DNA from: a virus | Virus record (IMG/VR): IMGVR_UViG_3300042750_000005 | Location: 1 to 39,252 of that record | DNA: 39,252 bases | Direction: 5' to 3' (one strand) | Shown: in pieces, positions 1-39,252 of the stretch | Layout of the letters: every line of letters begins with the position of its first letter | Numbering within the stretch: position 1 is the first letter of the stretch | The notes under the pieces: generated by a model | What the model was told of the DNA's origin: nothing | Databases searched by the model: none | What the model saw: the letters and a program-made list of their open reading frames with translations, nothing else | Program-made: the position numbers and the translations under genes

Positions 1-127
1 GCAGTTCGCTGGCGCTGACCACCAGTTCCTTTGTGTCGGTGTATTTTGTCCCGGCTTTTGACGCCACAAACTACCCCAAACTGTCAGGCAATAACCTTGC
101 CGAGGTGAACTATTTTGTCGGCAACAT
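1..127. repeat. Terminal direct repeat, copy 1 (identical to 39126..39252)
   Basis: Bases 1-127 match the last 127 bases of the window base for base. The repeat lies inside an ORF, so it looks like a circular-assembly overlap rather than a non-coding physical terminal repeat. Confidence 0.95.
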
Positions 128-296
128 CCAGTTTTACCCGGCGACACTGAGCGCCGAAGTGATTTACGAAGGCTTGCAGGGTGTCCCGATCCCCAATGTG
201 CCGTTCAAAACAGTCCTGAAAAGCAGCCTTGGGGTGTCGATGCCCGCAAGCGGCAACACGCTTGATCTGTATCCGCAAATGGAGGCGGTTCCCTGA
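1..296 (+). CDS. 3' part of the wrap-around CDS that starts at 38954; hypothetical beta-rich virion-module protein, 155 aa when joined
   Basis: The frame of ORF 33..296 is continuous with ATG 38954 once 39126 is equated with position 1. The stop TGA at 294-296 overlaps the next ATG as TGATG. Confidence 0.7.
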   Translation, partial: SSLALTTSSFVSVYFVPAFDATNYPKLSGNNLAEVNYFVGNIQFYPATLSAEVIYEGLQGVPIPNVPFKTVLKSSLGVSMPASGNTLDLYPQMEAVP

Positions 297-1126
297 TGGC
301 TGACGGTTTTGTCCGTTCCGGCTTGCTACGTCCTGACTGGACCAACAATATCAATACTGGTCTTGCAGGATGGTGGGCGCTGCGCGAGGGCTGCGGCGTT
401 AAAGCGAGCGACATTTCCGGCGAGGGTAATACCGGCACCCTGACGAGCGGCCCGCTATGGTCTGGCGGCGGATTAAAATTTGACGGGACGAACGATTATG
501 TCAATGCCGGGACGATGGGGGCGTTCGGATCGCAGATTAAAAATTCCGCCTTTTTCTGTGTGTTCAGGAAAACCGGCACAGCTATTGCCGCCCTGACCGG
601 CACGTTTAATACAGGCGCTGTCACCGGGTTTTCTGTCGAAGTAAACGAAGACCAAACCGGCGCGAATGTCGCCGGGAAGTTTCGGGGGTTTCTCCGCGAC
701 ACCGCCGGGAATCAACTAGTCTTCGCCAACACAACCGCCGTTTCTCCAAATGACGGCGAGTGGCACACGCTGACCATAATATTCGGGGTAACCGCAACCA
801 CCGGCGCGATTATATACGATGGGCAGAGCTTGCCGCTGACCCACAACAATACCGGCACTGTCGGGGCGTCGGCCAATTTCGGGTTTCCGTTGACCTTAGG
901 CGCGCGCAACAACCGCGCCACAATAGACCTGTTTTCCCCTGGCTCTATCGCCACCGCACGTTTGTGGAACCGGACGCTAAAAATTGAGGAGGCTTTGCGC
1001 CTTCATCAGAACCCGAATATCGGTCTGTGGGTTCCTGACACTGCACGGTATCGTGCGACCCCTGCTGCGGGTGGCGCTGACGTGAGGAGCCATATAATTC
1101 CCGCGTATATGAGGATAGCGGCATGA
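296..1126 (+). CDS. LamG / concanavalin-A-like lectin domain protein (fibre or receptor-binding candidate)
   Basis: 276 aa. It carries GLKFDGTNDYVNAG, EWHTLTIIF...IIYDGQ and a C-terminal ARLWNRTLKIEEALRL, the usual Laminin_G_3 signature. It is translationally coupled on both sides. Confidence 0.7.
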   Translation: MADGFVRSGLLRPDWTNNINTGLAGWWALREGCGVKASDISGEGNTGTLTSGPLWSGGGLKFDGTNDYVNAGTMGAFGSQIKNSAFFCVFRKTGTAIAALTGTFNTGAVTGFSVEVNEDQTGANVAGKFRGFLRDTAGNQLVFANTTAVSPNDGEWHTLTIIFGVTATTGAIIYDGQSLPLTHNNTGTVGASANFGFPLTLGARNNRATIDLFSPGSIATARLWNRTLKIEEALRLHQNPNIGLWVPDTARYRATPAAGGADVRSHIIPAYMRIAA

Positions 1127-2136
1127 GACAAATCCAGAAGGGTTCAGTTGACCGCTCGGTTGATCTTTATATCATCGACGCAACGGACGGAACCCCGGAA
1201 GTCGGCGTACTGTACAACACGGCGGGGATTGACCTTAAATATCGCCGTGATCTGTCCGCTGCGGTGAGCATAACCGAGGCGACACTCGCAGCCCTGACAA
1301 CCGCCCACACTGACGGCGGATTCCTTGAAATTGGCAATGGCGTGTACCGGCTGGACGTGCCTGATGCAGCATGGGCGACGGGCGCGGATCATGTGACTAT
1401 ATTCGGAACCGTGACAGGAATGATCGTCCTGCCCGTGACAGTACAGCTTGTGGCGTATGATCCGGAATCAGCGCTGGCGACACCAACAAATATTACGGCG
1501 GCGACGGGCGTTGTCCTGTCCGGCGTGACGCACACGGGCGCGGTTATCCCGACCGTGACGACGCTGACCGGACATACGGCGCAGACAGGCGACAGTTTCG
1601 CGCGGATTGGCGCGACAGGTTCCGGGCTTACTTCACTGGCGTCCCAGGCGTCTGTAAACACGATAGACGACTTCCTTGACACAGAGGTTGCCGCGATACT
1701 GGCGGCGGTCGATACCGAGGTCGCCACAATCATTACCGATGTTGCGGCTGTAAAATCAGACACCGCTGCGATTCTGATCGACACCGGGACCACCCTGGAC
1801 GCGCGCATACCCGCAGCCCTGACCGCTGGTGGCAATATGAAATCGGATGCGCTGGCGATCAACGGCAACACCACTTCTGCGGCGGTGCTGGCCATCCTGA
1901 ACGGTGCAACGGTGGTCTATCAGGGGACTGTCACGGGCGCAGCAACGACGACGACATTGGTTGACTCTGGATTGACGCAGGCGGCGGACGGTTGGTGGAT
2001 TGGGCGCATTATCATTTTCACGTCCGTAATCACCATGCAGGCGACAGACATAACAGGGTTTACGGCGGCAACCGACACGTTGACGTTCACAGCCGTAACC
2101 AGCGCCCCGACTGGGGCAAGTTACATTATTATCTGA
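1123..2136 (+). CDS. Fibre-like structural protein with repeated DTxxAxI shaft motif
   Basis: 337 aa, rich in Thr, Ala and Gly. The central segment reads DTEVAAILAAVDTEVATIITDVAAVKSDTAAILIDTGTTLD. ATGA overlap with the LamG gene. Confidence 0.5.
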   Translation: MRQIQKGSVDRSVDLYIIDATDGTPEVGVLYNTAGIDLKYRRDLSAAVSITEATLAALTTAHTDGGFLEIGNGVYRLDVPDAAWATGADHVTIFGTVTGMIVLPVTVQLVAYDPESALATPTNITAATGVVLSGVTHTGAVIPTVTTLTGHTAQTGDSFARIGATGSGLTSLASQASVNTIDDFLDTEVAAILAAVDTEVATIITDVAAVKSDTAAILIDTGTTLDARIPAALTAGGNMKSDALAINGNTTSAAVLAILNGATVVYQGTVTGAATTTTLVDSGLTQAADGWWIGRIIIFTSVITMQATDITGFTAATDTLTFTAVTSAPTGASYIII

Positions 2137-2137
2137 T

Positions 2138-2548
2138 ATGGCGCGGATTATCCAGCTTAGGCCTCAGAGCGGCACAAAGCGCCGGTATGGTTCGTTTGCG
2201 GGCCGAGTAGAGGTTGCCGCCGTTGCGGTTGGCGGAGGCAAAAGGGCGCGCTGGACCTATATCACGAACGACCGTGATGCGGTTGAAGCCCTTGAGCCGG
2301 AACAGAAAAAACAACGGCTTAAAATTGTAAAAAAGCGCGAACCACAGCGCGCCGAAAAAACATTTGACAATGTACATAATTTAACCGTAGATTACGACGC
2401 AGCGCCGGTTTTGCAGGCGTCGGAAGCGATATTGAGGATATTAACGCCGCAAGGTGTGGCTCTTGACCCGCTTGGCCACAGCGGCGACGTTCTGACGATA
2501 CGGCGCAATGACGAAGATGCGATTTTGTTGCTCTTGATGGAAATATAG
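2138..2548 (+). CDS. Hypothetical protein
   Basis: 136-aa ORF packed tightly in the operon. No motif recognised. Confidence 0.5.
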   Translation: MARIIQLRPQSGTKRRYGSFAGRVEVAAVAVGGGKRARWTYITNDRDAVEALEPEQKKQRLKIVKKREPQRAEKTFDNVHNLTVDYDAAPVLQASEAILRILTPQGVALDPLGHSGDVLTIRRNDEDAILLLLMEI

Positions 2549-2803
2549 ATGGAAGACCGTGTGCGCAGAGGGGCGGAAGCCCGCCAGATACTGGAAAATC
2601 CGATGGTTGTGGCCGCATTCCGGGCGATTGAGGACGAATTAGTGTCAAAGTGGCGGATGTCCGGGGTTATGGAAAACGCGGCGCGCGAGGAATTATACCG
2701 GATGAACGCTGCGATGCGCATGTTCAGGGCAAGATTTGAAGCTGAGATTGTGGGTGCGGAAATGGCCTATGCCCAGGCGAAACAACGAGGGATTGAACCG
2801 TGA
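2549..2803 (+). CDS. Hypothetical helical protein upstream of the scaffold gene
   Basis: 84-aa ORF. The start abuts the previous stop, and the 3' end overlaps the next GTG start. Confidence 0.5.
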   Translation: MEDRVRRGAEARQILENPMVVAAFRAIEDELVSKWRMSGVMENAAREELYRMNAAMRMFRARFEAEIVGAEMAYAQAKQRGIEP

Positions 2804-3729
2804 GCGACGAACCGGGATTTAATGACAGGCTTGAATCGGCTCTGGCGGTGCTTGATGAAAGCCCGGAAGACACCGGCGCTCCACCTGAAACAGAAGACGC
2901 CCCCATCCCGCAGAGCGGGGATGATGCTCCCGAACAGGTAGAGCAGGAAACAGAATTATCCGAAACGGACGACCGGGAAACCGTCATTGATCCGCCGGAT
3001 TCATGGCCCGCAGACGCGCGGGAGAAATTTGCAGCGCTGCCCAGCGACCTTAAACAAGTCATCGCGGAACGGGAAGCAGAGCAAAAGAGCGCGTTCAACA
3101 GGACCATAAATGAAGCCGCCGAAGCAAAGCGCAAGGCGGAATCAACCGGACAGCACCTTGCTGAAACCCTCAATACATATCTCGCCAGAGTTGCGGCCTT
3201 CGACCCAATCCTGAGTGAAGGCATGAATACCGACTGGACCGCGCTTGCCAGGGAAGACCCCATAGCATGGGTTGAGAGAAAGGCGGCGTATGACCAGCGT
3301 ATTCAGGACTACAGTCAGGCGCGTGCGCAGCAAGAACAGCTTGCGCATGCGGAAATTGTACAAAGAAAAGCTGTCGAATCCCAAAAACTGCTTGAGCGCA
3401 TCCCTGAATGGAAGGACCAGAAGGCGTATGACGCTGACCGGCCCCGGATTTTGGAGGCGGGCAAGCATTACGGATTCACGGAAGCTGAACTCTCGAATGT
3501 AATGGATCACCGCGCGGTAGCGATGCTGCGCGATGCGATGCTTTACAGGAAAGGGCAGGCGGACAAGACGGCTTTGGAGGCTAAAAAGGTTGTTCCTTTC
3601 AAGGGGAAAACCCAGGCTCCGGGCAGAACTGTAGACAGGGCAGGCAAGCAGTCCATCATCGATAAAATCTCATCCACCACCAATCTGCATGACCGCGCGG
3701 CTCTGGTGGCGAGCATGATTGGAGACTGA
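2800..3729 (+). CDS. Putative scaffolding protein
   Basis: 309 aa with a very acidic N-terminus, Glu/Lys/Ala-rich helical character, and a position immediately upstream of the major capsid gene. The call is by position and composition only. Confidence 0.5.
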   Translation: MSDEPGFNDRLESALAVLDESPEDTGAPPETEDAPIPQSGDDAPEQVEQETELSETDDRETVIDPPDSWPADAREKFAALPSDLKQVIAEREAEQKSAFNRTINEAAEAKRKAESTGQHLAETLNTYLARVAAFDPILSEGMNTDWTALAREDPIAWVERKAAYDQRIQDYSQARAQQEQLAHAEIVQRKAVESQKLLERIPEWKDQKAYDADRPRILEAGKHYGFTEAELSNVMDHRAVAMLRDAMLYRKGQADKTALEAKKVVPFKGKTQAPGRTVDRAGKQSIIDKISSTTNLHDRAALVASMIGD

Positions 3730-3730
3730 T

Positions 3731-4666
3731 ATGGCTATTTTTACCAATACCTTTCTGACTTTCAGCGCGATTGGCAACCGTGAAGACCTGTCGGATATGA
3801 TCTACAATATTTCCCCCACTGAAACGCCGTTTATGGGCGCGATTGGGAAAACCACGGCGTCGGCGGTTCTGCATGAATGGCAGACGGATGCGCTGGCGGC
3901 GGCGGGGGCGAACGCGCAACTGGAAGGTGATGAAACATCTTTCGGGGCGGTTACCGCTACTTCCCGGCTTGGAAACCGCTGCCAGATCAGCAGCAAGTCT
4001 GTTGTGGTTTCCGGCACTCAGGATGAAGTGAAGAAAGCGGGCCGTACCCGTGAAATGACCTACCAGCTTATGCTGCGGTCGAAAGAGCTTCGCAATGATC
4101 AGGAGTTCACCCTGACCAACAATCAGGCCCCGGTGGTTGGCAACAGCACTACCGCGCGGGCGTTGCGCCCCCTATGTTCATGGTATACCACGAATGATAG
4201 CCGTGGCGCTTCTGGGGCTGACGGCTCCACCACCACGGCGGCGACGGACGGCACCCAACGGGCGCTTACGGAAAGCCTGTGCAAGACTGTCATGCAGAAC
4301 GTATGGACTGCTGGCGGCGATGTTGACATGTGGATGACGGGTGCTTTTAACAAGACGGTGATTTCCGGGTTTTCCGGCAATCATACCCGCACCCAGGACA
4401 CTGTGAACAAGAAGCTGGTGACGGCGCTGGATGTGTACGCTTCCGATTTCGGCACGCACAAGATTGTCGCCAACAGGTTCAGCCGGTCCCGCGACCTTCA
4501 TATGCTGGATACGAGCATGTGGGCTATGGCGGTGCTTCGCCCGACCAAGACCTACGATCTGGCGAAAACCGGCGACGCAACTAAAGCGCTGGTGTTGACG
4601 GAATACACGCTGGAAGCCCGTAATGAGGCGGCTAGCGGCATTGTGGCCGATCTAACCACATCGTAA
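3731..4666 (+). CDS. Major capsid protein, SU10-type (HK97-fold family)
   Basis: The N-terminus MAIFTNTFLTFSAIGNREDLSDMIYNISPTETPFMGAIGKTTASAVLHEWQTDAL matches the SU10 major-capsid family signature. GGAGA sits 5 nt before ATG 3731, so I prefer it to the track start 3719. Confidence 0.85.
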   Translation: MAIFTNTFLTFSAIGNREDLSDMIYNISPTETPFMGAIGKTTASAVLHEWQTDALAAAGANAQLEGDETSFGAVTATSRLGNRCQISSKSVVVSGTQDEVKKAGRTREMTYQLMLRSKELRNDQEFTLTNNQAPVVGNSTTARALRPLCSWYTTNDSRGASGADGSTTTAATDGTQRALTESLCKTVMQNVWTAGGDVDMWMTGAFNKTVISGFSGNHTRTQDTVNKKLVTALDVYASDFGTHKIVANRFSRSRDLHMLDTSMWAMAVLRPTKTYDLAKTGDATKALVLTEYTLEARNEAASGIVADLTTS

Positions 4667-4675
4667 CAACCATAG

Positions 4676-4698
4676 AGGGGCGGGCTATGCCCGTCTCT
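4676..4698 (+). terminator. Stem-loop just after the capsid gene (attenuator or RNA-stability hairpin candidate)
   Basis: AGGGGCGGGC-tat-GCCCGTCTCT gives about a 10-bp stem with two G-U pairs and a 3-nt loop. No T-tract follows. Confidence 0.35.
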
Positions 4699-4718
4699 CC
4701 CACCTATTGGAGATATTT

Positions 4719-5027
4719 ATGGATAATGTGGATTTGATCCCGGATGACCTTGAAAGGGAATCCGGCATGGCGGCGAAGGCGCTGGAAGCTGTAAAGCGAA
4801 ACGCCATCAAGGAAGCCCGCAAAAGCGCTACCCCTCTCAAGGTTATTGAGGCTCAAGCCAAGGATGAAGCAATGGTCCGGTTTGTGGTTACGACAGAGCT
4901 CAGGCCGTGGGCGATGGGCCAGCCGATGGAGCATAACCAGATTTATGAGATTATGCGCTGGGAGGCTGATTTGATTGCGGCAAACGGACACGGCGTCATC
5001 ATCCCGGAGGGCAAAGACCATGGCTAA
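4719..5027 (+). CDS. Hypothetical protein
   Basis: GGAGA lies 5 nt before ATG 4719. 102 aa. Confidence 0.5.
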   Translation: MDNVDLIPDDLERESGMAAKALEAVKRNAIKEARKSATPLKVIEAQAKDEAMVRFVVTTELRPWAMGQPMEHNQIYEIMRWEADLIAANGHGVIIPEGKDHG

Positions 5028-5442
5028 CATTATGCAGACTGCGGACGGCGCGCTTGACATTGCCGGGAAAGACCTGAAAAGCGGCGGTTTTGTCGTCGCG
5101 AGTTGCGAATATACCGCCTCCACTGTGGACAAGGTGTTTTCAACCATGAATCGCCGGATGATTGTGAAAGCGATTACCGGCTTTGTGACTGTTGCGGGAA
5201 CTGGTGGCGCGGCTACGGCTACGATCCGCAAGGTTCCCAGCGGCACCGCTCTGGCGTCTGGAACGGCGCTGCACAGTGGATCGTTCAACTTTGTCGGCAC
5301 GGCGGTTACAGTGCAGGATTTGACGCTTAGCACCACGCTTTCGGACCTGATTCTTGAAGATGGCGACTCTCTTGCGATTGACTGCACCGGAACGCTGACA
5401 TCTGCGACCGGGGTTATCTCCGTTCACATGGCCCCCGCATAA
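5020..5442 (+). CDS. Hypothetical virion-module protein (decoration or accessory candidate)
   Basis: GGAGG lies 9 nt before ATG 5020 (MANIMQTADG...). 140 aa, beta-rich and Thr/Ala/Gly-rich. Confidence 0.5.
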   Translation: MANIMQTADGALDIAGKDLKSGGFVVASCEYTASTVDKVFSTMNRRMIVKAITGFVTVAGTGGAATATIRKVPSGTALASGTALHSGSFNFVGTAVTVQDLTLSTTLSDLILEDGDSLAIDCTGTLTSATGVISVHMAPA

Positions 5443-5741
5443 TGGAGACGCTTCATGTCGGCGTAACCGGCACTAGCGTCACCACTGGCGCGGCCAGCAA
5501 AACGGCCATCCCTGTTGCCGCCAACGGCGTCTCGGCCCGCAGGGTGGCGATTATGGCAGTGGGCGCTGCGGCTGTATATGCGTATGTGCGCCCTACCCAG
5601 AACGCGAACGGGGCCACGACCGACATACCCGTTTATACCGGCGCGCCACCGCTGATTCTGAACGTGCAGGGCTTTACGCATATCGGGCATATTGAGGGAA
5701 CCACGGCGGCGGTAATCAAAATCATTCCACTGGAGGACTGA
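5442..5741 (+). CDS. Hypothetical virion-module protein
   Basis: 99 aa. TAATG overlap upstream and TGATG overlap downstream. Confidence 0.5.
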   Translation: METLHVGVTGTSVTTGAASKTAIPVAANGVSARRVAIMAVGAAAVYAYVRPTQNANGATTDIPVYTGAPPLILNVQGFTHIGHIEGTTAAVIKIIPLED

Positions 5742-6061
5742 TGCGACTTCCGCTTGGTGTTTCGTATGGGGATATTGAAGAACATGTCCATATGGATGCC
5801 GATGGCAATCCAGAGGGCATCGAGTACACCCAGGATGTGCAGAGCGTTGTGGACTGGTGCCATGAAGCTACTGACGAGACGCATGGGCGGGAAATGCGCC
5901 ACGTTGGCCGCTATCCTATCGGCGAATTGCTGGTCTATGGCCGGATAAACGGGATTAACGATCCGTGCTGGTATCTGAAAAAAGAATACAGCGACCTGCT
6001 TGGGAAGCTGGTGAACGATAGCGGCCATGACCGGCTGCGGGTGTGGAAAGGGCGTGTATAA
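5741..6061 (+). CDS. Hypothetical virion-module protein
   Basis: 106 aa and translationally coupled. Confidence 0.5.
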   Translation: MRLPLGVSYGDIEEHVHMDADGNPEGIEYTQDVQSVVDWCHEATDETHGREMRHVGRYPIGELLVYGRINGINDPCWYLKKEYSDLLGKLVNDSGHDRLRVWKGRV

Positions 6062-6711
6062 TGGCTATCTCCACCTACGCGGAGCTCAAAAGTGCAGTTT
6101 CAAACTGGCTGGAACGCTCCAATCTCACGGCCCGGATTCCTGAATTTATCGCCGCTGGTGAAGCCAATATCCATTACGGGATCAGGTCGCCGACTGCATG
6201 GATAAGCGAGCCTTTGCGTGTCCGGGCGATGGAAACATCCGCTGACATAACAATCGACGCACAGACCGAGGCGCTCCCAACGGGCTTTCTGGCGGCACGG
6301 CGGCTGTATCTGGACGGCTCCCCGAAAGTGAACCTCGAACTTTTGTCTCCGATTGACTTTTGGGGGCAGGACACCACGACAACCGGGAAGCCTGCATATT
6401 TCACGGCGGAATCTGATAATCTGGTGTTTTCCCCCGCCCCGGATGGCAGTTACACCGGTAAGCTGCTATACTGGAAGGCGTTTACATCTCTAAGCGCGGA
6501 TGGTGACACGAACTGGTTACTGACCAATCATTCGTCTGTCTATCTTGAGGCGGCGCTTTATCAGGCGCATGCGTTTTCGAGAAATGATGAGCAGTCGGAG
6601 CGGCATTTGCAAAAGCTGGCTGTGTCTGTCAATGCGCTCAATTCAGCCAATACTAGCGACAGGTTCGGAGGCGCGCCGCTCAAGATCAGGCTTGGGAATT
6701 TTGTGGTATGA
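6061..6711 (+). CDS. Putative head-tail adaptor or tail accessory protein (positional analogue of P22 gp4)
   Basis: The N-terminus MAISTYAELKSAVSNWLERSNLTARIPEFIAAGE is a motif I associate with podovirus adaptor-type proteins. The position after the capsid block fits. TAATG start at 6061. Confidence 0.35.
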   Translation: MAISTYAELKSAVSNWLERSNLTARIPEFIAAGEANIHYGIRSPTAWISEPLRVRAMETSADITIDAQTEALPTGFLAARRLYLDGSPKVNLELLSPIDFWGQDTTTTGKPAYFTAESDNLVFSPAPDGSYTGKLLYWKAFTSLSADGDTNWLLTNHSSVYLEAALYQAHAFSRNDEQSERHLQKLAVSVNALNSANTSDRFGGAPLKIRLGNFVV

Positions 6712-8147
6712 CGCCGTTCGCCAAATACCGCCCGGACGTTGCCGCGATTGATAGCGGTTATACCAGCATATGCAGCAATGTGCTTTCGTCTGGCGGCTCT
6801 TACCGGCCCCTTGCTTCGTATACGGCGTTCTCATCCGCTTTGACGGCGAAGTGCCAGGGTGCCATTTCCGCTATTGATACGGACGGAACGTCCTACACTT
6901 TCGCGGGTGACGCCACGAAGCTATATCTGCTGACCAACAGCACGTTCGGCGATGTCTCCAAAGGTGGGGGATATACAACCCCCGCCCCGAAATGGTGCTT
7001 TGAAGTGTTTGGCCGCAATCTTATCGCGGTCAATGGGGCAAACACGCCGCAACGATGGCTGTTTGGCACAAGTGCATTATTCGCCGATCTTGGCGGAACT
7101 CCGCCTGTTGCAAAATATATCGCTATTTGCCGGGAATTTGTCTTTCTGGGCAATATTTCCAGTTTTCCGAACAGGGTGCAATGGTCCGGTTTTAACGATT
7201 CAGCGCAATGGACGGCGGGGACAAACCAGTCGGATTATCAGGATTTACTGAGCGGCGGCGACGTTAGAGGCCTTGTTGGCGGTGAAACCATCACGATATT
7301 CATGCGCGATACGATCCATTATGGAACCTACGTGGGCGGCGATCTGATCTTCCAGTTTGACGAAATCGGAGAGGGCATCGGCTGCATCGCGCAAGGCAGC
7401 ATCGCTACCGTGGGGCAGTCGATCTATTTTATAGATCGTGGCGGCTTCTACATGCTGCGCGGCGGTCAGATTGTCGGGATCGGCGAAGGCAAGGTTGACC
7501 GCACATTCATGGCGGACCTGAACCAGAATTTTGTCGATAATATTTCAACGGTTGTCGATCTGGCCAATAACACTGTGATTTGGAGTTACCCGTCTGTTGC
7601 ATCGGCAACAGGCCTGAATGATAAAATCATCATGTATAATTGGGTTGATCAGGAGTTTACCCCCGGCACATTGAGCGCGGAGTATGTTTTTCTGTCCCGG
7701 ACAGCATCATACACGCTGGAAGGGCTTGATGCACTTGGGTACACGCTTGATACGCTTCCGTTCAGTCTGGACTCCTCTTACTGGGCGGGCGGCAATATCA
7801 GTATCGGGGTGTTCAATTCATCCCATATTCTGGGGTATTTGACCGGAACGCCTCTGGCTGCGGTTGTGGCGACCCCTGAAATTACATCTTCACCCGGACG
7901 GCGGGCCTATATCGACAGCGGCGTTCCTGTAGTGGATACAGCCGATGCGACGGTCGCCGTGGCGGCGCGTGAGCGATACGCGGATGCGCTTGTTTATACC
8001 GATGAGAGCGCTATCGGCACAGCCGGGTATTGCGGAATAAACCAGAGCGGGCGGACATTCACGGCAAGGGTCAGCATCCCGGCGGGAACGACATGGACGC
8101 AGGCTGAGGGTATTCATTTGATTGTACGTGACGATGGTGTAGTATGA
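6708..8147 (+). CDS. Putative tail hub or tail accessory protein (size and position analogue of P22 gp10)
   Basis: 479 aa, beta-rich, ATGA-coupled. The call rests on gene order and size only. Confidence 0.35.
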   Translation: MTPFAKYRPDVAAIDSGYTSICSNVLSSGGSYRPLASYTAFSSALTAKCQGAISAIDTDGTSYTFAGDATKLYLLTNSTFGDVSKGGGYTTPAPKWCFEVFGRNLIAVNGANTPQRWLFGTSALFADLGGTPPVAKYIAICREFVFLGNISSFPNRVQWSGFNDSAQWTAGTNQSDYQDLLSGGDVRGLVGGETITIFMRDTIHYGTYVGGDLIFQFDEIGEGIGCIAQGSIATVGQSIYFIDRGGFYMLRGGQIVGIGEGKVDRTFMADLNQNFVDNISTVVDLANNTVIWSYPSVASATGLNDKIIMYNWVDQEFTPGTLSAEYVFLSRTASYTLEGLDALGYTLDTLPFSLDSSYWAGGNISIGVFNSSHILGYLTGTPLAAVVATPEITSSPGRRAYIDSGVPVVDTADATVAVAARERYADALVYTDESAIGTAGYCGINQSGRTFTARVSIPAGTTWTQAEGIHLIVRDDGVV

Positions 8148-8473
8148 CGCTGACGCGCACACTTCCGCCTGTTCCGGCTCCCGGCACGATGGATTTGCGC
8201 GTTATTGTAAATGCGATCCGCAACATATTCCGGCTCCGGCTGGATGCGGTTGGAGAGGTGACATTAACGATAAATGTGGCGTCAACGGTTGTGACAGACA
8301 TAAGGGTGGGAACGAATAGCGCGGTTGTGCTGGTTCCCATGACGGCGGTTGCGGCTACAGAAGTGGGAAATGGAACGATTTATGTCAGCACGGTGGCGAG
8401 CGAGACGTTCACCCTGACGCATGCAAACAGCGCAACAGCGGGCCGCACTTTCCGCTACATCGTGATGGGGTGA
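8144..8473 (+). CDS. Hypothetical small virion protein
   Basis: 109 aa, ATGA-coupled. Confidence 0.5.
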   Translation: MTLTRTLPPVPAPGTMDLRVIVNAIRNIFRLRLDAVGEVTLTINVASTVVTDIRVGTNSAVVLVPMTAVAATEVGNGTIYVSTVASETFTLTHANSATAGRTFRYIVMG

Positions 8474-8474
8474 T

Positions 8475-10400
8475 ATGGCGACACAGCAGGATATAGCAGG
8501 GCTTTATGGATTGCTGGGCCGCGCGCCGGATCAGGCTGGTCTGGACTGGTGGACACAGCAGGCCAATAACGGCATGTCTATGGATGCTATCCGTCAAAGT
8601 TTCCAGAACGTCGCCAATGCGGGTACGGACCCCCTCAAGCCAGCCGCCCAACCGCAAGGATTGCTAGCTCCCACGCAATCGCCACCGCAGGCGAGCCAGT
8701 TGCCGCCAGCGGGCAACCATCCGTTAAACTCTTTGCAGAACTTCGGCCAAGGGCCGCGCCCGCCTTCTAATGCGCCGGTTACAGGCGGCGGCCCTACTGG
8801 CTTTGGTAACGTCCCGTATCTTCGCAGTGATGGGACTTATGACCCCGGTCAGGAATGGCGCGTTATGGCGGGCGGTCAGGCAAATTCTTCGACTCAGGGA
8901 TTGTTGGCACCGCAAACGCCTCAACCCGCCGCGCAACAGCAAGGACTGCCGTCGCTCCCTGAGCCTGCTTATAAGGGCCAAACCTTGCAACAGATGAAGG
9001 ATTTTATGCAGGGGTTGGCCGCAAAAGGGGTGGATATTTACGCCCCGGATTTCTATAAAAACCCTGAGTGGGATGCGTATATACAGGAGGACACGCGCCA
9101 ATTAAAGCCTGTTCTGGACGCGCAGCAAAAGCAGTATGCCGAGGAAGGCTATGTCGGCCCTGTCGGCTGGGGGAAAACACCTACGGACGTGTTGAGCCAA
9201 CAGATCGCGGCCAACCCGGCTATAGCAGAGGGCTGGCGGCAATATCTTCCGCCCGAAGCAATTGCGGGCAATAAACCGACTATCCCCGCCGCGCCCGGAA
9301 TGGGGGGCAACAACCCGCCACCCGGCCCGTTGCCTTGGCAGGCCCCGCAAGGACTGCTAGCTCCGCAACCTCCTGTTCCGGGTCAATATAATCAGGGCAT
9401 GACAGGTGCGCCTGCCGGGTCATTCCCCCGTCCCGCACCGAATTACTGGAACGGCAACGATTTCGTGATCCCGCATTTCCAGACGCCAGCATCAAGGCCG
9501 ACAAGTCCGTTGCTACCTACCGGAATTTCTGACGGCAACGCCAGCACCACCACGGCGGGCAATGCCCCTCAATCGACAGGGAGCACCGGCGGCATCATTG
9601 CAGGCGCAGCGCTTCCTGCTATTGCTGGACTCACTGGTGATGCGCTTATCAATGGGTTGGCGGCCAATCCCATTTCGGGGCCGGTTATAAGGGCATTAGG
9701 CATAACATCTGGCGCAATGGACGGGCTGGTTATGGGCGCGGACGGGCGGCTAAGCCGCGCACCGTCACCGCCGGGCGCGTTGCCGGGGACAGGTTTCGTG
9801 TCGCCGCAGTCACAGACATTCATGCAGAATTTCAATTCGGCCCTACAGCCAGGGTGGATGAACACGATAGGCGCGGGGCTGGCGGCGGTGCCAGACCTAT
9901 TGCAGGGGGATTACGCGCAGGCGGCTGGCGCTGGCGTTGGCACTTATGTTGGCGCGGCTGCTGGGACCGCTGCGGGCGCGGGGGTTGGCGGCATTCTTGG
10001 AAACTTTATCATCCCCGGCGTGGGTGGCTTCGCGGGCGGCCTGCTGGGCAAGGAGTTAGCCAAGGTTTTCGGCCCGGGTAAATCTGTTGGTCCTAACGCC
10101 GGTGCGAACCTTGCCGTGAACAACGGCATGGCGCAGTTCCAGAGCAGCGGAGCCGATAACAAAGGCAACACACAATATGTAGATCAATTCATCAATGCAG
10201 TAGCTATGGGCGCGAATGAGGCTGCGACGAATAACGGCGTTAAATTGAGCGATGGCGGCTACAGAATCGCGGTTGAGGTAATCGGCGGCAAGCTGAATGT
10301 CGTCGGGGCCGATGGGGTCAAGCGGTCGTTTGAGCCGGATCAGGGCAAGGAAGCATATCAGTACGCGGTGGAATCACTGTTGAAAAGCGGAAAAGCTTGA
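8475..10400 (+). CDS. DUF4214-domain, Pro/Gln-rich, glycine-zipper protein (putative internal virion or ejection protein)
   Basis: The N-terminus DIAGLYGLLGRAPDQAGLDWWTQQANNGMSMDAIRQSF is DUF4214-like. QGLLAP occurs three times. The C-terminal half holds GAGVGTYVGAAAGTAAGAGVGGILGNFIIPGVGGFAGGLLG. Confidence 0.55.
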   Translation: MATQQDIAGLYGLLGRAPDQAGLDWWTQQANNGMSMDAIRQSFQNVANAGTDPLKPAAQPQGLLAPTQSPPQASQLPPAGNHPLNSLQNFGQGPRPPSNAPVTGGGPTGFGNVPYLRSDGTYDPGQEWRVMAGGQANSSTQGLLAPQTPQPAAQQQGLPSLPEPAYKGQTLQQMKDFMQGLAAKGVDIYAPDFYKNPEWDAYIQEDTRQLKPVLDAQQKQYAEEGYVGPVGWGKTPTDVLSQQIAANPAIAEGWRQYLPPEAIAGNKPTIPAAPGMGGNNPPPGPLPWQAPQGLLAPQPPVPGQYNQGMTGAPAGSFPRPAPNYWNGNDFVIPHFQTPASRPTSPLLPTGISDGNASTTTAGNAPQSTGSTGGIIAGAALPAIAGLTGDALINGLAANPISGPVIRALGITSGAMDGLVMGADGRLSRAPSPPGALPGTGFVSPQSQTFMQNFNSALQPGWMNTIGAGLAAVPDLLQGDYAQAAGAGVGTYVGAAAGTAAGAGVGGILGNFIIPGVGGFAGGLLGKELAKVFGPGKSVGPNAGANLAVNNGMAQFQSSGADNKGNTQYVDQFINAVAMGANEAATNNGVKLSDGGYRIAVEVIGGKLNVVGADGVKRSFEPDQGKEAYQYAVESLLKSGKA

Positions 10401-10444
10401 TTTTCACATAATCTGTGTGTAGTATAGGATAACAGGAGCGGCCA

Positions 10445-11236
10445 ATGGGTGTATTCGACATTTTTCCTGAAGCAACTCCCGCGACATCGACGCAGACCTC
10501 TGCGCCGTGGGCGGGGGTGCAGCCGTACCTAGTGGACCTGATGAATCAGGCGCGGCTTAATTATCAAAGCGGCGCGGGGCAGAATTATTTCCCCGGCTCT
10601 ACTGTGGTTCCATTCTCTCCCCAGACCAACACCGCTTTGGGGATGATGGAAAACCGGGCCATGCAGGGCAGCCCTGTGACCCGTTCGGCGCAAACACAGA
10701 TTACCGATACGCTGGGCGGCAAGTATCTCGACCCCACGCAGAACCCGGCCTATCGTTTCATGGCGGATGATGTGACGAATAAGGTCAATAGCGCGTTCAG
10801 CCTTGCTGGCAGGACGGGCAGCCCGGCCCATGCGGGGACGCTTGCGAAGGGCATCATGCAGGGCGGCGCGGGGATGTACGACGCCGAACGGGCAAGGCAG
10901 ATGCAATCGCTTGGCATGGCTGGCCCTGTAGGCCAGATGGATTTGACGGATGCGCAGCTTATGGCGCAATCCGGCACCGCGAGAGAAGGGCAAGCCAACC
11001 AGCAGATACAGGACTTGATGAGCCGCTTTAATTTCTCGCAGCAGGCCCCGAACGCCGCATTGCAGCAATATATGCAGATCGTGCAGGGCATCGGCAATCA
11101 GGGCGGGACACAAACCACAACAGATAGGGCGGGCAACAATCCGTTCCTGAACATCCTTAGCGGAGCGGCAACGGGCGGGGGCATAGCTGGGTGGCCGGGT
11201 GCTGCTATCGGCGCTGGCTTAGGGCTGTTGGGCTGA
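10445..11236 (+). CDS. Putative internal virion or ejection protein with a Gly-rich C-terminus
   Basis: AACAGGAG ribosome-binding site before ATG 10445. 263 aa. The C-terminus reads ILSGAATGGGIAGWPGAAIGAGLGLLG. Confidence 0.45.
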   Translation: MGVFDIFPEATPATSTQTSAPWAGVQPYLVDLMNQARLNYQSGAGQNYFPGSTVVPFSPQTNTALGMMENRAMQGSPVTRSAQTQITDTLGGKYLDPTQNPAYRFMADDVTNKVNSAFSLAGRTGSPAHAGTLAKGIMQGGAGMYDAERARQMQSLGMAGPVGQMDLTDAQLMAQSGTAREGQANQQIQDLMSRFNFSQQAPNAALQQYMQIVQGIGNQGGTQTTTDRAGNNPFLNILSGAATGGGIAGWPGAAIGAGLGLLG

Positions 11237-12426
11237 TGGCGGGACTTCTCTCAAGTCTGGACAATACCCCGACTGAGGATGGCGGGTTATCGCCTCTGAA
11301 ACAGGCGTTGCTGGCTGCTGGGCAGATGTTTGCACAGGCGAGCGCACAAGGGGCCAGAACAGGTCAGGGCATCACTGCGGGGCTGGGTGCGGGCGGTCAG
11401 GCATATCAAGGCGCCATTGAAGGCAAACGCAAGGCGAAGCGCGAGAAAACCAAAGACGATGCAGAGCAGGCATTGATAGCCGAAAAGATGGCGGAGATTG
11501 AGCGCACGAAGGCGCAGGCCGCGCAGTTGATGCAGTTTCTTGGGCCTGTGGACACGGGCGCGGCAACTGGCGGCATTTTAGGCATATCCCCACAAGAGCG
11601 CGCGCTGTATCTGGCGATGGACCCCGGAGACGCGACAAAGGCCATTCTGGACAGGGTGAAGCCTGCCGATCCTCAAAGCGGCGCGGGGAAGCTTGCATTC
11701 GATCTGGCGCGGGGCCTCATTACGAAGCAAGATTATGACGCGCTTATTAAAAAGCAGACATACATTGCTCCGACTGAGGGAGCGGGGGGGCAACAGCTAA
11801 AGCTTATCCCCCAGGGCGACATGTTGATTCCACAAAATTATGATCCTTCAGCAGGGACGCTTTCTCCAATACCCGGCGCGCAGCCCGCCCCAAGATCAGC
11901 AACCGCATCTGCTTCTGGCAAGCCGTTACCGACGCCCGCGATAAACAAGCTTACCGATATGGGCGCTGTTGCTGAAAGCTCATCCAGGTTTGCGCAAACA
12001 TTCAGGCCCGAATATGGCGGCCATACGGCGCTTGGTGATTTAAGTAACACCGCTGGCCGAATGTTGGGCGACGAAACGGGGCAATCGCAGTGGTGGCAGG
12101 ATTACACTCTACACGCATCGACAGTCCGCAACAAGTTGTTTGGTTCGGCGCTGACCGCAACGGAAGTTGCAGAATGGGACAAGAGTACCATAAGCCCGCG
12201 AATGGAGCCGGGGCAGATAGCAAAAAACCTTGCCCGACGGGAAAAAATAGAGCGCAAGGGGCTGGCAAGGCAGGTAAAGACCTACGCAACCGGCAGATAT
12301 ATCCCGGAGCAGATTGAGGCGGCGACGGGCATGTCGGTAGATGATGCGGACGCTATACTAAGCGGAAAAGACACTGCTGCACCTGTAGATGCTCAGGGCG
12401 GCATTAAATTCCTGGGGTTTGAATAA
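11236..12426 (+). CDS. Putative internal virion or ejection protein
   Basis: TGATG junction at 11234-11238. 396 aa with low-complexity Ala/Gly/Gln and a Lys/Glu helix. Confidence 0.45.
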   Translation: MAGLLSSLDNTPTEDGGLSPLKQALLAAGQMFAQASAQGARTGQGITAGLGAGGQAYQGAIEGKRKAKREKTKDDAEQALIAEKMAEIERTKAQAAQLMQFLGPVDTGAATGGILGISPQERALYLAMDPGDATKAILDRVKPADPQSGAGKLAFDLARGLITKQDYDALIKKQTYIAPTEGAGGQQLKLIPQGDMLIPQNYDPSAGTLSPIPGAQPAPRSATASASGKPLPTPAINKLTDMGAVAESSSRFAQTFRPEYGGHTALGDLSNTAGRMLGDETGQSQWWQDYTLHASTVRNKLFGSALTATEVAEWDKSTISPRMEPGQIAKNLARREKIERKGLARQVKTYATGRYIPEQIEAATGMSVDDADAILSGKDTAAPVDAQGGIKFLGFE

Positions 12427-14066
12427 TGCCCATTGCCAAGGTCCAGATGCCAGACGGCAGGATAGGCCGCTTTGAAGTGCCGGAAGGTACGACAGAACAG
12501 CAGGTTCTGGATTTTATCCAGTCCTCTGATCCCGCACCGGATGCAGCCAAGCCGCCGCTTGCATGGTCAGATGTTCCAATGAAGGCGATAGGAAATCTCC
12601 CCGGTAGTTTCGGCAACCTTGTTAAAAACACGGTTGCGCCTATCATTTCGCCTGTGGAAACCGGCAAGGCGTTATATTCAGCGGCGTCTGGCGCGGCAAA
12701 GAATATCGCGTCGCCACTATTCCCTGTAAAGCCGGGGGACAAGGATGTTGAAACGGCTAACGCTGTCGGAAAATTCTTCATGGACCGTTACGGCAGTGAA
12801 GAAGGCTGGAAAAAAGCCATAGCGGAAGACCCAGCAGGGGTTCTTGCCGATATATCGACGGTGCTTTCAATGGGCGGCGGTCTTGCGGCGAAATTGCCGG
12901 GGACGGCTGGCGCGGCGGGTGGCGCGGTGAAAACCGCTGGGCAGGCCATGAACCCCATATCGCTTGCATTCAGGGGGGCCGATAAGCTTGCCAGCAAAGT
13001 GGTTGAGCCGGTCGTTTCAAACGCGCTTGGGGTTACTACCGGGGCCGGTGCATCTGCTATCCGTGAGGCGGCTAAAGCGGGGGTAAATGGCGGCGATCAG
13101 CTTGACGCTCTGACTTCCCAGATGCGCGGCACGGCCCCGATAGAGGACGTTGTAAGCGAAGCCAAAACCGCCGTCAATGTGATGAAACAGCAGCGCGGAG
13201 AGGCTTACCGTGCGTCATCAGCATGGAAGGCGGACCCGGCAAAGCTACAGTTTGCGCCGGTTGAAAGGGCGTATGTAAAACTGTTTGAATCCATGTCTAT
13301 CAATGGCGATACCGGGCATATGAAGGTTGGCGCTGACACGACAAGGAAACTGAACGAAATCGGGCAAGTGCTAAACGAATGGAAGGCCGACCCGGCGCTG
13401 CATACAGTTGAGGGGTTCGACGCTCTGAAACAGCGGATTGATGATTTAATGCCGCCACGCACGGACGCCGGGCAATCTGGCCGCGCCGTTACTGCAATGC
13501 GCAACGCTGTTAAAGACACCATTGTCAAGCAGGCTCCGGCTTACGCAAAGACCATGCGGGAATATGAAGTAGCATCTGAATTGATAAAGGATGTTGAGTC
13601 GTCATTGTCCCTTGGCAAAAAAGCCAATGTAGATACCGCGCTGCGCAAACTGCAATCAGTCATGCGGAATAACGCCAATACGAATTACGGGCGCAGGGCG
13701 CAGTTGGGGCAAACGCTTGTTGATGCTGGCGCGGAAACCCTCATGCCCAAAATAGCCGGGCAGATGCTGAGCAGTGCAACGCCGCGAGGATTGCAGGCGC
13801 TTGGGGCGTCCGGGGCGGGCGTTACTGCGCTTATGACAAACCCCTCATATCTGCCGGGTCTGGCATTCGCGTCCCCGCGCATTGTTGGTGAGGGTGCTTT
13901 ATTGGCTGGCAAGGCGGCGCGGCCTGTCAAAGGGCTGCTGGACGCGATTGACCCTGTAATTCCGCCCACAGACGTTGCGGCGCTTCTCTACCAGTCTGGC
14001 AGGTTGAAAGAACAGTCCGAGCCGCTACGGGTTGACGTAAAGAACAGGAGAAAAGGCCGTGAGTGA
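12426..14066 (+). CDS. Putative internal virion or ejection protein
   Basis: TAATG start. 546 aa. The N-terminus KVQMPDGRIGRFEVPEGTTEQQVLDFI is a motif seen in podovirus internal proteins. The rest is Ala/Gly-rich and helical. Confidence 0.45.
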   Translation: MPIAKVQMPDGRIGRFEVPEGTTEQQVLDFIQSSDPAPDAAKPPLAWSDVPMKAIGNLPGSFGNLVKNTVAPIISPVETGKALYSAASGAAKNIASPLFPVKPGDKDVETANAVGKFFMDRYGSEEGWKKAIAEDPAGVLADISTVLSMGGGLAAKLPGTAGAAGGAVKTAGQAMNPISLAFRGADKLASKVVEPVVSNALGVTTGAGASAIREAAKAGVNGGDQLDALTSQMRGTAPIEDVVSEAKTAVNVMKQQRGEAYRASSAWKADPAKLQFAPVERAYVKLFESMSINGDTGHMKVGADTTRKLNEIGQVLNEWKADPALHTVEGFDALKQRIDDLMPPRTDAGQSGRAVTAMRNAVKDTIVKQAPAYAKTMREYEVASELIKDVESSLSLGKKANVDTALRKLQSVMRNNANTNYGRRAQLGQTLVDAGAETLMPKIAGQMLSSATPRGLQALGASGAGVTALMTNPSYLPGLAFASPRIVGEGALLAGKAARPVKGLLDAIDPVIPPTDVAALLYQSGRLKEQSEPLRVDVKNRRKGRE

Positions 14067-14922
14067 AATTTATAGTTGGAGTGAGACGGCGGCGAGCAAT
14101 AACTCCGCCGTGCCGAACGGCTGGCCAGAGGGTCAGTTACCCTCCACGGTGAACGATTGCGCCCGTGAGATGATGGCGGCGCTCAATCGCGACTGGAACC
14201 GCTCTCACGTCACCATATCATCCACCGGCTCGGCCAATGCGTATGTGCTGACCTACTCTAATGCGCCGACACTGACGCATGGGATGATATTCTCGTTCAA
14301 GGCGAACTTCGCGAACACCGGGACGGCGACGGCGAACGTCAATTCTCTGGGCGCGGTATCAATTGTCCTAGTAGACGGCGCATCAGCGCTTACAACCGGA
14401 GATATTCTGGTTAATCAACACGTTGTTCTGAGTTACGATAGCGCGCTCGGAAAAATGGTGATGCTCAGCCCGCGCGGGTCAGCGGCAGGGCCAGTTGGCG
14501 ATCATGCTGTTGTTGTCCATACAGGGAACGGCCACGGCTCCACAAACAACAAAATCCGTCGTTTCACGACAACAATGACAAACACAGGCACGGCAATCAC
14601 GTATGCAGACAGCGCCGCTAACGGTGGGTCTTTTACGATCAACGAAACCGGCTTTTACGCAATTATTTATCGTGATTTCTATAGCGCTGCGAATGCGCAA
14701 TACGGGGTCACAGTAAATTCCGCGCAGCTAACGACGACGATTACTTCGACCGCAGTAGCAAACCGACTGGGCGCTGTGGGAGAGTCAGCGGGCGTAGCTG
14801 CCAATTTTTCCTGCGTTGAAAGATTTACCGCAGGGGATGTTATTCGGGCGCACACGAGCGGCACACCTGATGGTGCCACTGATCTGGTTAAATTCTCAAT
14901 ACGAAAAGTTGGCAACACATAA
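14059..14922 (+). CDS. Tail fibre protein
   Basis: GTG start with AGGAG 8 nt upstream. The N-terminus WSETAASNNSAVPNGWPEGQLPSTVNDCAREMMAALNRDW matches the conserved N-terminal anchor motif of many proteobacterial phage fibre proteins. Confidence 0.6.
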   Translation: MSEIYSWSETAASNNSAVPNGWPEGQLPSTVNDCAREMMAALNRDWNRSHVTISSTGSANAYVLTYSNAPTLTHGMIFSFKANFANTGTATANVNSLGAVSIVLVDGASALTTGDILVNQHVVLSYDSALGKMVMLSPRGSAAGPVGDHAVVVHTGNGHGSTNNKIRRFTTTMTNTGTAITYADSAANGGSFTINETGFYAIIYRDFYSAANAQYGVTVNSAQLTTTITSTAVANRLGAVGESAGVAANFSCVERFTAGDVIRAHTSGTPDGATDLVKFSIRKVGNT

Positions 14923-14957
14923 TGACTCCGGCAGAGAAACAGATCACGAAAACGTGA
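14922..14957 (+). pseudogene. Ghost N-terminus (MTPAEKQITKT-stop) homologous to the start of the 15041 gene
   Basis: atgactccggcagagaaacagatcacgaaaacgtga compared with atgacacctaacgaaaagcagatcacgcaaatc at 15041. Eight of the first nine residues are identical, with four synonymous codon differences. Its ATG overlaps the fibre-gene stop as TAATG. Confidence 0.45.
14944..14957. promoter_or_regulatory. Perfect palindrome TCACG-AAAA-CGTGA (operator-like)
   Basis: Read directly from the sequence. The same half-sites and spacing occur at 33241-33256. It lies in the 119-bp gap upstream of the DUF4214-protease gene. Confidence 0.4.
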
Positions 14958-15040
14958 ACAGGCGTTAACCAAATGACTGGACCGGCTGCAACCATATCCT
15001 ATCTGCCAAGCAATCACGCTGGTGGACAGGGAGCAAGCAA

Positions 15041-16135
15041 ATGACACCTAACGAAAAGCAGATCACGCAAATCTACATAGGATATTTCGACCGTGCGGCT
15101 GACCGTGACGGCTTTAATTTCTGGCTGGCGCAGGCCAATGCTGGCGCGGCCATAGTAGATATTGCCTACTCATTTTCCCTTGGATCAGAATATCTCTCTA
15201 TCTATGGGGGGCTATCGCATGGCGAGCTTGTGGATAAGATTTATGCTCATTTGTTTAATCGTGCGCCTGATCTGGAGGGGCGATCCTATTGGTTGAACGA
15301 ACTGGCGAACGGCAAGCCCACGGCAAGGCTTCTGATCGACATCATATCCGGCGCGCAGGGCAATGATAAGATTATTCTGGAGAACGCCGCCATTGTGGCC
15401 AGGGATTGGACAGATCGCTCGCCAGCGGCCTTTACGATAGCAGACGCACAGAATGCCATAGCCTCTATCAATGAGGTCCAGCCGGTCACGGGAAACGGCC
15501 TGACGGTCAATATAACCGACGCCGCCTTGTTGCCATGGCAGAACGAGATTGGCGCTGCAATGAAGGCCGCATGGGGACAGTGGGAACTGCATTTCGACAA
15601 TGTGTCCCAGATACAAATCGACGTGGACTACCACCCTATTCCGGGCGGAGGCCAGATCGCGTCCGCCGCGCCGGGCATGGAAGTAGTCACGGCATCCGGT
15701 TACACGCAATCCGGCGTGGCGCAGGAAATCATCACCGGCATGGACCCGAACGGCAACATGGCGGATGGTTTTATCAACCTTCATATGACGCCGGACGAAC
15801 TGGCTTCCTACGCCCCGATCACCACGGTCATGGCGCATGAGATAGGCCACCTGATCGCATACCGGACACAGATCAATAACGCCAATGCCGAACACCTCAC
15901 CAACTATGACGGCTTTATCAGCGCGGAGGGCGGAGTGCTTTCATTCAATGGCCCGAACGCAGTCGCAGCTTATGGCGGGCCGGTTCCCATCCATCGCATC
16001 GGCGCGTTTAACAATTACGCCCACGTAGATGACGGAAATCTGTTGATGTATCCGTATGTTAGCTTATACGATTTCAAGATGCCCGGCATCGTTGATTTTG
16101 GGGTAATCGCGGATATGGGAATAACGGTAACATAG
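15041..16135 (+). CDS. DUF4214 domain plus HExxH zinc-metalloprotease-like protein
   Basis: The N-terminus QIYIGYFDRAADRDGFNFWLAQANAG...LFNRAPDLEGRSYWLNELANGK is DUF4214-like. The C-terminal half carries TVMAHEIGHLIAY (HExxH). GGGAG ribosome-binding site. Confidence 0.6.
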   Translation: MTPNEKQITQIYIGYFDRAADRDGFNFWLAQANAGAAIVDIAYSFSLGSEYLSIYGGLSHGELVDKIYAHLFNRAPDLEGRSYWLNELANGKPTARLLIDIISGAQGNDKIILENAAIVARDWTDRSPAAFTIADAQNAIASINEVQPVTGNGLTVNITDAALLPWQNEIGAAMKAAWGQWELHFDNVSQIQIDVDYHPIPGGGQIASAAPGMEVVTASGYTQSGVAQEIITGMDPNGNMADGFINLHMTPDELASYAPITTVMAHEIGHLIAYRTQINNANAEHLTNYDGFISAEGGVLSFNGPNAVAAYGGPVPIHRIGAFNNYAHVDDGNLLMYPYVSLYDFKMPGIVDFGVIADMGITVT

Positions 16136-16145
16136 GAGTGATCAA

Positions 16146-16469
16146 ATGAGATACGCAATCCCCGTTCTGGCCCTGCTGGCCCTGTCAGCATGCAGTACAT
16201 ATCCCGGAAGCCCCCAAAACTACGCTGGCATCAATCACGGGGAATTTCATATTGACCCGAAAACCGGCGCGGTGGATATTACCGTGACTGGCGGCAAGGA
16301 CGGCGAAAACGTGGCATTCACGATAAAGGGGCCGAACGGGCTAGACGCCACATACACAGCCACGAAGGTTGATGCAGCAGCCGCACAGGCCCAGGCATCG
16401 GCTGCAAATGCAGCAATCATGGAGCGTCTGGCCACCAGCGCCGACAAGCTGATTGATAAAATCCCGTGA
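16146..16469 (+). CDS. Lipoprotein
   Basis: MRYAIPVLALLALSAC is a signal peptide with an L-S-A-C lipobox. GGAG lies 8 nt upstream. Confidence 0.7.
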   Translation: MRYAIPVLALLALSACSTYPGSPQNYAGINHGEFHIDPKTGAVDITVTGGKDGENVAFTIKGPNGLDATYTATKVDAAAAQAQASAANAAIMERLATSADKLIDKIP

Positions 16470-16771
16470 GCGAGGGCAATGACAGGGACATGCACCAACT
16501 GCTGGGAGCGCTCAAGCGGGACATGGAAAGCAGCATTTCGCAACGCACCGACCTGTTTGTGCTTGTACGCGACGTGGGGATTCAGGTGGCGACATTGGTT
16601 TCAGAACTGAAAGCGCACATGGACAAGGAGGACAGCCTTGAGGCCAGCCACAGCAAGCTGACTGATCGCGTGACCAAGATAGAGCGCGACCAGAGCAAGA
16701 TTGCCGGGGCGTTCGCGCTGATCGCCGCCAGCATGGGCGGGACGTGGGGCAAGATAACGGGGTGGTTTTGA
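16466..16771 (+). CDS. Coiled-coil protein with a C-terminal membrane anchor (DUF1515-like)
   Basis: GTGA overlap start. The central part is helical (SELKAHMDKEDSLEASHSKLTDRVTKIERDQSK) and is followed by IAGAFALIAASMGGTWGKITGWF. It resembles DUF1515 proteins of alphaproteobacterial prophages, from memory. Confidence 0.4.
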   Translation: MSEGNDRDMHQLLGALKRDMESSISQRTDLFVLVRDVGIQVATLVSELKAHMDKEDSLEASHSKLTDRVTKIERDQSKIAGAFALIAASMGGTWGKITGWF

Positions 16772-17229
16772 TGACTACAATCGCATACCGAGACGGCGTA
16801 TTGGCCGCTGACACGTTGCTAAACGCCATTGCGGGACACGACCGTGTTACCAAGCTAAAGCGACGGGGGAATGCCGTTTACGGTGTAGCTGGCGTTCTTG
16901 TCGATTGCGAAGCCCTTGCTGATTGGTATTTCGGCCCCAGAAACGCCCCGCCTAAATATTTCCTGATCGGCGACGAAAGACCTTCCGCGCAGATTATCGT
17001 CATACACGATGACGGCAAGGTCTATAGCTCCGGATGGGGAGGACACGCCGTTGAGGTCACTAGCTATGTTGCTATAGGCAGTGGATCGGAATATGCGGTC
17101 GGGGCCATGTACATGGGCGCAGACGCGATTCATGCTGTTCAGGCCGCCATGCGCCACGACACTGACACTGGCGGCGAGATAGACTGGGCGGGCGTCGGTC
17201 ACGAAGTGTCACGGTATTCAAATGATTAA
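16771..17229 (+). CDS. Proteasome-beta / HslV-like Ntn-hydrolase family protein
   Basis: The ATG at 16771 overlaps the previous stop. The product starts MTTIAYRDGVLAADT, giving Thr after Met as in HslV TTIV. It also has TKLKRRG (Lys) and AIGSGSEYAVGA, compared with HslV AIGSGGPYA. Confidence 0.6.
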   Translation: MTTIAYRDGVLAADTLLNAIAGHDRVTKLKRRGNAVYGVAGVLVDCEALADWYFGPRNAPPKYFLIGDERPSAQIIVIHDDGKVYSSGWGGHAVEVTSYVAIGSGSEYAVGAMYMGADAIHAVQAAMRHDTDTGGEIDWAGVGHEVSRYSND

Positions 17230-17250
17230 CCAAACAGGAGATAGTAGAGC

Positions 17251-17445
17251 ATGAAATCTTTTCGTAAGCGTCCGGTTGTAATTCAGGCATACCAGCATTT
17301 AGGAGATGCGCTAATAACAATCTCCACCCTTGAGGGTGATATGCATGCGATGCCCGGAGACTGGATCATAACCGGGATTAAAGGTGAAAAGTATCCATGC
17401 AAGCCGGATATTTTCGAGGCCACATATGAGCCTGTAGATGACTAG
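17251..17445 (+). CDS. Small conserved phage protein (PGDWIITG...GEKYPCKPDIFEATYEPV type)
   Basis: ACAGGAG ribosome-binding site. 64 aa. The motif is common in small phage proteins of unknown function. Confidence 0.55.
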   Translation: MKSFRKRPVVIQAYQHLGDALITISTLEGDMHAMPGDWIITGIKGEKYPCKPDIFEATYEPVDD

Positions 17446-17929
17446 CCCCCCCAGAAAAATACCGGACTGCCACGACATGGATGTTCTCGCCAAGACCATA
17501 TACGGAGAGGCCCAAGGCGAAGGCAATCTTGGCCGGGAAGCCGTGGGATGCACGGTCATTAATCGCTGGAGGTCTGGCAAGTGGTTTAACGGCTACGACA
17601 CCAACAATGACGGCATGGAAAGCATCGCGGAAGTCTGCCAGCAGATCGTGCCGAAATCCAAATGGCATCAATATTCTTGTTGGAACGCCGACAATCCAAA
17701 GCTGGCCGAAATCAACGCCTGCAATTTATACAATGCGGTATTCCGGGAATGCGTGACAATCGCCATGCTGGTGATAGCCAATTCGTCCGATCAGCGGTGG
17801 GCGGCACGGGACAAGAGCGGCGGGGCTACTCATTATCATGCGGATTACATCGCGACGCCGGTATGGGCTGCGGGTAAAAAGCCCTGCGCCATCATTGGCA
17901 GACATCGTTTCTTTGCGAATATAGCATGA
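17438..17929 (+). CDS. Endolysin, SleB-type cell wall hydrolase (Hydrolase_2 family)
   Basis: LAKTIYGEAQGEGNLGREAVGCTVINRW is the SleB/CwlJ-type signature. 163 aa with no signal peptide. Confidence 0.8.
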   Translation: MTSPPRKIPDCHDMDVLAKTIYGEAQGEGNLGREAVGCTVINRWRSGKWFNGYDTNNDGMESIAEVCQQIVPKSKWHQYSCWNADNPKLAEINACNLYNAVFRECVTIAMLVIANSSDQRWAARDKSGGATHYHADYIATPVWAAGKKPCAIIGRHRFFANIA

Positions 17930-18186
17930 AAAACGGGAGATACAATTTCCCCCCGGACTACAAGCCCAGCCAGCACATGCTTGATGAAGTTGGCATGGAT
18001 TTTGACGGAGACCTTGGCGGGCTAAAAAAGGACGTTCCGCCCCGGCGCAAACGGCTGAATCCTGCGTGGCTATGGTTGCTTTTTGCGCCGTTTCTGTTAT
18101 TATTCTGGGCAGACCCGGCTTATGCGTTCATGTTGATATTTGGCATGGCGATAGGCGCGGTGGGCATACTGATATTGGATACGTAA
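17926..18186 (+). CDS. Membrane protein with two C-terminal TM segments (holin or antiholin candidate)
   Basis: ATGA overlap with the endolysin gene. The C-terminus reads AWLWLLFAPFLLLFWADPAYAFMLIFGMAIGAVGILIL. Confidence 0.5.
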   Translation: MKNGRYNFPPDYKPSQHMLDEVGMDFDGDLGGLKKDVPPRRKRLNPAWLWLLFAPFLLLFWADPAYAFMLIFGMAIGAVGILILDT

Positions 18187-18199
18187 ACAGGAGATCACC

Positions 18200-18415
18200 A
18201 TGACCAAGCTAATCAGAATCGAAAATGCCGACACCTCAGACTACAAAGTCAGGGTGTCTGTCTTTGACCGTAATACGGCGGAGGATGGCGCGCCAGGCTA
18301 CCTTGCAGAAGTGCACACGCTGGCTCTCCCATGCCAGATGAAGGACATTTACATTCACACAGGCAGATACGTTGTTATTGAAGAGTATAAACACGAACAG
18401 GAGATTCCATCATGA
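18200..18415 (+). CDS. Hypothetical protein
   Basis: ACAGGAG ribosome-binding site 7 nt before the ATG. 71 aa. Confidence 0.5.
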   Translation: MTKLIRIENADTSDYKVRVSVFDRNTAEDGAPGYLAEVHTLALPCQMKDIYIHTGRYVVIEEYKHEQEIPS

Positions 18416-18576
18416 ATGAAATACTCGGATTGATCCGTCATGCGCTGACCACTGGCGGCGGCTACCTTGTCGCCAACGGAATGATAGGATCAAGCGACAT
18501 GGAGACGCTGGTGGGCGGGCTTATGGCCGTTCTGGGCGTGTGCTGGTCGTTGTACGACAAGCGACTGAGCGCGTGA
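18412..18576 (+). CDS. Small holin-like membrane protein (54 aa; below the ORF-track cutoff)
   Basis: ATGA overlap with the previous stop. The product is MNEILGLIRHALTTGGGYLVANGMIGSSDMETLVGGLMAVLGVCWSLYDKRLSA. It resembles small two-helix holins of proteobacterial phages. Confidence 0.5.
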   Translation: MNEILGLIRHALTTGGGYLVANGMIGSSDMETLVGGLMAVLGVCWSLYDKRLSA

Positions 18577-18609
18577 CGATAACGCGCCGCACACCATCGC
18601 TTCCGGTAT

Positions 18610-18651
18610 ATTCAATCAGCACGTCCGGGCGGCATCCGCACTGATTGGAAT
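18610..18651 (+). other. Stem-loop in the convergent intergenic gap
   Basis: ATTCAATCAG ... CTGATTGGAAT forms a 9-10 bp stem with one bulge. A nested GCGG-cat-CCGC sits in the loop. There is no T-tract, so terminator status is uncertain. Confidence 0.3.
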
Positions 18652-18910
18652 CGTAATGCGTCGATACTTCATCGCGCCATGACCGCGCACGATGCACTAG
18701 CCGGATAACTGTGCTGGCTTCATTCGGGCGTATGTCCATCTATCCTTCAATTTGGGCGGCGCTGCAATTTTTCCGTTAACTTTTAAGCGGCCCGGACCTT
18801 GCCTATGCGCACCCCGGTAGTACCAGTTGGGACAGTGTGCGTTAAGGATTGCAGCATTTACGGCACCCGCCCGGATGCCAAGAAAGGAAGTGGCCGCCCC
18901 AATTCAAGAA

Positions 18911-19351
18911 TTATTGATCAATTAGAGCCATTGGCACCCCGGCAAGTGAATATACCTCATACGTTAGTGCATCCCTATCGATCCCTGGCAGCACATTCTG
19001 AATGACATAGTCAACAGATTTTGTGAAGAACGCTGCGAACGTGTCCTGATCCATGGCTGAAAACGATATGGATTTCGGGATAGTATAAAACCCGCCGTCC
19101 GGCAATTCAACAATCTTTGTATGGCCCGTGCCCAGCTTGATCACGTCCAGCAGGTTGTCCACGGAACAATTGTCGATATTGTCAGACACGATTTTCAGCA
19201 GGCTAAAAAATAATCGGTGGAATCGCTGCGACCGTGGCCTTACAACATCCACATCGATAACGTCACCGGGCTTTATCTTGCGCGCCCATGCTTCCGCCTC
19301 GTCTGTTGCCGGGGCCAGCTTGCCGTCATAGGCAATGAATGCCAATTTCAT
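18911..19351 (-). CDS. DUF1367-like phage protein
   Basis: Start MKLAFIAYDGKLAPATDEAEAWARKIKPGDVIDVDVVRPRSQRFHRLFFSLL, which fits the DUF1367 pattern (R-x-x-x-F-H-R-x-F-F). ATGA overlap at 19348-19351 with the upstream gene. Confidence 0.55.
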   Translation of the reverse strand: MKLAFIAYDGKLAPATDEAEAWARKIKPGDVIDVDVVRPRSQRFHRLFFSLLKIVSDNIDNCSVDNLLDVIKLGTGHTKIVELPDGGFYTIPKSISFSAMDQDTFAAFFTKSVDYVIQNVLPGIDRDALTYEVYSLAGVPMALIDQ

Positions 19352-19857
19352 CTGATCGCATATCCCTTGTGGGCCAGAGAGAACGTCAATTCCAGCATTT
19401 CTTTGTCGGGCACGTTGTAGCAAAGCGTCATATCGCCAACGGTCATAACCAGATTGGCGGATCGCGAAGCTGGTGTATTTGGCATAACATTATCGGCCAG
19501 TCTGGCTTTGGTTTTTCTGATAATGTCAGTGTGCGGCGGCAAGTTTTTCGGCAATGTAAATTTAATGATGCGGTTCCCTACATAAAGCGGAAGCCCGCCG
19601 TCTCCAAAAACCAGCGATCCATGCTTGGGGTACCCCTTTACCGTGTCAAACAGAAACCGCCCGCGAAACATACCGAAACGATTAGATGAAGTCGCGCCAC
19701 GGGGATCATGTTTTATCGTCGCGGTCTCCCCGTCAACGCTCATAGCGATACGCACCAAGTCTAAGTCGGGGCCGTGATGGCCGGTAAGCTGAGACGCAAC
19801 AGCACTATCAAAGCTAACATTGACGCCGCTGCTTGTGCTTGAGATTAAAACCTTCAT
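19348..19857 (-). CDS. Hypothetical protein
   Basis: 169 aa starting MKVLISS. ATGA overlaps at both ends. Confidence 0.5.
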   Translation of the reverse strand: MKVLISSTSSGVNVSFDSAVASQLTGHHGPDLDLVRIAMSVDGETATIKHDPRGATSSNRFGMFRGRFLFDTVKGYPKHGSLVFGDGGLPLYVGNRIIKFTLPKNLPPHTDIIRKTKARLADNVMPNTPASRSANLVMTVGDMTLCYNVPDKEMLELTFSLAHKGYAIR

Positions 19858-20171
19858 TGCTGTTTTTCCTTCCATTTCAAGTAACGTACCCTGGCAACCG
19901 TTATAGCCGTTTGCACACCATGCAGAGGCGGAAGACCATAAGTCCGCCCCCAGAAAGCCGCTTCGCCGCCGCCTTGATCTGCGTGGCATTTTGCGCACAG
20001 CGGAAGCGTCCGGTCATCCCCAGGTTTCCGCCCCATGCCGCCACCGTGGCCGTGGCGAATGTGTGCGCCAACCACCGTACCGTCACGCACACCGCAGGCA
20101 CAGCAGCTTGCGTCACGGTATGAGTTGAGGTACTTGCGGTCCCTGATTGGCTTGATTTTCTGCATCACCAA
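19854..20171 (-). CDS. HNH-type nuclease resembling P1 Ref / DUF968 (RecA-dependent nuclease family)
   Basis: CCACG...VVGAHIRHGHGGGMGRKPGDDRTLPLCAKCHADQ gives Cys pairs flanking an H-x-x-H-G...G-M-G-x-K core, as in Ref-like proteins. Confidence 0.55.
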   Translation of the reverse strand: MVMQKIKPIRDRKYLNSYRDASCCACGVRDGTVVGAHIRHGHGGGMGRKPGDDRTLPLCAKCHADQGGGEAAFWGRTYGLPPLHGVQTAITVARVRYLKWKEKQQ

Positions 20172-20620
20172 GGAACGCGGTCACTGTCAAGGTCATCGGC
20201 TGGCGCGTCATCCCAATCGGCGACCTGCTTTTCAGCGTAGTTCCCGCCACTAGCCGCAGCCCCGGAGGGCTTGCTGTCCAGCAGCACAAGTTCGGCGTTA
20301 AACCCCTGTAAAACAACCTCAGTCGAATAGCGGTCAGCGCCGGTTTTGTCGGTCCATTTTCTCGTGGTGAGTTTTCCGGCTACGTAGCATTTCGAGCCTT
20401 TGCGGAGATACGACGCGGCTACCTTGCAAAGCCCTTCCGAGAAGATCACGATGTTGACAAACTCCGCCTTGTCGCGCCATTCCCCGGACGCCTTATCTTT
20501 CCAGCGTTCATTGCAGGCCAGCGAAAAGCTGACAATCTGCCGGCCATCCTGTGTTTGACGCACTTCCGGGTCGCGGGTAAGGTTGCCAATACCGATCCAG
20601 CGATTTACACTTCCACTCAT
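20165..20620 (-). CDS. ssb: Single-stranded DNA-binding protein
   Basis: NRWIGIGNLTRDPEVRQTQDGRQIVSFSLACNERWKDK...AEFVNIVIF is an OB-fold SSB signature. A Gly-rich linker and the acidic tail DDLDSDRVPW follow. Confidence 0.85.
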   Translation of the reverse strand: MSGSVNRWIGIGNLTRDPEVRQTQDGRQIVSFSLACNERWKDKASGEWRDKAEFVNIVIFSEGLCKVAASYLRKGSKCYVAGKLTTRKWTDKTGADRYSTEVVLQGFNAELVLLDSKPSGAAASGGNYAEKQVADWDDAPADDLDSDRVPW

Positions 20621-20623
20621 ATT

Positions 20624-21070
20624 TCAAACTCCATTCATTACGTTATATGCCAGCACCGCGAGAGCGCCGACAGCTACAGAAGCCAAAAACAGCAAGAACA
20701 ATTCAATCGCCTCGAGTTTGCGAGAAATTGCAGGCGGGAGATCATTTATCCGCCGATCAACAAGTGCGCGCACAACTGACGCCCGATCCAAAGCTGTGTG
20801 GAGTTCAGGCCATGCGGAAACTTCTTTATCGCGGTTCTTCATGTAAATAGCCCGTGCCAGCGCCTCATTCAGCCGTCGCATGGTGGACGCCTTGAGGGTG
20901 GGATACTGGCCCCTCTCGACGCCATTAATAAAGTTGGGGTGAACCCCGATCTTGCCGGTCCTTCCCTCCATTGCCATGCCCACCTCCGCCTGGGTGAGCT
21001 TCGCAGCCCTCCGCCGCGCGCGAAAATCAGCGCGGAACGCTTTCGAGTTATGGTTCAGGCTGTCAGACAT
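20624..21070 (-). CDS. XRE-family helix-turn-helix protein with a C-terminal transmembrane segment
   Basis: AAKLTQAEVGMAMEGRTGKIGVHPNFINGVERGQ is HTH_3-like. The C-terminus reads IELFLLFLASVAVGALAVLAYNV. Confidence 0.6.
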   Translation of the reverse strand: MSDSLNHNSKAFRADFRARRRAAKLTQAEVGMAMEGRTGKIGVHPNFINGVERGQYPTLKASTMRRLNEALARAIYMKNRDKEVSAWPELHTALDRASVVRALVDRRINDLPPAISRKLEAIELFLLFLASVAVGALAVLAYNVMNGV

Positions 21071-21980
21071 TTTTCACCTCCGAAAATGGGTTAATTTCGC
21101 CCTGACGCTCCGCCACGGCATTCATAATTGATTTGTAAACGTCTGGATGCGCGCCGTTGATTTGAGTCAACGCCTGATACTGTTCATTGAGGGCGTCCTC
21201 AATTTCCACTTCGCCGGTTGTCATGGTTATGCGCTTGAGAAATACGTCACGCCATAGGCCTGGGTACGCTTGCGCCAGACGGTAAATCCCTGACTTGTTT
21301 GACACGAAATACTTCTGCATCTGCCGCGCCGTGGTAAGCATCGACAAGTCATCAATGGCCTTTTTTGCAAACTGCGAAGCCAGTTCCTCTGGGGCGGCAA
21401 CATGTGCTTTGGGGGCGGGTGTCGGTAGCTGCTGTCCGGTGCGATTGTTAGTTGTATTCGGGCTGGGGTGTGGCGTTGCGTCCACCCCCATACCCTTCAA
21501 TTCATCCACATCATACAGGTCGCCCTTGTGCCAAAGGTCCAGCGCCGCGCCAAAGCGTAGGGCGGCGTTTCTGAGCGCATCCCCAATTATTTCCTTGATG
21601 GCGTCGCCGCCTATTTTGCCGTCCGCATGGCCGTACCCTATCCGCGTCATGCCGCAAATTGTAAGCCGTATCCACATGCCACCGTGCTGATCAATCAGGG
21701 GCGCGCCGTCCGGTGTCAGCGCCATAGGCTCCCATGACCAGTGCGGATCAACCTGTAGAAGCCGCTTGGTCAGAGCCGCATGGCCCACGTAATCCAGATG
21801 GACGACCTTGGGGTGATGCCATGCGCCGCAAATATCGCAGCGCACCCCCTCTTTGAAATTGGCCTTAACCGCGTCAGTCTGCGCTTTCGTTGGTTTTGGC
21901 AGCTTCCCAACTTCATGCGCATCAAACGGCACCATTAACAATGCCAGCCCTGTTGGCGCGTCTTTCACTTCGTTACTCAA
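21063..21980 (-). CDS. Rad52-like single-strand annealing protein (Sak / DUF1071 type)
   Basis: VGKLPKPT...RCDICGAWHHPKVVHLDYVGHAALTKRLLQVDPHWSWEP...GMTRIGYGHA...KEIIGDALRNAALRFGAALDLW matches the family pattern as I recall it. Confidence 0.6.
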   Translation of the reverse strand: MSNEVKDAPTGLALLMVPFDAHEVGKLPKPTKAQTDAVKANFKEGVRCDICGAWHHPKVVHLDYVGHAALTKRLLQVDPHWSWEPMALTPDGAPLIDQHGGMWIRLTICGMTRIGYGHADGKIGGDAIKEIIGDALRNAALRFGAALDLWHKGDLYDVDELKGMGVDATPHPSPNTTNNRTGQQLPTPAPKAHVAAPEELASQFAKKAIDDLSMLTTARQMQKYFVSNKSGIYRLAQAYPGLWRDVFLKRITMTTGEVEIEDALNEQYQALTQINGAHPDVYKSIMNAVAERQGEINPFSEVKNV

Positions 21981-22681
21981 TGTGCTTCCTCCCTGATTTC
22001 AAACCCATCAACATTACGCTTCCCGGCTTTAACATCGGCATTCACCAGCTTCTGTATGAACGCCTCCATTTCCGGCCTGTGATGCAGCCAGCAATATGCC
22101 GCCGCCTTCGAGCCATTAACAAGCACGGCCTTCCATGTCTTGCTAACGGTCTTGCGCCCTCCCACAGCAGCCGGCGTCGCCTTCGCCAGCGCAATCGCCT
22201 TGTACTCGGCCCTCTTGGCTTCTTCCAAAACGGCTTCGGCCACCTCTCTGGCTACAATATCGCCACGACTGGCCTGCATGGCTTCCAATGCCTCACGGCG
22301 CACCCTGTCGGCCTCTCTACGGGCCTGTAGAGCCTGTTCATCAAGGATGGCCTGTTTCTTCTTGAGCCACTTGTCACGGGCGACCTTAGCGGCCTTTAGC
22401 GCCCTATCGACATTATCCAGTGCGGGATTGTATAGCGCCTGAATTTCAGCCTTCGCCTTGTTGAGTGGGGCAACCTTTTCTTCGCACTCTGCATCACACG
22501 CCTTGCCGGCGGCCCGCAGCAGGTCCATGAGCGCCCCCAGACCTTCCGCCTGAGCGTCGGTTTCGATGTCCGTGCCGTCAATCCACGCTGCGGCCTCAAC
22601 GTATAGGTCGTCTATGGTTTGAAAAACATCCTTAGGGGGGTTGTTTGCGCCTAGGCCGTGTCGCTCGATTGCATCACTCAT
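21977..22681 (-). CDS. Hypothetical coiled-coil protein, conserved next to phage recombinases
   Basis: 234 aa with a long Ala/Glu/Lys/Arg helix. ATGA-coupled. Confidence 0.5.
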   Translation of the reverse strand: MSDAIERHGLGANNPPKDVFQTIDDLYVEAAAWIDGTDIETDAQAEGLGALMDLLRAAGKACDAECEEKVAPLNKAKAEIQALYNPALDNVDRALKAAKVARDKWLKKKQAILDEQALQARREADRVRREALEAMQASRGDIVAREVAEAVLEEAKRAEYKAIALAKATPAAVGGRKTVSKTWKAVLVNGSKAAAYCWLHHRPEMEAFIQKLVNADVKAGKRNVDGFEIREEAH

Positions 22682-22851
22682 TGGGAACTCCCATCGTTAG
22701 GTTTCTTTGACGCTATCCATTTGGACATCTCATGCCTTGACTTATCCAGAAGCTCAAGCGCATACCGCATACCGTCCGCATACCCTGACTGGTAAGCCTC
22801 AATGACCGCACGGTTAACTTCGCCTACAGGCGGGATGAGAACATACTTCAT
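22678..22851 (-). CDS. Small hypothetical protein (57 aa; below the track cutoff)
   Basis: The product is MKYVLIPPVGEVNRAVIEAYQSGYADGMRYALELLDKSRHEMSKWIASKKPNDGSSQ. ATGA overlaps at both ends. Confidence 0.45.
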   Translation of the reverse strand: MKYVLIPPVGEVNRAVIEAYQSGYADGMRYALELLDKSRHEMSKWIASKKPNDGSSQ

Positions 22852-22985
22852 TCTTTCCCCCTTTTGCGCATATCAGCCCGCGCCTCCAAAATCATCTGCG
22901 TCATCACTAGACAGAGGAATACGGCAAAAACCGACCCGGCCAAAAGCCACACGCCGACAAAGACATTCCAAAGCACGTTAATCAT
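22848..22985 (-). CDS. Small transmembrane protein
   Basis: The product is MINVLWNVFVGVWLLAGSVFAVFLCLVMTQMILEARADMRKRGKE. An AAGGGGCAAGGA ribosome-binding site lies upstream. Confidence 0.45.
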   Translation of the reverse strand: MINVLWNVFVGVWLLAGSVFAVFLCLVMTQMILEARADMRKRGKE

Positions 22986-23073
22986 TCCTTGCCCCTTTTC
23001 AGCGGGTCCATGCCTGTTTGCCCGTGGCCCAAGCATTTAGGGCGCCATTGCGGCTTGAGCGTGTCGTCGTTAG

Positions 23074-23361
23074 TCATTGGTCATCCTCCTGTGTGGGGAT
23101 GGGCGGGTATGGCAGCCAGTGCGTTGGTCCAGCACCATGTTTTGCCAAGTCGTAATCGTCCGATTCAACCGGGTCGCCGAAATATGTGTCGGAATAGTCG
23201 GCCCAATAAGCAACCGACTCCGGGTGAGTGGATTCCTTCGCCTCAGTTATTCGCCGGTTGGTTTTCCAACACAGCAACCGCACTTCCTCATCGCCAGCCC
23301 GGCAGCACAGAACCAAAGAACCGTTCCTGGGCGCACTCTCGATGTCCAGCCATTCAGTCAT
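23074..23361 (-). CDS. DUF551-like protein
   Basis: WLDIESAPRNGSLVLC ... PTHWLPYPPIP fits the DUF551 pattern. A GGAAGTGAGG ribosome-binding site lies before ATG 23361. The predicted promoter at 23397-23425 argues against the longer 23388 start. Confidence 0.45.
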   Translation of the reverse strand: MTEWLDIESAPRNGSLVLCCRAGDEEVRLLCWKTNRRITEAKESTHPESVAYWADYSDTYFGDPVESDDYDLAKHGAGPTHWLPYPPIPTQEDDQ

Positions 23362-23396
23362 CGCCTCACTTCCTGTTTGCTGTTTCAACTATCATC

Positions 23397-23425
23397 AAAA
23401 TAATCATCATTAATTCGCTTGTCAA
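23397..23425 (-). promoter_or_regulatory. Sigma70-like leftward promoter (TTGACA-17-TATTTT)
   Basis: On the minus strand, TTGACA lies at 23425-23420 and TATTTT at 23402-23397, with a 17-nt spacer. It sits in the divergent intergenic region. Confidence 0.5.
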
Positions 23426-23437
23426 CACAAAAAACAC

Positions 23438-23464
23438 TTGACGCGGATTATTTTATGATTAAAT
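23438..23464 (+). promoter_or_regulatory. Sigma70-like rightward promoter (TTGACG-15-TGaTTAAAT, extended -10)
   Basis: TTGACG at 23438-23443, TG at 23456-23457 and TTAAAT at 23459-23464. It is back-to-back with the leftward promoter. Confidence 0.4.
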
Positions 23465-23495
23465 GTGCTGATAACAGAAACAGGAGTGCGTTTGA

Positions 23496-23651
23496 ATGAA
23501 AGAGATTAAGTGCGCCGGCCTTGAAGTGTCGGCTGCTATTTACCTAGTTGGCGCAACGCTGACGGATAGCACATATGTGACGGTGATGTGTGGCTTGGCC
23601 GCGCTCGCCTGCCTCATTTCAATTGTATATATCAGTGAGAGGTCAGAATGA
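23496..23651 (+). CDS. Small membrane protein (51 aa; below the track cutoff)
   Basis: ACAGGAG ribosome-binding site. The product is MKEIKCAGLEVSAAIYLVGATLTDSTYVTVMCGLAALACLISIVYISERSE. ATGA overlap with the next gene. Confidence 0.45.
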   Translation: MKEIKCAGLEVSAAIYLVGATLTDSTYVTVMCGLAALACLISIVYISERSE

Positions 23652-23872
23652 ATTTAACAATCAAGTCAATCGTTCGCTACCTTGGCGGGCCAACGCTAAT
23701 TTCCAAGCGTCTGGCTGAAAAGGGCGAAAACATTTCACCATCGGCAGTGAGCAAGTGGGGGCACCTTAAAAACATCCCAATCAAATACTGGCCGCATCTA
23801 ATTGAAATGGGGGCCGATCTGCGCCCATTGACCAATGACGACCTGGTGGCGGCACATACGAGGGCAAAATGA
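23648..23872 (+). CDS. Cro / YdaS-like helix-turn-helix regulator
   Basis: IVRYLGGPTLISKRLAEKGENISPSAVSKWGHLKNIPIKYWPHLIE matches the YdaS/Cro family pattern. It is the first sizeable gene of the rightward early operon. Confidence 0.6.
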   Translation: MNLTIKSIVRYLGGPTLISKRLAEKGENISPSAVSKWGHLKNIPIKYWPHLIEMGADLRPLTNDDLVAAHTRAK

Positions 23873-24321
23873 TTCGCAAAACACATCTTCGCTGCGAGTG
23901 CGGACGCGCATACCCCAAAAAACTAATGGCACAAGCCTTCTGGACGCCAGCAGCCGATGCAGAATTGATGCGGCTCCGCGATCAGGGGCTGCCATACAGG
24001 ACGCTGGCGATAGAGATTAACAAGCGCCACGCGATAAAGGTTACGACAGATCAGGTGTATTACCGGCATCTGGCGCTGTGCGAGGGCGTTAGTGCGGCCC
24101 GGACACCGATGGGGCGTTCACGGCCAAAACCATCCGCTCCGGTGGCGTTAAAAAAGCCCCGGCTAAACTATGTGACAAAGCCGGAACCTGAGCCAGTCAT
24201 GGCCGTTCGGCATTCCAATAGCTGCGCCGATGCCTTATGCACAAGGCAACGGGCGAACGGCTACGATAAATGTCTGGGGCACTTGCCGCCGCTGGAAATA
24301 ACCAAGGGAGAAACAGTATGA
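23869..24321 (+). CDS. Hypothetical protein with a possible Myb / GcrA-like HTH
   Basis: WTPAADAELMRLRDQGLPYRTLAIEINKRH resembles the GcrA N-terminal W-T-x-E...L-x-x-G-x-S...I-A motif. The resemblance is weak. Confidence 0.3.
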   Translation: MIRKTHLRCECGRAYPKKLMAQAFWTPAADAELMRLRDQGLPYRTLAIEINKRHAIKVTTDQVYYRHLALCEGVSAARTPMGRSRPKPSAPVALKKPRLNYVTKPEPEPVMAVRHSNSCADALCTRQRANGYDKCLGHLPPLEITKGETV

Positions 24322-24785
24322 AACCAGACTTTCAAATACCGGGATACCTGAACCGCTGGCACCTGATACCGCGAAACAAATGGTTCAATGTTTACCTGCA
24401 TCAGTTTATCGGGCCTGACACCGGCACCGCGTGGCATGACCACCCATGGTGGAACCTGACCATAAAACTGCGTGGCGATTATGTGGAGACGGGTAATGGT
24501 GTCCGCAGGATGCTGGATGAGCGTGTAATTTTGCGTCGGCCAACATCCGCACACAAAATTGTTGACATTGACGCGCCGTGCTGGACGCTGTTCATCACCG
24601 GGCCGGTCGTGCGCGACTGGGGCTTCTGGGTTGATGGCAAATGGGTGAAACACACGGATTATCTGGACCCCATCCATGACGGTGAAATGCCATCGCCTCC
24701 CCCAAAAATGAGTGCGATAACCAAGGCGCGGCTGATGGGGGCACATGTTGCATTCGCTGGAAGGTTCACAAGGGGGCCGCGATGA
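24318..24785 (+). CDS. Hypothetical conserved phage protein (HDHPW motif)
   Basis: GGGAG ribosome-binding site and ATGA overlap. YLNRWHLIPRNKWFNVYLHQFIGPDTGTAWHDHPWWNLTIKL...WTLFITGPVVRDWGFW is a pattern I have seen in prophage genes of unknown function. Confidence 0.5.
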   Translation: MKPDFQIPGYLNRWHLIPRNKWFNVYLHQFIGPDTGTAWHDHPWWNLTIKLRGDYVETGNGVRRMLDERVILRRPTSAHKIVDIDAPCWTLFITGPVVRDWGFWVDGKWVKHTDYLDPIHDGEMPSPPPKMSAITKARLMGAHVAFAGRFTRGPR

Positions 24786-24868
24786 ATGCGGCAATATCCT
24801 TAACGCTCGTGGTGATCGGTGTGCTGCTGTTCTGCGCGGTGTCCGGCTACGTGATCCGCAATGATTGA
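24782..24868 (+). CDS. Possible 28-aa transmembrane peptide
   Basis: ATGA overlap with the previous stop. The product is MNAAISLTLVVIGVLLFCAVSGYVIRND. It is very short, so confidence is low. Confidence 0.25.
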   Translation: MNAAISLTLVVIGVLLFCAVSGYVIRND

Positions 24869-24992
24869 AATCCGGCGCAGCGATGCGTCAGATCGCGGCT
24901 GGTTACGCCCTGTGGCTGGCCGCGCCGTTTCTCCCTGTAAACTTGGCCCTGCGCGGTTAACTCCGCGTGGGGCGATCTTTTAGGAGTTGAAT

Positions 24993-25694
24993 ATGGCAAG
25001 GATCGAAACGCTGGCTGATGGGGTAACTCTCCTGCTTGGCGACTGCATGGATATTTTGCCCGGATTGCCAAAGCATGACGCGCTGGTGACTGACCCGCCT
25101 TATGGGATTAATTACCAATCATCTCTAACCGGGTTAGGGGCGCAAAAATTTGACAAGATAATTGGCGACATTGCAGAAATTGACCTATCCCTTATTCTAA
25201 ATCTCCAAATTCCAATTTTGGTATTTGGAGCTAATAACTTTCCGGCGCAGCTTCCCCAGCGGGGCCGGTGGTTATGCTGGGATAAGCGCACGATTGACGG
25301 CGCTTCGGATGCAATGCTGGGATCACCCTTTGAGTTGGCGTGGTCTAACAAAAAAAGTGGGTATGATAAGATTGTTCGCATTTTACACGGCGGCGTCGTC
25401 AATGCGGATGGCAAAGGCTTGCGCGTTCACCCTACACAGAAGCCTGTTGGCTTGATGAAGGCATGCATAGAATGGGTGGCAAATGACGCCAAAACCATCA
25501 TGGACCCGTTCATGGGCAGCGGCACAACCGGCGTTGCAGCCGTACAGATGGGGCGCAAGTTCACCGGCATTGAGATTTCAGAGCGTTACTTTGACATCTC
25601 CTGTAAAAGAGTTGAACAGGCTCTAGCCCAGCCAGATATGTTTATAAATGCCCCCGTTAGCGCACCGGCGCAGGGGTTTTTGGAGGATTTATGA
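24993..25694 (+). CDS. Orphan DNA methyltransferase, beta-class N6-adenine / N4-cytosine type
   Basis: Motif IV (VTDPPYG) comes before motif I (DPFMGSGTTGVAAVQMGRKFTGIE). GGAG lies 8 nt before ATG 24993. No restriction partner is present in the genome. Confidence 0.85.
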   Translation: MARIETLADGVTLLLGDCMDILPGLPKHDALVTDPPYGINYQSSLTGLGAQKFDKIIGDIAEIDLSLILNLQIPILVFGANNFPAQLPQRGRWLCWDKRTIDGASDAMLGSPFELAWSNKKSGYDKIVRILHGGVVNADGKGLRVHPTQKPVGLMKACIEWVANDAKTIMDPFMGSGTTGVAAVQMGRKFTGIEISERYFDISCKRVEQALAQPDMFINAPVSAPAQGFLEDL

Positions 25695-25891
25695 CCAAGA
25701 AGCCGAAGCTACTGCCCTGCGTTTGCGGCGGGACGCCCCACAACCATAAATATCCGGGCGTTACACAAAAGTGGGTGGGATGCGCATCATGCGTTATCGA
25801 GGTTATAGCGTTAACGCCTGGCCATGCGGCGATCATGTGGAACGCATCAATGAAAGCGCTCACGGAGGCGAAAAATGCCGACGTTGATTAA
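25691..25891 (+). CDS. Lar-like restriction alleviation family protein
   Basis: LLPCVCGGTP...WVGCASCVIEV...GHAAIMWNA fits the Lar pattern (PC-x-CGG ... C-x-x-C ... A-x-x-x-WN). ATGA overlap with the methylase gene. Confidence 0.5.
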   Translation: MTKKPKLLPCVCGGTPHNHKYPGVTQKWVGCASCVIEVIALTPGHAAIMWNASMKALTEAKNADVD

Positions 25892-26069
25892 GCCGAAGCA
25901 GGCAGAAGTCGATTTCTGGGAGATTGTTGAACATGAAAAACAGGCAATCCGTGTCCGGGTGTCTGGCAGCTTTTCCATATCCGACCCGAAAAAGCTGGGC
26001 GAATATATCGACAGGCTAAAAAGAGCGCATGCGTATCTAAAATCACAAGGCAAGGGGAAACAAAAATGA
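25875..26069 (+). CDS. Hypothetical protein
   Basis: GGAGG ribosome-binding site. 64 aa. Confidence 0.45.
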   Translation: MPTLIKPKQAEVDFWEIVEHEKQAIRVRVSGSFSISDPKKLGEYIDRLKRAHAYLKSQGKGKQK

Positions 26070-26176
26070 CTTTCCGTGCATCGGGTGCATCAACAGGTAG
26101 GCGGGCCAAACCGCAAAGGTTTTGTCTCGAATGTATGCAAGCGGCATTGCCGGAAACAATTGGAGAGGGACGATGA
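26066..26176 (+). pseudogene. Ghost 5' fragment of a DUF1064-family gene, left of the homing endonuclease
   Basis: MTFRASGASTGRRAKPQRFCLEC... compared with MKSFRASGASTGRKAKAQRFCLRC... at 26706. 19 of 23 aligned residues are identical, but 12 of those use different synonymous codons. The frame then diverges and stops at 26174-26176. Confidence 0.6.
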
Positions 26177-26709
26177 TTACTATTGAATTAACAGAATATC
26201 GTCTAAAAGAATTACTGCACTATGACCAAGATACGGGCATATTTACGCGATTAATTCAAATGTCTAGTAACGCAAAAGCTGGCGACAGAGCCGGGTCGTT
26301 TCATGTCGATGGTTATTTATGTATTAGCATAGACGGGAAAAAGTATAGGTCTCACAGGCTGGCGTGGTTTTACATGACCGGCGATTGGCCAACATCGGAT
26401 ATTGATCACATCAATGGCGTCAGAAGTGATAACCGGTTCGTTAATTTACGGCAGGCCACAAAGCCCCAAAACAATCAAAATTGCGCATTTTATAAAAATA
26501 ACAAATCTGGTTTTAGAGGTGTTTACTATTCCCCCGGCGGCAGAAAGAAAAAATGGCACGCCTGTATAAGGATCTCAGGGCGCACTAAGTTTATTGGTTA
26601 TTTCGCAAGCCGCGAAGACGCCCACGCCGCATATTTAGCGGCTAAAGCGAAATATCACCCATTTCAGCCTGTGCCGAGAGAGGTTTTGATCATGGAGGCA
26701 ACATTATGA
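26173..26709 (+). mobile_element. Free-standing HNH homing endonuclease gene (HNH_3 plus AP2 DNA-binding domain)
   Basis: YRSHRLAWFYMTGDWPTSDIDHINGVRSDNRFVNLRQATKPQNNQN is the HNH part and SGFRGVYY...KKKWHACIRISGRTKFIGYFASREDAHAAYLAAKAKY is the AP2 part. GGAGAGGGA ribosome-binding site. The gene is visibly more AT-rich than its flanks. Confidence 0.85.
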
Positions 26710-27188
26710 AATCATTCCGCGCATCCGGCGCATCTACAGGGCGCAAAGCAAAGGCGCAACGCTTCTGTCTGCGCTGCGAAGAACCTGTTTTGGGCATAGG
26801 CAAAAACTGCGACATATGCGGGAAGCCAGCGGAAAAATTCGACAGCAAGGCGGAATACAATCACTTCCACAAGCTGAAATTGCGCGAAAGGGCCGGTGAG
26901 ATATTCGGCCTGCGCTGCCATCCCAAATTCGAATTGAACGTGCGCCCCAATGATTATAACGGGCATGAGGGGGTGCACGTTTGTTACTACAGCCCTGATT
27001 TCAGCTATTCGGTCAAGGACGCCTATCACCCAGGGGGCGTTGCCGTGCACGAAGACGTGAAACCTGGAAAGCTGGTGAAGTCCGGCAAGATGAAGGGGCA
27101 GAAGAAGCCCGTAATGACCGCCGACGCTGCGCTAAAGATCAAGCTGTTCCAAGCCCTTTATGGGGTGAAGGTAAACATCATTTGTTGA
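26706..27188 (+). CDS. DUF1064-family endonuclease (putative Holliday-junction resolvase type) with an N-terminal Cys4 extension
   Basis: FDSKAEYNHFHKLKLRERAGEIFGLRCHPKFEL...YSPDFSY...VHEDVKPG...KIKLFQALYG fits the DUF1064 pattern. CLRC...CDIC lies at the N-terminus. Confidence 0.6.
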   Translation: MKSFRASGASTGRKAKAQRFCLRCEEPVLGIGKNCDICGKPAEKFDSKAEYNHFHKLKLRERAGEIFGLRCHPKFELNVRPNDYNGHEGVHVCYYSPDFSYSVKDAYHPGGVAVHEDVKPGKLVKSGKMKGQKKPVMTADAALKIKLFQALYGVKVNIIC

Positions 27189-27520
27189 ACACGAAGCGAT
27201 ACAGGGTAACATCAAGCAATATAACCGTAAACGGCTCGCGCGTCACGTCCAAAAGCCCTGCATGGCTGGGGCTGGATATGAGCAAGGCCGAACCGCGACA
27301 GCAAAGCACGATGATGCTGTTTGCTGTTGGCGCACACGCCCCGATTGATGTTCATCTGAGCGTTCCGTTTCAGCACGCTGGCGACACGGTAGATTCGGGA
27401 TGTTTCTACCGTGTCCGGCCAAAAATGGAAATTGGCGAGAAATGGCAGGGGAAAACTGTGGGATCGGTTGCGTTTGAGCGCTGGGATGGTGAGTGGTTTA
27501 TCGCGGTTAGATTTTGTTGA
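27182..27520 (+). CDS. Hypothetical protein (start uncertain)
   Basis: The ORF is open from a TTG at 27182, and an internal ATG at 27278 is also possible. The C-terminal GKTVGSVAFERWDGEWFIAVRF looks protein-like. No clear ribosome-binding site. Confidence 0.35.
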   Translation: MLNTKRYRVTSSNITVNGSRVTSKSPAWLGLDMSKAEPRQQSTMMLFAVGAHAPIDVHLSVPFQHAGDTVDSGCFYRVRPKMEIGEKWQGKTVGSVAFERWDGEWFIAVRFC

Positions 27521-27543
27521 TCTGCGCGCCGTGGGCCGTTTAT

Positions 27544-27561
27544 GCGCCGCGCGCGCGGCGC
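27544..27561 (+). terminator. 18-bp perfect GC palindrome GCGCCGCGCGCGCGGCGC followed by CTTCTT (weak terminator candidate)
   Basis: Read directly from the sequence. It lies 24 nt after the stop of the 27182 ORF, at the end of the early rightward operon. Confidence 0.35.
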
Positions 27562-27731
27562 GCTTCTTAGGGACACTGGGGAGCGGCCCCCGCATACGCA
27601 GTAACCGCTCAACCTGCGACACGGGCGCAGTCCCAGTGTGAGAGGATCATACGATATTGCTTGTCGCCGCGCAACGCATGAATCCGGCCTCGCCATGCCT
27701 TTGATTCCGCTTGCCTGACACCAAAAAATAT

Positions 27732-27760
27732 TTGACTTAGGTCACATTTATGGGTAATTT
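27732..27760 (+). promoter_or_regulatory. Sigma70-like promoter TTGACT-17-TAATTT with an upstream A-tract
   Basis: TTGACT at 27732-27737 and TAATTT at 27755-27760, preceded by CCAAAAAATAT. It lies upstream of the replication gene. Confidence 0.55.
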
Positions 27761-27873
27761 ATATCCGCGCATGACTGATCATCGTGCTTTGGGGGGATGG
27801 GTGAAAACGGAGTTGTTCCCGTCAAGCCGCCCCCCGCCCCTTCCCGCCAGGGAATGAACAACAGGAGGCCGCC

Positions 27874-28542
27874 ATTAATTACTACAAACACCACCTTGGT
27901 GATTACGAAACCCGCACCCGCCATTTAAGCCTGGCCGAGCATGGCGCGTACCGCCAGCTTATGGACGCTTACTACGCCACTGAAGAGCCTTTGCCGCTCG
28001 ACATAAACCGCATCTGCAAGATGATCAGGGTCTCAAACAGGACAGAAAAGCGACACGTTCTTGCAATTATCGTGCAGTTTTTTGAACAAAGTCCTGACGG
28101 CTTCCGGCATCACAGAATTGATCGTGAAATCGCAGTCTATCGCGAAAAAGCCTTAATAAACAAGGGCAATGCCAAGCGAACCGCTAAGCGAAACGAGAGC
28201 CAACCGCTAAGCGAAACGGCAACCAAGCCAGTAACCACTAACCAAGAACCAATAACCAATATACATATTATAGGCCCGACTAGCGTCGGCGAAAGCCCCC
28301 GCTTGAAAAGGAAAAGCAGGCTGGCCCCGGAATGGGAGATTGAGGAAGATGACCCAAACCACCTGTACTGCAAGGCCAAGGGCATGACGTGGGCGGAAAT
28401 GGAAGTCGAAGAGGAAAAATTCAAAAACCATCACACAGCGAAGGGTAACGTCATGCTGGACTGGAACGCAGCATGGCGGACCTGGGTTAACAACTGGCTG
28501 ACATACAGGAGGGGGGATTATGGCAAGGCGCAAGGACGGTGA
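27874..28542 (+). CDS. DUF1376 (YdaU-like) replication-associated protein; apparent ATT start
   Basis: The domain signature INYYKHHLGDYETRTRHLSLAEHGAYRQLMDAYYATEEPLP begins 29 codons upstream of the first in-frame ATG (27961). No ATG, GTG or TTG lies between the upstream stop and 27961. AGGAGG (27863-27868) sits 5 nt before ATT 27874. Confidence 0.6.
   Translation: MNYYKHHLGDYETRTRHLSLAEHGAYRQLMDAYYATEEPLPLDINRICKMIRVSNRTEKRHVLAIIVQFFEQSPDGFRHHRIDREIAVYREKALINKGNAKRTAKRNESQPLSETATKPVTTNQEPITNIHIIGPTSVGESPRLKRKSRLAPEWEIEEDDPNHLYCKAKGMTWAEMEVEEEKFKNHHTAKGNVMLDWNAAWRTWVNNWLTYRRGDYGKAQGR
28174..28274. repeat. Iteron-like direct repeats plus an AT-rich tract inside the DUF1376 gene (candidate replication origin)
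   Basis: The 17-mer AACCGCTAAGCGAAACG occurs at 28179-28195 and 28202-28218, a 23-bp period. AAGCGAA occurs three times and AACCA five times (28221-28258). AATAACCAATATACATATTATAGG follows. Confidence 0.45.
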
Positions 28543-28969
28543 AGAAACACGGGTTGATTGCGATGCGGTGGACCGTGACCATGACTGGCAGGCCATCTAT
28601 GCAAAACTGCGCACGGCCATAGGGGACCATCACGCCTATAACTGGTTCGGGCATTGCCGGTATCTGTCCTGCCATGACGGCATGATCCGGCTGGAGCATT
28701 GGTGCGCCTTCGCCGCGAAGGAATCACTGGCCCGGCACGGTTATGAACTCTGCAAAGCCGCGAACGTCCTGAACGCGGCTATCAGGTTCAATGGCGGCAC
28801 GGTCCCACACGGCTGTACAGCCCGAAAATCAGACGGCTATGCGCAATACACCATGCCCGGCCCGGTATCGGCGTCAACAGCGGAATATCGCATGCGGGTA
28901 ATAAATGATGCGCTGAACGGTGTTAGGGTGCCTACAGGAAGCCGTCAGTGTCGCACTGACGGCGATTGA
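28520..28969 (+). CDS. Hypothetical protein (replication-module position; loader or accessory candidate)
   Basis: 149 aa. AGGAGGGGGG lies just upstream of ATG 28520. It overlaps the DUF1376 3' end by 23 nt. Confidence 0.45.
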   Translation: MARRKDGEETRVDCDAVDRDHDWQAIYAKLRTAIGDHHAYNWFGHCRYLSCHDGMIRLEHWCAFAAKESLARHGYELCKAANVLNAAIRFNGGTVPHGCTARKSDGYAQYTMPGPVSASTAEYRMRVINDALNGVRVPTGSRQCRTDGD

Positions 28970-29031
28970 GGGTGTGGCATGTATCATTTAGTGGAAAACG
29001 GCCTACGGGCCTCTGGTGAAGGAATTTGGGC

Positions 29032-29238
29032 ATGGACAAAATGTGGTGCAAGGTAACATGGCTATGGCCAACATGGCTATGGCCGTGCGCGCCTGATGAT
29101 CTGTGGAGTCACCTCCCGGGTGACATTGGGGGCTTTAATCTGCCATCCGGGGAGATTATTTATCGGGGCGGAGAGAGGCCAATATCCACAAAGCCGGTCA
29201 AGGTTGCGGGGATGCAATGTGAGTATGAAATGTTATGA
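29032..29238 (+). CDS. Small Trp-rich hypothetical protein
   Basis: GAAGGA lies 8 nt before ATG 29032. ATGA overlap with the next gene. It contains the 15-bp tandem duplication. Confidence 0.3.
   Translation: MDKMWCKVTWLWPTWLWPCAPDDLWSHLPGDIGGFNLPSGEIIYRGGERPISTKPVKVAGMQCEYEML
29055..29084. repeat. Perfect 15-bp tandem duplication (AACATGGCTATGGCC x2)
   Basis: Read directly from the sequence. It encodes TWLWP-TWLWP in the small ORF. Confidence 0.9.
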
Positions 29239-29996
29239 CTAAAATCGAATGGACGCGAAATGACGATGGGACGGAAGGCAAGGCCTGGAATCCGATTGCA
29301 GGGTGCAGCGTCGTTTCGCCCGGCTGCACAAACTGCTACGCAATGCGTATGGCGGGTCGGATTGAAAAAATGCTGCCTGATAGCCATTACGGCGGCCTGA
29401 CGAAGACTGTAAACGGGAATCCTGTCTGGACAGGTAAGATCGCCCGCGCACCGGATCACATTTTCAATGCGCCGCTCAAGTGGCGGAATCCGACGCGGGT
29501 GTTTGTAAACAGCATGTCCGACCTGTTTCACGAAGATGTGCCGGATAACTGGATATATGATGTTTTTGAAATTATGGCTGGCGAATCGGGGCATCAATTC
29601 CAAATTTTAACCAAGCGCCCCGAAATAGCGTTGTCAATCAATCATTGGCTTGAGTGGCGTCCGAACATATGGCTGGGCGTCAGCGTCGAGAGCGCCGACC
29701 ATACACACCGAATTGATACGCTCAGAAAAACGAGCGCCGCAATCAAATTTCTGTCGCTGGAGCCGCTGTTAGGCCCATTGCCAGGCCTGAATCTTGATCG
29801 AATTGATTGGGTCATCGTTGGCGGTGAATCCGGCCCCGGCAAGCGCCCGGTAAATATCGACTGGATGCGGGATATCAGGGACCAATGCAAAGCGGCCGGC
29901 GTCCCGCTGTTTGTGAAACAGATAGACAAGAAAATACCGATCCCGGATGATTTGATGATACGGGAATGGCCCAAAACGAAAGGAGTTGAGGTATGA
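29235..29996 (+). CDS. Phage Gp37/Gp68 family protein (DUF5131)
   Basis: The N-terminus KIEWTRNDDGTEGKAWNPIAGCSVVSPGCTNCYAMRMAGR is the family signature (IEWT...WNP..GC...SPGC.NCYA). Confidence 0.75.
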   Translation: MTKIEWTRNDDGTEGKAWNPIAGCSVVSPGCTNCYAMRMAGRIEKMLPDSHYGGLTKTVNGNPVWTGKIARAPDHIFNAPLKWRNPTRVFVNSMSDLFHEDVPDNWIYDVFEIMAGESGHQFQILTKRPEIALSINHWLEWRPNIWLGVSVESADHTHRIDTLRKTSAAIKFLSLEPLLGPLPGLNLDRIDWVIVGGESGPGKRPVNIDWMRDIRDQCKAAGVPLFVKQIDKKIPIPDDLMIREWPKTKGVEV

Positions 29997-30397
29997 AGTT
30001 TGCAGAGTTTCATGATCTGTTGGGGATAATGAACGCCATTGCCAACCCGGATAAATATAGGGGTGAATCGAAACGGCTTTATGACACATTCATGGTCAAC
30101 CATGTTGATCTGCCCAAACCAGTGGGCATGGACGGGCAGCAGCCTGCGCAACCGTGCCGCGCGCCATGGGTATGTATGATATGCCGTAAGGCCCGCGCTA
30201 CGGGCTGGCTGGCTGCTGCGATAGGGCTTAAGCCACGCGCCCGGATAGTGTGCGCCCACTGCGCGGAGGATGTTGCCGGTTGCGGCTATATCTCATTCGC
30301 CGAAATGGCGGGCATTACGGAGGATGCGGAACTGAACGCAATCTGTGAATATCGGGCGGGTATGCCATCGGTTGCAGTGAAGATGGAGGATTTATGA
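29993..30397 (+). CDS. Hypothetical Cys-containing protein
   Basis: 134 aa with an ATGA overlap. CMIC...CAHC pairs suggest a zinc ribbon. Confidence 0.45.
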   Translation: MKFAEFHDLLGIMNAIANPDKYRGESKRLYDTFMVNHVDLPKPVGMDGQQPAQPCRAPWVCMICRKARATGWLAAAIGLKPRARIVCAHCAEDVAGCGYISFAEMAGITEDAELNAICEYRAGMPSVAVKMEDL

Positions 30398-30430
30398 TTG
30401 CAATCGCTGACCGGGTGTGGCAATGTCTGA

Positions 30431-30454
30431 ATGTGTGTGCTTTTATGTGTGTGC
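30431..30454. repeat. Direct repeat ATGTGTGTGC-tttt-ATGTGTGTGC
   Basis: Read directly from the sequence, in the convergent intergenic gap. Confidence 0.9.
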
Positions 30455-30455
30455 G

Positions 30456-30494
30456 CCCCCTAACCAGCCGCAACCCTGTTAGGGGGATTGTTTT
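30456..30494 (+). terminator. Rho-independent terminator (9-bp perfect stem CCCCCTAAC / GTTAGGGGG, then ATTGTTTTA)
   Basis: The stem arms lie at 30456-30464 and 30478-30486 with a 13-nt loop. The T-tract at 30488-30494 overlaps the stop codon of the convergent minus-strand gene. Confidence 0.7.
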
Positions 30495-30912
30495 ATAGGG
30501 CCGCCAAAACCCAGACACCGGCCTTTTTTGCGCGCCGTATCATGTCTTCCGTCCCTTTTCCTCCTGGGAACGCCACAACCATATCTGGCTTGCCGTCATC
30601 CAGCATTAACTGATTTCGGATCGGCCCAGCCGCTTTACCGTGGCTGGACCAGTCAGCGGGATATACCTTTGCCGCGCAGCCAAGTTCGGCGGCGATTTCA
30701 CCGGCGAGAGTGTCAGCCCCGGGCGCGCCACCGTGCATAATGGCGTCGGTATCGGGGTTGAACAGCGCATGTATGACGTTGCGCATCCGGGCTTTATCGG
30801 TATAATTCCGGCCACCGCATATCAGTATGCGCCTCATACCATCCACCATAGATACGCCTGACAGACAATCCCGGCCAGCAGCAGCAGGCATATGAAATCG
30901 CGGGTCATTCAT
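30493..30912 (-). CDS. SLOG-superfamily protein, DUF2493 / YspA-related
   Basis: RILICGGRNYTD...IMHGGAPGADTLAGEIAAELG...VYPADWSSHGKAAGPIRNQLML...DMVVAFPGGKGTEDMIRRAKKAGVWV fits the DUF2493 pattern closely. The start is uncertain: 30912 is coupled, while 30849 or 30837 fit the family N-terminus MRRIL. Confidence 0.75.
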   Translation of the reverse strand: MNDPRFHMPAAAGRDCLSGVSMVDGMRRILICGGRNYTDKARMRNVIHALFNPDTDAIMHGGAPGADTLAGEIAAELGCAAKVYPADWSSHGKAAGPIRNQLMLDDGKPDMVVAFPGGKGTEDMIRRAKKAGVWVLAAL

Positions 30913-30997
30913 CAAGCTTCCCAAAATTATCAATTTCGCGCGCGTCGATCCATGCAATCCAATATATGATCCCGAGCAGAATCCAAATGCCGGTCAT
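30905..30997 (-). CDS. Possible 30-aa transmembrane peptide
   Basis: ATGA overlap with the upstream stop and a GGAG ribosome-binding site. The product is MTGIWILLGIIYWIAWIDAREIDNFGKLDE. Confidence 0.3.
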   Translation of the reverse strand: MTGIWILLGIIYWIAWIDAREIDNFGKLDE

Positions 30998-31194
30998 TTC
31001 ACACTCCAAGGGTTGCCATTACAATTATGGTGCGGCGCATGGTTTTTACACCAGGCACAGATTTTAGGAACCGGGTTGCATTCACACTGAAAGTTGTCTG
31101 TATGCCGGAAGCCTTCATACATATGATTATGCTGTAAGAACATCCCCATATCGGCCCAAAGCGCCCCACTGCCAGCCGGATGCGAGTCAATCAT
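30994..31194 (-). CDS. Small Cys/His-rich hypothetical protein
   Basis: The product runs MIDSHPAG...FQCECNPVPKICAWCKNHAPHHNCNGNPW. I prefer ATG 31194 to the TTG at 31200. Confidence 0.45.
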   Translation of the reverse strand: MIDSHPAGSGALWADMGMFLQHNHMYEGFRHTDNFQCECNPVPKICAWCKNHAPHHNCNGNPWSVK

Positions 31195-31342
31195 TTTCAA
31201 CTCCCTCCAGATATTCGATGCGCGCCAGCAGGGCCTTCATATCGGCGACGGTTGACCCGTTTGTTGGTTTGCATGCTAAAATCTCTAGCAAGGCTTTTAG
31301 CAAAACGTCTACTTCATAAGGTTCAAGTTCAACGGTAATCAT
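31187..31342 (-). CDS. Small hypothetical protein (51 aa; below the track cutoff)
   Basis: ATGA overlap with the upstream stop at 31339-31342. The product is MITVELEPYEVDVLLKALLEILACKPTNGSTVADMKALLARIEYLEGVEND. Confidence 0.4.
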   Translation of the reverse strand: MITVELEPYEVDVLLKALLEILACKPTNGSTVADMKALLARIEYLEGVEND

Positions 31343-31872
31343 TGGGTTTCCTCCATAACTTGTCTAAACCTTATGGCTCGCCATTCCCCATCAGCGGCCT
31401 GCGCCGCAACCCGCGAAGCCGTCGAAGCCATCGTATGATGTACCGCCGCCATCGCTGCTATGCCAGCAGCCCCCGCAGCCTTCGAAGCTTTCACGCCCTG
31501 CGTGATGGTCCTCGCAGCCTTTGAAGCCGCCGCCGCAGCAACTTCAACTTCATCTAACGTGGCCTTATCTTCAATCCAAAGGCGGGTGGTTCTGATACAA
31601 TTCGCTGGCCGTACCTCACCTTCGGGGACGTATCTCAGCGATTGCTCGGCGAAATCACAAGCCAGAGAAACAATCAGCCTATGGTGTTCTGGCGCAATTA
31701 CCCGCAAACACCACAGAGCGTCATCAAGCCCATTGGATTCCAGCACTGTCACCATCGCCAGGGGTTCATCTTCGGCTTTGGTTTTTCCAAGGTGAGCAAG
31801 AAGCTTTTGCCATCCGTCTTTACAGGGCTGGTGAGCGCGGATTGCGTTTAAGGTTGTGTAAATCATCGCCAT
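31339..31872 (-). CDS. Hypothetical protein with a conserved N-terminal domain (PC-x-x-GW...NGLDDALWCLR) and an Ala-rich C-terminus
   Basis: A GGAAGGAAA ribosome-binding site lies before ATG 31872 (MAMIYTTLNAIRAHQPCKDGWQKLL...). The N-terminal motif recurs in bacterial and phage proteins of unknown function. Confidence 0.5.
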   Translation of the reverse strand: MAMIYTTLNAIRAHQPCKDGWQKLLAHLGKTKAEDEPLAMVTVLESNGLDDALWCLRVIAPEHHRLIVSLACDFAEQSLRYVPEGEVRPANCIRTTRLWIEDKATLDEVEVAAAAASKAARTITQGVKASKAAGAAGIAAMAAVHHTMASTASRVAAQAADGEWRAIRFRQVMEETQ

Positions 31873-31996
31873 TTTCCTTCCGTTTTGCGCGCCAGATGCG
31901 CTTGTACTCACGCTGATAATCCGTGCGTGTGCGGGGTTCCTTGCCCTTGGCTTTGAGCCGTGCATAGGTTTCTTGTGGTGTTTCAGGTTTTTTCAC
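31820..31996 (-). CDS. Possible small, highly basic protein
   Basis: A GTG lies one base after the upstream stop. The product runs VKKPETPQETYARLKAKGKEPRTRTDYQREYKRIWRAKRKENG... It overlaps the next gene start by about 50 nt, hence the low confidence. Confidence 0.3.
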   Translation of the reverse strand: MKKPETPQETYARLKAKGKEPRTRTDYQREYKRIWRAKRKENGDDLHNLKRNPRSPAL

Positions 31997-31997
31997 C

Positions 31998-32405
31998 TCA
32001 ATACCCCGCCGCTTCAAGATCATCGGCTAACTTGCGCATATCAGCCATGAATGCGCCGGGGTCTGTCCGGTAGGGCGTGATTTCCCTGTCGCGCGCGCCG
32101 TGGCCCCAGTTTGATAAATCGTGTCCAAGGTATGCGAGAGCGCTGCAAACCCGTCCATCGCGGAAATCATCTAGCGACTTTATCTTTTGACGATTCTCTG
32201 GAAAATCTTCTGGATAGAGTTCAGCAGCCCGTGATGCGTTGAGAGATTTCGCCATAACAGCTCCGGCGAGGCATACCTGGCAAACCCCATGATCTGGCAT
32301 GTGCCATTGCCCCATATCAATGGCGTAATTCGGGTCAGCCGCGCATAGCGCCAGATCGGCCAGTGCGAGACGGATTAATTCAGATGGTTTGTCGGGGAGG
32401 TTCAT
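31998..32405 (-). CDS. Hypothetical protein
   Basis: 135 aa from ATG 32405 (MNLPDKPSELIRLALADLALC...). No motif recognised. Confidence 0.5.
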   Translation of the reverse strand: MNLPDKPSELIRLALADLALCAADPNYAIDMGQWHMPDHGVCQVCLAGAVMAKSLNASRAAELYPEDFPENRQKIKSLDDFRDGRVCSALAYLGHDLSNWGHGARDREITPYRTDPGAFMADMRKLADDLEAAGY

Positions 32406-32473
32406 TGTTTCGCATCCTTTGGTTAATGTTGCATCTATGGACGCGCCAGCGACGCGCCCAGGGGTTGAAACCG

Positions 32474-32686
32474 TTATGAAGTAAGTTTTAGCAGGGGGTA
32501 AATCGGCCACGCCCGGCTACTCTCGCGCCCCTGCTCAATTTGGTCTGCGCAATCGATCTCCCACCCCGCTCGCCAAGCTATATCTTCCGGGCTGTCAATC
32601 TGATAGCCGCCGCCGTCTGCATAATGCGCCCCGCCGTTGTGCGCCTTGCGCCCTGTTTGGAACGCTTCGTAAAGCCGGTTTTGCAT
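32474..32686 (-). CDS. Hypothetical small protein
   Basis: 70-aa ORF. The start lies directly after the upstream stop. Confidence 0.4.
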   Translation of the reverse strand: MQNRLYEAFQTGRKAHNGGAHYADGGGYQIDSPEDIAWRAGWEIDCADQIEQGRESSRAWPIYPLLKLTS

Positions 32687-32688
32687 CG

Positions 32689-32988
32689 TTACCGCCCCCC
32701 GCGCCCATGGTTTTTACCGCCACACGCGCACTCGCACTTCATGACGCGGCCAGTGGCGTTTACACACCTGGCGTCGCAATCGTGACGGGATGCCCCGGAT
32801 TTATAAGTAACGACGCGGTCAACATGCCGCAAACCACCAGAATCGTCAGCGCTATATCCAACGAGCATGCTGAAACTGTCGGCGCGGCGTCCATTGACTG
32901 AAGGGAACCGTGCGGCAAAATCGGAGTTACGCATGCCGAACGGGCTTTTTAGAAGTGTCTCGCCGCTAAAATAAAGTGTTCTACTCAT
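32689..32988 (-). CDS. Hypothetical protein with a C-terminal Cys cluster (CDARC...CECACGGKNHG)
   Basis: 99 aa. The C-terminal C-x-C-x-CGG-x-NHG motif recurs in small phage proteins of unknown function. Confidence 0.5.
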   Translation of the reverse strand: MSRTLYFSGETLLKSPFGMRNSDFAARFPSVNGRRADSFSMLVGYSADDSGGLRHVDRVVTYKSGASRHDCDARCVNATGRVMKCECACGGKNHGRGGR

Positions 32989-33009
32989 AACCCTAACTCC
33001 CTGTATGTG

Positions 33010-33132
33010 TTAATGTGTCAGGCTATAGCTTATGAATCCCAGCGCGGCCGCGATGTACATGCAGCCGATGATGCATAGGCCGATGAAGGCTGTTTCGACT
33101 ATCGGGATAATCTTGTCTAAAATCTTGCTCAT
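33010..33132 (-). CDS. Possible 40-aa transmembrane peptide (first ORF of the leftward operon)
   Basis: GGGAG lies 9 nt upstream. The product is MSKILDKIIPIVETAFIGLCIIGCMYIAAALGFISYSLTH. Confidence 0.35.
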   Translation of the reverse strand: MSKILDKIIPIVETAFIGLCIIGCMYIAAALGFISYSLTH

Positions 33133-33180
33133 TGTCCAAACTCCCTGTTGTGAGCCGCGCCAACCGCTGCTCATGGGTTT

Positions 33181-33209
33181 AATATAGTCACGTTTTGTGA
33201 TTGCGTCAA
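33181..33209 (-). promoter_or_regulatory. Strong sigma70-like promoter TTGACG-17-TATATT with an operator-like inverted repeat in the spacer
   Basis: On the minus strand, TTGACG lies at 33209-33204 and TATATT at 33186-33181. The spacer contains TCACGTTTTGTGA (33188-33200). Confidence 0.6.
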
Positions 33210-33240
33210 CCCAAATAATCAGGAATGTTGAATTTATTTG

Positions 33241-33256
33241 ATCACGAAATCGTGAT
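33241..33256. promoter_or_regulatory. 16-bp inverted repeat ATCACG-AAAT-CGTGAT (operator-like), upstream of the 33181-33209 promoter
   Basis: Read directly from the sequence. Both 6-bp arms pair perfectly. The core TCACG-N4-CGTGA is shared with 14944-14957. Confidence 0.5.
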
Positions 33257-33297
33257 TAGCGAGAAAGGTAAGCAATGCTGTCATAATAATAGGCCGA

Positions 33298-33831
33298 CTA
33301 GAATTTATATTTCTTTAACATGCGGGCGTCGCGCTTCTGCTGTTTGAGCTTCATTGCTGCTTTCATTTTTGCCCTGTCCATGCGCGCCATATTATCCATC
33401 TTGCCTTTGGAATATGATCCAGCCTCTTCTAGTGTTTCATTTTGCGCCGCGCGCCAATACAGGATCGGCGCGCCATCATTTGCGGCCTTCATTCCTGATG
33501 TTATGTGCGCGTCCTTGTGATCTGGACGCCAGTGTGTATAATCGCCGCATATTATGGCCGCCGCCTTCTCCAGCGCCTCTATGGCGTTGGCGGGTTCAAC
33601 ATCGAACCATTCCCCTTCAAGGGCACGGTCCCAGAACGTTGCATGCATGTGCTTTTCAAGTTTATAGGCGTTTACCACGCGAACAGCGCAATGCACATAA
33701 AGCTTAAATGGGCAGCCAGTTTGCATACTGGATAATCGTGGGCGCACCGATGTTGCCACGCCTATCTTGACCGGGCCGCTTGCATCCCACGCAACAACAT
33801 ATACATACGCTCTGGTAGCCGATTCCGTCAT
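33298..33831 (-). CDS. T5orf172 / MUG113 domain protein (GIY-YIG-superfamily nuclease-like)
   Basis: YVYVVAWDASGPVKIGVATSVRPRLSSMQTGCPFKLYVHCAV...AYKLEKHMHATFWDRALEGEWFDV fits the T5orf172 pattern. The ATG at 33831 (MTESATRA) is preferred. Confidence 0.65.
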   Translation of the reverse strand: MTESATRAYVYVVAWDASGPVKIGVATSVRPRLSSMQTGCPFKLYVHCAVRVVNAYKLEKHMHATFWDRALEGEWFDVEPANAIEALEKAAAIICGDYTHWRPDHKDAHITSGMKAANDGAPILYWRAAQNETLEEAGSYSKGKMDNMARMDRAKMKAAMKLKQQKRDARMLKKYKF

Positions 33832-34013
33832 CGTTGATCGTCCTGTAGTTAAAATATCAACTACGATACCTGTAATTGATTGATATAGCAATGATAAAAT
33901 AAAGTGTGGGCGCGAGGCCGCAGGGGGATTGACACGCCGCAAAACAATGTGCTAGCCCTCTTCTTCTCTCTGCCTGCCGTAAGGCGCAGAGCACCCTTAA
34001 CCAACATACCCCA

Positions 34014-34041
34014 TTGACTACACAATAATCAGTGTGATAAT
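34014..34041 (+). promoter_or_regulatory. Sigma70-like promoter TTGACT-16-GATAAT upstream of the packaging and structural operon
   Basis: TTGACT at 34014-34019 and GATAAT at 34036-34041. The spacer holds the small palindrome ATCA-GTG-TGAT. Confidence 0.5.
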
Positions 34042-34072
34042 TGCGCTCAAAGGCGCAAGCAGGCAACACCGA

Positions 34073-34459
34073 ATGGCGAATTCAAAAGGCAGGCCACGCA
34101 CTAAGGGTATGGTCAAACGCAATCCAGCGTCGGACACAGGCGCGCCGGCAAACAGCGATCTGGTTGAATATACTCCACCAATGGTTCTGGACGACCTGAA
34201 CAAGATCAAGGCTCGAATCCGCAAGGCAACCTATACAGGGCGTGACATATCAAAACTGTGCAAGGTGTTCACGATTGATGCATTGACCGTATTCGTTAAG
34301 ACATTAGCCGATGAAAGCCAATCAACTGCTGACCGGCAAACAGCCGCGAAGTTCCTGATTGAACGGGGCTGGGGCAAGGCGGACCAGATCATCAAGGGCG
34401 ACAAGGATGCGCCGATTGCCATATCGATCAAATGGGAGGGTGAAGGCGATGAAGGTTAA
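34073..34459 (+). CDS. terS: Terminase small subunit
   Basis: MANSKGRPRTKG... at the N-terminus, and DRQTAAKFLIERGWGKADQ, typical of small terminases. It sits immediately upstream of the large terminase. Confidence 0.6.
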   Translation: MANSKGRPRTKGMVKRNPASDTGAPANSDLVEYTPPMVLDDLNKIKARIRKATYTGRDISKLCKVFTIDALTVFVKTLADESQSTADRQTAAKFLIERGWGKADQIIKGDKDAPIAISIKWEGEGDEG

Positions 34460-34465
34460 CAGCGG

Positions 34466-35758
34466 TTGACCAGGCAGATCATAATCCCGTACCGCCCGCG
34501 CAAGCTGTTGATGCCGTTCCATGCGCGGACACAGCGCTGGGCCGTACTGGTGGCGCACAGACGGTTCGGGAAGACCGTCGGCATCATCAATGATATGCTC
34601 AAGCGGGCGCTTATGGTCAATACAGCCCAGCCAATATACAAGGATATCGGCCCCAGATACGCCTATATTGGCCCGTCAAAGGACCATGCCAAGGACGTCG
34701 CATGGGAGATGATAAAGGCCATCACGGCCAATATCCCAGGTGTCGAGTGTCGGGAAAGCGACCTGCACTGCAATTTGCCCAATGGCGCGCGTATCGCACT
34801 ATATGGCGGTGAGAACTATAACCGCATGCGCGGATTGCCGTTTGATGGTGCAGCGCAGGACGAAGACGCCCTGATCGATCCGAAATGCTTTACTGAAGTA
34901 GTCCGCCCCTGCCTGATCGACCGTAAGGGCTGGGCGGTATTCGCCAGCACGTTCAAAGGCATGAACCACTTTCATAAACGCTACACTGAGGCGGTTATCA
35001 ATGATGAATGGTACTGTGACATCCTGCCAGCCAGCCGCACCGGCGTCATCCCGGAGGATGAATTGTCAGCGCTGCGAAGGGATATGTCAGAAGAGCAATA
35101 CGCCCAAGAGATCGAGTGCAGCCCAATGAACGCGGTGTTGGGTGCATATTACCGCACCCAGATGCAGCGCATTGATGCAGAAAAGCGCATATCGACTGTT
35201 GCATGGCAACCGGAGACCGAAGTGCATACGGCCTGGGATTTAGGCCGTAGCACGGGCAACGCCACCGCGATATGGTTCTGTCAGTTAGTCGGAAACACCG
35301 TGCATGTGATCGATTATGAAGAGGCGACGCTAAAGGAATTGCCGTATTTCGCCAAGATCGTTAAGGAAAAGCCGTACACATATGGCCGTCATATCGTGCC
35401 GCATGACGCCAGGGTGACCGAATGGGGTACATCAAAGACCCGCATCGAGAGCATGGAAGCGCTGGGCATCCGTCCGGAAGTGGCCCCGCAGATATCATTG
35501 CAGGACGGCATTGAGGCGACACGGGCGTTTCTGGCGCGATGCGTGTTTGACGGCAAGAAGTGCGAACGGGGCATAAACGCCTTGCGCGAATATCAAACCT
35601 TGTATAACAGTAAAAACGATGTATATTCGGCTGTGCCGCTTCATAACTGGGCGTCCAATGGTGCGGATGCGTTCAGGTATCTGGCGGTTGCGGTAAAGCC
35701 GTCAACGCGCGGGGATTGGTCGAAGCCGATAAAGTATCCAGCGAGGGCTATCGTATGA
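34466..35758 (+). CDS. terL: Terminase large subunit (Terminase_6 type)
   Basis: The Walker-A-like VLVAHRRFGKT is followed by a nuclease half. 430 aa. TTG start at 34466, with ATG 34511 as the alternative. Confidence 0.85.
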   Translation: MTRQIIIPYRPRKLLMPFHARTQRWAVLVAHRRFGKTVGIINDMLKRALMVNTAQPIYKDIGPRYAYIGPSKDHAKDVAWEMIKAITANIPGVECRESDLHCNLPNGARIALYGGENYNRMRGLPFDGAAQDEDALIDPKCFTEVVRPCLIDRKGWAVFASTFKGMNHFHKRYTEAVINDEWYCDILPASRTGVIPEDELSALRRDMSEEQYAQEIECSPMNAVLGAYYRTQMQRIDAEKRISTVAWQPETEVHTAWDLGRSTGNATAIWFCQLVGNTVHVIDYEEATLKELPYFAKIVKEKPYTYGRHIVPHDARVTEWGTSKTRIESMEALGIRPEVAPQISLQDGIEATRAFLARCVFDGKKCERGINALREYQTLYNSKNDVYSAVPLHNWASNGADAFRYLAVAVKPSTRGDWSKPIKYPARAIV

Positions 35759-35997
35759 GGATTACACGGGCTGACAAGGCGGGGGTAGATATGCTGGTGG
35801 AAATGGCTAAAGACAAGAAGCCGGTAAAACCAGGCGGGTTTGGAGAATTAGAGATAGAGAATATTGCGGAGGGCAAACGCATCCGGGATAGCCGCCGCGC
35901 CCTATTTGAAGAGCTAAAGAGCATCAGCCGCCTTGAAGAGTTAGTGCAATTGCGCCACCGTAAAAAACCCGGTTTTCCGCCATTGTGTGAAAAATGA
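35755..35997 (+). CDS. Hypothetical protein
   Basis: ATGA overlap with the terL stop. 80 aa (MRITRADKAGVDMLVEMAKDKKPV...). Confidence 0.45.
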   Translation: MRITRADKAGVDMLVEMAKDKKPVKPGGFGELEIENIAEGKRIRDSRRALFEELKSISRLEELVQLRHRKKPGFPPLCEK

Positions 35998-36317
35998 CGA
36001 TGGGCAACGCTTCCGCATGGAGCCGTGATGCAGATGAATTTCTGAGAGCGTCCTGCGGCATGTGGGGTAAAGCCCGAATTATTGAAGTGATGAAGGACAA
36101 GGCGCACGATTTGGGTGTGGATGACACATTTGAAGAAGATTCTCTTGGGGTTTCGGTTGATGCGGATAGCGTTATCCTGAAAGCGCGAAGGCGCGGCAAA
36201 TGGTATGTCGGCGTGGGGGGATTTGACCGCAATTCCCAATCAGACAGCAGATATGCGGCTAGCCGTGCTATATCTGAATTGCGCCGGACGATGTTCACAG
36301 GGGCCGGACGGACATGA
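35994..36317 (+). CDS. Hypothetical protein
   Basis: ATGA overlaps on both sides. 107 aa. Confidence 0.45.
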   Translation: MTMGNASAWSRDADEFLRASCGMWGKARIIEVMKDKAHDLGVDDTFEEDSLGVSVDADSVILKARRRGKWYVGVGGFDRNSQSDSRYAASRAISELRRTMFTGAGRT

Positions 36318-38605
36318 CGATGGACACGACCACGCTCAAGGCCATCCTGGGCGACTGCATCAAGCGCGCGGAGTCCTTCAAGGACAATAACCTTGTGGCT
36401 GGCAGGCTGAAAGCCGATAAATATTACCGTGGTGAGCCGTTCGGCAATGAGGTGGTGGGGGAATCCGCCGTTGTGAGCCGTGACGTGGCGGAAGCGGTAG
36501 ACGCGATGCTGCCTGCATTGCTCAAGATATTCTCAAGCGGTCCGGCTGTGTTATTTGAGCCTAACAAAGAGGGTGGCGAGAAGGCCGCTGAACAGGCCAC
36601 CGAGTATGTAAATTACATACTGAACGTGAAAAACCCCGGGTTTGCGATACATTACGACTGGTTCAAGGATGCGTTGCTGAAAAAGCGCGGTTTCGTAAAG
36701 GTTTGGGCGGATGAAGATGAAAACGTCGAAACCAGCTACTACCATGGACTGACACAGCCGGAAATCGACATGCTGCTGCTGGACAAGAGCATTGAACTGG
36801 AGATTGAGCCGGGAGAAAGCCTTGATCCGGCAATTGAGCAATTTGATGTGTCTGTAAAGCACACAAAAAAGGTGTGCAACATCAAGGTAGCGTGTGTCCC
36901 GCATGATGAAATTCTGATAGACGCCACTACCGGCGACACGGATGAAACGCCGTTTATCGGACATAGGGTGAGTCGGACCTTATCGTACCTGATAGCGCAA
37001 GGTTACAACGCAAAGAAGCTGGACCGCATCGCCAGCGGACAGGACATAGACACGGAGCGTTCCGCACGGTTTTCGCGCTCTGGTTTGGACGACGAATTGG
37101 TCAACAAGGCGCTGGACGACACGCTGCGGGTGATTGAGATAACCGAATGTTACCTGAATGTAGACTATGACGACGATGGCATAGCGGAAATGCGCAAGAT
37201 CACCATCGCCGGATCAGGAACTGTAACGGAGATACTGGATAACGAGCCAGCGGATGATCACCCGTTCGCCAGTTTGTGCCCGTTCCCCACACCCCATGCG
37301 TTCTGGGGTGAATCGGTGTTTGACAAGGTGCGGGACGTACAGGAAGGGAAGTCTGTCCTGACGCGCCAGATACTGAACAATCTGTATCTGACCAATCAGC
37401 CACGATTTGGCATTGTTGATGGTCAGGTTAATATTGACGACCTTTTGACTGCGCAGAATCAGTTTATTAGAATGACGAACTCTAATGCGCTTGTCCCCAT
37501 TATGACGAGCAAGCTGGATTCCGGCCCGTACAATATGTTGCAGATGTGGGACGTGACACGCGAACAGCGTACCGGCGTGAGGCGCATGGCGTCGGGTCCT
37601 GGCGCTGACAGTCTGCAAAACGCCTATACCGATACGCTGGGCGGCTCCCAGATGGTGGCCGACGCCAGCGCGGAGCGGGTCGAACTGATTGCCCGTATAT
37701 TCGCAGAAACGGGCGTGAAGCGGCTCATGCGGCTCATATTGAAGCTGGTGACACAGTACGACAACAAGCCCAAGGTGGTTCGTTTGCGGGGCGCGTGGAC
37801 GCCGATCAACCCGGCTGAATGGGATGATGGCATGGATATGTCAATCTCTGTAGGCCTGGGGAGTGGATCGCACCAGAAGGACGCGGCTACCATGATGGCG
37901 CTGATTGGGCTTGATCAGCAGTTGATCGCCTTGCAGGGGGGTGTTGACGGGCCGCTGTTGACCCTGGACAACATCTATTCCAAGCTGTCCCGGCTGGTGT
38001 CGTCCAGCGGATTGAAAGCGGTTGAGCGATATTATACCGACCCGAAACTGGCCCCGCCGAAACCCCCACAGGCCCCGCCGATGGACCCGAATATGGTGCT
38101 GGCGCAAGCGCAGATGAAGATTGATAGCGACAAGTTGCAGGCAGACATGCAGAAGCACCAGCAGAAGCTGCAGGCCGATATGGTGCAACATCGTGAGAGC
38201 CTTGACGCGGAAATGCAGCGGTTTGCGGCTGATTTACAGTCAAAACAGCAGATAGAGGCTGGCAAAGCGGGGGTAACGCTTGAAAAGGCGAAGATCGACG
38301 CGGACGTGGCTGTTCAGACAACGCTGTTAAAACTTGAGGCGGACGGGAACGCCGTTGCGATGAAGCACCAGCATGAGGCTGGCATGGCTGGCCGGGAAGC
38401 CGAAACCATTGAAGACAAGCCATCGGCGGAGATTGAAGCTATCAATTCGGTAGCGGATATGGTGCGACAACTTGCGGCGTATATGACGGCCCCGAAATCG
38501 GTTGTGCGGGATGAAAACGGCGTTGCGCTGGCGATCAGGACTGAGGGCATGCCTGACAGGCCGATAGGGCGGGATGAAAACGGCAATATTATGGGGCTGC
38601 AATAA
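36314..38605 (+). CDS. Portal protein (P22 gp1-like, with a long C-terminal coiled-coil barrel)
   Basis: ADKYYRGEPFGNEVVGESAVVSRDVAEAVDAMLPALLKIF and WFKDALLKKRGFVKVW are portal signatures. 763 aa. The C-terminus QADMQKHQQKLQADMVQHRESLDAEMQRFAADLQSKQQ is a heptad-rich helix. Confidence 0.85.
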   Translation: MTMDTTTLKAILGDCIKRAESFKDNNLVAGRLKADKYYRGEPFGNEVVGESAVVSRDVAEAVDAMLPALLKIFSSGPAVLFEPNKEGGEKAAEQATEYVNYILNVKNPGFAIHYDWFKDALLKKRGFVKVWADEDENVETSYYHGLTQPEIDMLLLDKSIELEIEPGESLDPAIEQFDVSVKHTKKVCNIKVACVPHDEILIDATTGDTDETPFIGHRVSRTLSYLIAQGYNAKKLDRIASGQDIDTERSARFSRSGLDDELVNKALDDTLRVIEITECYLNVDYDDDGIAEMRKITIAGSGTVTEILDNEPADDHPFASLCPFPTPHAFWGESVFDKVRDVQEGKSVLTRQILNNLYLTNQPRFGIVDGQVNIDDLLTAQNQFIRMTNSNALVPIMTSKLDSGPYNMLQMWDVTREQRTGVRRMASGPGADSLQNAYTDTLGGSQMVADASAERVELIARIFAETGVKRLMRLILKLVTQYDNKPKVVRLRGAWTPINPAEWDDGMDMSISVGLGSGSHQKDAATMMALIGLDQQLIALQGGVDGPLLTLDNIYSKLSRLVSSSGLKAVERYYTDPKLAPPKPPQAPPMDPNMVLAQAQMKIDSDKLQADMQKHQQKLQADMVQHRESLDAEMQRFAADLQSKQQIEAGKAGVTLEKAKIDADVAVQTTLLKLEADGNAVAMKHQHEAGMAGREAETIEDKPSAEIEAINSVADMVRQLAAYMTAPKSVVRDENGVALAIRTEGMPDRPIGRDENGNIMGLQ

Positions 38606-38659
38606 TGGAGTTGAATAGATGCCAGGACTGAAAATAATCGACAACAGGAGGAATTATTA

Positions 38660-38953
38660 ATGGCGACATGTATGCAGCTTGCCGGTCTGCTGGACAACGG
38701 AAATCTCAGGGATAAGGCCATGGGCGCGTGTCTGGTGGTTGCCGAGAATATTCGCGCCGAATCCCCCGGAACGGCCGCAAGGCGGGCATGGGCGAAGGGC
38801 GTTATAATGGACCCCACAGCCGCCGGGCAGCAAATGCTCGCAGTGGTAGTCGCCAAGAACAATTCTCTTGCGAACACCGGCATCTCCGGGATTTCCGACG
38901 CGGACATGGTGACTTCGATTACCGCGTTCGTAGACATTATGACGGGGATATAA
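38660..38953 (+). CDS. Hypothetical protein
   Basis: ACAGGAGG ribosome-binding site 8 nt before the ATG. 97 aa. Confidence 0.5.
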   Translation: MATCMQLAGLLDNGNLRDKAMGACLVVAENIRAESPGTAARRAWAKGVIMDPTAAGQQMLAVVVAKNNSLANTGISGISDADMVTSITAFVDIMTGI

Positions 38954-39252
38954 ATGGGCGATATTACATACGGCACACGCCCCGGCGCGGTGGCGCTGTT
39001 AACGACCGAGCTTAACAGTCTGGCCACTGCGACGTTTACGGCGTTCGGGCCGGTAATCACTCCGGGCAGCACCACCAACCTGACTATTCGGGCCTTGCGC
39101 GGGGACCTGCTTTTCAAGCTGGCCAGCAGTTCGCTGGCGCTGACCACCAGTTCCTTTGTGTCGGTGTATTTTGTCCCGGCTTTTGACGCCACAAACTACC
39201 CCAAACTGTCAGGCAATAACCTTGCCGAGGTGAACTATTTTGTCGGCAACAT
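38954..39252 (+). CDS. 5' part of the wrap-around CDS (continues as 128..296 after removing the 127-bp overlap)
   Basis: The ATG directly follows the previous TAA. The ORF is open to the window end and in frame with 33..296 through the repeat. Confidence 0.7.
   Translation, partial: MGDITYGTRPGAVALLTTELNSLATATFTAFGPVITPGSTTNLTIRALRGDLLFKLASSSLALTTSSFVSVYFVPAFDATNYPKLSGNNLAEVNYFVGN
39126..39252. repeat. Terminal direct repeat, copy 2 (identical to 1..127)
   Basis: Direct comparison of the two window ends. Confidence 0.95.

Follow-up and report, generated by a model that had tools for sequence, protein, structure and literature searches.

HslV (ClpQ) works with the ATPase HslU, and the two are normally encoded together as hslVU. 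What, then, is the role of an HslV-like protein that is encoded by a virus without such an ATPase? This question is raised by an open reading frame of 152 amino acids in the viral DNA analysed here [IMG/VR record IMGVR_UViG_3300042750_000005; the whole stretch of 39,252 nucleotides is referred to as the window]. An initial annotation, made from the sequence alone, had described the product as a stand-alone Ntn hydrolase resembling HslV and the proteasome β subunit. The gene is genuine but unremarkable: it belongs to PPH, a large phage family of proteasome homologues that was already known, having been described and named in 2021 [Fuchs et al., PMC8665760].

The gene and its genome

The window is a complete genome, because it has a direct terminal repeat of 127 bp at its ends. 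This 39-kb phage genome includes genes for the portal, terminase, capsid and endolysin. Identity of its portal to those of podophages of Pelagibacter, Methylophilales and Pseudomonas is only about 35%, and a megablast search with positions 14000–20000 against the phage collection gave zero matches; thus, no cultured phage is closely related to it. The source is an uncultured podovirus-like phage, whose host is probably an alphaproteobacterium. The gene and its relevant neighbours are as follows:

16466–16771, + strand: upstream open reading frame of 101 amino acids, coiled-coil-like, with a Gly/Ala-rich hydrophobic C-terminus, apparently coupled to PPH
16769–16773, + strand: TGATG overlap, in which the stop codon of the upstream open reading frame (16769–16771) shares one base with the ATG of PPH (16771–16773), as read from the sequence
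16771–17229, + strand: gene for the PPH-family proteasome homologue, 152 amino acids plus stop (open reading frame listing, PHROG 1040, AF2 and Foldseek)
17438–17929, + strand: endolysin (Hydrolase_2/SleB-like), two genes downstream (phrog_938, E=1.2e-8; Pfam Hydrolase_2)

According to the open reading frame listing and the sequence, the translation of the PPH gene opens MTTIAYRDGVLAADT. The start is placed at 16771 and not at the upstream GTG at 16744, because nearly all relatives begin directly with [MLV]-T (188/190 and 134/136 in two sets). A purine run, GGGGTGG, lies about 8 nt 5′ of the ATG. The TGATG overlap suggests translational coupling of PPH to the upstream open reading frame within a late operon, and an overlapping upstream open reading frame is also present in L002, the closest relative on a long contig. 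A gene caller based on GC3 preferred an antisense shadow open reading frame (16855–17202) over the real gene, and this caller was dropped.

Family and fold

The 152-amino-acid protein matches PHROG 1040 (“peptidase HslV family”) with E=1.1e-35, and this and the matches given below are much too strong to be due to chance. In a comparison of the family profile with the PDB, BPH was the best match (E=1.9e-12), followed by β5 and HslV at about 1e-7 (β5 as low as 1e-8); with the single sequence as query, BPH was the sole match. The AF2 model of the protein has a pLDDT of 95.9 and a pTM of 0.89. When compared with the PDB by Foldseek, its top matches were BPH and 20S β5 (probability 1.00, TMq 0.66–0.73), the TM-score normalised to BPH being 0.55 only. 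In the fold search of BFVD, the top match was the “proteasome subunit beta” of Caulobacter phage CcrBL9 (146 amino acids, TM 0.75–0.77). Alignment to E. coli HslV by hhalign gave a probability of 96% and E=3e-9, and spans residues 1–114 only. The profile and Foldseek searches that the initial annotation had proposed returned the Ntn fold (BPH, 20S β and HslV); profile, fold and conservation evidence agree that a proteasome-β/HslV-like Ntn hydrolase is encoded at 16771–17229. The Pfam Proteasome model, PF00227, scores the single sequence at 20.7 bits, under the gathering threshold of 22.4, and a precomputed match to PF00227 is present in some relatives. As judged from sequence, membership of the proteasome superfamily is secure and membership of the PF00227 model is marginal.

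The model contains three helices overall, of which H1 comprises residues 43–54. It is followed by a loop (55–72) and a strand (73–79), and the loop takes the place of a helix found in the related proteins:

16933–16986, + strand: Pro-containing loop 55–72, at the place of helix H2 of HslV, BPH and 20S β (AF2 and alignment)

This loop, GPRNAPPKYFLIGDERPS, is not acidic. It is about six residues longer in the clade of the window protein, and columns 65–66 are gapped in 75–88% of the family. Members of the subclade concerned (P0002–P0008) share 50–75% identity with one another and at most 48% with other relatives. The model ends in strands 137–141 and 147–149 and a short low-confidence tail. The homology region of the family stops near residue 138–144, and the window protein has a C-terminal tail of 12 residues; the median length in the family is 146.5 amino acids (range 136–185).

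The catalytic network

Conservation was determined over 190 unique relatives and over a second set of 136 further representatives that came from an exhaustive HMMER search, which is free of word-index bias. The positions corresponding to the active site of proteasomes are:

16774–16776, + strand: codon of Thr2, the predicted N-terminal nucleophile (Thr1 after removal of Met), aligned to Thr1 of HslV and β5
16810–16812, + strand: codon of Asp14, the counterpart of Asp17 in HslV and the proteasome, 99–100% conserved, aligned to D17 of HslV
16852–16854, + strand: codon of Lys28, equivalent to Lys33, 99–100% conserved, aligned to K33 of HslV, β5 and BPH
16891–16893, + strand: codon of Gly41, equivalent to the oxyanion-hole Gly47, 99–100% conserved, aligned to Gly47 of β5i (HMM alignment)
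17077–17085, + strand: GSG motif, Gly103-Ser104-Gly105 (equivalent of Ser129), 100/93–97/100% conserved, aligned to AIGSGG of HslV
17158–17169, + strand: Asp130 to Thr133, D-x-x-T/S-G-G, equivalent to Asp166 and Ser169 of the hydrogen-bond network of the 20S proteasome, aligned to RDSYSGG of β5i

Thr2 is kept in 100% of both sets, D130 in 93–96% and T/S133 in 94–99%, and the whole network is 93–100% conserved over more than 300 relatives. The residues singled out by the initial annotation, i.e., Thr2, D14 in AAD and K28, which is the first of the two Lys in TKLKRRG, are all present on columns conserved to 99–100%, and their arrangement is kept, not lost, in the alignments of the 190 and 136 relatives. 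The segment that had been likened to HslV, AIGSGSEYA, aligns directly with AIGSGGPYA of E. coli HslV. There is no propeptide, 148 of the 150 best matches in the HMMER search aligning from residue 1. E. coli HslV likewise starts Met/Val-Thr-Thr, and BPH made in E. coli was found by mass spectrometry to have lost Met1, exposing Thr1 [PMC5777263]. The first 15 residues are nearly invariant across the family; outside the active site, conservation is densest in H3/H4 (A109, A112, M113, G116, A117, A119, A122, V123 and A126). The near-perfect conservation of the catalytic network implies strong selection for an enzymatic function during infection, and it is solely from this conserved chemistry that we infer PPH to be a protease.

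Comparison with PPH, BPH, HslV, 20S β subunits and connectase

The assignment to PPH (type sequence WP_042125023.1 / KEGG OC.1434257) is made on the diagnostic features described by Fuchs et al. (2021). PPH has a compact subunit of about 140 residues (152 amino acids in the window protein) and lacks helix H2, which is absent from the AF2 model too. Loss of H2 is common to PPH and RPC only [Fuchs et al., PMC8665760]; PPH is set apart from RPC by having neither a C-terminal S12/H5 nor an extra C-terminal domain, and the window protein has neither. Thr1, Asp17, Lys33 and Gly47 are present and a propeptide is absent, in the window protein as in PPH. Furthermore, PPH is placed in Group I of the homologues, where it radiates from the cluster of BPH, and is found in a tailed-phage or prophage context without an AAA+ partner; the window protein is likewise nearest to BPH, and the context is the same. 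The window subclade differs in the loop replacing H2, longer by about six residues, and in the 12-residue C-terminal tail.

BPH (PDB 5ovs, 5ovt and 5ovu) is the best PDB match by profile and among the best by fold. It shares with PPH the absence of a propeptide, the removal of Met to expose Thr1 (predicted for PPH) and the absence of a partner unfoldase. However, BPH is a tetradecamer encoded by a chromosomal bacterial gene, and its subunits of about 200 amino acids contain H2 as well as a long, acidic pore loop, whereas PPH has about 145 amino acids, lacks H2 and is phage-borne. Although the active sites of BPH and Anbu, the closest relatives with solved structures, are intact, neither protein showed proteolysis in vitro, and avoidance of HslU has been put forward as the very reason for the divergence of BPH [PMC5777263].

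HslV, which assembles as a dodecamer of two hexamers, resembles the window protein in its Ntn fold, its MTTI... start without a propeptide and the aligned D17, K33 and GSG. It differs in having the full set of helices H1–H4 in about 175 amino acids, whereas the window protein lacks H2 (hhalign requires gaps there), has an S1–S2 hairpin about four residues shorter and is only about 25% identical over 114 columns. The HslV equivalog models TIGR03692 and NF003964 give 13.0 and 12.2 bits against cut-offs of 157.75 and 137, and hslU is neither adjacent nor anywhere in the window genome. The window protein is not an orthologue of HslV; it is closer to BPH. With 20S β subunits (β5/β5i and archaeal β), there is a full-length HMM alignment that includes D166-x-x-S169-G-G, with TMq 0.67–0.73, but the propeptide, H2, H5 and the α subunits are absent from the window protein and its genome. 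In connectase, neither H1 nor H2 is present, and the active site is covered by an insertion of two helices between S3 and S4; in contrast, the window protein has H1 (43–54) and no insertion among strands 3–41.

Absence of an ATPase partner

That no HslU- or Clp-type ATPase is encoded by this phage had been claimed from the outset, and the claim holds: none was found in the complete genome by Walker-A motifs, by PHROG and Pfam scans or by tblastn with E. coli HslU. There are only three Walker-A motifs, in the large terminase, a 641-amino-acid open reading frame of the structural module and a small open reading frame, and PHROG or Pfam scans of the complete genome detected no AAA+ domain in any open reading frame of at least 250 amino acids. 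An HslU-like tblastn match at 28123–28326 (E=0.002) falls in the linker of a 193-amino-acid DUF1376 protein, where the sequence is GPTSVGES and not the Walker-A GK[ST], and is attributed to chance. Among the neighbours of 47 dereplicated PPH loci, Pfam scans revealed no AAA+ unfoldase, HslU-like ones included. AAA+ co-occurrence was found for none of the new proteasome homologues [Fuchs et al., PMC8665760], and the absence of HslU had already been remarked in print [PMC7823757].

Genes surrounding PPH

In the window, PPH lies at the end of a co-directional structural operon, directly before the lysis genes, and is flanked by small membrane- or lipoprotein-like open reading frames and the endolysin. 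In Jerseyvirus f18SE, PPH is followed at once by holin-holin-endolysin, and in L004 it is directly 3′ of a Phage_lysozyme gene. These three cases prompted the idea that linkage to a lysis cassette is a trait of the family, which was ruled out by bulk Pfam scans of neighbours. In the 47 dereplicated loci, analysed by homology clustering and same-strand open reading frames, muralytic domains occur only about 3 times when the two closest genes of the same strand are taken on either side of PPH; the chance expectation is that about 3/47 loci would be this near an endolysin (a rough estimate for a genome of about 55 genes). Genes for terminase, portal, capsid, DUF5906 and DnaT-like proteins are as common near PPH or commoner. 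In large phages, PPH sits amid unrelated hypothetical genes. L002 has small hydrophobic open reading frames on both sides of PPH, and the small flanking genes of L002 and the window are not homologous. Thus, the location by lysis genes given in the initial annotation is correct for the window, but such adjacency holds only locally and does not characterise the family.

Nor did a search for a conserved partner gene succeed: in BLAST clustering of open reading frames within 2.5 kb of PPH in the 47 loci, the largest cluster comprised 7 loci. The upstream open reading frame of 101 amino acids is not conserved beside PPH in other loci. It had been described as a tail-anchored coiled-coil protein; a Gly/Ala-rich hydrophobic C-terminus is indeed present, but a Kyte–Doolittle scan showed it to be moderately hydrophobic, with no strong transmembrane score, which argues only weakly for a tail anchor. 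A role for PPH as a prohead protease was rejected, as the head module (scaffold and capsid genes, 2800–4666) does not include the gene.

Proposed mechanism and alternatives

The window protein combines a proteasome β-sandwich fold, without helix H2, S12/H5 or a propeptide, with a complete catalytic network. It is likely to be an ATPase-independent Thr1 peptidase of the PPH family, probably ring-forming, that acts late in infection. Methionine aminopeptidase of the host, which permits Thr as the second residue, would take off Met1 and expose Thr1. The hydroxyl of Thr1 would then be the nucleophile and its amino group the general base, tuned by Lys28 and Asp14; the oxyanion hole would be provided by the amide of Gly41, and the site would be braced by Ser104, Asp130 and Thr133. 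By analogy with the nearest relatives, BPH and HslV, the subunits probably stack into rings via H3/H4, which are kept and highly conserved. Loss of H2 could alter this assembly, and some of the new proteasome homologues may form no rings, as Fuchs et al. caution [PMC8665760]. The enzyme would need no ATP and would work in the cytoplasm of the host at a late stage of infection (a timing deduced from gene order alone), and its targets may be peptides, unstructured proteins or a few specific proteins.

Alternatively, PPH could be a monomeric or non-ring enzyme resembling connectase, i.e., a site-specific processing enzyme or ligase with one particular phage or host protein as its substrate. Connectase, as a proteasome homologue without H1 and H2, demonstrates that such proteins can be monomeric, highly specific ligases; PPH itself lacks H2, its near-invariant first 15 residues are compatible with a fixed, specific substrate, and no general peptidase activity is seen in BPH [PMC5777263]. 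However, the S3–S4 insertion that is the signature of connectase is missing (the AF2 model has short hairpins only), H1, H3 and H4 are kept, with H3/H4 very highly conserved, and no conserved neighbour gene offers a dedicated substrate, given that the largest cluster is 7/47 loci. This makes a connectase-like role improbable. The apical face of HslV formed by H1/H2 is the surface contacted by HslU in HslUV structures, and in PPH half of this face, namely H2, is absent from the AF2 model. This bears on the proposal that PPH docks on host HslU, or another AAA+ protein, to give a hybrid protease that depends on ATP and diverts the proteolysis of the host. In favour of the proposal, PPH and HslV belong to one superfamily, the window phage encodes no unfoldase, and the hosts of cultured PPH phages are nearly all Proteobacteria, a phylum in which HslV is on record [Table 1, PMC8665760]. 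But the HslV equivalog models give 12–13 bits only, the hhalign match to HslV is limited to residues 1–114, the nearest relative, BPH, is without a partner unfoldase and its divergence has been attributed to avoidance of HslU [PMC5777263], and AAA+ co-occurrence is absent for all new homologues [Fuchs et al., PMC8665760], so that hijacking of a host unfoldase appears less probable still.

An effect on the timing of lysis, by action on a holin, antiholin, spanin or the coupled upstream open reading frame, would fit the position of PPH near lysis genes or small hydrophobic open reading frames in the window, f18SE, L004 and L002. We consider it very unlikely, as the association is at about chance level over the 47 loci, large phages have PPH among unrelated genes, the flanking genes of the window and L002 are not homologous, and PPH, which has no signal peptide, requires its N-terminus to be free in the cytoplasm. 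That phages can inhibit proteases of their hosts is known in principle, and the kinship of PPH with HslV would suit a dominant-negative poison that co-assembles with or caps host HslV and thereby inhibits HslUV. Yet the full catalytic network is strictly kept over more than 1,000 diverged clusters, implying selection for catalysis and not for binding alone, and mixed rings are unlikely in view of the missing H2 and of an identity to HslV of about 25%; hence, hardly any probability can be given to poisoning.

The reading of PPH as an ATP-independent late peptidase can be carried further: PPH might be a mini-proteasome that destroys particular host proteins (e.g. defence or stress-response factors) or borrows a host unfoldase or, in a narrower variant, is tied to the adjacent lysis cassette in the window clade and Jerseyviruses. 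This extended form is unlikely. If true, the destruction of host proteins or the borrowing of an unfoldase would make PPH the first viral protease of the proteasome type with a demonstrated role in takeover or counter-defence.

Extent of the family

To our knowledge, PPH is the sole family of proteasome-type enzymes that is primarily viral. It is far larger than first reported: in the exhaustive search, the number of clusters (50% identity) was at least 1,092, compared with 219 nr70 sequences in 2021 [Fuchs et al., PMC8665760]. Relatives occur in 260 records of cultured phages, in 477 IMG/VR loci and also in alphaproteobacterial genomes. The hosts of the cultured phages are nearly all Proteobacteria, including Salmonella, Caulobacter, Pseudomonas, Rhizobium and Vibrio. 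The novelty implied by the initial annotation was, therefore, overstated, since PPH had been named [PMC8665760], many phage records carry the label “HslV family peptidase” and the missing HslU was in print [PMC7823757]. Its statement that the function of stand-alone phage proteasome homologues is uncharacterised agrees with our literature searches, in which no functional study of PPH was found. The window gene is one more diverged example and offers no fresh approach to the problem; the function of PPH is most tractable in cultured carriers, e.g. Jerseyviruses of Salmonella and phiCbK-like phages of Caulobacter.

The fold search also returned distant homologues from Erwinia jumbo phages, with 12–15% identity and 171–194 amino acids. 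An “HslVU family” protein that is found in the phage nucleus, gp116 of Erwinia phage RAY, probably belongs with these distant homologues rather than with PPH.

The PPH gene and its start

The open reading frame proposed in the initial annotation is present, encodes 152 amino acids with the N-terminus MTTIAYRDGVLAADT, and occupies a late-type operon position. It belongs to a long co-directional block that begins with the head genes and extends to those for lysis. Its ATG shares one base with the preceding ORF's stop codon (TGATG), and a purine-rich GGGGTGG lies about 8 nt before the ATG.

16771-17229, + strand: phage proteasome homologue (PPH) gene, 152 aa
16855-17202, - strand: antisense ORF, 115 aa, wholly within the PPH gene

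A longer reading from a GTG at 16744 is mechanically possible, but is disfavoured because relatives begin directly at [M/L/V]-Thr (188 of 190, and 134 of 136 in an independently retrieved set). P0002, a relative with 75% identity to the window protein, has been called with an N-terminal extension; it has a Leu at the position of Met1 (…VQLTTIAY), which supports the start at 16771, and its sequence suggests initiation at a TTG for this Leu. The window protein has no propeptide. In the antisense ORF, GC3 exceeds GC1/2, which suffices to deceive a gene caller that relies on simple base composition; the ORF was rejected as a gene, being a shadow of the PPH gene.

Membership of the PPH family

PHROG 1040 ("peptidase HslV family") matches residues 1-138 of the protein with E=1.1e-35. 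As a single sequence, the protein scores 20.7 bits with Pfam Proteasome (PF00227), slightly under the threshold of 22.4 bits, and merely 12-17 bits with the equivalog models of HslV and 20S subunits, for which the cut-offs are 137-224; in the PDB, its sole match is the beta-proteobacteria proteasome homologue (BPH). A family profile built from 55 sequences matched BPH best in the PDB (1.9e-12 and 1e-10), followed by beta5/beta5i (about 1e-8) and HslV (about 1e-7). Alignment with authentic E. coli HslV by hhalign gave a probability of 96% and E=3e-9, over residues 1-114 only and with gaps.

The AlphaFold2 model obtained with the same family alignment is very confident (pLDDT 95.9, pTM 0.89) and establishes the fold: Foldseek matches it to 20S beta subunits and to BPH with probability 1.00 and TMq 0.66-0.73, and the best match among viral models is a 146-aa protein from Caulobacter phage CcrBL9 that is annotated "proteasome subunit beta" (TM 0.75-0.77). 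A helix at 43-54 is followed by an 18-residue loop, strands, and helices at 106-114 and 119-129. Of the canonical helices H1-H4, the model thus lacks H2, and it has no C-terminal H5.

Fuchs et al. (PMC8665760) described PPH as a group-I homologue of about 140 residues that radiates from the BPH cluster and occurs in Caudovirales and in their hosts, there flanked by phage genes; it lacks H2, unlike almost all other homologues, and is without propeptide, S12/H5, AAA+ co-occurrence or functional clue. Each of these features was found in the window protein, and the assignment rests on them, the type sequence of the family being WP_042125023.1. The window protein is therefore a moderately diverged new member of a named, widely annotated phage family. 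The absence of H2 excludes AAH and CPH, as only PPH, RPC and connectase lack this helix (PMC8665760); RPC is excluded because the window protein has no C-terminal domain; and HslV is excluded because the protein lacks three of its hallmarks: a sufficient equivalog score, an HslU partner and the full set of helices. HslV-like phage genes without HslU had been noted in print earlier (PMC7823757). In the nucleus-forming jumbo phage RAY of Erwinia, gp116, an accessory protein of the "HslVU protease family", co-localizes with the viral DNA in the phage nucleus (bioRxiv 10.1101/2023.02.24.529968). RAY-like Erwinia phage proteins resemble the window protein only remotely in fold (12-15% identity) and are therefore probably members of a different proteasome-like family.

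Catalytic residues

Among 190 unique relatives, T2, D14 and K28 are each conserved in 100%, G41 in 99%, G103-S104-G105 in 100/97/100%, D130 in 96% and T/S133 in 99%. As the first two retrieval routes were biased towards shared N-terminal words, the count was repeated on another 136 representatives, taken from 1.84 billion proteins scanned exhaustively with HMMER: T2 100%, D14 99%, K28 99%, G41 100%, G-S/T-G 100/99/100%, D130 93% and T/S133 94%. HMM alignments to beta5i and HslV equate T2, D14, K28 and G41 with Thr1, Asp17, Lys33 and Gly47 of the proteasome, and S104, D130 and T/S133 with Ser129, Asp166 and Ser169. The catalytic network is thus intact. The Thr/Asp/Lys arrangement of the initial annotation is kept in homologues, with clearly no sign of its loss, and the conserved lysine of its TKLKRRG segment is the first, K28; together with profiles and fold, this makes its reading as a proteasome-beta/HslV-like Ntn hydrolase essentially right.

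Absence of an ATPase partner

Window positions 1-127 and 39126-39252 form an exact direct terminal repeat of 127 bp, which indicates a complete phage genome (circularly assembled or terminally redundant) of about 39.1 kb and 54.7% GC, so that the absence of an ATPase gene can be asserted. Walker-A motifs occur only three times in all reading frames: in the large terminase, a 641-aa structural-module ORF and a small ORF. All ORFs of at least 250 aa, and many smaller ones, were scanned with PHROG and Pfam without any AAA+ domain being detected; the functions found were head, tail, ejection, lysis, recombination, SSB, methylase, HNH, DUF5131, DUF1064 and DUF1376. A tblastn search with E. coli HslU gave a single weak match (E=0.002).

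8475-10400, + strand: 641-aa structural-module ORF
27961-28542, + strand: DUF1376 replication-module protein, 193 aa, with a linker resembling the N-terminus and Walker-A region of HslU

The latter resemblance, which is the tblastn match (37% identity over 73 aa; IIGPTSVGES), was rejected as chance, since it lies in a linker and lacks the Walker lysine. The stand-alone status of PPH is thereby established, and the claim that no HslU- or Clp-type ATPase is encoded is borne out. The 641-aa ORF matches no family except for a weak DUF4214-like N-terminus; its Walker-A-like GPVGWGKT, at nt 9156, is probably coincidental.

Gene neighbourhood

15041-16135, + strand: DUF4214 protein, 364 aa, end of tail module (N-terminal DUF4214, E=1e-12)
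16146-16469, + strand: lipoprotein-like ORF, 107 aa, evident lipoprotein signal plus lipobox (MRYAIPVLALLALSAC)
17251-17445, + strand: small ORF, 64 aa, in the PPH-endolysin gap (phrog_419, E=7e-25; Pfam PGDYG weak)

In Jerseyviruses, e.g., Salmonella phage f18SE (3943-5496), PPH immediately precedes holin-holin-endolysin, and in a metagenomic phage (locus L004, 5562-6432) it immediately follows a Phage_lysozyme gene; lysis linkage was therefore tested across the family, in 85 loci dereplicated to 47. When every ORF up to 2.5 kb away was clustered by BLAST, no neighbour family was shared by more than 7 of the 47. When the two closest ORFs of the same strand on either side were scanned with Pfam, neighbours were scattered (terminase, portal, capsid, DUF5906 primase, DnaT-like, kinase), with occasional muralytic domains and no AAA+ protein. 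In large Caulobacter and Rhizobium phages, PPH is surrounded by hypothetical genes. In L002, which at 59% identity is the nearest relative on a long contig, PPH likewise follows a DUF4214 tail-module protein, but the small flanking genes are non-homologous to those of the window. There is thus neither a conserved partner nor a family-wide lysis association: the position beside lysis genes pointed out initially holds in the window and is seen again in a few lineages, without being a general trait of PPH.

The 364-aa protein has a C-terminal HExxH motif (VMAHEIGHLIAY), retained in its 50%-identical L002 homologue (FRHEFGHMLAF), and may be a virion-associated zinc metallopeptidase. The 107-aa ORF, just upstream of the PPH/lysis region and without a match in PHROG or Pfam, could encode a lipoprotein of o-spanin type or one that acts in superinfection exclusion. 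The 64-aa protein belongs to a widespread group of small phage proteins of unknown function.

Probable mechanism

A Met-Thr start is a substrate of methionine aminopeptidase, the specificity of which for small second residues is well established. The host enzyme would remove Met1 and expose Thr1, with catalysis by the proteasomal Thr1/Lys33/Asp17 mechanism. E. coli HslV begins in the same way, and for BPH made in E. coli the loss of Met1 was shown by mass spectrometry (PMC5777263). BPH, the nearest experimentally studied relative, is a 14-mer barrel without unfoldase; it bound epoxomicin at Thr1 and gave no peptidase activity in standard assays (PMC5777263). PPH subunits would form stacked rings via H3/H4, which mediate ring-ring contacts in proteasomes (PMC8665760) and hold the densest non-catalytic conservation in PPH (A109, A112, M113, G116, A117, A119, A122, V123, A126), and would act without ATP on peptides, on proteins that are unfolded or on a narrow range of targets.

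A connectase-like, non-ring, site-specific enzyme, which would share the lack of H2, is an unlikely alternative beside this conservation of H3/H4. Loss of H2 takes away part of the apical face of the subunit, on which HslU docks in HslV and, in 20S proteasomes, the alpha ring. This counts against hijacking of host HslU and leaves that reading decidedly improbable. A lysis-specific role, suggested by the neighbours in f18SE, is very unlikely given the 47 loci; a dominant-negative poison of HslV, with the catalytic residues conserved throughout, is hardly credible.

Family size and hosts

Relatives of PPH number 600 matches by word-index search, 477 loci in IMG/VR and 260 cultured-phage records; the HMMER scan gave at least 1,092 50%-identity cluster representatives with E<=1e-30. 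The cultured phages infect Salmonella (166, many of about 42 kb, f18SE and other Jerseyviruses among them), Caulobacter (29), Pseudomonas, Rhizobium, Vibrio, Erwinia and others, and many of their records already carry the annotation "HslV family peptidase". No functional study of PPH was found in the literature, and for establishing its function the window gene offers no better test case than the many cultured carriers. Bacterial-genome copies (31-39% identity) are almost all from Alphaproteobacteria, which weakly suggests this group as host of the window phage. Some relatives, among them P0144 (267 aa), P0239 (252 aa) and P0176 (214 aa), combine a high-scoring PPH core with C-terminal extensions of 70-125 residues.

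Follow-up and report, generated by a model that had tools for sequence, protein, structure and literature searches.

A viral sequence of 39,252 nt (the window) carries an endonuclease gene lodged between two similar versions of the start of one nuclease gene, which raises the question of how the endonuclease gene came to be there and where each gene start originated. All features of the window described here lie on the + strand. A backbone gene of 64 aa with no family match (25875..26069) is followed by a short ORF (26066..26176), a free-standing HNH_3 endonuclease gene (26173..26709, 178 aa) and a DUF1064 / PD-(D/E)XK nuclease gene (26706..27188, 160 aa) with an N-terminal four-Cys zinc-ribbon-like extension. 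The chain of ATGA stop-start overlaps running from the 64-aa gene through the short ORF and the HNH gene to DUF1064 is unbroken: the short ORF overlaps the stop of the 25875-26069 gene at its 5' end and the endonuclease ATG at 26173 with its own stop, and the endonuclease stop overlaps the DUF1064 ATG at 26706, so that all of these are still translatable as one operon.

Two allele classes of the DUF1064 gene

The short ORF encodes MTFRASGASTGRRAKPQRFCLECMQAALPETIGEGR*, and the product of the downstream ORF (26706-27188) begins MKSFRASGASTGRKAKAQRFCLRC. The first-pass annotation had described two similar N-terminal copies flanking the endonuclease, and its counts were confirmed: aligned with a one-codon offset the two peptides are identical at 19 of 23 positions, with different codons used at exactly 12 of the 19 identical residues. 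A tblastn search of the six-frame window with the upstream copy gave E=3e-10, the next best match having E=1.1; the peptide similarity thus greatly exceeds what chance would give. At the DNA level the two copies share 51 of 89 nt; blastn at word size 7 gave no match of the upstream copy to the downstream one in the window, and a repeat finder run on the window did not detect the pair. Gene callers skipped the short ORF on two contigs identical to the window (L007 and L008), and none of the relatives examined has such a short ORF as an independent gene.

The downstream gene matches DUF1064 (PF06356) with 36.8 bits against a cut-off of 24.7, and residues D98, K119 and P120 are nearly invariant in 21 sequences. 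DUF1064 has been placed in the PD-(D/E)XK nuclease superfamily (PMC1189080). The gene also matches phrog_190, 'Holliday junction resolvase' (E=1.9e-16), an annotation from which resolvase is taken here as a putative activity. Known phages have the DUF1064 core only (residues 45-159, 33-36% identity), without the N-terminal extension, and a structure search with the N-terminal region gave only insignificant zinc-ribbon-like matches to eL37, eL40 and RPB12 (E=0.08-0.5).

We found 20 full-length DUF1064 homologues. The relatives compared below are short metagenomic contigs, one of them (L013) a single 2-kb contig, and all were obtained by exact-protein look-ups; scanning viral, genome and JGI metagenome contigs for patterns taken from the DUF1064 alignment gave no confirmed relative, and the DNA of the region had no match among 50,697 phage records. 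In the protein alignment the alleles fall into two classes (types A and B), one with CLECMQAALPDEKKCACGGKIE and the other with CLRCEEPVxGxGKNCDICGKPAE.

The upstream copy in the window is of type B, matching the alleles of L013 at 85 of 89 nt and of L002 at 84 of 89 nt, and its peptide matches those of P0003 and P0007 through ...CMQAALP. This matching continues through codon 30, contrary to the earlier description of a copy that loses similarity after the second Cys. The segment 26066..26154, which we call the ghost, would thus be codons 1-30 of the recipient's own type-B allele, and the ORF as now read (26066..26176) consists of 36 codons, 30 from the B allele and 6 from the junction (TIGEGR). 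The retained 5' end is of type A, at 88 of 89 nt, and the proposal that the two copies are alleles of different lineages is borne out. In codons 1-23 the synonymous differences reflect nothing more than old divergence between alleles kept under purifying selection. They had been suggested to protect the retained copy from self-cleavage, a suggestion that finds no support here: both allele classes are present in endonuclease-free phages, and recoding is not needed for protection because across the segment that was replaced (see below) the classes differ by at least 50% in DNA, and in amino acids as well.

The endonuclease gene and its junctions

The endonuclease ORF is uninterrupted and its frame is intact. 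The HNH_3 profile (PF13392) matches residues 59-101 (E=4.1e-14, 52.4 bits against a cut-off of 24.8), phrog_99 matches residues 6-164 (E=1.4e-66), and D78, H79, N81, G82, D86, N87, R88, N91, L92, N100, Q102 and N103 are invariant in 12 aligned sequences, the window's included. The label 'HNH-AP2' given to the gene in the first-pass annotation holds for its HNH part; the AP2 domain has no Pfam match in the window's protein even at E<=5, yet homologues aligning over the full length at 54-62% identity carry precomputed PF00847 (AP2) matches. A search of solved structures with the endonuclease gave no match. The low GC content noted earlier was reproduced (43.8% in the endonuclease core against 54.7% in the window). 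The same protein sequence turned up solely on contigs that share 100% identity with the window and come from several independent samples, and a search through endonuclease homologues for another occupied site or a donor returned only these identical copies. The closest non-identical homologue (62% identical) sits upstream of a DnaB-like gene in other phages, a placement typical of a mobile family of free-standing endonucleases.

That the endonuclease gene is an insertion is supported by comparison with 13 related contexts, in which no endonuclease separates DUF1064 from the upstream gene and the two are directly (A/G)TGA-coupled. In three of the 13 the upstream gene is a homologue of the window gene 25875-26069 (L002 306-539, L005 81-275 and L013 30-224; DNA identity 94-96% for L005 and L013, and 82% for L002 over a longer stretch), which is the empty site that had been envisaged for this locus, and the other 10 likewise have no endonuclease. 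L002 and L013 have an uninterrupted type-B DUF1064 gene. A split-gene or intron arrangement was considered and discarded, since DUF1064 downstream is a complete gene that has a start of its own. An Rfam search of 25500-27500 at E<=1 found no intron-like RNA, the single match being a chance one to a lncRNA.

Alignment to these empty sites locates the left edge of the insertion to the base. Window 25517-26154 corresponds to L002 1-624 and window 26838-27207 to L002 662-1031; window 25850-26154 corresponds to L013 5-309 and window 26832-27064 to L013 341-573, so that both relatives lose homology to the window at the same base, 26154. Base-by-base comparison with L002, L013, L001 and L003 puts the left, apparently illegitimate, junction at a microhomology, 26148..26154, where the 7-nt sequence TGC[C/A]GGA is common to the B allele and the tail of a foreign methyltransferase gene.

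The microhomology opens a foreign block of 40 nt (26148..26187) in which the end of that methyltransferase gene overlaps the start of a small Cys-rich gene, the next gene in other phages. It comprises the last 13 codons of the DNA-methyltransferase gene (...CRKQLERDDDYY*, stop at 26184-26186) and the beginning of the small gene, from its ATG through codon 5 (MITIE). The block matches L003 128-167 at 35 of 40 nt (E=7e-8) and L001 5929-5968 at 34 of 40 nt (E=6e-7), with a weaker match to the same junction of methyltransferase end and next-gene start in L012. The L001 gene 5329-5967 ends CRKQLERDHDYD* and matches phrog_799, DNA methyltransferase, and the small gene of L003 (153-344) begins MITIEK. 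A search of the window for the methyltransferase gene found no trace of it beyond the 40-nt block. L001 itself has an unrelated deletion scar between its methyltransferase gene and DUF1064.

The endonuclease is fused in frame to this borrowed start. Homology to the endonuclease family begins at about 26185, where the family has MLTQSRLKELL at its N-terminus and the window has MITIE-LTEYRLKELL; the nearest homologue begins ATGACTGAATTAAC. A wholly native endonuclease start was rejected, 14 of the first 15 nt matching the start of the L003 small gene.

On the right, the change of sequence type falls inside the DUF1064 gene. At 26738-26826 the window matches L005 (type A) at 88 of 89 nt and the B alleles at 42-44 of 89, and at 26827-26875 it matches L006 at 46 of 49 nt and the B alleles at 29-33 of 49, whereas at 26876-26960 it matches the B-backbone contig L002 at 83 of 85 nt and the A alleles at 59-69 of 85. 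The tract 26706..26875, codons 1-56 of the gene, is accordingly of type A, and the rest of DUF1064 and the upstream backbone belong to the B lineage. The right, apparently homologous, crossover lies at approximately 26867..26880, the type-A signature ending at about 26875. Three foreign pieces thus lie between the backbone ends at 26154 and about 26876: the 40-nt block, the endonuclease gene and about 170 nt of a type-A DUF1064 5' end. What resulted is a DUF1064 gene that is mosaic but intact, A-type at the front and B-backbone at the rear. The recipient segment replaced is codons 31-56, about 76 nt, covering the latter half of the zinc-ribbon-like region together with the sequence immediately behind it. 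The illegitimate junction and the co-conversion tract suggested by the first-pass annotation are both present in the event.

Proposed route of insertion and rival explanations

Judged from its sequence, the region probably records a single gene conversion, associated with the endonuclease, in a phage with a type-B DUF1064 allele. In the recipient, as in L002 and L013, this gene would have followed the 64-aa gene immediately. The donor would have had the order DNA-methyltransferase gene, HNH gene, ATGA-coupled type-A DUF1064, with the HNH gene taking the place of the small Cys-rich gene and relying on the latter's ribosome-binding site, ATG and first 4-5 codons. This donor arrangement is a reconstruction drawn only from the 40-nt block and the co-conversion tract; a donor with the order methyltransferase-HNH-DUF1064(A) was sought and not found. 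A break within codons 31-56 of the recipient's DUF1064 would have been repaired on the right by homologous invasion of the donor DUF1064, with the crossover at about 26876. Synthesis running leftward would then have copied, beyond the type-A 5' end and the HNH gene, 25 nt from the tail of the methyltransferase gene, and the left end would have been sealed illegitimately at the 7-nt microhomology, donor and recipient having no usable upstream homology. The homing event may have taken more than one step.

We infer that the break was made by the window's HNH protein, that type-A sequence is resistant to its cutting, and that the ghost ORF is translated and couples translation into the HNH gene. 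Since codons 31-56 were replaced, the break would have been there in the B allele, and not at the gene start, which had been put forward as the cleavage target; a replaced stretch as short as about 76 nt fits a single break that was enlarged to a small gap, and would not be expected from two unrelated recombinations. Many HNH homing enzymes nick only. Free-standing endonucleases can cut hundreds of bases from their own gene (PMC2988022).

A second case was seen in L013, where an unrelated HNH gene (phrog_826) lies 3' of DUF1064, accompanied by a foreign C-terminal allele segment. After it comes a ghost of 24 codons, ATGA-coupled, that preserves the backbone's original C-terminus (MTADAALKIKLFQALYGVKVNIIC*); the replacement took up only 43 nt of backbone, and the far junction is again a microhomology. 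The L013 arrangement reads as an independent mirror image, at the 3' end of DUF1064, of the event in the window.

The same mosaic could have arisen without any help from the endonuclease, through ordinary illegitimate recombination between co-infecting phages, or a phage and a prophage, that fused a B allele, at codon 30, to the methyltransferase tail from a different genome, together with a separate homologous exchange within DUF1064; the HNH gene would then be a passenger. Endonuclease-independent recombination in DUF1064 clearly occurs, since the L005 allele switches class at codon 11-12 without any endonuclease, and the alleles are a patchwork with several breakpoints that have no endonuclease link (the DUF1064 genes of P0003 and P0007 are also mosaics). 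Gene order around DUF1064 varies widely among relatives, and the deletion scar of L001 is another rearrangement of this neighborhood. However, the junctions in the window are only about 76 nt apart in the recipient and bracket exactly the endonuclease and a piece of its neighboring gene, and the architecture is repeated in L013 with an unrelated HNH gene, the other gene end and 43 nt replaced; an endonuclease in both cases would rarely be expected by chance. We consider this account unlikely. An older tandem duplication of the DUF1064 5' end, diverging in place before the endonuclease inserted, is effectively refuted, as is an assembly chimera of co-occurring strains, and we give them next to no credence. 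Two copies in direct orientation 640 nt apart, in a window that is a metagenome assembly, would suit either, but each copy is near-identical to a different single-copy allele class (84-85 and 88 of 89 nt), which is incompatible with divergence in place, and between them lie 25 nt from a gene that the window lacks. The same arrangement came out of independent assemblies in at least 3 datasets (a megahit contig from ENA, a JGI contig and the contigs of about 39 kb), which argues against a chimera.

Alternatively the ghost could be a maintained functional element, either a translated leader that sets endonuclease expression or a half zinc-ribbon peptide active in itself. Its ORF is open, with the original ribosome-binding context and an ATGA overlap at both ends retained, and its divergence from B alleles (94-96% identity) is no greater than that of the adjacent backbone gene. 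No promoter-like or terminator-like site was found near the endonuclease, so transcription and translation from upstream must account for its expression. Maintenance for such a role nevertheless seems very improbable to us. The peptide has the first Cys pair only, and the ATGA stop derives from the pre-existing methyltransferase/small-gene overlap, read in another frame. The ghost is carried by one lineage only, in copies that are all 100% identical, so its conservation is not assessable and the lack of decay may only mean that the event was recent. A function of this kind would in any case add to the origin of the ghost as a scar and not replace it.

Comparison with known homing events

An endonuclease-associated conversion of this kind reveals no new kind of system. 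Events of this kind are already known, but here the complete footprint can be read. The sequences show that the endonuclease is present in the window and missing in relatives, where both junctions lie, which allele class each segment belongs to, that a foreign block of 40 nt is present and that the endonuclease gene is intact. In phage T4, one-sided homing leads to illegitimate double-strand-break repair at microhomologies (PMC2988022). Intronless homing in T-even phages (the T4 seg and mob genes, with SegB, SegG and MobE) resembles the window in that a stand-alone intergenic endonuclease gene is present or absent among relatives of the same gene order, and in that the flanking donor tract is co-inherited, giving mosaic neighbor genes (PMC2988022). 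It differs in the enzyme, the window having a putative endonuclease of the HNH_3 family with a possible AP2-like tail and T4 having GIY-YIG or Mob types, and in the phage group, the window (SU10-type portal, 39 kb) being unrelated to T-even phages. In the window, moreover, homology was available on one side only, with the result that part of the target gene is duplicated.

A parallel for the junctions is the T4 td intron, for which Parker, Belisle and Belfort reportedly described in 1999, according to the review PMC2988022, one-sided homing with illegitimate double-strand-break repair. There, as in the window, homology guides the repair of one end of the break, and the other end is trimmed back a little and joined at a microhomology, the pattern seen at 26148-26154 and about 26876, and again in L013. 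The td case is an engineered laboratory system with an intron-encoded enzyme, whereas the window holds a natural, free-standing gene whose target gene has been kept intact.

Partial duplications of gene ends beside endonuclease ORFs also occur in fungal mitochondria, atp6 of Allomyces being one example. In Endoconidiophora resinifera mitochondria, partial gene-end duplications adjoin endonuclease ORFs in atp6 and cob (PMC6279837). As in the window, the endonuclease ORF enters the end of a needed gene bringing a replacement, and the displaced original end remains beyond the ORF; however, the fungal cases are in organelle genomes, involve GIY-YIG or LAGLIDADG enzymes and affect mostly 3' ends, whereas the window is a phage with an HNH enzyme at a 5' end (3' in L013). 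In ICP1 and other phages, nuclease genes lie at the boundaries of genetic exchange, and HNH genes, including HNH genes with AP2, sit exactly where phage similarity switches, as in the window (PMC10448857). The boundaries in that study are drawn at the level of genes and islands, and it reports no ghost copies of neighbor genes; the words 'remnant' and 'illegitimate' are absent from its text (PMC10448857).

The window offers a natural, fully resolved example of a free-standing endonuclease gene entering a genome with homology on one side only, by a route that has been demonstrated in the laboratory for T4, has left scars in fungal mitochondria and has seldom been recorded in phage genomes. The example identifies the alleles of recipient and donor type, both junctions and the borrowed start of translation, and it narrows the candidate target of an uncharacterized HNH enzyme to a stretch of about 76 nt. 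For annotation, short unannotated ORFs adjoining endonuclease genes may be displaced gene ends.

Endonuclease genes in this phage group might also travel as cassettes, each bringing a resistant substitute for one end of its essential target gene, and might land inside that gene, at either end, with homology on one side only and without inactivating it, although we hold this wider reading to be rather unlikely. If it were true, the extremely patchy alleles of DUF1064, in its zinc-ribbon-like region and at its C-terminus, would be the product of repeated events, ghost ORFs would be retained as leaders that couple translation to the endonuclease, and recombination between a ghost and the real copy would provide a clean exit route. 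The hybrid allele of L005 has exactly the structure expected from a ghost/real-copy deletion.

The endonuclease gene and its flanking DUF1064 copies

Three ATGA overlaps join four ORFs in the window: a 64-aa gene (25875-26069), a short "ghost" ORF (26066-26176, product MTFRASGASTGRRAKPQRFCLECMQAALPETIGEGR), an intact HNH endonuclease gene (26173-26709) and a DUF1064 gene (26706-27188, product starting MKSFRASGASTGRKAKAQRFCLRC). As the first-pass annotation described, ghost and DUF1064 gene carry the same N-terminal coding segment: 19/23 residues are identical (one-codon offset), 12 of these 19 with different codons. Searched against the whole window by tblastn, the ghost gives E=3e-10, with the next match at E=1.1. 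DNA identity between the copies is 51/89 nt; blastn at word size 7 found no match and a repeat finder no repeat between them. The downstream gene matches PF06356 and PHROG 190 'Holliday junction resolvase', and DUF1064 has been placed in the PD-(D/E)XK nuclease superfamily (PMC1189080).

The endonuclease matches HNH_3 (PF13392, E=4e-14) and PHROG 99 (E=1e-66), and its core has 43.8% GC versus 54.7% for the window. Pfam detected no AP2 domain in it; homologues of this enzyme carry one. The window assembled as a circle whose ends overlap by 127 nt (unique length ~39.1 kb); it encodes an SU10-type portal and a terminase and is therefore a complete tailed-phage genome. The assembly overlap, an identical direct repeat at 1-127 and 39126-39252, points to a complete genome of ~39.1 kb that is circular or circularly permuted. 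No deposited phage is related to the window at the DNA level.

Metagenomes yielded twenty full-length DUF1064 homologues. In all of them the N-terminus has the motif FRASGASTGR..AK...C.L.C plus a second pair of Cys residues, and the whole resembles a zinc ribbon. In a protein alignment, the region between the Cys pairs splits them into two classes, type A (CLRCEEPVxGxGKNCDICGKPAE) and type B (CLECMQAALPDEKKCACGGKIE). The 5' end of the window's complete gene is type A and the ghost is type B, matching through codon 30 (MTFRASGASTGRRAKPQR[F/L]CLECMQAALP). The ghost had been reported to lose similarity right after the second Cys, which is not so; it appeared so because it was compared with type-A sequence. 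Residues A6, S7, G8, S10, T11, G12, A15, K16, C21, L22 and C24 are invariant in 22/22 alignment rows, ghost included. Across the family the stretch between the Cys pairs (residues 21-42, window 26766-26830) is hypervariable, with two main classes and a 9-residue insertion in three homologues (P0015, P0016 and P0020), and the motifs on either side of it, FRASGASTGR and FDS, hardly vary. The zinc-ribbon-like N-terminal extension is entirely absent from known phage proteins with DUF1064.

Boundaries and composition of the insert

Two related metagenomic contigs, L002 and L013, have empty sites: the homologue of the 64-aa gene (25875-26069) leads through an ATGA overlap straight into an uninterrupted type-B DUF1064 gene. 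In L002, window 25517-26154 aligns to 1-624 (82%) and 26838-27207 to 662-1031 (91%); in L013, 25850-26154 aligns to 5-309 (94%) and 26832-27064 to 341-573 (90%). In both, left homology ends at one common base, 26154, and the first 89 nt of the ghost are identical to L013 at 85/89 and to L002 at 84/89. The right boundary was placed by identity per segment: 26738-26826 best matches the type-A contig L005 (88/89; B alleles 42-44/89), 26827-26875 the type-A contig L006 (46/49; B alleles 29-33/49), and 26876-26960 the B backbone of L002 (83/85; A alleles 59-69/85). DNA identity of the window's type-A sequence to B alleles is only 47-49% over the first of these segments and 59-67% over the second. 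These alignments and identities show B backbone in the window as far as 26154 and then from ~26876 onward; in between, ~720 nt of foreign DNA has taken the place of ~76 nt of B-allele sequence (codons 31-56, L002 625-700). DUF1064 is (A/G)TGA-coupled to whichever gene precedes it in 13/13 related contexts, and the window's endonuclease was found in none of these 13.

The insert's left junction is a 7-nt microhomology, TGC[C/A]GGA (26148-26154), within a foreign 40-nt block (26148-26187) that matches contigs L003 (128-167, 35/40 nt, E=7e-8) and L001 (5929-5968, 34/40 nt, E=6e-7). In those contigs a DNA-methyltransferase gene (212 aa, phrog_799) finishes here, ending ...CRKQLERDHDYD and a stop, and overlaps the ATG of the next gene, a small Cys-rich one starting MITIEK in L003 and MTTIEK in L001. 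In the window the methyltransferase frame of the block reads ...CRKQLERDDDYY and a stop, the endonuclease frame reads MITIE, and no other trace of the methyltransferase gene was found anywhere in the window. Relatives of the endonuclease start MLTQSRLKELL, the nearest ATGACTGAATTAAC, and the window's enzyme starts MITIE-LTEYRLKELL. It follows that the endonuclease borrows the small gene's ribosome-binding site, ATG and first 4-5 codons, to which it is joined in frame at a GAA codon (26185-26187). Next, ATGA-coupled to the endonuclease stop, is the type-A tract, codons 1-56 of a DUF1064 allele.

Origin of the arrangement

The core of the earlier interpretation, an insertion involving two lineages and an illegitimate invasion with partial co-conversion, is supported. 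In the simplest reading, a break in the recipient's DUF1064 gene would have been repaired from a co-infecting donor homologous on one side only. The homologous side would yield a crossover and the co-conversion tract; the other would have nothing to pair with, since the two phages have different genes ahead of DUF1064, and would be copied through the endonuclease gene and then joined at microhomology, thereby duplicating the part of DUF1064 between the break and the far gene end. The neat ATGA chain would follow because only products with a complete nuclease gene restored and the operon's translational coupling kept would be viable. We infer that the break was made by this HNH protein somewhere in codons 31-56 of the B allele, and that type-A sequence resists cutting. 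The gene start, previously named as the likely target, is not supported in that role, since B codons 1-30 survive in the ghost next to an endonuclease gene that is intact, and it is codons 31-56 that were replaced. Nor is there support for synonymous recoding as protection of the retained copy, as both allele classes exist without endonucleases; the synonymous differences in codons 1-23 have the appearance of old alleles under purifying selection.

Mosaic recombination independent of any endonuclease is an unlikely source of the arrangement: L005 does pass from one allele class to the other at codon 11-12 without an endonuclease in the vicinity, but such recombination poorly explains the closeness of the two junctions and the recurrence of the pattern. 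The L005 allele (272-400) follows the ghost for its first 32 nt (31/32; window 26066-26097) and then the window's type-A tract (88/89; 26738-26826). Recombination between the two direct copies, with loss of the endonuclease, would give exactly this product; a common crossover within the conserved FRASGASTG stretch would account for it equally well. In-situ duplication was rejected because each copy matches a different allele class, and an assembly chimera because the identical arrangement was assembled independently. All copies of the ghost ORF are identical, and alongside its origin as a scar it is possible that the ORF functions as a coupling leader.

One-sided repair of this kind would give the outcome described for one-sided homing in T4, where illegitimate double-strand-break repair occurs at microhomologies (review PMC2988022). 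Similar, too, are the partial duplications of atp6 and cob that accompany endonucleases in fungal mitochondria (PMC6279837), and the finding that nuclease genes mark the borders of genetic exchange among phages (PMC10448857) is consistent with it. The event is of a known kind: a free-standing endonuclease of the HNH homing type together with a co-conversion tract and an illegitimate junction. What sets the window's case apart is its unusually good resolution and the independent mirror case.

The mirror case in L013 and related gene arrangements

Just 3' of DUF1064, the sibling phage L013 carries an unrelated HNH gene (150 aa, phrog_826), whose weak similarity to the window's enzyme is confined to the surroundings of the HNH motif. 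L013 574-1141, a foreign C-terminal allele segment (...ILTPESALKIKLFQALFGVKVNFIC and a stop) plus this HNH gene, stands in place of 43 nt of window-type backbone (27065-27107). Right after the HNH stop, in an ATGA overlap, comes MTADAALKIKLFQALYGVKVNIIC and a stop, a 24-codon ghost of the backbone's own C-terminus with DNA nearly identical to window 27115-27188; the far junction is a microhomology, CCC[A/G]T[C/A]ATGA. L013 574-1223, corresponding to window 27065-27188, mirrors the window's 5' arrangement, and two unrelated endonuclease genes have left the same kind of footprint at opposite ends of one gene.

At 62% identity, the endonuclease's closest homologue is found in other phages (L009 895-1434, L010 and L011), some from the same ENA sample series, where 8-nt overlaps join it to a 178-aa gene on one side and a DnaB-like helicase gene on the other. 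Members of the family therefore sit at different places near replication genes. A 29-codon ORF in L001 (5955-6040, MTTIEKLLPCVCGGIPCGTSATSRKGGKK and a stop) lies between the methyltransferase gene and DUF1064 and has the look of a deletion scar, with the beginning of the small Cys-rich gene fused to the end of a 64-aa-type gene. In L003 153-714 the small Cys-rich gene (motif LxPCxCGG ... MWNAAMKA) is present as two paralogues in tandem, and the second continues in frame into a 64-aa-type gene, for a fused product of 126 aa. The window keeps these two genes apart, with a 17-nt overlap (25691-25891 and 25875-26069).

What the first reader, a model, noticed from the sequence alone, without database searches (positions are those of the whole stretch)
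30493..33132. Early leftward operon of about ten small unknown genes ending in a SLOG (DUF2493) protein: candidate counter-defence island
From the strong regulated promoter at 33181-33209, a chain of short, mostly overlapping ORFs runs to the terminator at 30456-30494. It includes three 30-51 aa peptides missed by the ORF track, two Cys-cluster proteins and one very basic peptide. None has an obvious replication or structural role. Early operons of small orphan genes are where phages keep host-takeover and anti-defence functions. The last gene is a clear DUF2493/YspA-type SLOG protein. SLOG domains bind nucleotides or nucleotide-derived ligands and appear in bacterial conflict systems. A free-standing phage copy could sequester or process a nucleotide immune signal. 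That role is speculation, and the function of phage DUF2493 proteins is not established to my knowledge.
Basis: inference. Interest (0 to 1): 0.65.

Follow-up and report, generated by a model that had tools for sequence, protein, structure and literature searches.

The report
Mosaic phage accessory operon with SLOG
An uncultured 39-kb phage carries a separately promoted string of eleven tiny, tightly coupled genes, swapped like cassettes between unrelated phages and ending in a common phage nucleotide-binding (SLOG) protein. The anti-immunity role proposed for it is plausible and already published as a prediction, but it is still untested.

Summary
The gene chain is real. A sigma-70-like promoter (33181-33209) with two palindromes precedes eleven minus-strand genes, five of them joined by ATGA-type overlaps.

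- The SLOG gene starts at 30837 (114 aa), not 30957.
- A 24-aa membrane peptide (30834-30908) was missed.
- The basic peptide is genuine (pN/pS about 0.1).
- The "terminator" hairpin has its U-tract on the opposite strand.
- The lambda-like early-left recombination operon lies elsewhere (18911-22681), so "early" is unproven.

Three other metagenomic contigs share a backbone, g4...(g5)...g7...24-aa peptide...SLOG, at 74-96% nucleotide identity in the main gene-length blocks. Different cassettes sit between these genes, so this is a mosaic accessory module.

The last gene is a standard YAcAr/DUF2493 SLOG, a family found in 1,059 GenBank phage records. An anti-ADP-ribose-signal role for viral SLOGs was predicted in 2022, and I found no experimental test. 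Supporting context:
- a polyvalent NADAR-YAcAr(multiple copies)-DUF4326 protein lies next to g4-like genes in Vicinamibacterales MAGs;
- one operon gene is Imm5-like.

A DprA/ShosA-like DNA role is not excluded.

Verdict: an ordinary kind of phage accessory operon and a new member of a known kind. Counter-defence is a reasonable, unproven hypothesis.

The parts
33298..33831 (-). Upstream neighbour on the same strand: a T5orf172/MUG113 (GIY-YIG-like) protein of 177 aa. It is separated from the operon by the promoter-bearing 165-nt gap, and it is not certain that it belongs to the unit.
   Evidence: Pfam PF13455 1.3e-14 and PF10544 8.2e-11. PADLOC candidate PDC-S57 2.8e-11. The source's gene call is 177 aa.
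33241..33256 (.). Palindrome ATCACGAAATCGTGAT, an operator-like site about 54 bp upstream of the second one.
   Evidence: Matches to the 16-mer with up to 3 mismatches: 4 found against 0.28 expected.
33181..33209 (-). Sigma-70-like promoter TTGACG-17 nt-TATATT. The palindrome TCACGTTTTGTGA (33188-33200) lies inside its spacer.
   Evidence: 10/12 matches, the best site in 29.5-34.5 kb.
33010..33132 (-). g1: 40-aa single-pass membrane peptide with RBS GGGAG. A longer 54-aa form starting at ATG 33174 would be leaderless.
   Evidence: Called as 40 aa in a JGI contig. Best hydropathy window 2.38.
32689..32988 (-). g2: 99-aa protein with an invariant H-x-C-x3-C-x9-C-E-C-x-C-G-G-x2-H-G zinc-type cluster.
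   Evidence: 207 cluster representatives at E<=1e-3. The invariant columns are in alignment A3. No Pfam, PDB-sequence or GenBank-phage match.
32474..32686 (-). g3: 70-aa acidic orphan whose start lies 2 nt after the g2 stop.
   Evidence: No family or phage match. Support comes only from codon usage and position.
31998..32405 (-). g4: 135-aa member of a conserved uncharacterised family (motif LPDKPSELIRLAL...CxVCLAGAVMA). The predicted fold has no known match.
   Evidence: 153 homologues of about 135 aa. AlphaFold2 pLDDT 94.9. No PDB or BFVD fold match. No GenBank-phage match.
31820..31996 (-). g5: 58-aa very basic peptide. It starts at a GTG 1 nt after the g4 stop and overlaps the g6 start by 47 nt.
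   Evidence: A conserved 47-aa gene in L045 and L046 (90-91% aa). pN/pS is 0.08-0.13 in this frame and 0.6 or more, or undefined (no synonymous differences), in the other two frames.
31339..31866 (-). g6: 175-aa Imm5-like alpha-repeat protein. It is a cassette inserted at the g5/g7 junction and is absent from three relatives.
   Evidence: PF21805 1e-7 (32.3 bits against a 25-bit cutoff) and phrog_18326 2.8e-29. 1,113 homologues. Paired with g7 in L043.
31187..31342 (-). g7: 51-aa helical peptide, ATGA-coupled to g6.
   Evidence: Homologues at 49-61% aa identity in L006, L043, L045 and L046.
30994..31194 (-). g8: 66-aa Cys/His-rich orphan (CxC...CxxC...HHxC). This is a variable cassette position.
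   Evidence: No homologue in the loci or in GenBank phages.
30905..30997 (-). g9: 30-aa peptide with an N-terminal membrane helix and an acidic tail.
   Evidence: 97% aa identity in L045. ATGA overlaps at both ends.
   Evidence: 78-92% aa identity in L006, L045 and L046. Extra genes are inserted between it and the SLOG in L006 and L046. pN/pS is lower in this frame than in the SLOG-extension frame.
30493..30837 (-). g10: 114-aa stand-alone YAcAr/DUF2493 SLOG domain, the last gene of the unit.
   Evidence: PF10686 4.7e-14 and phrog_289 8.5e-27. 2,351 homologues, mostly 110-125 aa. AlphaFold2 pLDDT 97.1. Foldseek matches to LOG, DprA and ShosA at probability 1.0.
30456..30486 (.). Hairpin CCCCCTAAC-13 nt-GTTAGGGGG between the two convergent operons. 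The U-run lies only on the + strand.
   Evidence: Not reported by the terminator scan.

Best explanation
WHAT IT IS
This is an independently promoted, translationally coupled accessory operon. It sits in a complete 39,125-bp genome of an uncultured phage with SU10-type capsid and portal genes (so probably a podovirus), and no integrase gene was found.

HOW IT IS BUILT
The operon is assembled from exchangeable single-gene cassettes. They recombine at gene boundaries, at ATGA overlaps and at a shared ribosome-binding 'boundary' sequence.

A backbone of g4, g5, g7, a 24-aa membrane peptide and a SLOG protein is shared with other phages. Other cassettes come and go: the Imm5-like protein, the zinc-cluster proteins and further membrane peptides.

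WHAT IT MOST LIKELY DOES (inferred, not shown)
The products most likely act on the host rather than in replication or assembly. I infer three steps:
1. Host RNA polymerase transcribes the unit from a repressible sigma-70 promoter.
2. The 114-aa YAcAr SLOG domain binds, and possibly cleaves, an ADP-ribose- or nucleotide-derived molecule or adduct made by a host immune system.
3. The Imm5-like protein, and perhaps g4, neutralise host toxin-type effectors by direct binding.

The anatomy and the mosaicism are shown. The biochemical role is inference.
For: ANATOMY
- Promoter, palindromes, RBSs and overlapping junctions.
- Small genes validated by conservation and purifying selection.

ACCESSORY, MOSAIC NATURE
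- In L006/L013, L045 and L046 the main gene-length shared blocks are 74-96% nucleotide-identical; three short end-of-gene fragments of 23-44 nt also match.
- Non-homologous cassettes lie between the shared blocks.
- A shared boundary sequence precedes g2 here and three different genes in L046.
- g2, g3, g4 and g8 are absent from 50,697 GenBank phage records.
- No replication or structural family is hit.
- The replication, recombination, lysis and morphogenesis modules are all found elsewhere in the circular genome.

CONFLICT THEME
- YAcAr domains are fused with NADAR (DarT1-associated) and DUF4326 in one ORF of about 1,130 aa. g4-like genes lie 1.5 kb downstream, in at least five Vicinamibacterales MAGs.
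- The published prediction for viral SLOGs points the same way (PMC9503650).
- g6 is Imm5-like. The related Imm5 family was described as immunity proteins to DYW-deaminase and CdiA-CT toxins (PMC3482391).
- g4-like genes form tandem paralogue arrays in Bryobacterales, a pattern described for poly-immunity loci.
- A consensus-like sigma-70 promoter precedes the g6 cassette in another phage contig, L043.
Against: - No gene matches a characterised anti-defence protein by sequence or, for the two proteins modelled, by fold.
- There are no expression data, and timing is unknown.
- The SLOG model superposes best on DprA (TM 0.80) and ShosA (TM 0.79), which bind ssDNA.
- In Pseudomonas Iggyviruses the homologue lies between the DNA polymerase processivity factor and the DNA polymerase, with one small gene in between. 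Elsewhere the domain is fused to helicases.
- The g4-SLOG neighbourhood is not obligate. Only 5 of 106 more distant g4 loci carry a YAcAr gene, and those represent 3 distinct contexts. Three further long phage contigs with g4 lack one.
- The backbone may therefore reflect recent common descent rather than a functional system.
- The host is unknown, so no cognate defence system can be named.
Confidence: 0.45

Rival explanations
1. The SLOG protein works in DNA metabolism. Under this reading it is a minimal DprA/ShosA-like Rossmann domain that binds ssDNA, or loads or modulates a recombinase or the replisome. The rest of the operon would be unrelated cargo.
For: - The best TM-scores of the model are to DprA (0.80, 0.74) and ShosA (0.79).
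- Many phage records annotate homologues as DprA-like.
- In Pseudomonas phage Knedl the gene lies between the DNA polymerase processivity factor and the DNA polymerase, with one small gene in between.
- The domain is fused to SF1 helicases in ICP1 HelB and a Brevundimonas phage.
- ShosA needs ssDNA binding and RecA contact to work (PMC12961424).
Against: - No hit to the DprA Pfam family at E<=0.1.
- At 114 aa the protein cannot include DprA's flanking domains (known from the literature, not tested here). Whether it dimerises was not tested.
- This phage already has a complete exonuclease, annealing protein, SSB and NinB module in another operon.
- Here the gene sits among membrane peptides and orphan cassettes, not among replication genes.
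- YAcAr fusions to NADAR and DUF4326 point to ADP-ribose chemistry.
Confidence: 0.2
2. The operon has no common function. It is a holding site where unrelated, individually selected or selfish small genes accumulate by boundary-sequence recombination. The SLOG is simply a frequent passenger.
For: - Cassette-by-cassette replacement among four related operons.
- A shared boundary sequence.
- Most of the genes are orphans.
- Weak g4-SLOG co-occurrence at larger evolutionary distance.
Against: - The same backbone order (g4, g7, 24-aa peptide, SLOG, with g5 retained in three of the four) is kept in four contexts despite cassette turnover.
- Coupling is tight, with ATGA overlaps.
- Even the 24- and 58-aa genes are under purifying selection.
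Confidence: 0.2
3. The unit benefits a carrier cell (a moron-type function). It would provide superinfection exclusion through the membrane peptides, or immunity to bacterial toxins through the Imm5-like protein. That would make it defence rather than counter-defence.
For: - An own sigma-70 promoter with operator-like sites.
- Three small membrane peptides.
- An Imm5-like immunity homologue.
- The adjacent T5orf172 protein resembles a PADLOC candidate-defence component.
Against: - No integrase was found in the parts of the complete circular genome that were scanned, and no repressor was identified. No stable carrier state is therefore evident.
- No operon gene hits any PADLOC model.
- The relatives are also phage-like contigs.
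Confidence: 0.1

Closest known systems
YAcAr / DUF2493 family of the SLOG superfamily (Pfam PF10686; PHROG 289, labelled 'GTP-binding domain'; often annotated 'DprA-like' in phage records)
   Same: - Scores well above the Pfam threshold.
- Same length class as its 110-125-aa homologues.
- Same motifs: the GGR loop after strand 1, GGAxGAD, and PGGxGT.
- Same stand-alone architecture and the same kind of location among small phage genes.
   Different: Nothing essential: it is a member. What is particular here is the ATGA coupling to a 24-aa membrane peptide and the position as last gene of a convergent accessory operon.
ThsA SLOG sensor domain of type I Thoeris, and phage signal sponges or nucleases (Tad1, Tad2, Acb1, Acb2, Apyc1)
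   Same: It has the SLOG fold, which in ThsA binds 3'cADPR (literature found). Sequestering or destroying an immune nucleotide signal is the proposed way of working.
   Different: It has no effector domain and no detectable sequence relationship to Tad, Acb or Apyc proteins. No PDB match to any of them was found. Ligand binding is untested.
DprA and ShosA (DprA-like antitoxin of the ShosTA defence system)
   Same: These give the best structural superposition of the Rossmann-like core (TM 0.74-0.80).
   Different: There is no Pfam DprA hit. The protein is only 114 aa, against 215-353 aa for the matched chains, so it is too short to include DprA's flanking domains.
LOG cytokinin-activating phosphoribohydrolases
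   Same: The best Foldseek E-value is to a type-II LOG (3.1e-4). It shares the PGGxGT loop.
   Different: The LOG catalytic Glu, three residues after the Thr of PGGxGTxxE, is replaced by an invariant Met. A near-invariant Asp sits one position earlier. There is no Pfam LOG hit.
Polyvalent NADAR/Macro-SLOG-DUF4326 proteins of phages and conjugative elements (Iyer et al. 2022, PMC9503650)
   Same: The same YAcAr domain is involved. g4-like genes lie next to such proteins in Vicinamibacterales MAGs.
   Different: Here the SLOG is free-standing, and no NADAR, Macro, Nudix or DUF4326 domain was detected among the window proteins scanned.
Mosaic accessory ('moron' or hot-spot) regions of phages with boundary-sequence shuffling
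   Same: It has its own promoter, single-gene cassettes and exchange at gene junctions between otherwise unrelated genomes.
   Different: It combines very small genes (24-58 aa) with ATGA coupling, while a recognisable backbone is retained.

Membership tests
YAcAr / DUF2493 SLOG (PF10686) | Match to the family profile above the curated threshold | tested here: met
   52.4 bits against a 28.2-bit cutoff, E 4.7e-14. phrog_289 E 8.5e-27.
YAcAr / DUF2493 SLOG (PF10686) | Rossmann-like SLOG fold with alternating strands and helices | tested here: met
   AlphaFold2 pLDDT 97.1, five strand-helix units. Foldseek probability 1.0 to LOG, DprA and ShosA.
YAcAr / DUF2493 SLOG (PF10686) | Conserved glycine-rich loops and polar residues (GGR, GGAxGAD, PGGxGT) | tested here: met
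   G9, R10, G36, G40, A41, G92, G95 and T96 are invariant, and D42 and D98 are at least 90% conserved, in 70 sequences.
YAcAr / DUF2493 SLOG (PF10686) | Binding or processing of a nucleotide or ADP-ribose-derived ligand | not testable with these tools
   Needs biochemistry. Only contextual support exists: the fusion with NADAR and DUF4326.
LOG phosphoribohydrolases | PGGxGTxxE motif with the catalytic Glu, and a family profile match | tested here: not met
   The Glu position is an invariant Met (M99). No Pfam hit other than YAcAr at E<=0.1.
DprA / Smf | Family profile match, plus a length that can accommodate the flanking domains | tested here: not met
   No DprA Pfam hit. The protein is 114 aa in total, against 215-353 aa for the matched DprA and ShosA chains. 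The structural core is similar (TM 0.74-0.80).
DprA / Smf | ssDNA binding and RecA loading | not testable with these tools
   Needs gel-shift and interaction assays.
Known phage anti-defence proteins with solved structures (Tad1/2, Acb1/2, Apyc1, Ocr, Acr and others) | Sequence or fold similarity of an operon product to one of them | tested here: not met
   PDB sequence searches with the SLOG, g4 and g6 found nothing relevant. Foldseek against the PDB with g4 and the SLOG found no such match. g1-g3, g5 and g7-g9b were not modelled.
Imm5-like immunity proteins (PF21805) | Family profile match above the curated threshold | tested here: met
   g6: 32.3 bits against a 25-bit cutoff, E 1e-7.
Imm5-like immunity proteins (PF21805) | Genomic linkage to a cognate toxin | tested here: not met
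   No toxin domain was found in the proteins scanned from the operon or the rest of the genome. Any target would be host-encoded.
Bacterial anti-phage defence systems (PADLOC) | Match of an operon protein to a defence-system model | tested here: not met
   No hit for the nine operon proteins submitted (g1 and g9b were not scanned). Only the upstream T5orf172 protein hits the candidate PDC-S57.
Sigma-70 transcription unit ending in an intrinsic terminator | Consensus -35 and -10 hexamers at correct spacing upstream of the first gene | tested here: met
   TTGACG-17-TATATT, 10/12 matches. Activity was not measured.
Sigma-70 transcription unit ending in an intrinsic terminator | GC-rich hairpin followed by a U-run on the transcribed strand | tested here: not met
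   The hairpin is present, but the U-run lies on the + strand only, and the z-score is -1.3. The terminator scan did not call it.
Early (pre-replicative) operon | Expression before replication, or position within the early control region | tested here: inconclusive
   A host-type promoter fits early expression. The divergent early control region, with its recombination and replication operons, lies at about 22.7-23.0 kb. No expression data exist.

The most novel reading that the evidence does not exclude
The conserved backbone (g4 new-fold protein, basic g5, g7, the 24-aa membrane peptide and the YAcAr SLOG) could be one dedicated multi-protein counter-defence device. In this reading the SLOG captures or cleaves an ADP-ribose-derived immune signal or DNA adduct, perhaps at the membrane. 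g4 would be a previously unrecognised immunity-type inhibitor family, which also forms poly-immunity-like arrays in Acidobacteria and accompanies NADAR-SLOG-DUF4326 polyvalent proteins.
Probability: 0.12. Interest if true: 0.7.

Novelty: new member of a known kind. Interest (0 to 1): 0.35.

Why it matters
YAcAr/DUF2493 SLOG proteins occur in about 2% of GenBank phage records (1,059 of 50,697), yet I found no experimental function for them. A compact operon with a clear promoter gives a convenient construct for testing the published prediction that viral SLOGs blunt NAD+/ADP-ribose-based immunity.

The work also flags two uncharacterised families absent from GenBank phage records:
- g4, which has a confident predicted fold with no known match;
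- g2, which has an invariant zinc-type cluster.

It also shows that 24-58-aa genes missed by gene callers are under selection.

If nothing comes of the anti-defence idea, this remains a tidy example of cassette mosaicism at gene boundaries in an uncultured phage.

Tried and rejected
SEARCHES THAT FOUND NOTHING
- Megablast of the operon and of 25 kb of the genome against GenBank phages: no match.
- IMG/VR scans with g6 and the large terminase: only 1 and 2 distant loci.
- PADLOC and NCBIfam on the operon proteins: nothing useful.
- PDB sequence searches with the SLOG, its profile, the g4 profile and g6: nothing relevant.
- Foldseek with g4 against the PDB and BFVD: no match.
- Rfam and tRNA scans of the window: nothing.
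- Pfam at E<=10 on all the small peptides, including a check for SLATT-type 2TM partners of SLOG: only chance-level hits.

IDEAS CONSIDERED AND REJECTED
- The 139-154-aa SLOG ORF as the gene. Rejected because of homologue lengths and the genes inserted upstream of Met26 in relatives.
- The N-terminal extension of g6 (208-aa ORF). Rejected in favour of g5, on selection and conservation.
- g4 and SLOG as an obligate pair. Rejected: 5 of 106 loci.
- A temperate lifestyle. No integrase was found among the proteins scanned from the complete genome.

LITERATURE
- A search for 'YAcAr' returned only papers on Caiman yacare.
- The 2015 SLOG classification paper (PMC4678834) is not held.

Full report
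THE GENOME

The window is a complete circular assembly. Its first and last 127 nt are identical, giving a unit length of 39,125 bp. The source contig (ENA ERZ27235089, k141_158677, 39,266 bp) is another linearisation of the same circle.

The modules are as follows:
- Packaging and morphogenesis: large terminase (34511-35758), SU10-type portal and major capsid protein, and tail genes.
- Lysis: a cell-wall hydrolase at 17438-17929.
- Leftward recombination operon, 18911-22681: exonuclease, single-strand annealing protein, HTH protein, SSB and NinB/Orf.
- Rightward operon, 22989-30397: DNA methylase, HNH, DUF1064, a DUF1376 primosomal-type protein and DUF5131.

No integrase was found among the proteins scanned. 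The nearest cultured large terminase is that of Pelagibacter phage HTVC010P, at 42% identity. There is no nucleotide-level match to 50,697 GenBank phage records.

The unit under study is therefore a third transcription unit. It is convergent with the replication operon and divergent from the terminase genes. The label 'early leftward operon' is not established.

ANATOMY

The strongest promoter-like site in 29.5-34.5 kb is TTGACG-17-TATATT at 33209-33181 on the minus strand. It lies in a 165-nt gap.
- A TCACGTTTTGTGA palindrome lies inside its spacer.
- A perfect-arm palindrome, ATCACGAAATCGTGAT, lies about 54 bp upstream.
- The motif is enriched in the window: 7 found against 2.0 expected, with no shuffle of 100 reaching 7.

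Eleven genes follow:

| Gene | Coordinates | Product |
|---|---|---|
| g1 | 33010-33132 | 40-aa membrane peptide |
| g2 | 32689-32988 | 99 aa, zinc-type cluster |
| g3 | 32474-32686 | 70 aa |
| g4 | 31998-32405 | 135 aa |
| g5 | 31820-31996 | 58 aa, very basic |
| g6 | 31339-31866 | 175 aa, Imm5-like |
| g7 | 31187-31342 | 51 aa |
| g8 | 30994-31194 | 66 aa, Cys/His-rich |
| g9 | 30905-30997 | 30 aa, membrane helix |
| g9b | 30834-30908 | 24 aa, membrane helix |
| SLOG | 30493-30837 | 114 aa |

The five junctions from g6 to the SLOG overlap by 4 or 8 nt.

The hairpin at 30456-30486 has its U-run on the + strand only, and its folding energy is unremarkable. It is best read as the terminator of the convergent operon.

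RELATED OPERONS SETTLE THE GENE MODEL

Three other metagenomic contexts share blocks with this operon.

| Context | What it is | Gene order |
|---|---|---|
| L006/L013 | 60-kb phage-like contig with SNF2 helicase and QueD; binned into a 'Methanoperedens' MAG | g4, 65-aa gene, g7, 77-aa gene, g9b, 61-aa gene, SLOG |
| L045 | 3-kb contig | g4, 78-aa gene, g5, g7, g9, g9b, SLOG |
| L046 | 6.7-kb contig | g4, g5, g7, 84-aa gene, g9b, 52-aa two-helix membrane gene, SLOG |

Nucleotide identity of the shared blocks:

| Block | L006 | L045 | L046 |
|---|---|---|---|
| g4 | 82.5% | 94% | 88% |
| g5 | absent | 94% | 95% |
| g9b | 93% | 96% | 82-83% |
| SLOG | 92% | about 86% | 74% |

What this shows:
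- g5 is a real gene. In L045 and L046 it is a 47-aa gene running straight into g7. pN/pS is 0.08-0.13 in its own frame. In the other two frames the ratio is 0.6 or more, or undefined because there are no synonymous differences.
- g6 is an insertion at the g5/g7 junction. It travels with g7 in a further contig, L043.
- g9b is real, and the SLOG starts at Met 30837. Extra genes sit exactly at the ATGA junction in L006 and L046. The peptide frame is better conserved than the alternative frame. SLOG homologues are 110-125 aa.
- A 25-nt ribosome-binding 'boundary' sequence (ACATACAGGGAGTTAGGGTTATGAG) precedes g2 here and three unrelated genes in L046. None is expected by chance. This suggests how the cassettes are swapped.

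THE PROTEINS

SLOG
- It is a standard member of PF10686 YAcAr. There are 2,351 homologues in the large collection and matches in 1,059 GenBank phage records.
- The AlphaFold2 model is very confident (pLDDT 97.1).
- It matches LOG enzymes, DprA and ShosA. The best E-value is to a type-II LOG. The best TM-scores are to DprA (0.80) and ShosA (0.79).
- The LOG catalytic Glu position is an invariant Met, and there is no DprA profile hit. It belongs to neither family.

g4
- It defines a family of at least 153 proteins with no Pfam model.
- Its model is very confident (pLDDT 94.9) and has no match in the PDB or BFVD.
- It has no relative in GenBank phages.

g2
- It belongs to a family with 207 cluster representatives and an invariant His/Cys cluster.

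g6
- It is Imm5-like. The related Imm5 family was described as immunity proteins to DYW-deaminase and CdiA-CT toxins (PMC3482391).

Other genes
- No operon gene hits PADLOC.

EVIDENCE BEARING ON FUNCTION

For a conflict role:
- In at least five Vicinamibacterales MAGs, g4-like genes lie about 1.5 kb downstream of an ORF of about 1,130 aa.
- Pfam finds a DarT1-type NADAR domain, three YAcAr stretches and DUF4326 in that ORF. My own profile finds up to four YAcAr domains.
- This is the kind of ADP-ribose-processing combination that Iyer et al. used to predict that viral SLOGs act on ADP-ribose-derived immune molecules (PMC9503650).
- In Bryobacterales, g4-like genes form tandem arrays of eight or more paralogues, interleaved with DUF29 genes. 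This resembles poly-immunity loci.

Against over-reading:
- The g4-SLOG neighbourhood is loose. Only 5 of 106 more distant g4 loci contain a YAcAr gene, and those represent 3 distinct contexts. Three long phage contigs with g4 have none.
- In cultured phages the SLOG gene sits in mixed contexts. In Knedl it lies between the polymerase processivity factor and the DNA polymerase, with one small gene in between. In RcWhiteOak it is among MazG, a nucleoside hydrolase and an ADP-ribosyltransferase. In MinM2 it is in a run of orphans.
- The domain is fused to a helicase in ICP1 HelB.
- I found no experimental work on phage YAcAr proteins in the held literature.

CONCLUSION

The evidence supports a mosaic, host-directed accessory operon. 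It does not discriminate between a small-molecule or ADP-ribose-directed SLOG and a DprA/ShosA-like DNA-directed one.

I rate the counter-defence reading as the single most likely (about 0.45), and the finding as a new member of a known kind with moderate interest.

Noticed in passing
window 1-127 and 39126-39252: The two ends of the window are an identical 127-nt direct repeat. The assembly is therefore circular, with a unit length of 39,125 bp, and the genome is complete.
   Followed up: yes
window 18911-22681 (-) and 22989-30397 (+): Divergent lambda-like early region. Leftward: exonuclease, annealing protein, HTH, SSB and NinB/Orf. Rightward: methylase, HNH, DUF1064, DUF1376 primosomal-type protein and DUF5131. 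This, not the finding, is the classic 'early left' operon.
   Followed up: partly
window 14943-14958: A third copy of the operator-like palindrome (ATCACGAAAACGTGAA, 2 mismatches to the one at 33241-33256). It lies in the gap between two tail-region genes, upstream of a DUF4214 protein gene. The same regulator may act there.
   Followed up: no
window 32984-33008; L046 458-482, 776-800, 1488-1512: A conserved 25-nt ribosome-binding 'boundary' sequence (ACATACAGGGAGTTAGGGTTATGAG) precedes g2 and three unrelated small genes in a related contig. A weaker copy precedes g1. It is a candidate recombination site for cassette exchange.
   Followed up: partly
window 33172-33174: An in-frame ATG lies 6 nt after the -10 hexamer. 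A transcript from this promoter could therefore be leaderless and encode a 54-aa form of g1 instead of the 40-aa form that has a Shine-Dalgarno site.
   Followed up: no
L032 52-3438 (also L028-L030, L033-L035): Vicinamibacterales MAG chromosomes and contigs encode polyvalent proteins of about 1,100 aa with NADAR (DarT1-type), multiple YAcAr SLOG domains and DUF4326. There are several copies per genome. An AbiEii-like nucleotidyltransferase lies nearby. These are probably integrated mobile elements.
   Followed up: partly
L018, L020-L024 (Bryobacterales MAG OZ241991.1) and L019: Tandem arrays of eight or more g4-like paralogues per 10 kb are interleaved with DUF29 genes and an IS transposase. 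Several paralogues are preceded by a similar upstream stretch, which reads as ...RFPP..CERKAPNP... when translated.
   Followed up: partly
L013 (JAHFDG010000019.1) = L006: A 60-62-kb phage-like contig (SNF2 helicase, QueD, lysozyme, small-gene operon) is deposited as part of a 'Candidatus Methanoperedens' groundwater MAG. This is probably a binning artefact rather than evidence for an archaeal host.
   Followed up: no
L046 3071-3231: A relative carries an additional 52-aa two-helix membrane protein between the 24-aa peptide and the SLOG gene, ATGA-coupled at its SLOG end. L006 has a soluble 61-aa gene at the same spot.
   Followed up: partly
window 30394-30498 (+): The source's gene caller placed a 34-aa gene across the inter-operon hairpin. 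It overlaps the SLOG stop and is probably spurious.
   Followed up: no
window 33298-33831 (-): The T5orf172/MUG113 protein just upstream of the promoter resembles the PADLOC candidate-defence component PDC-S57. It could be a regulator, a homing-type nuclease or a defence remnant.
   Followed up: no
window 24270-24785 (+): An early-right gene matches phrog_4786, annotated 'cysteine dioxygenase' (E 2.3e-36). This is an unusual function for a small phage.
   Followed up: no
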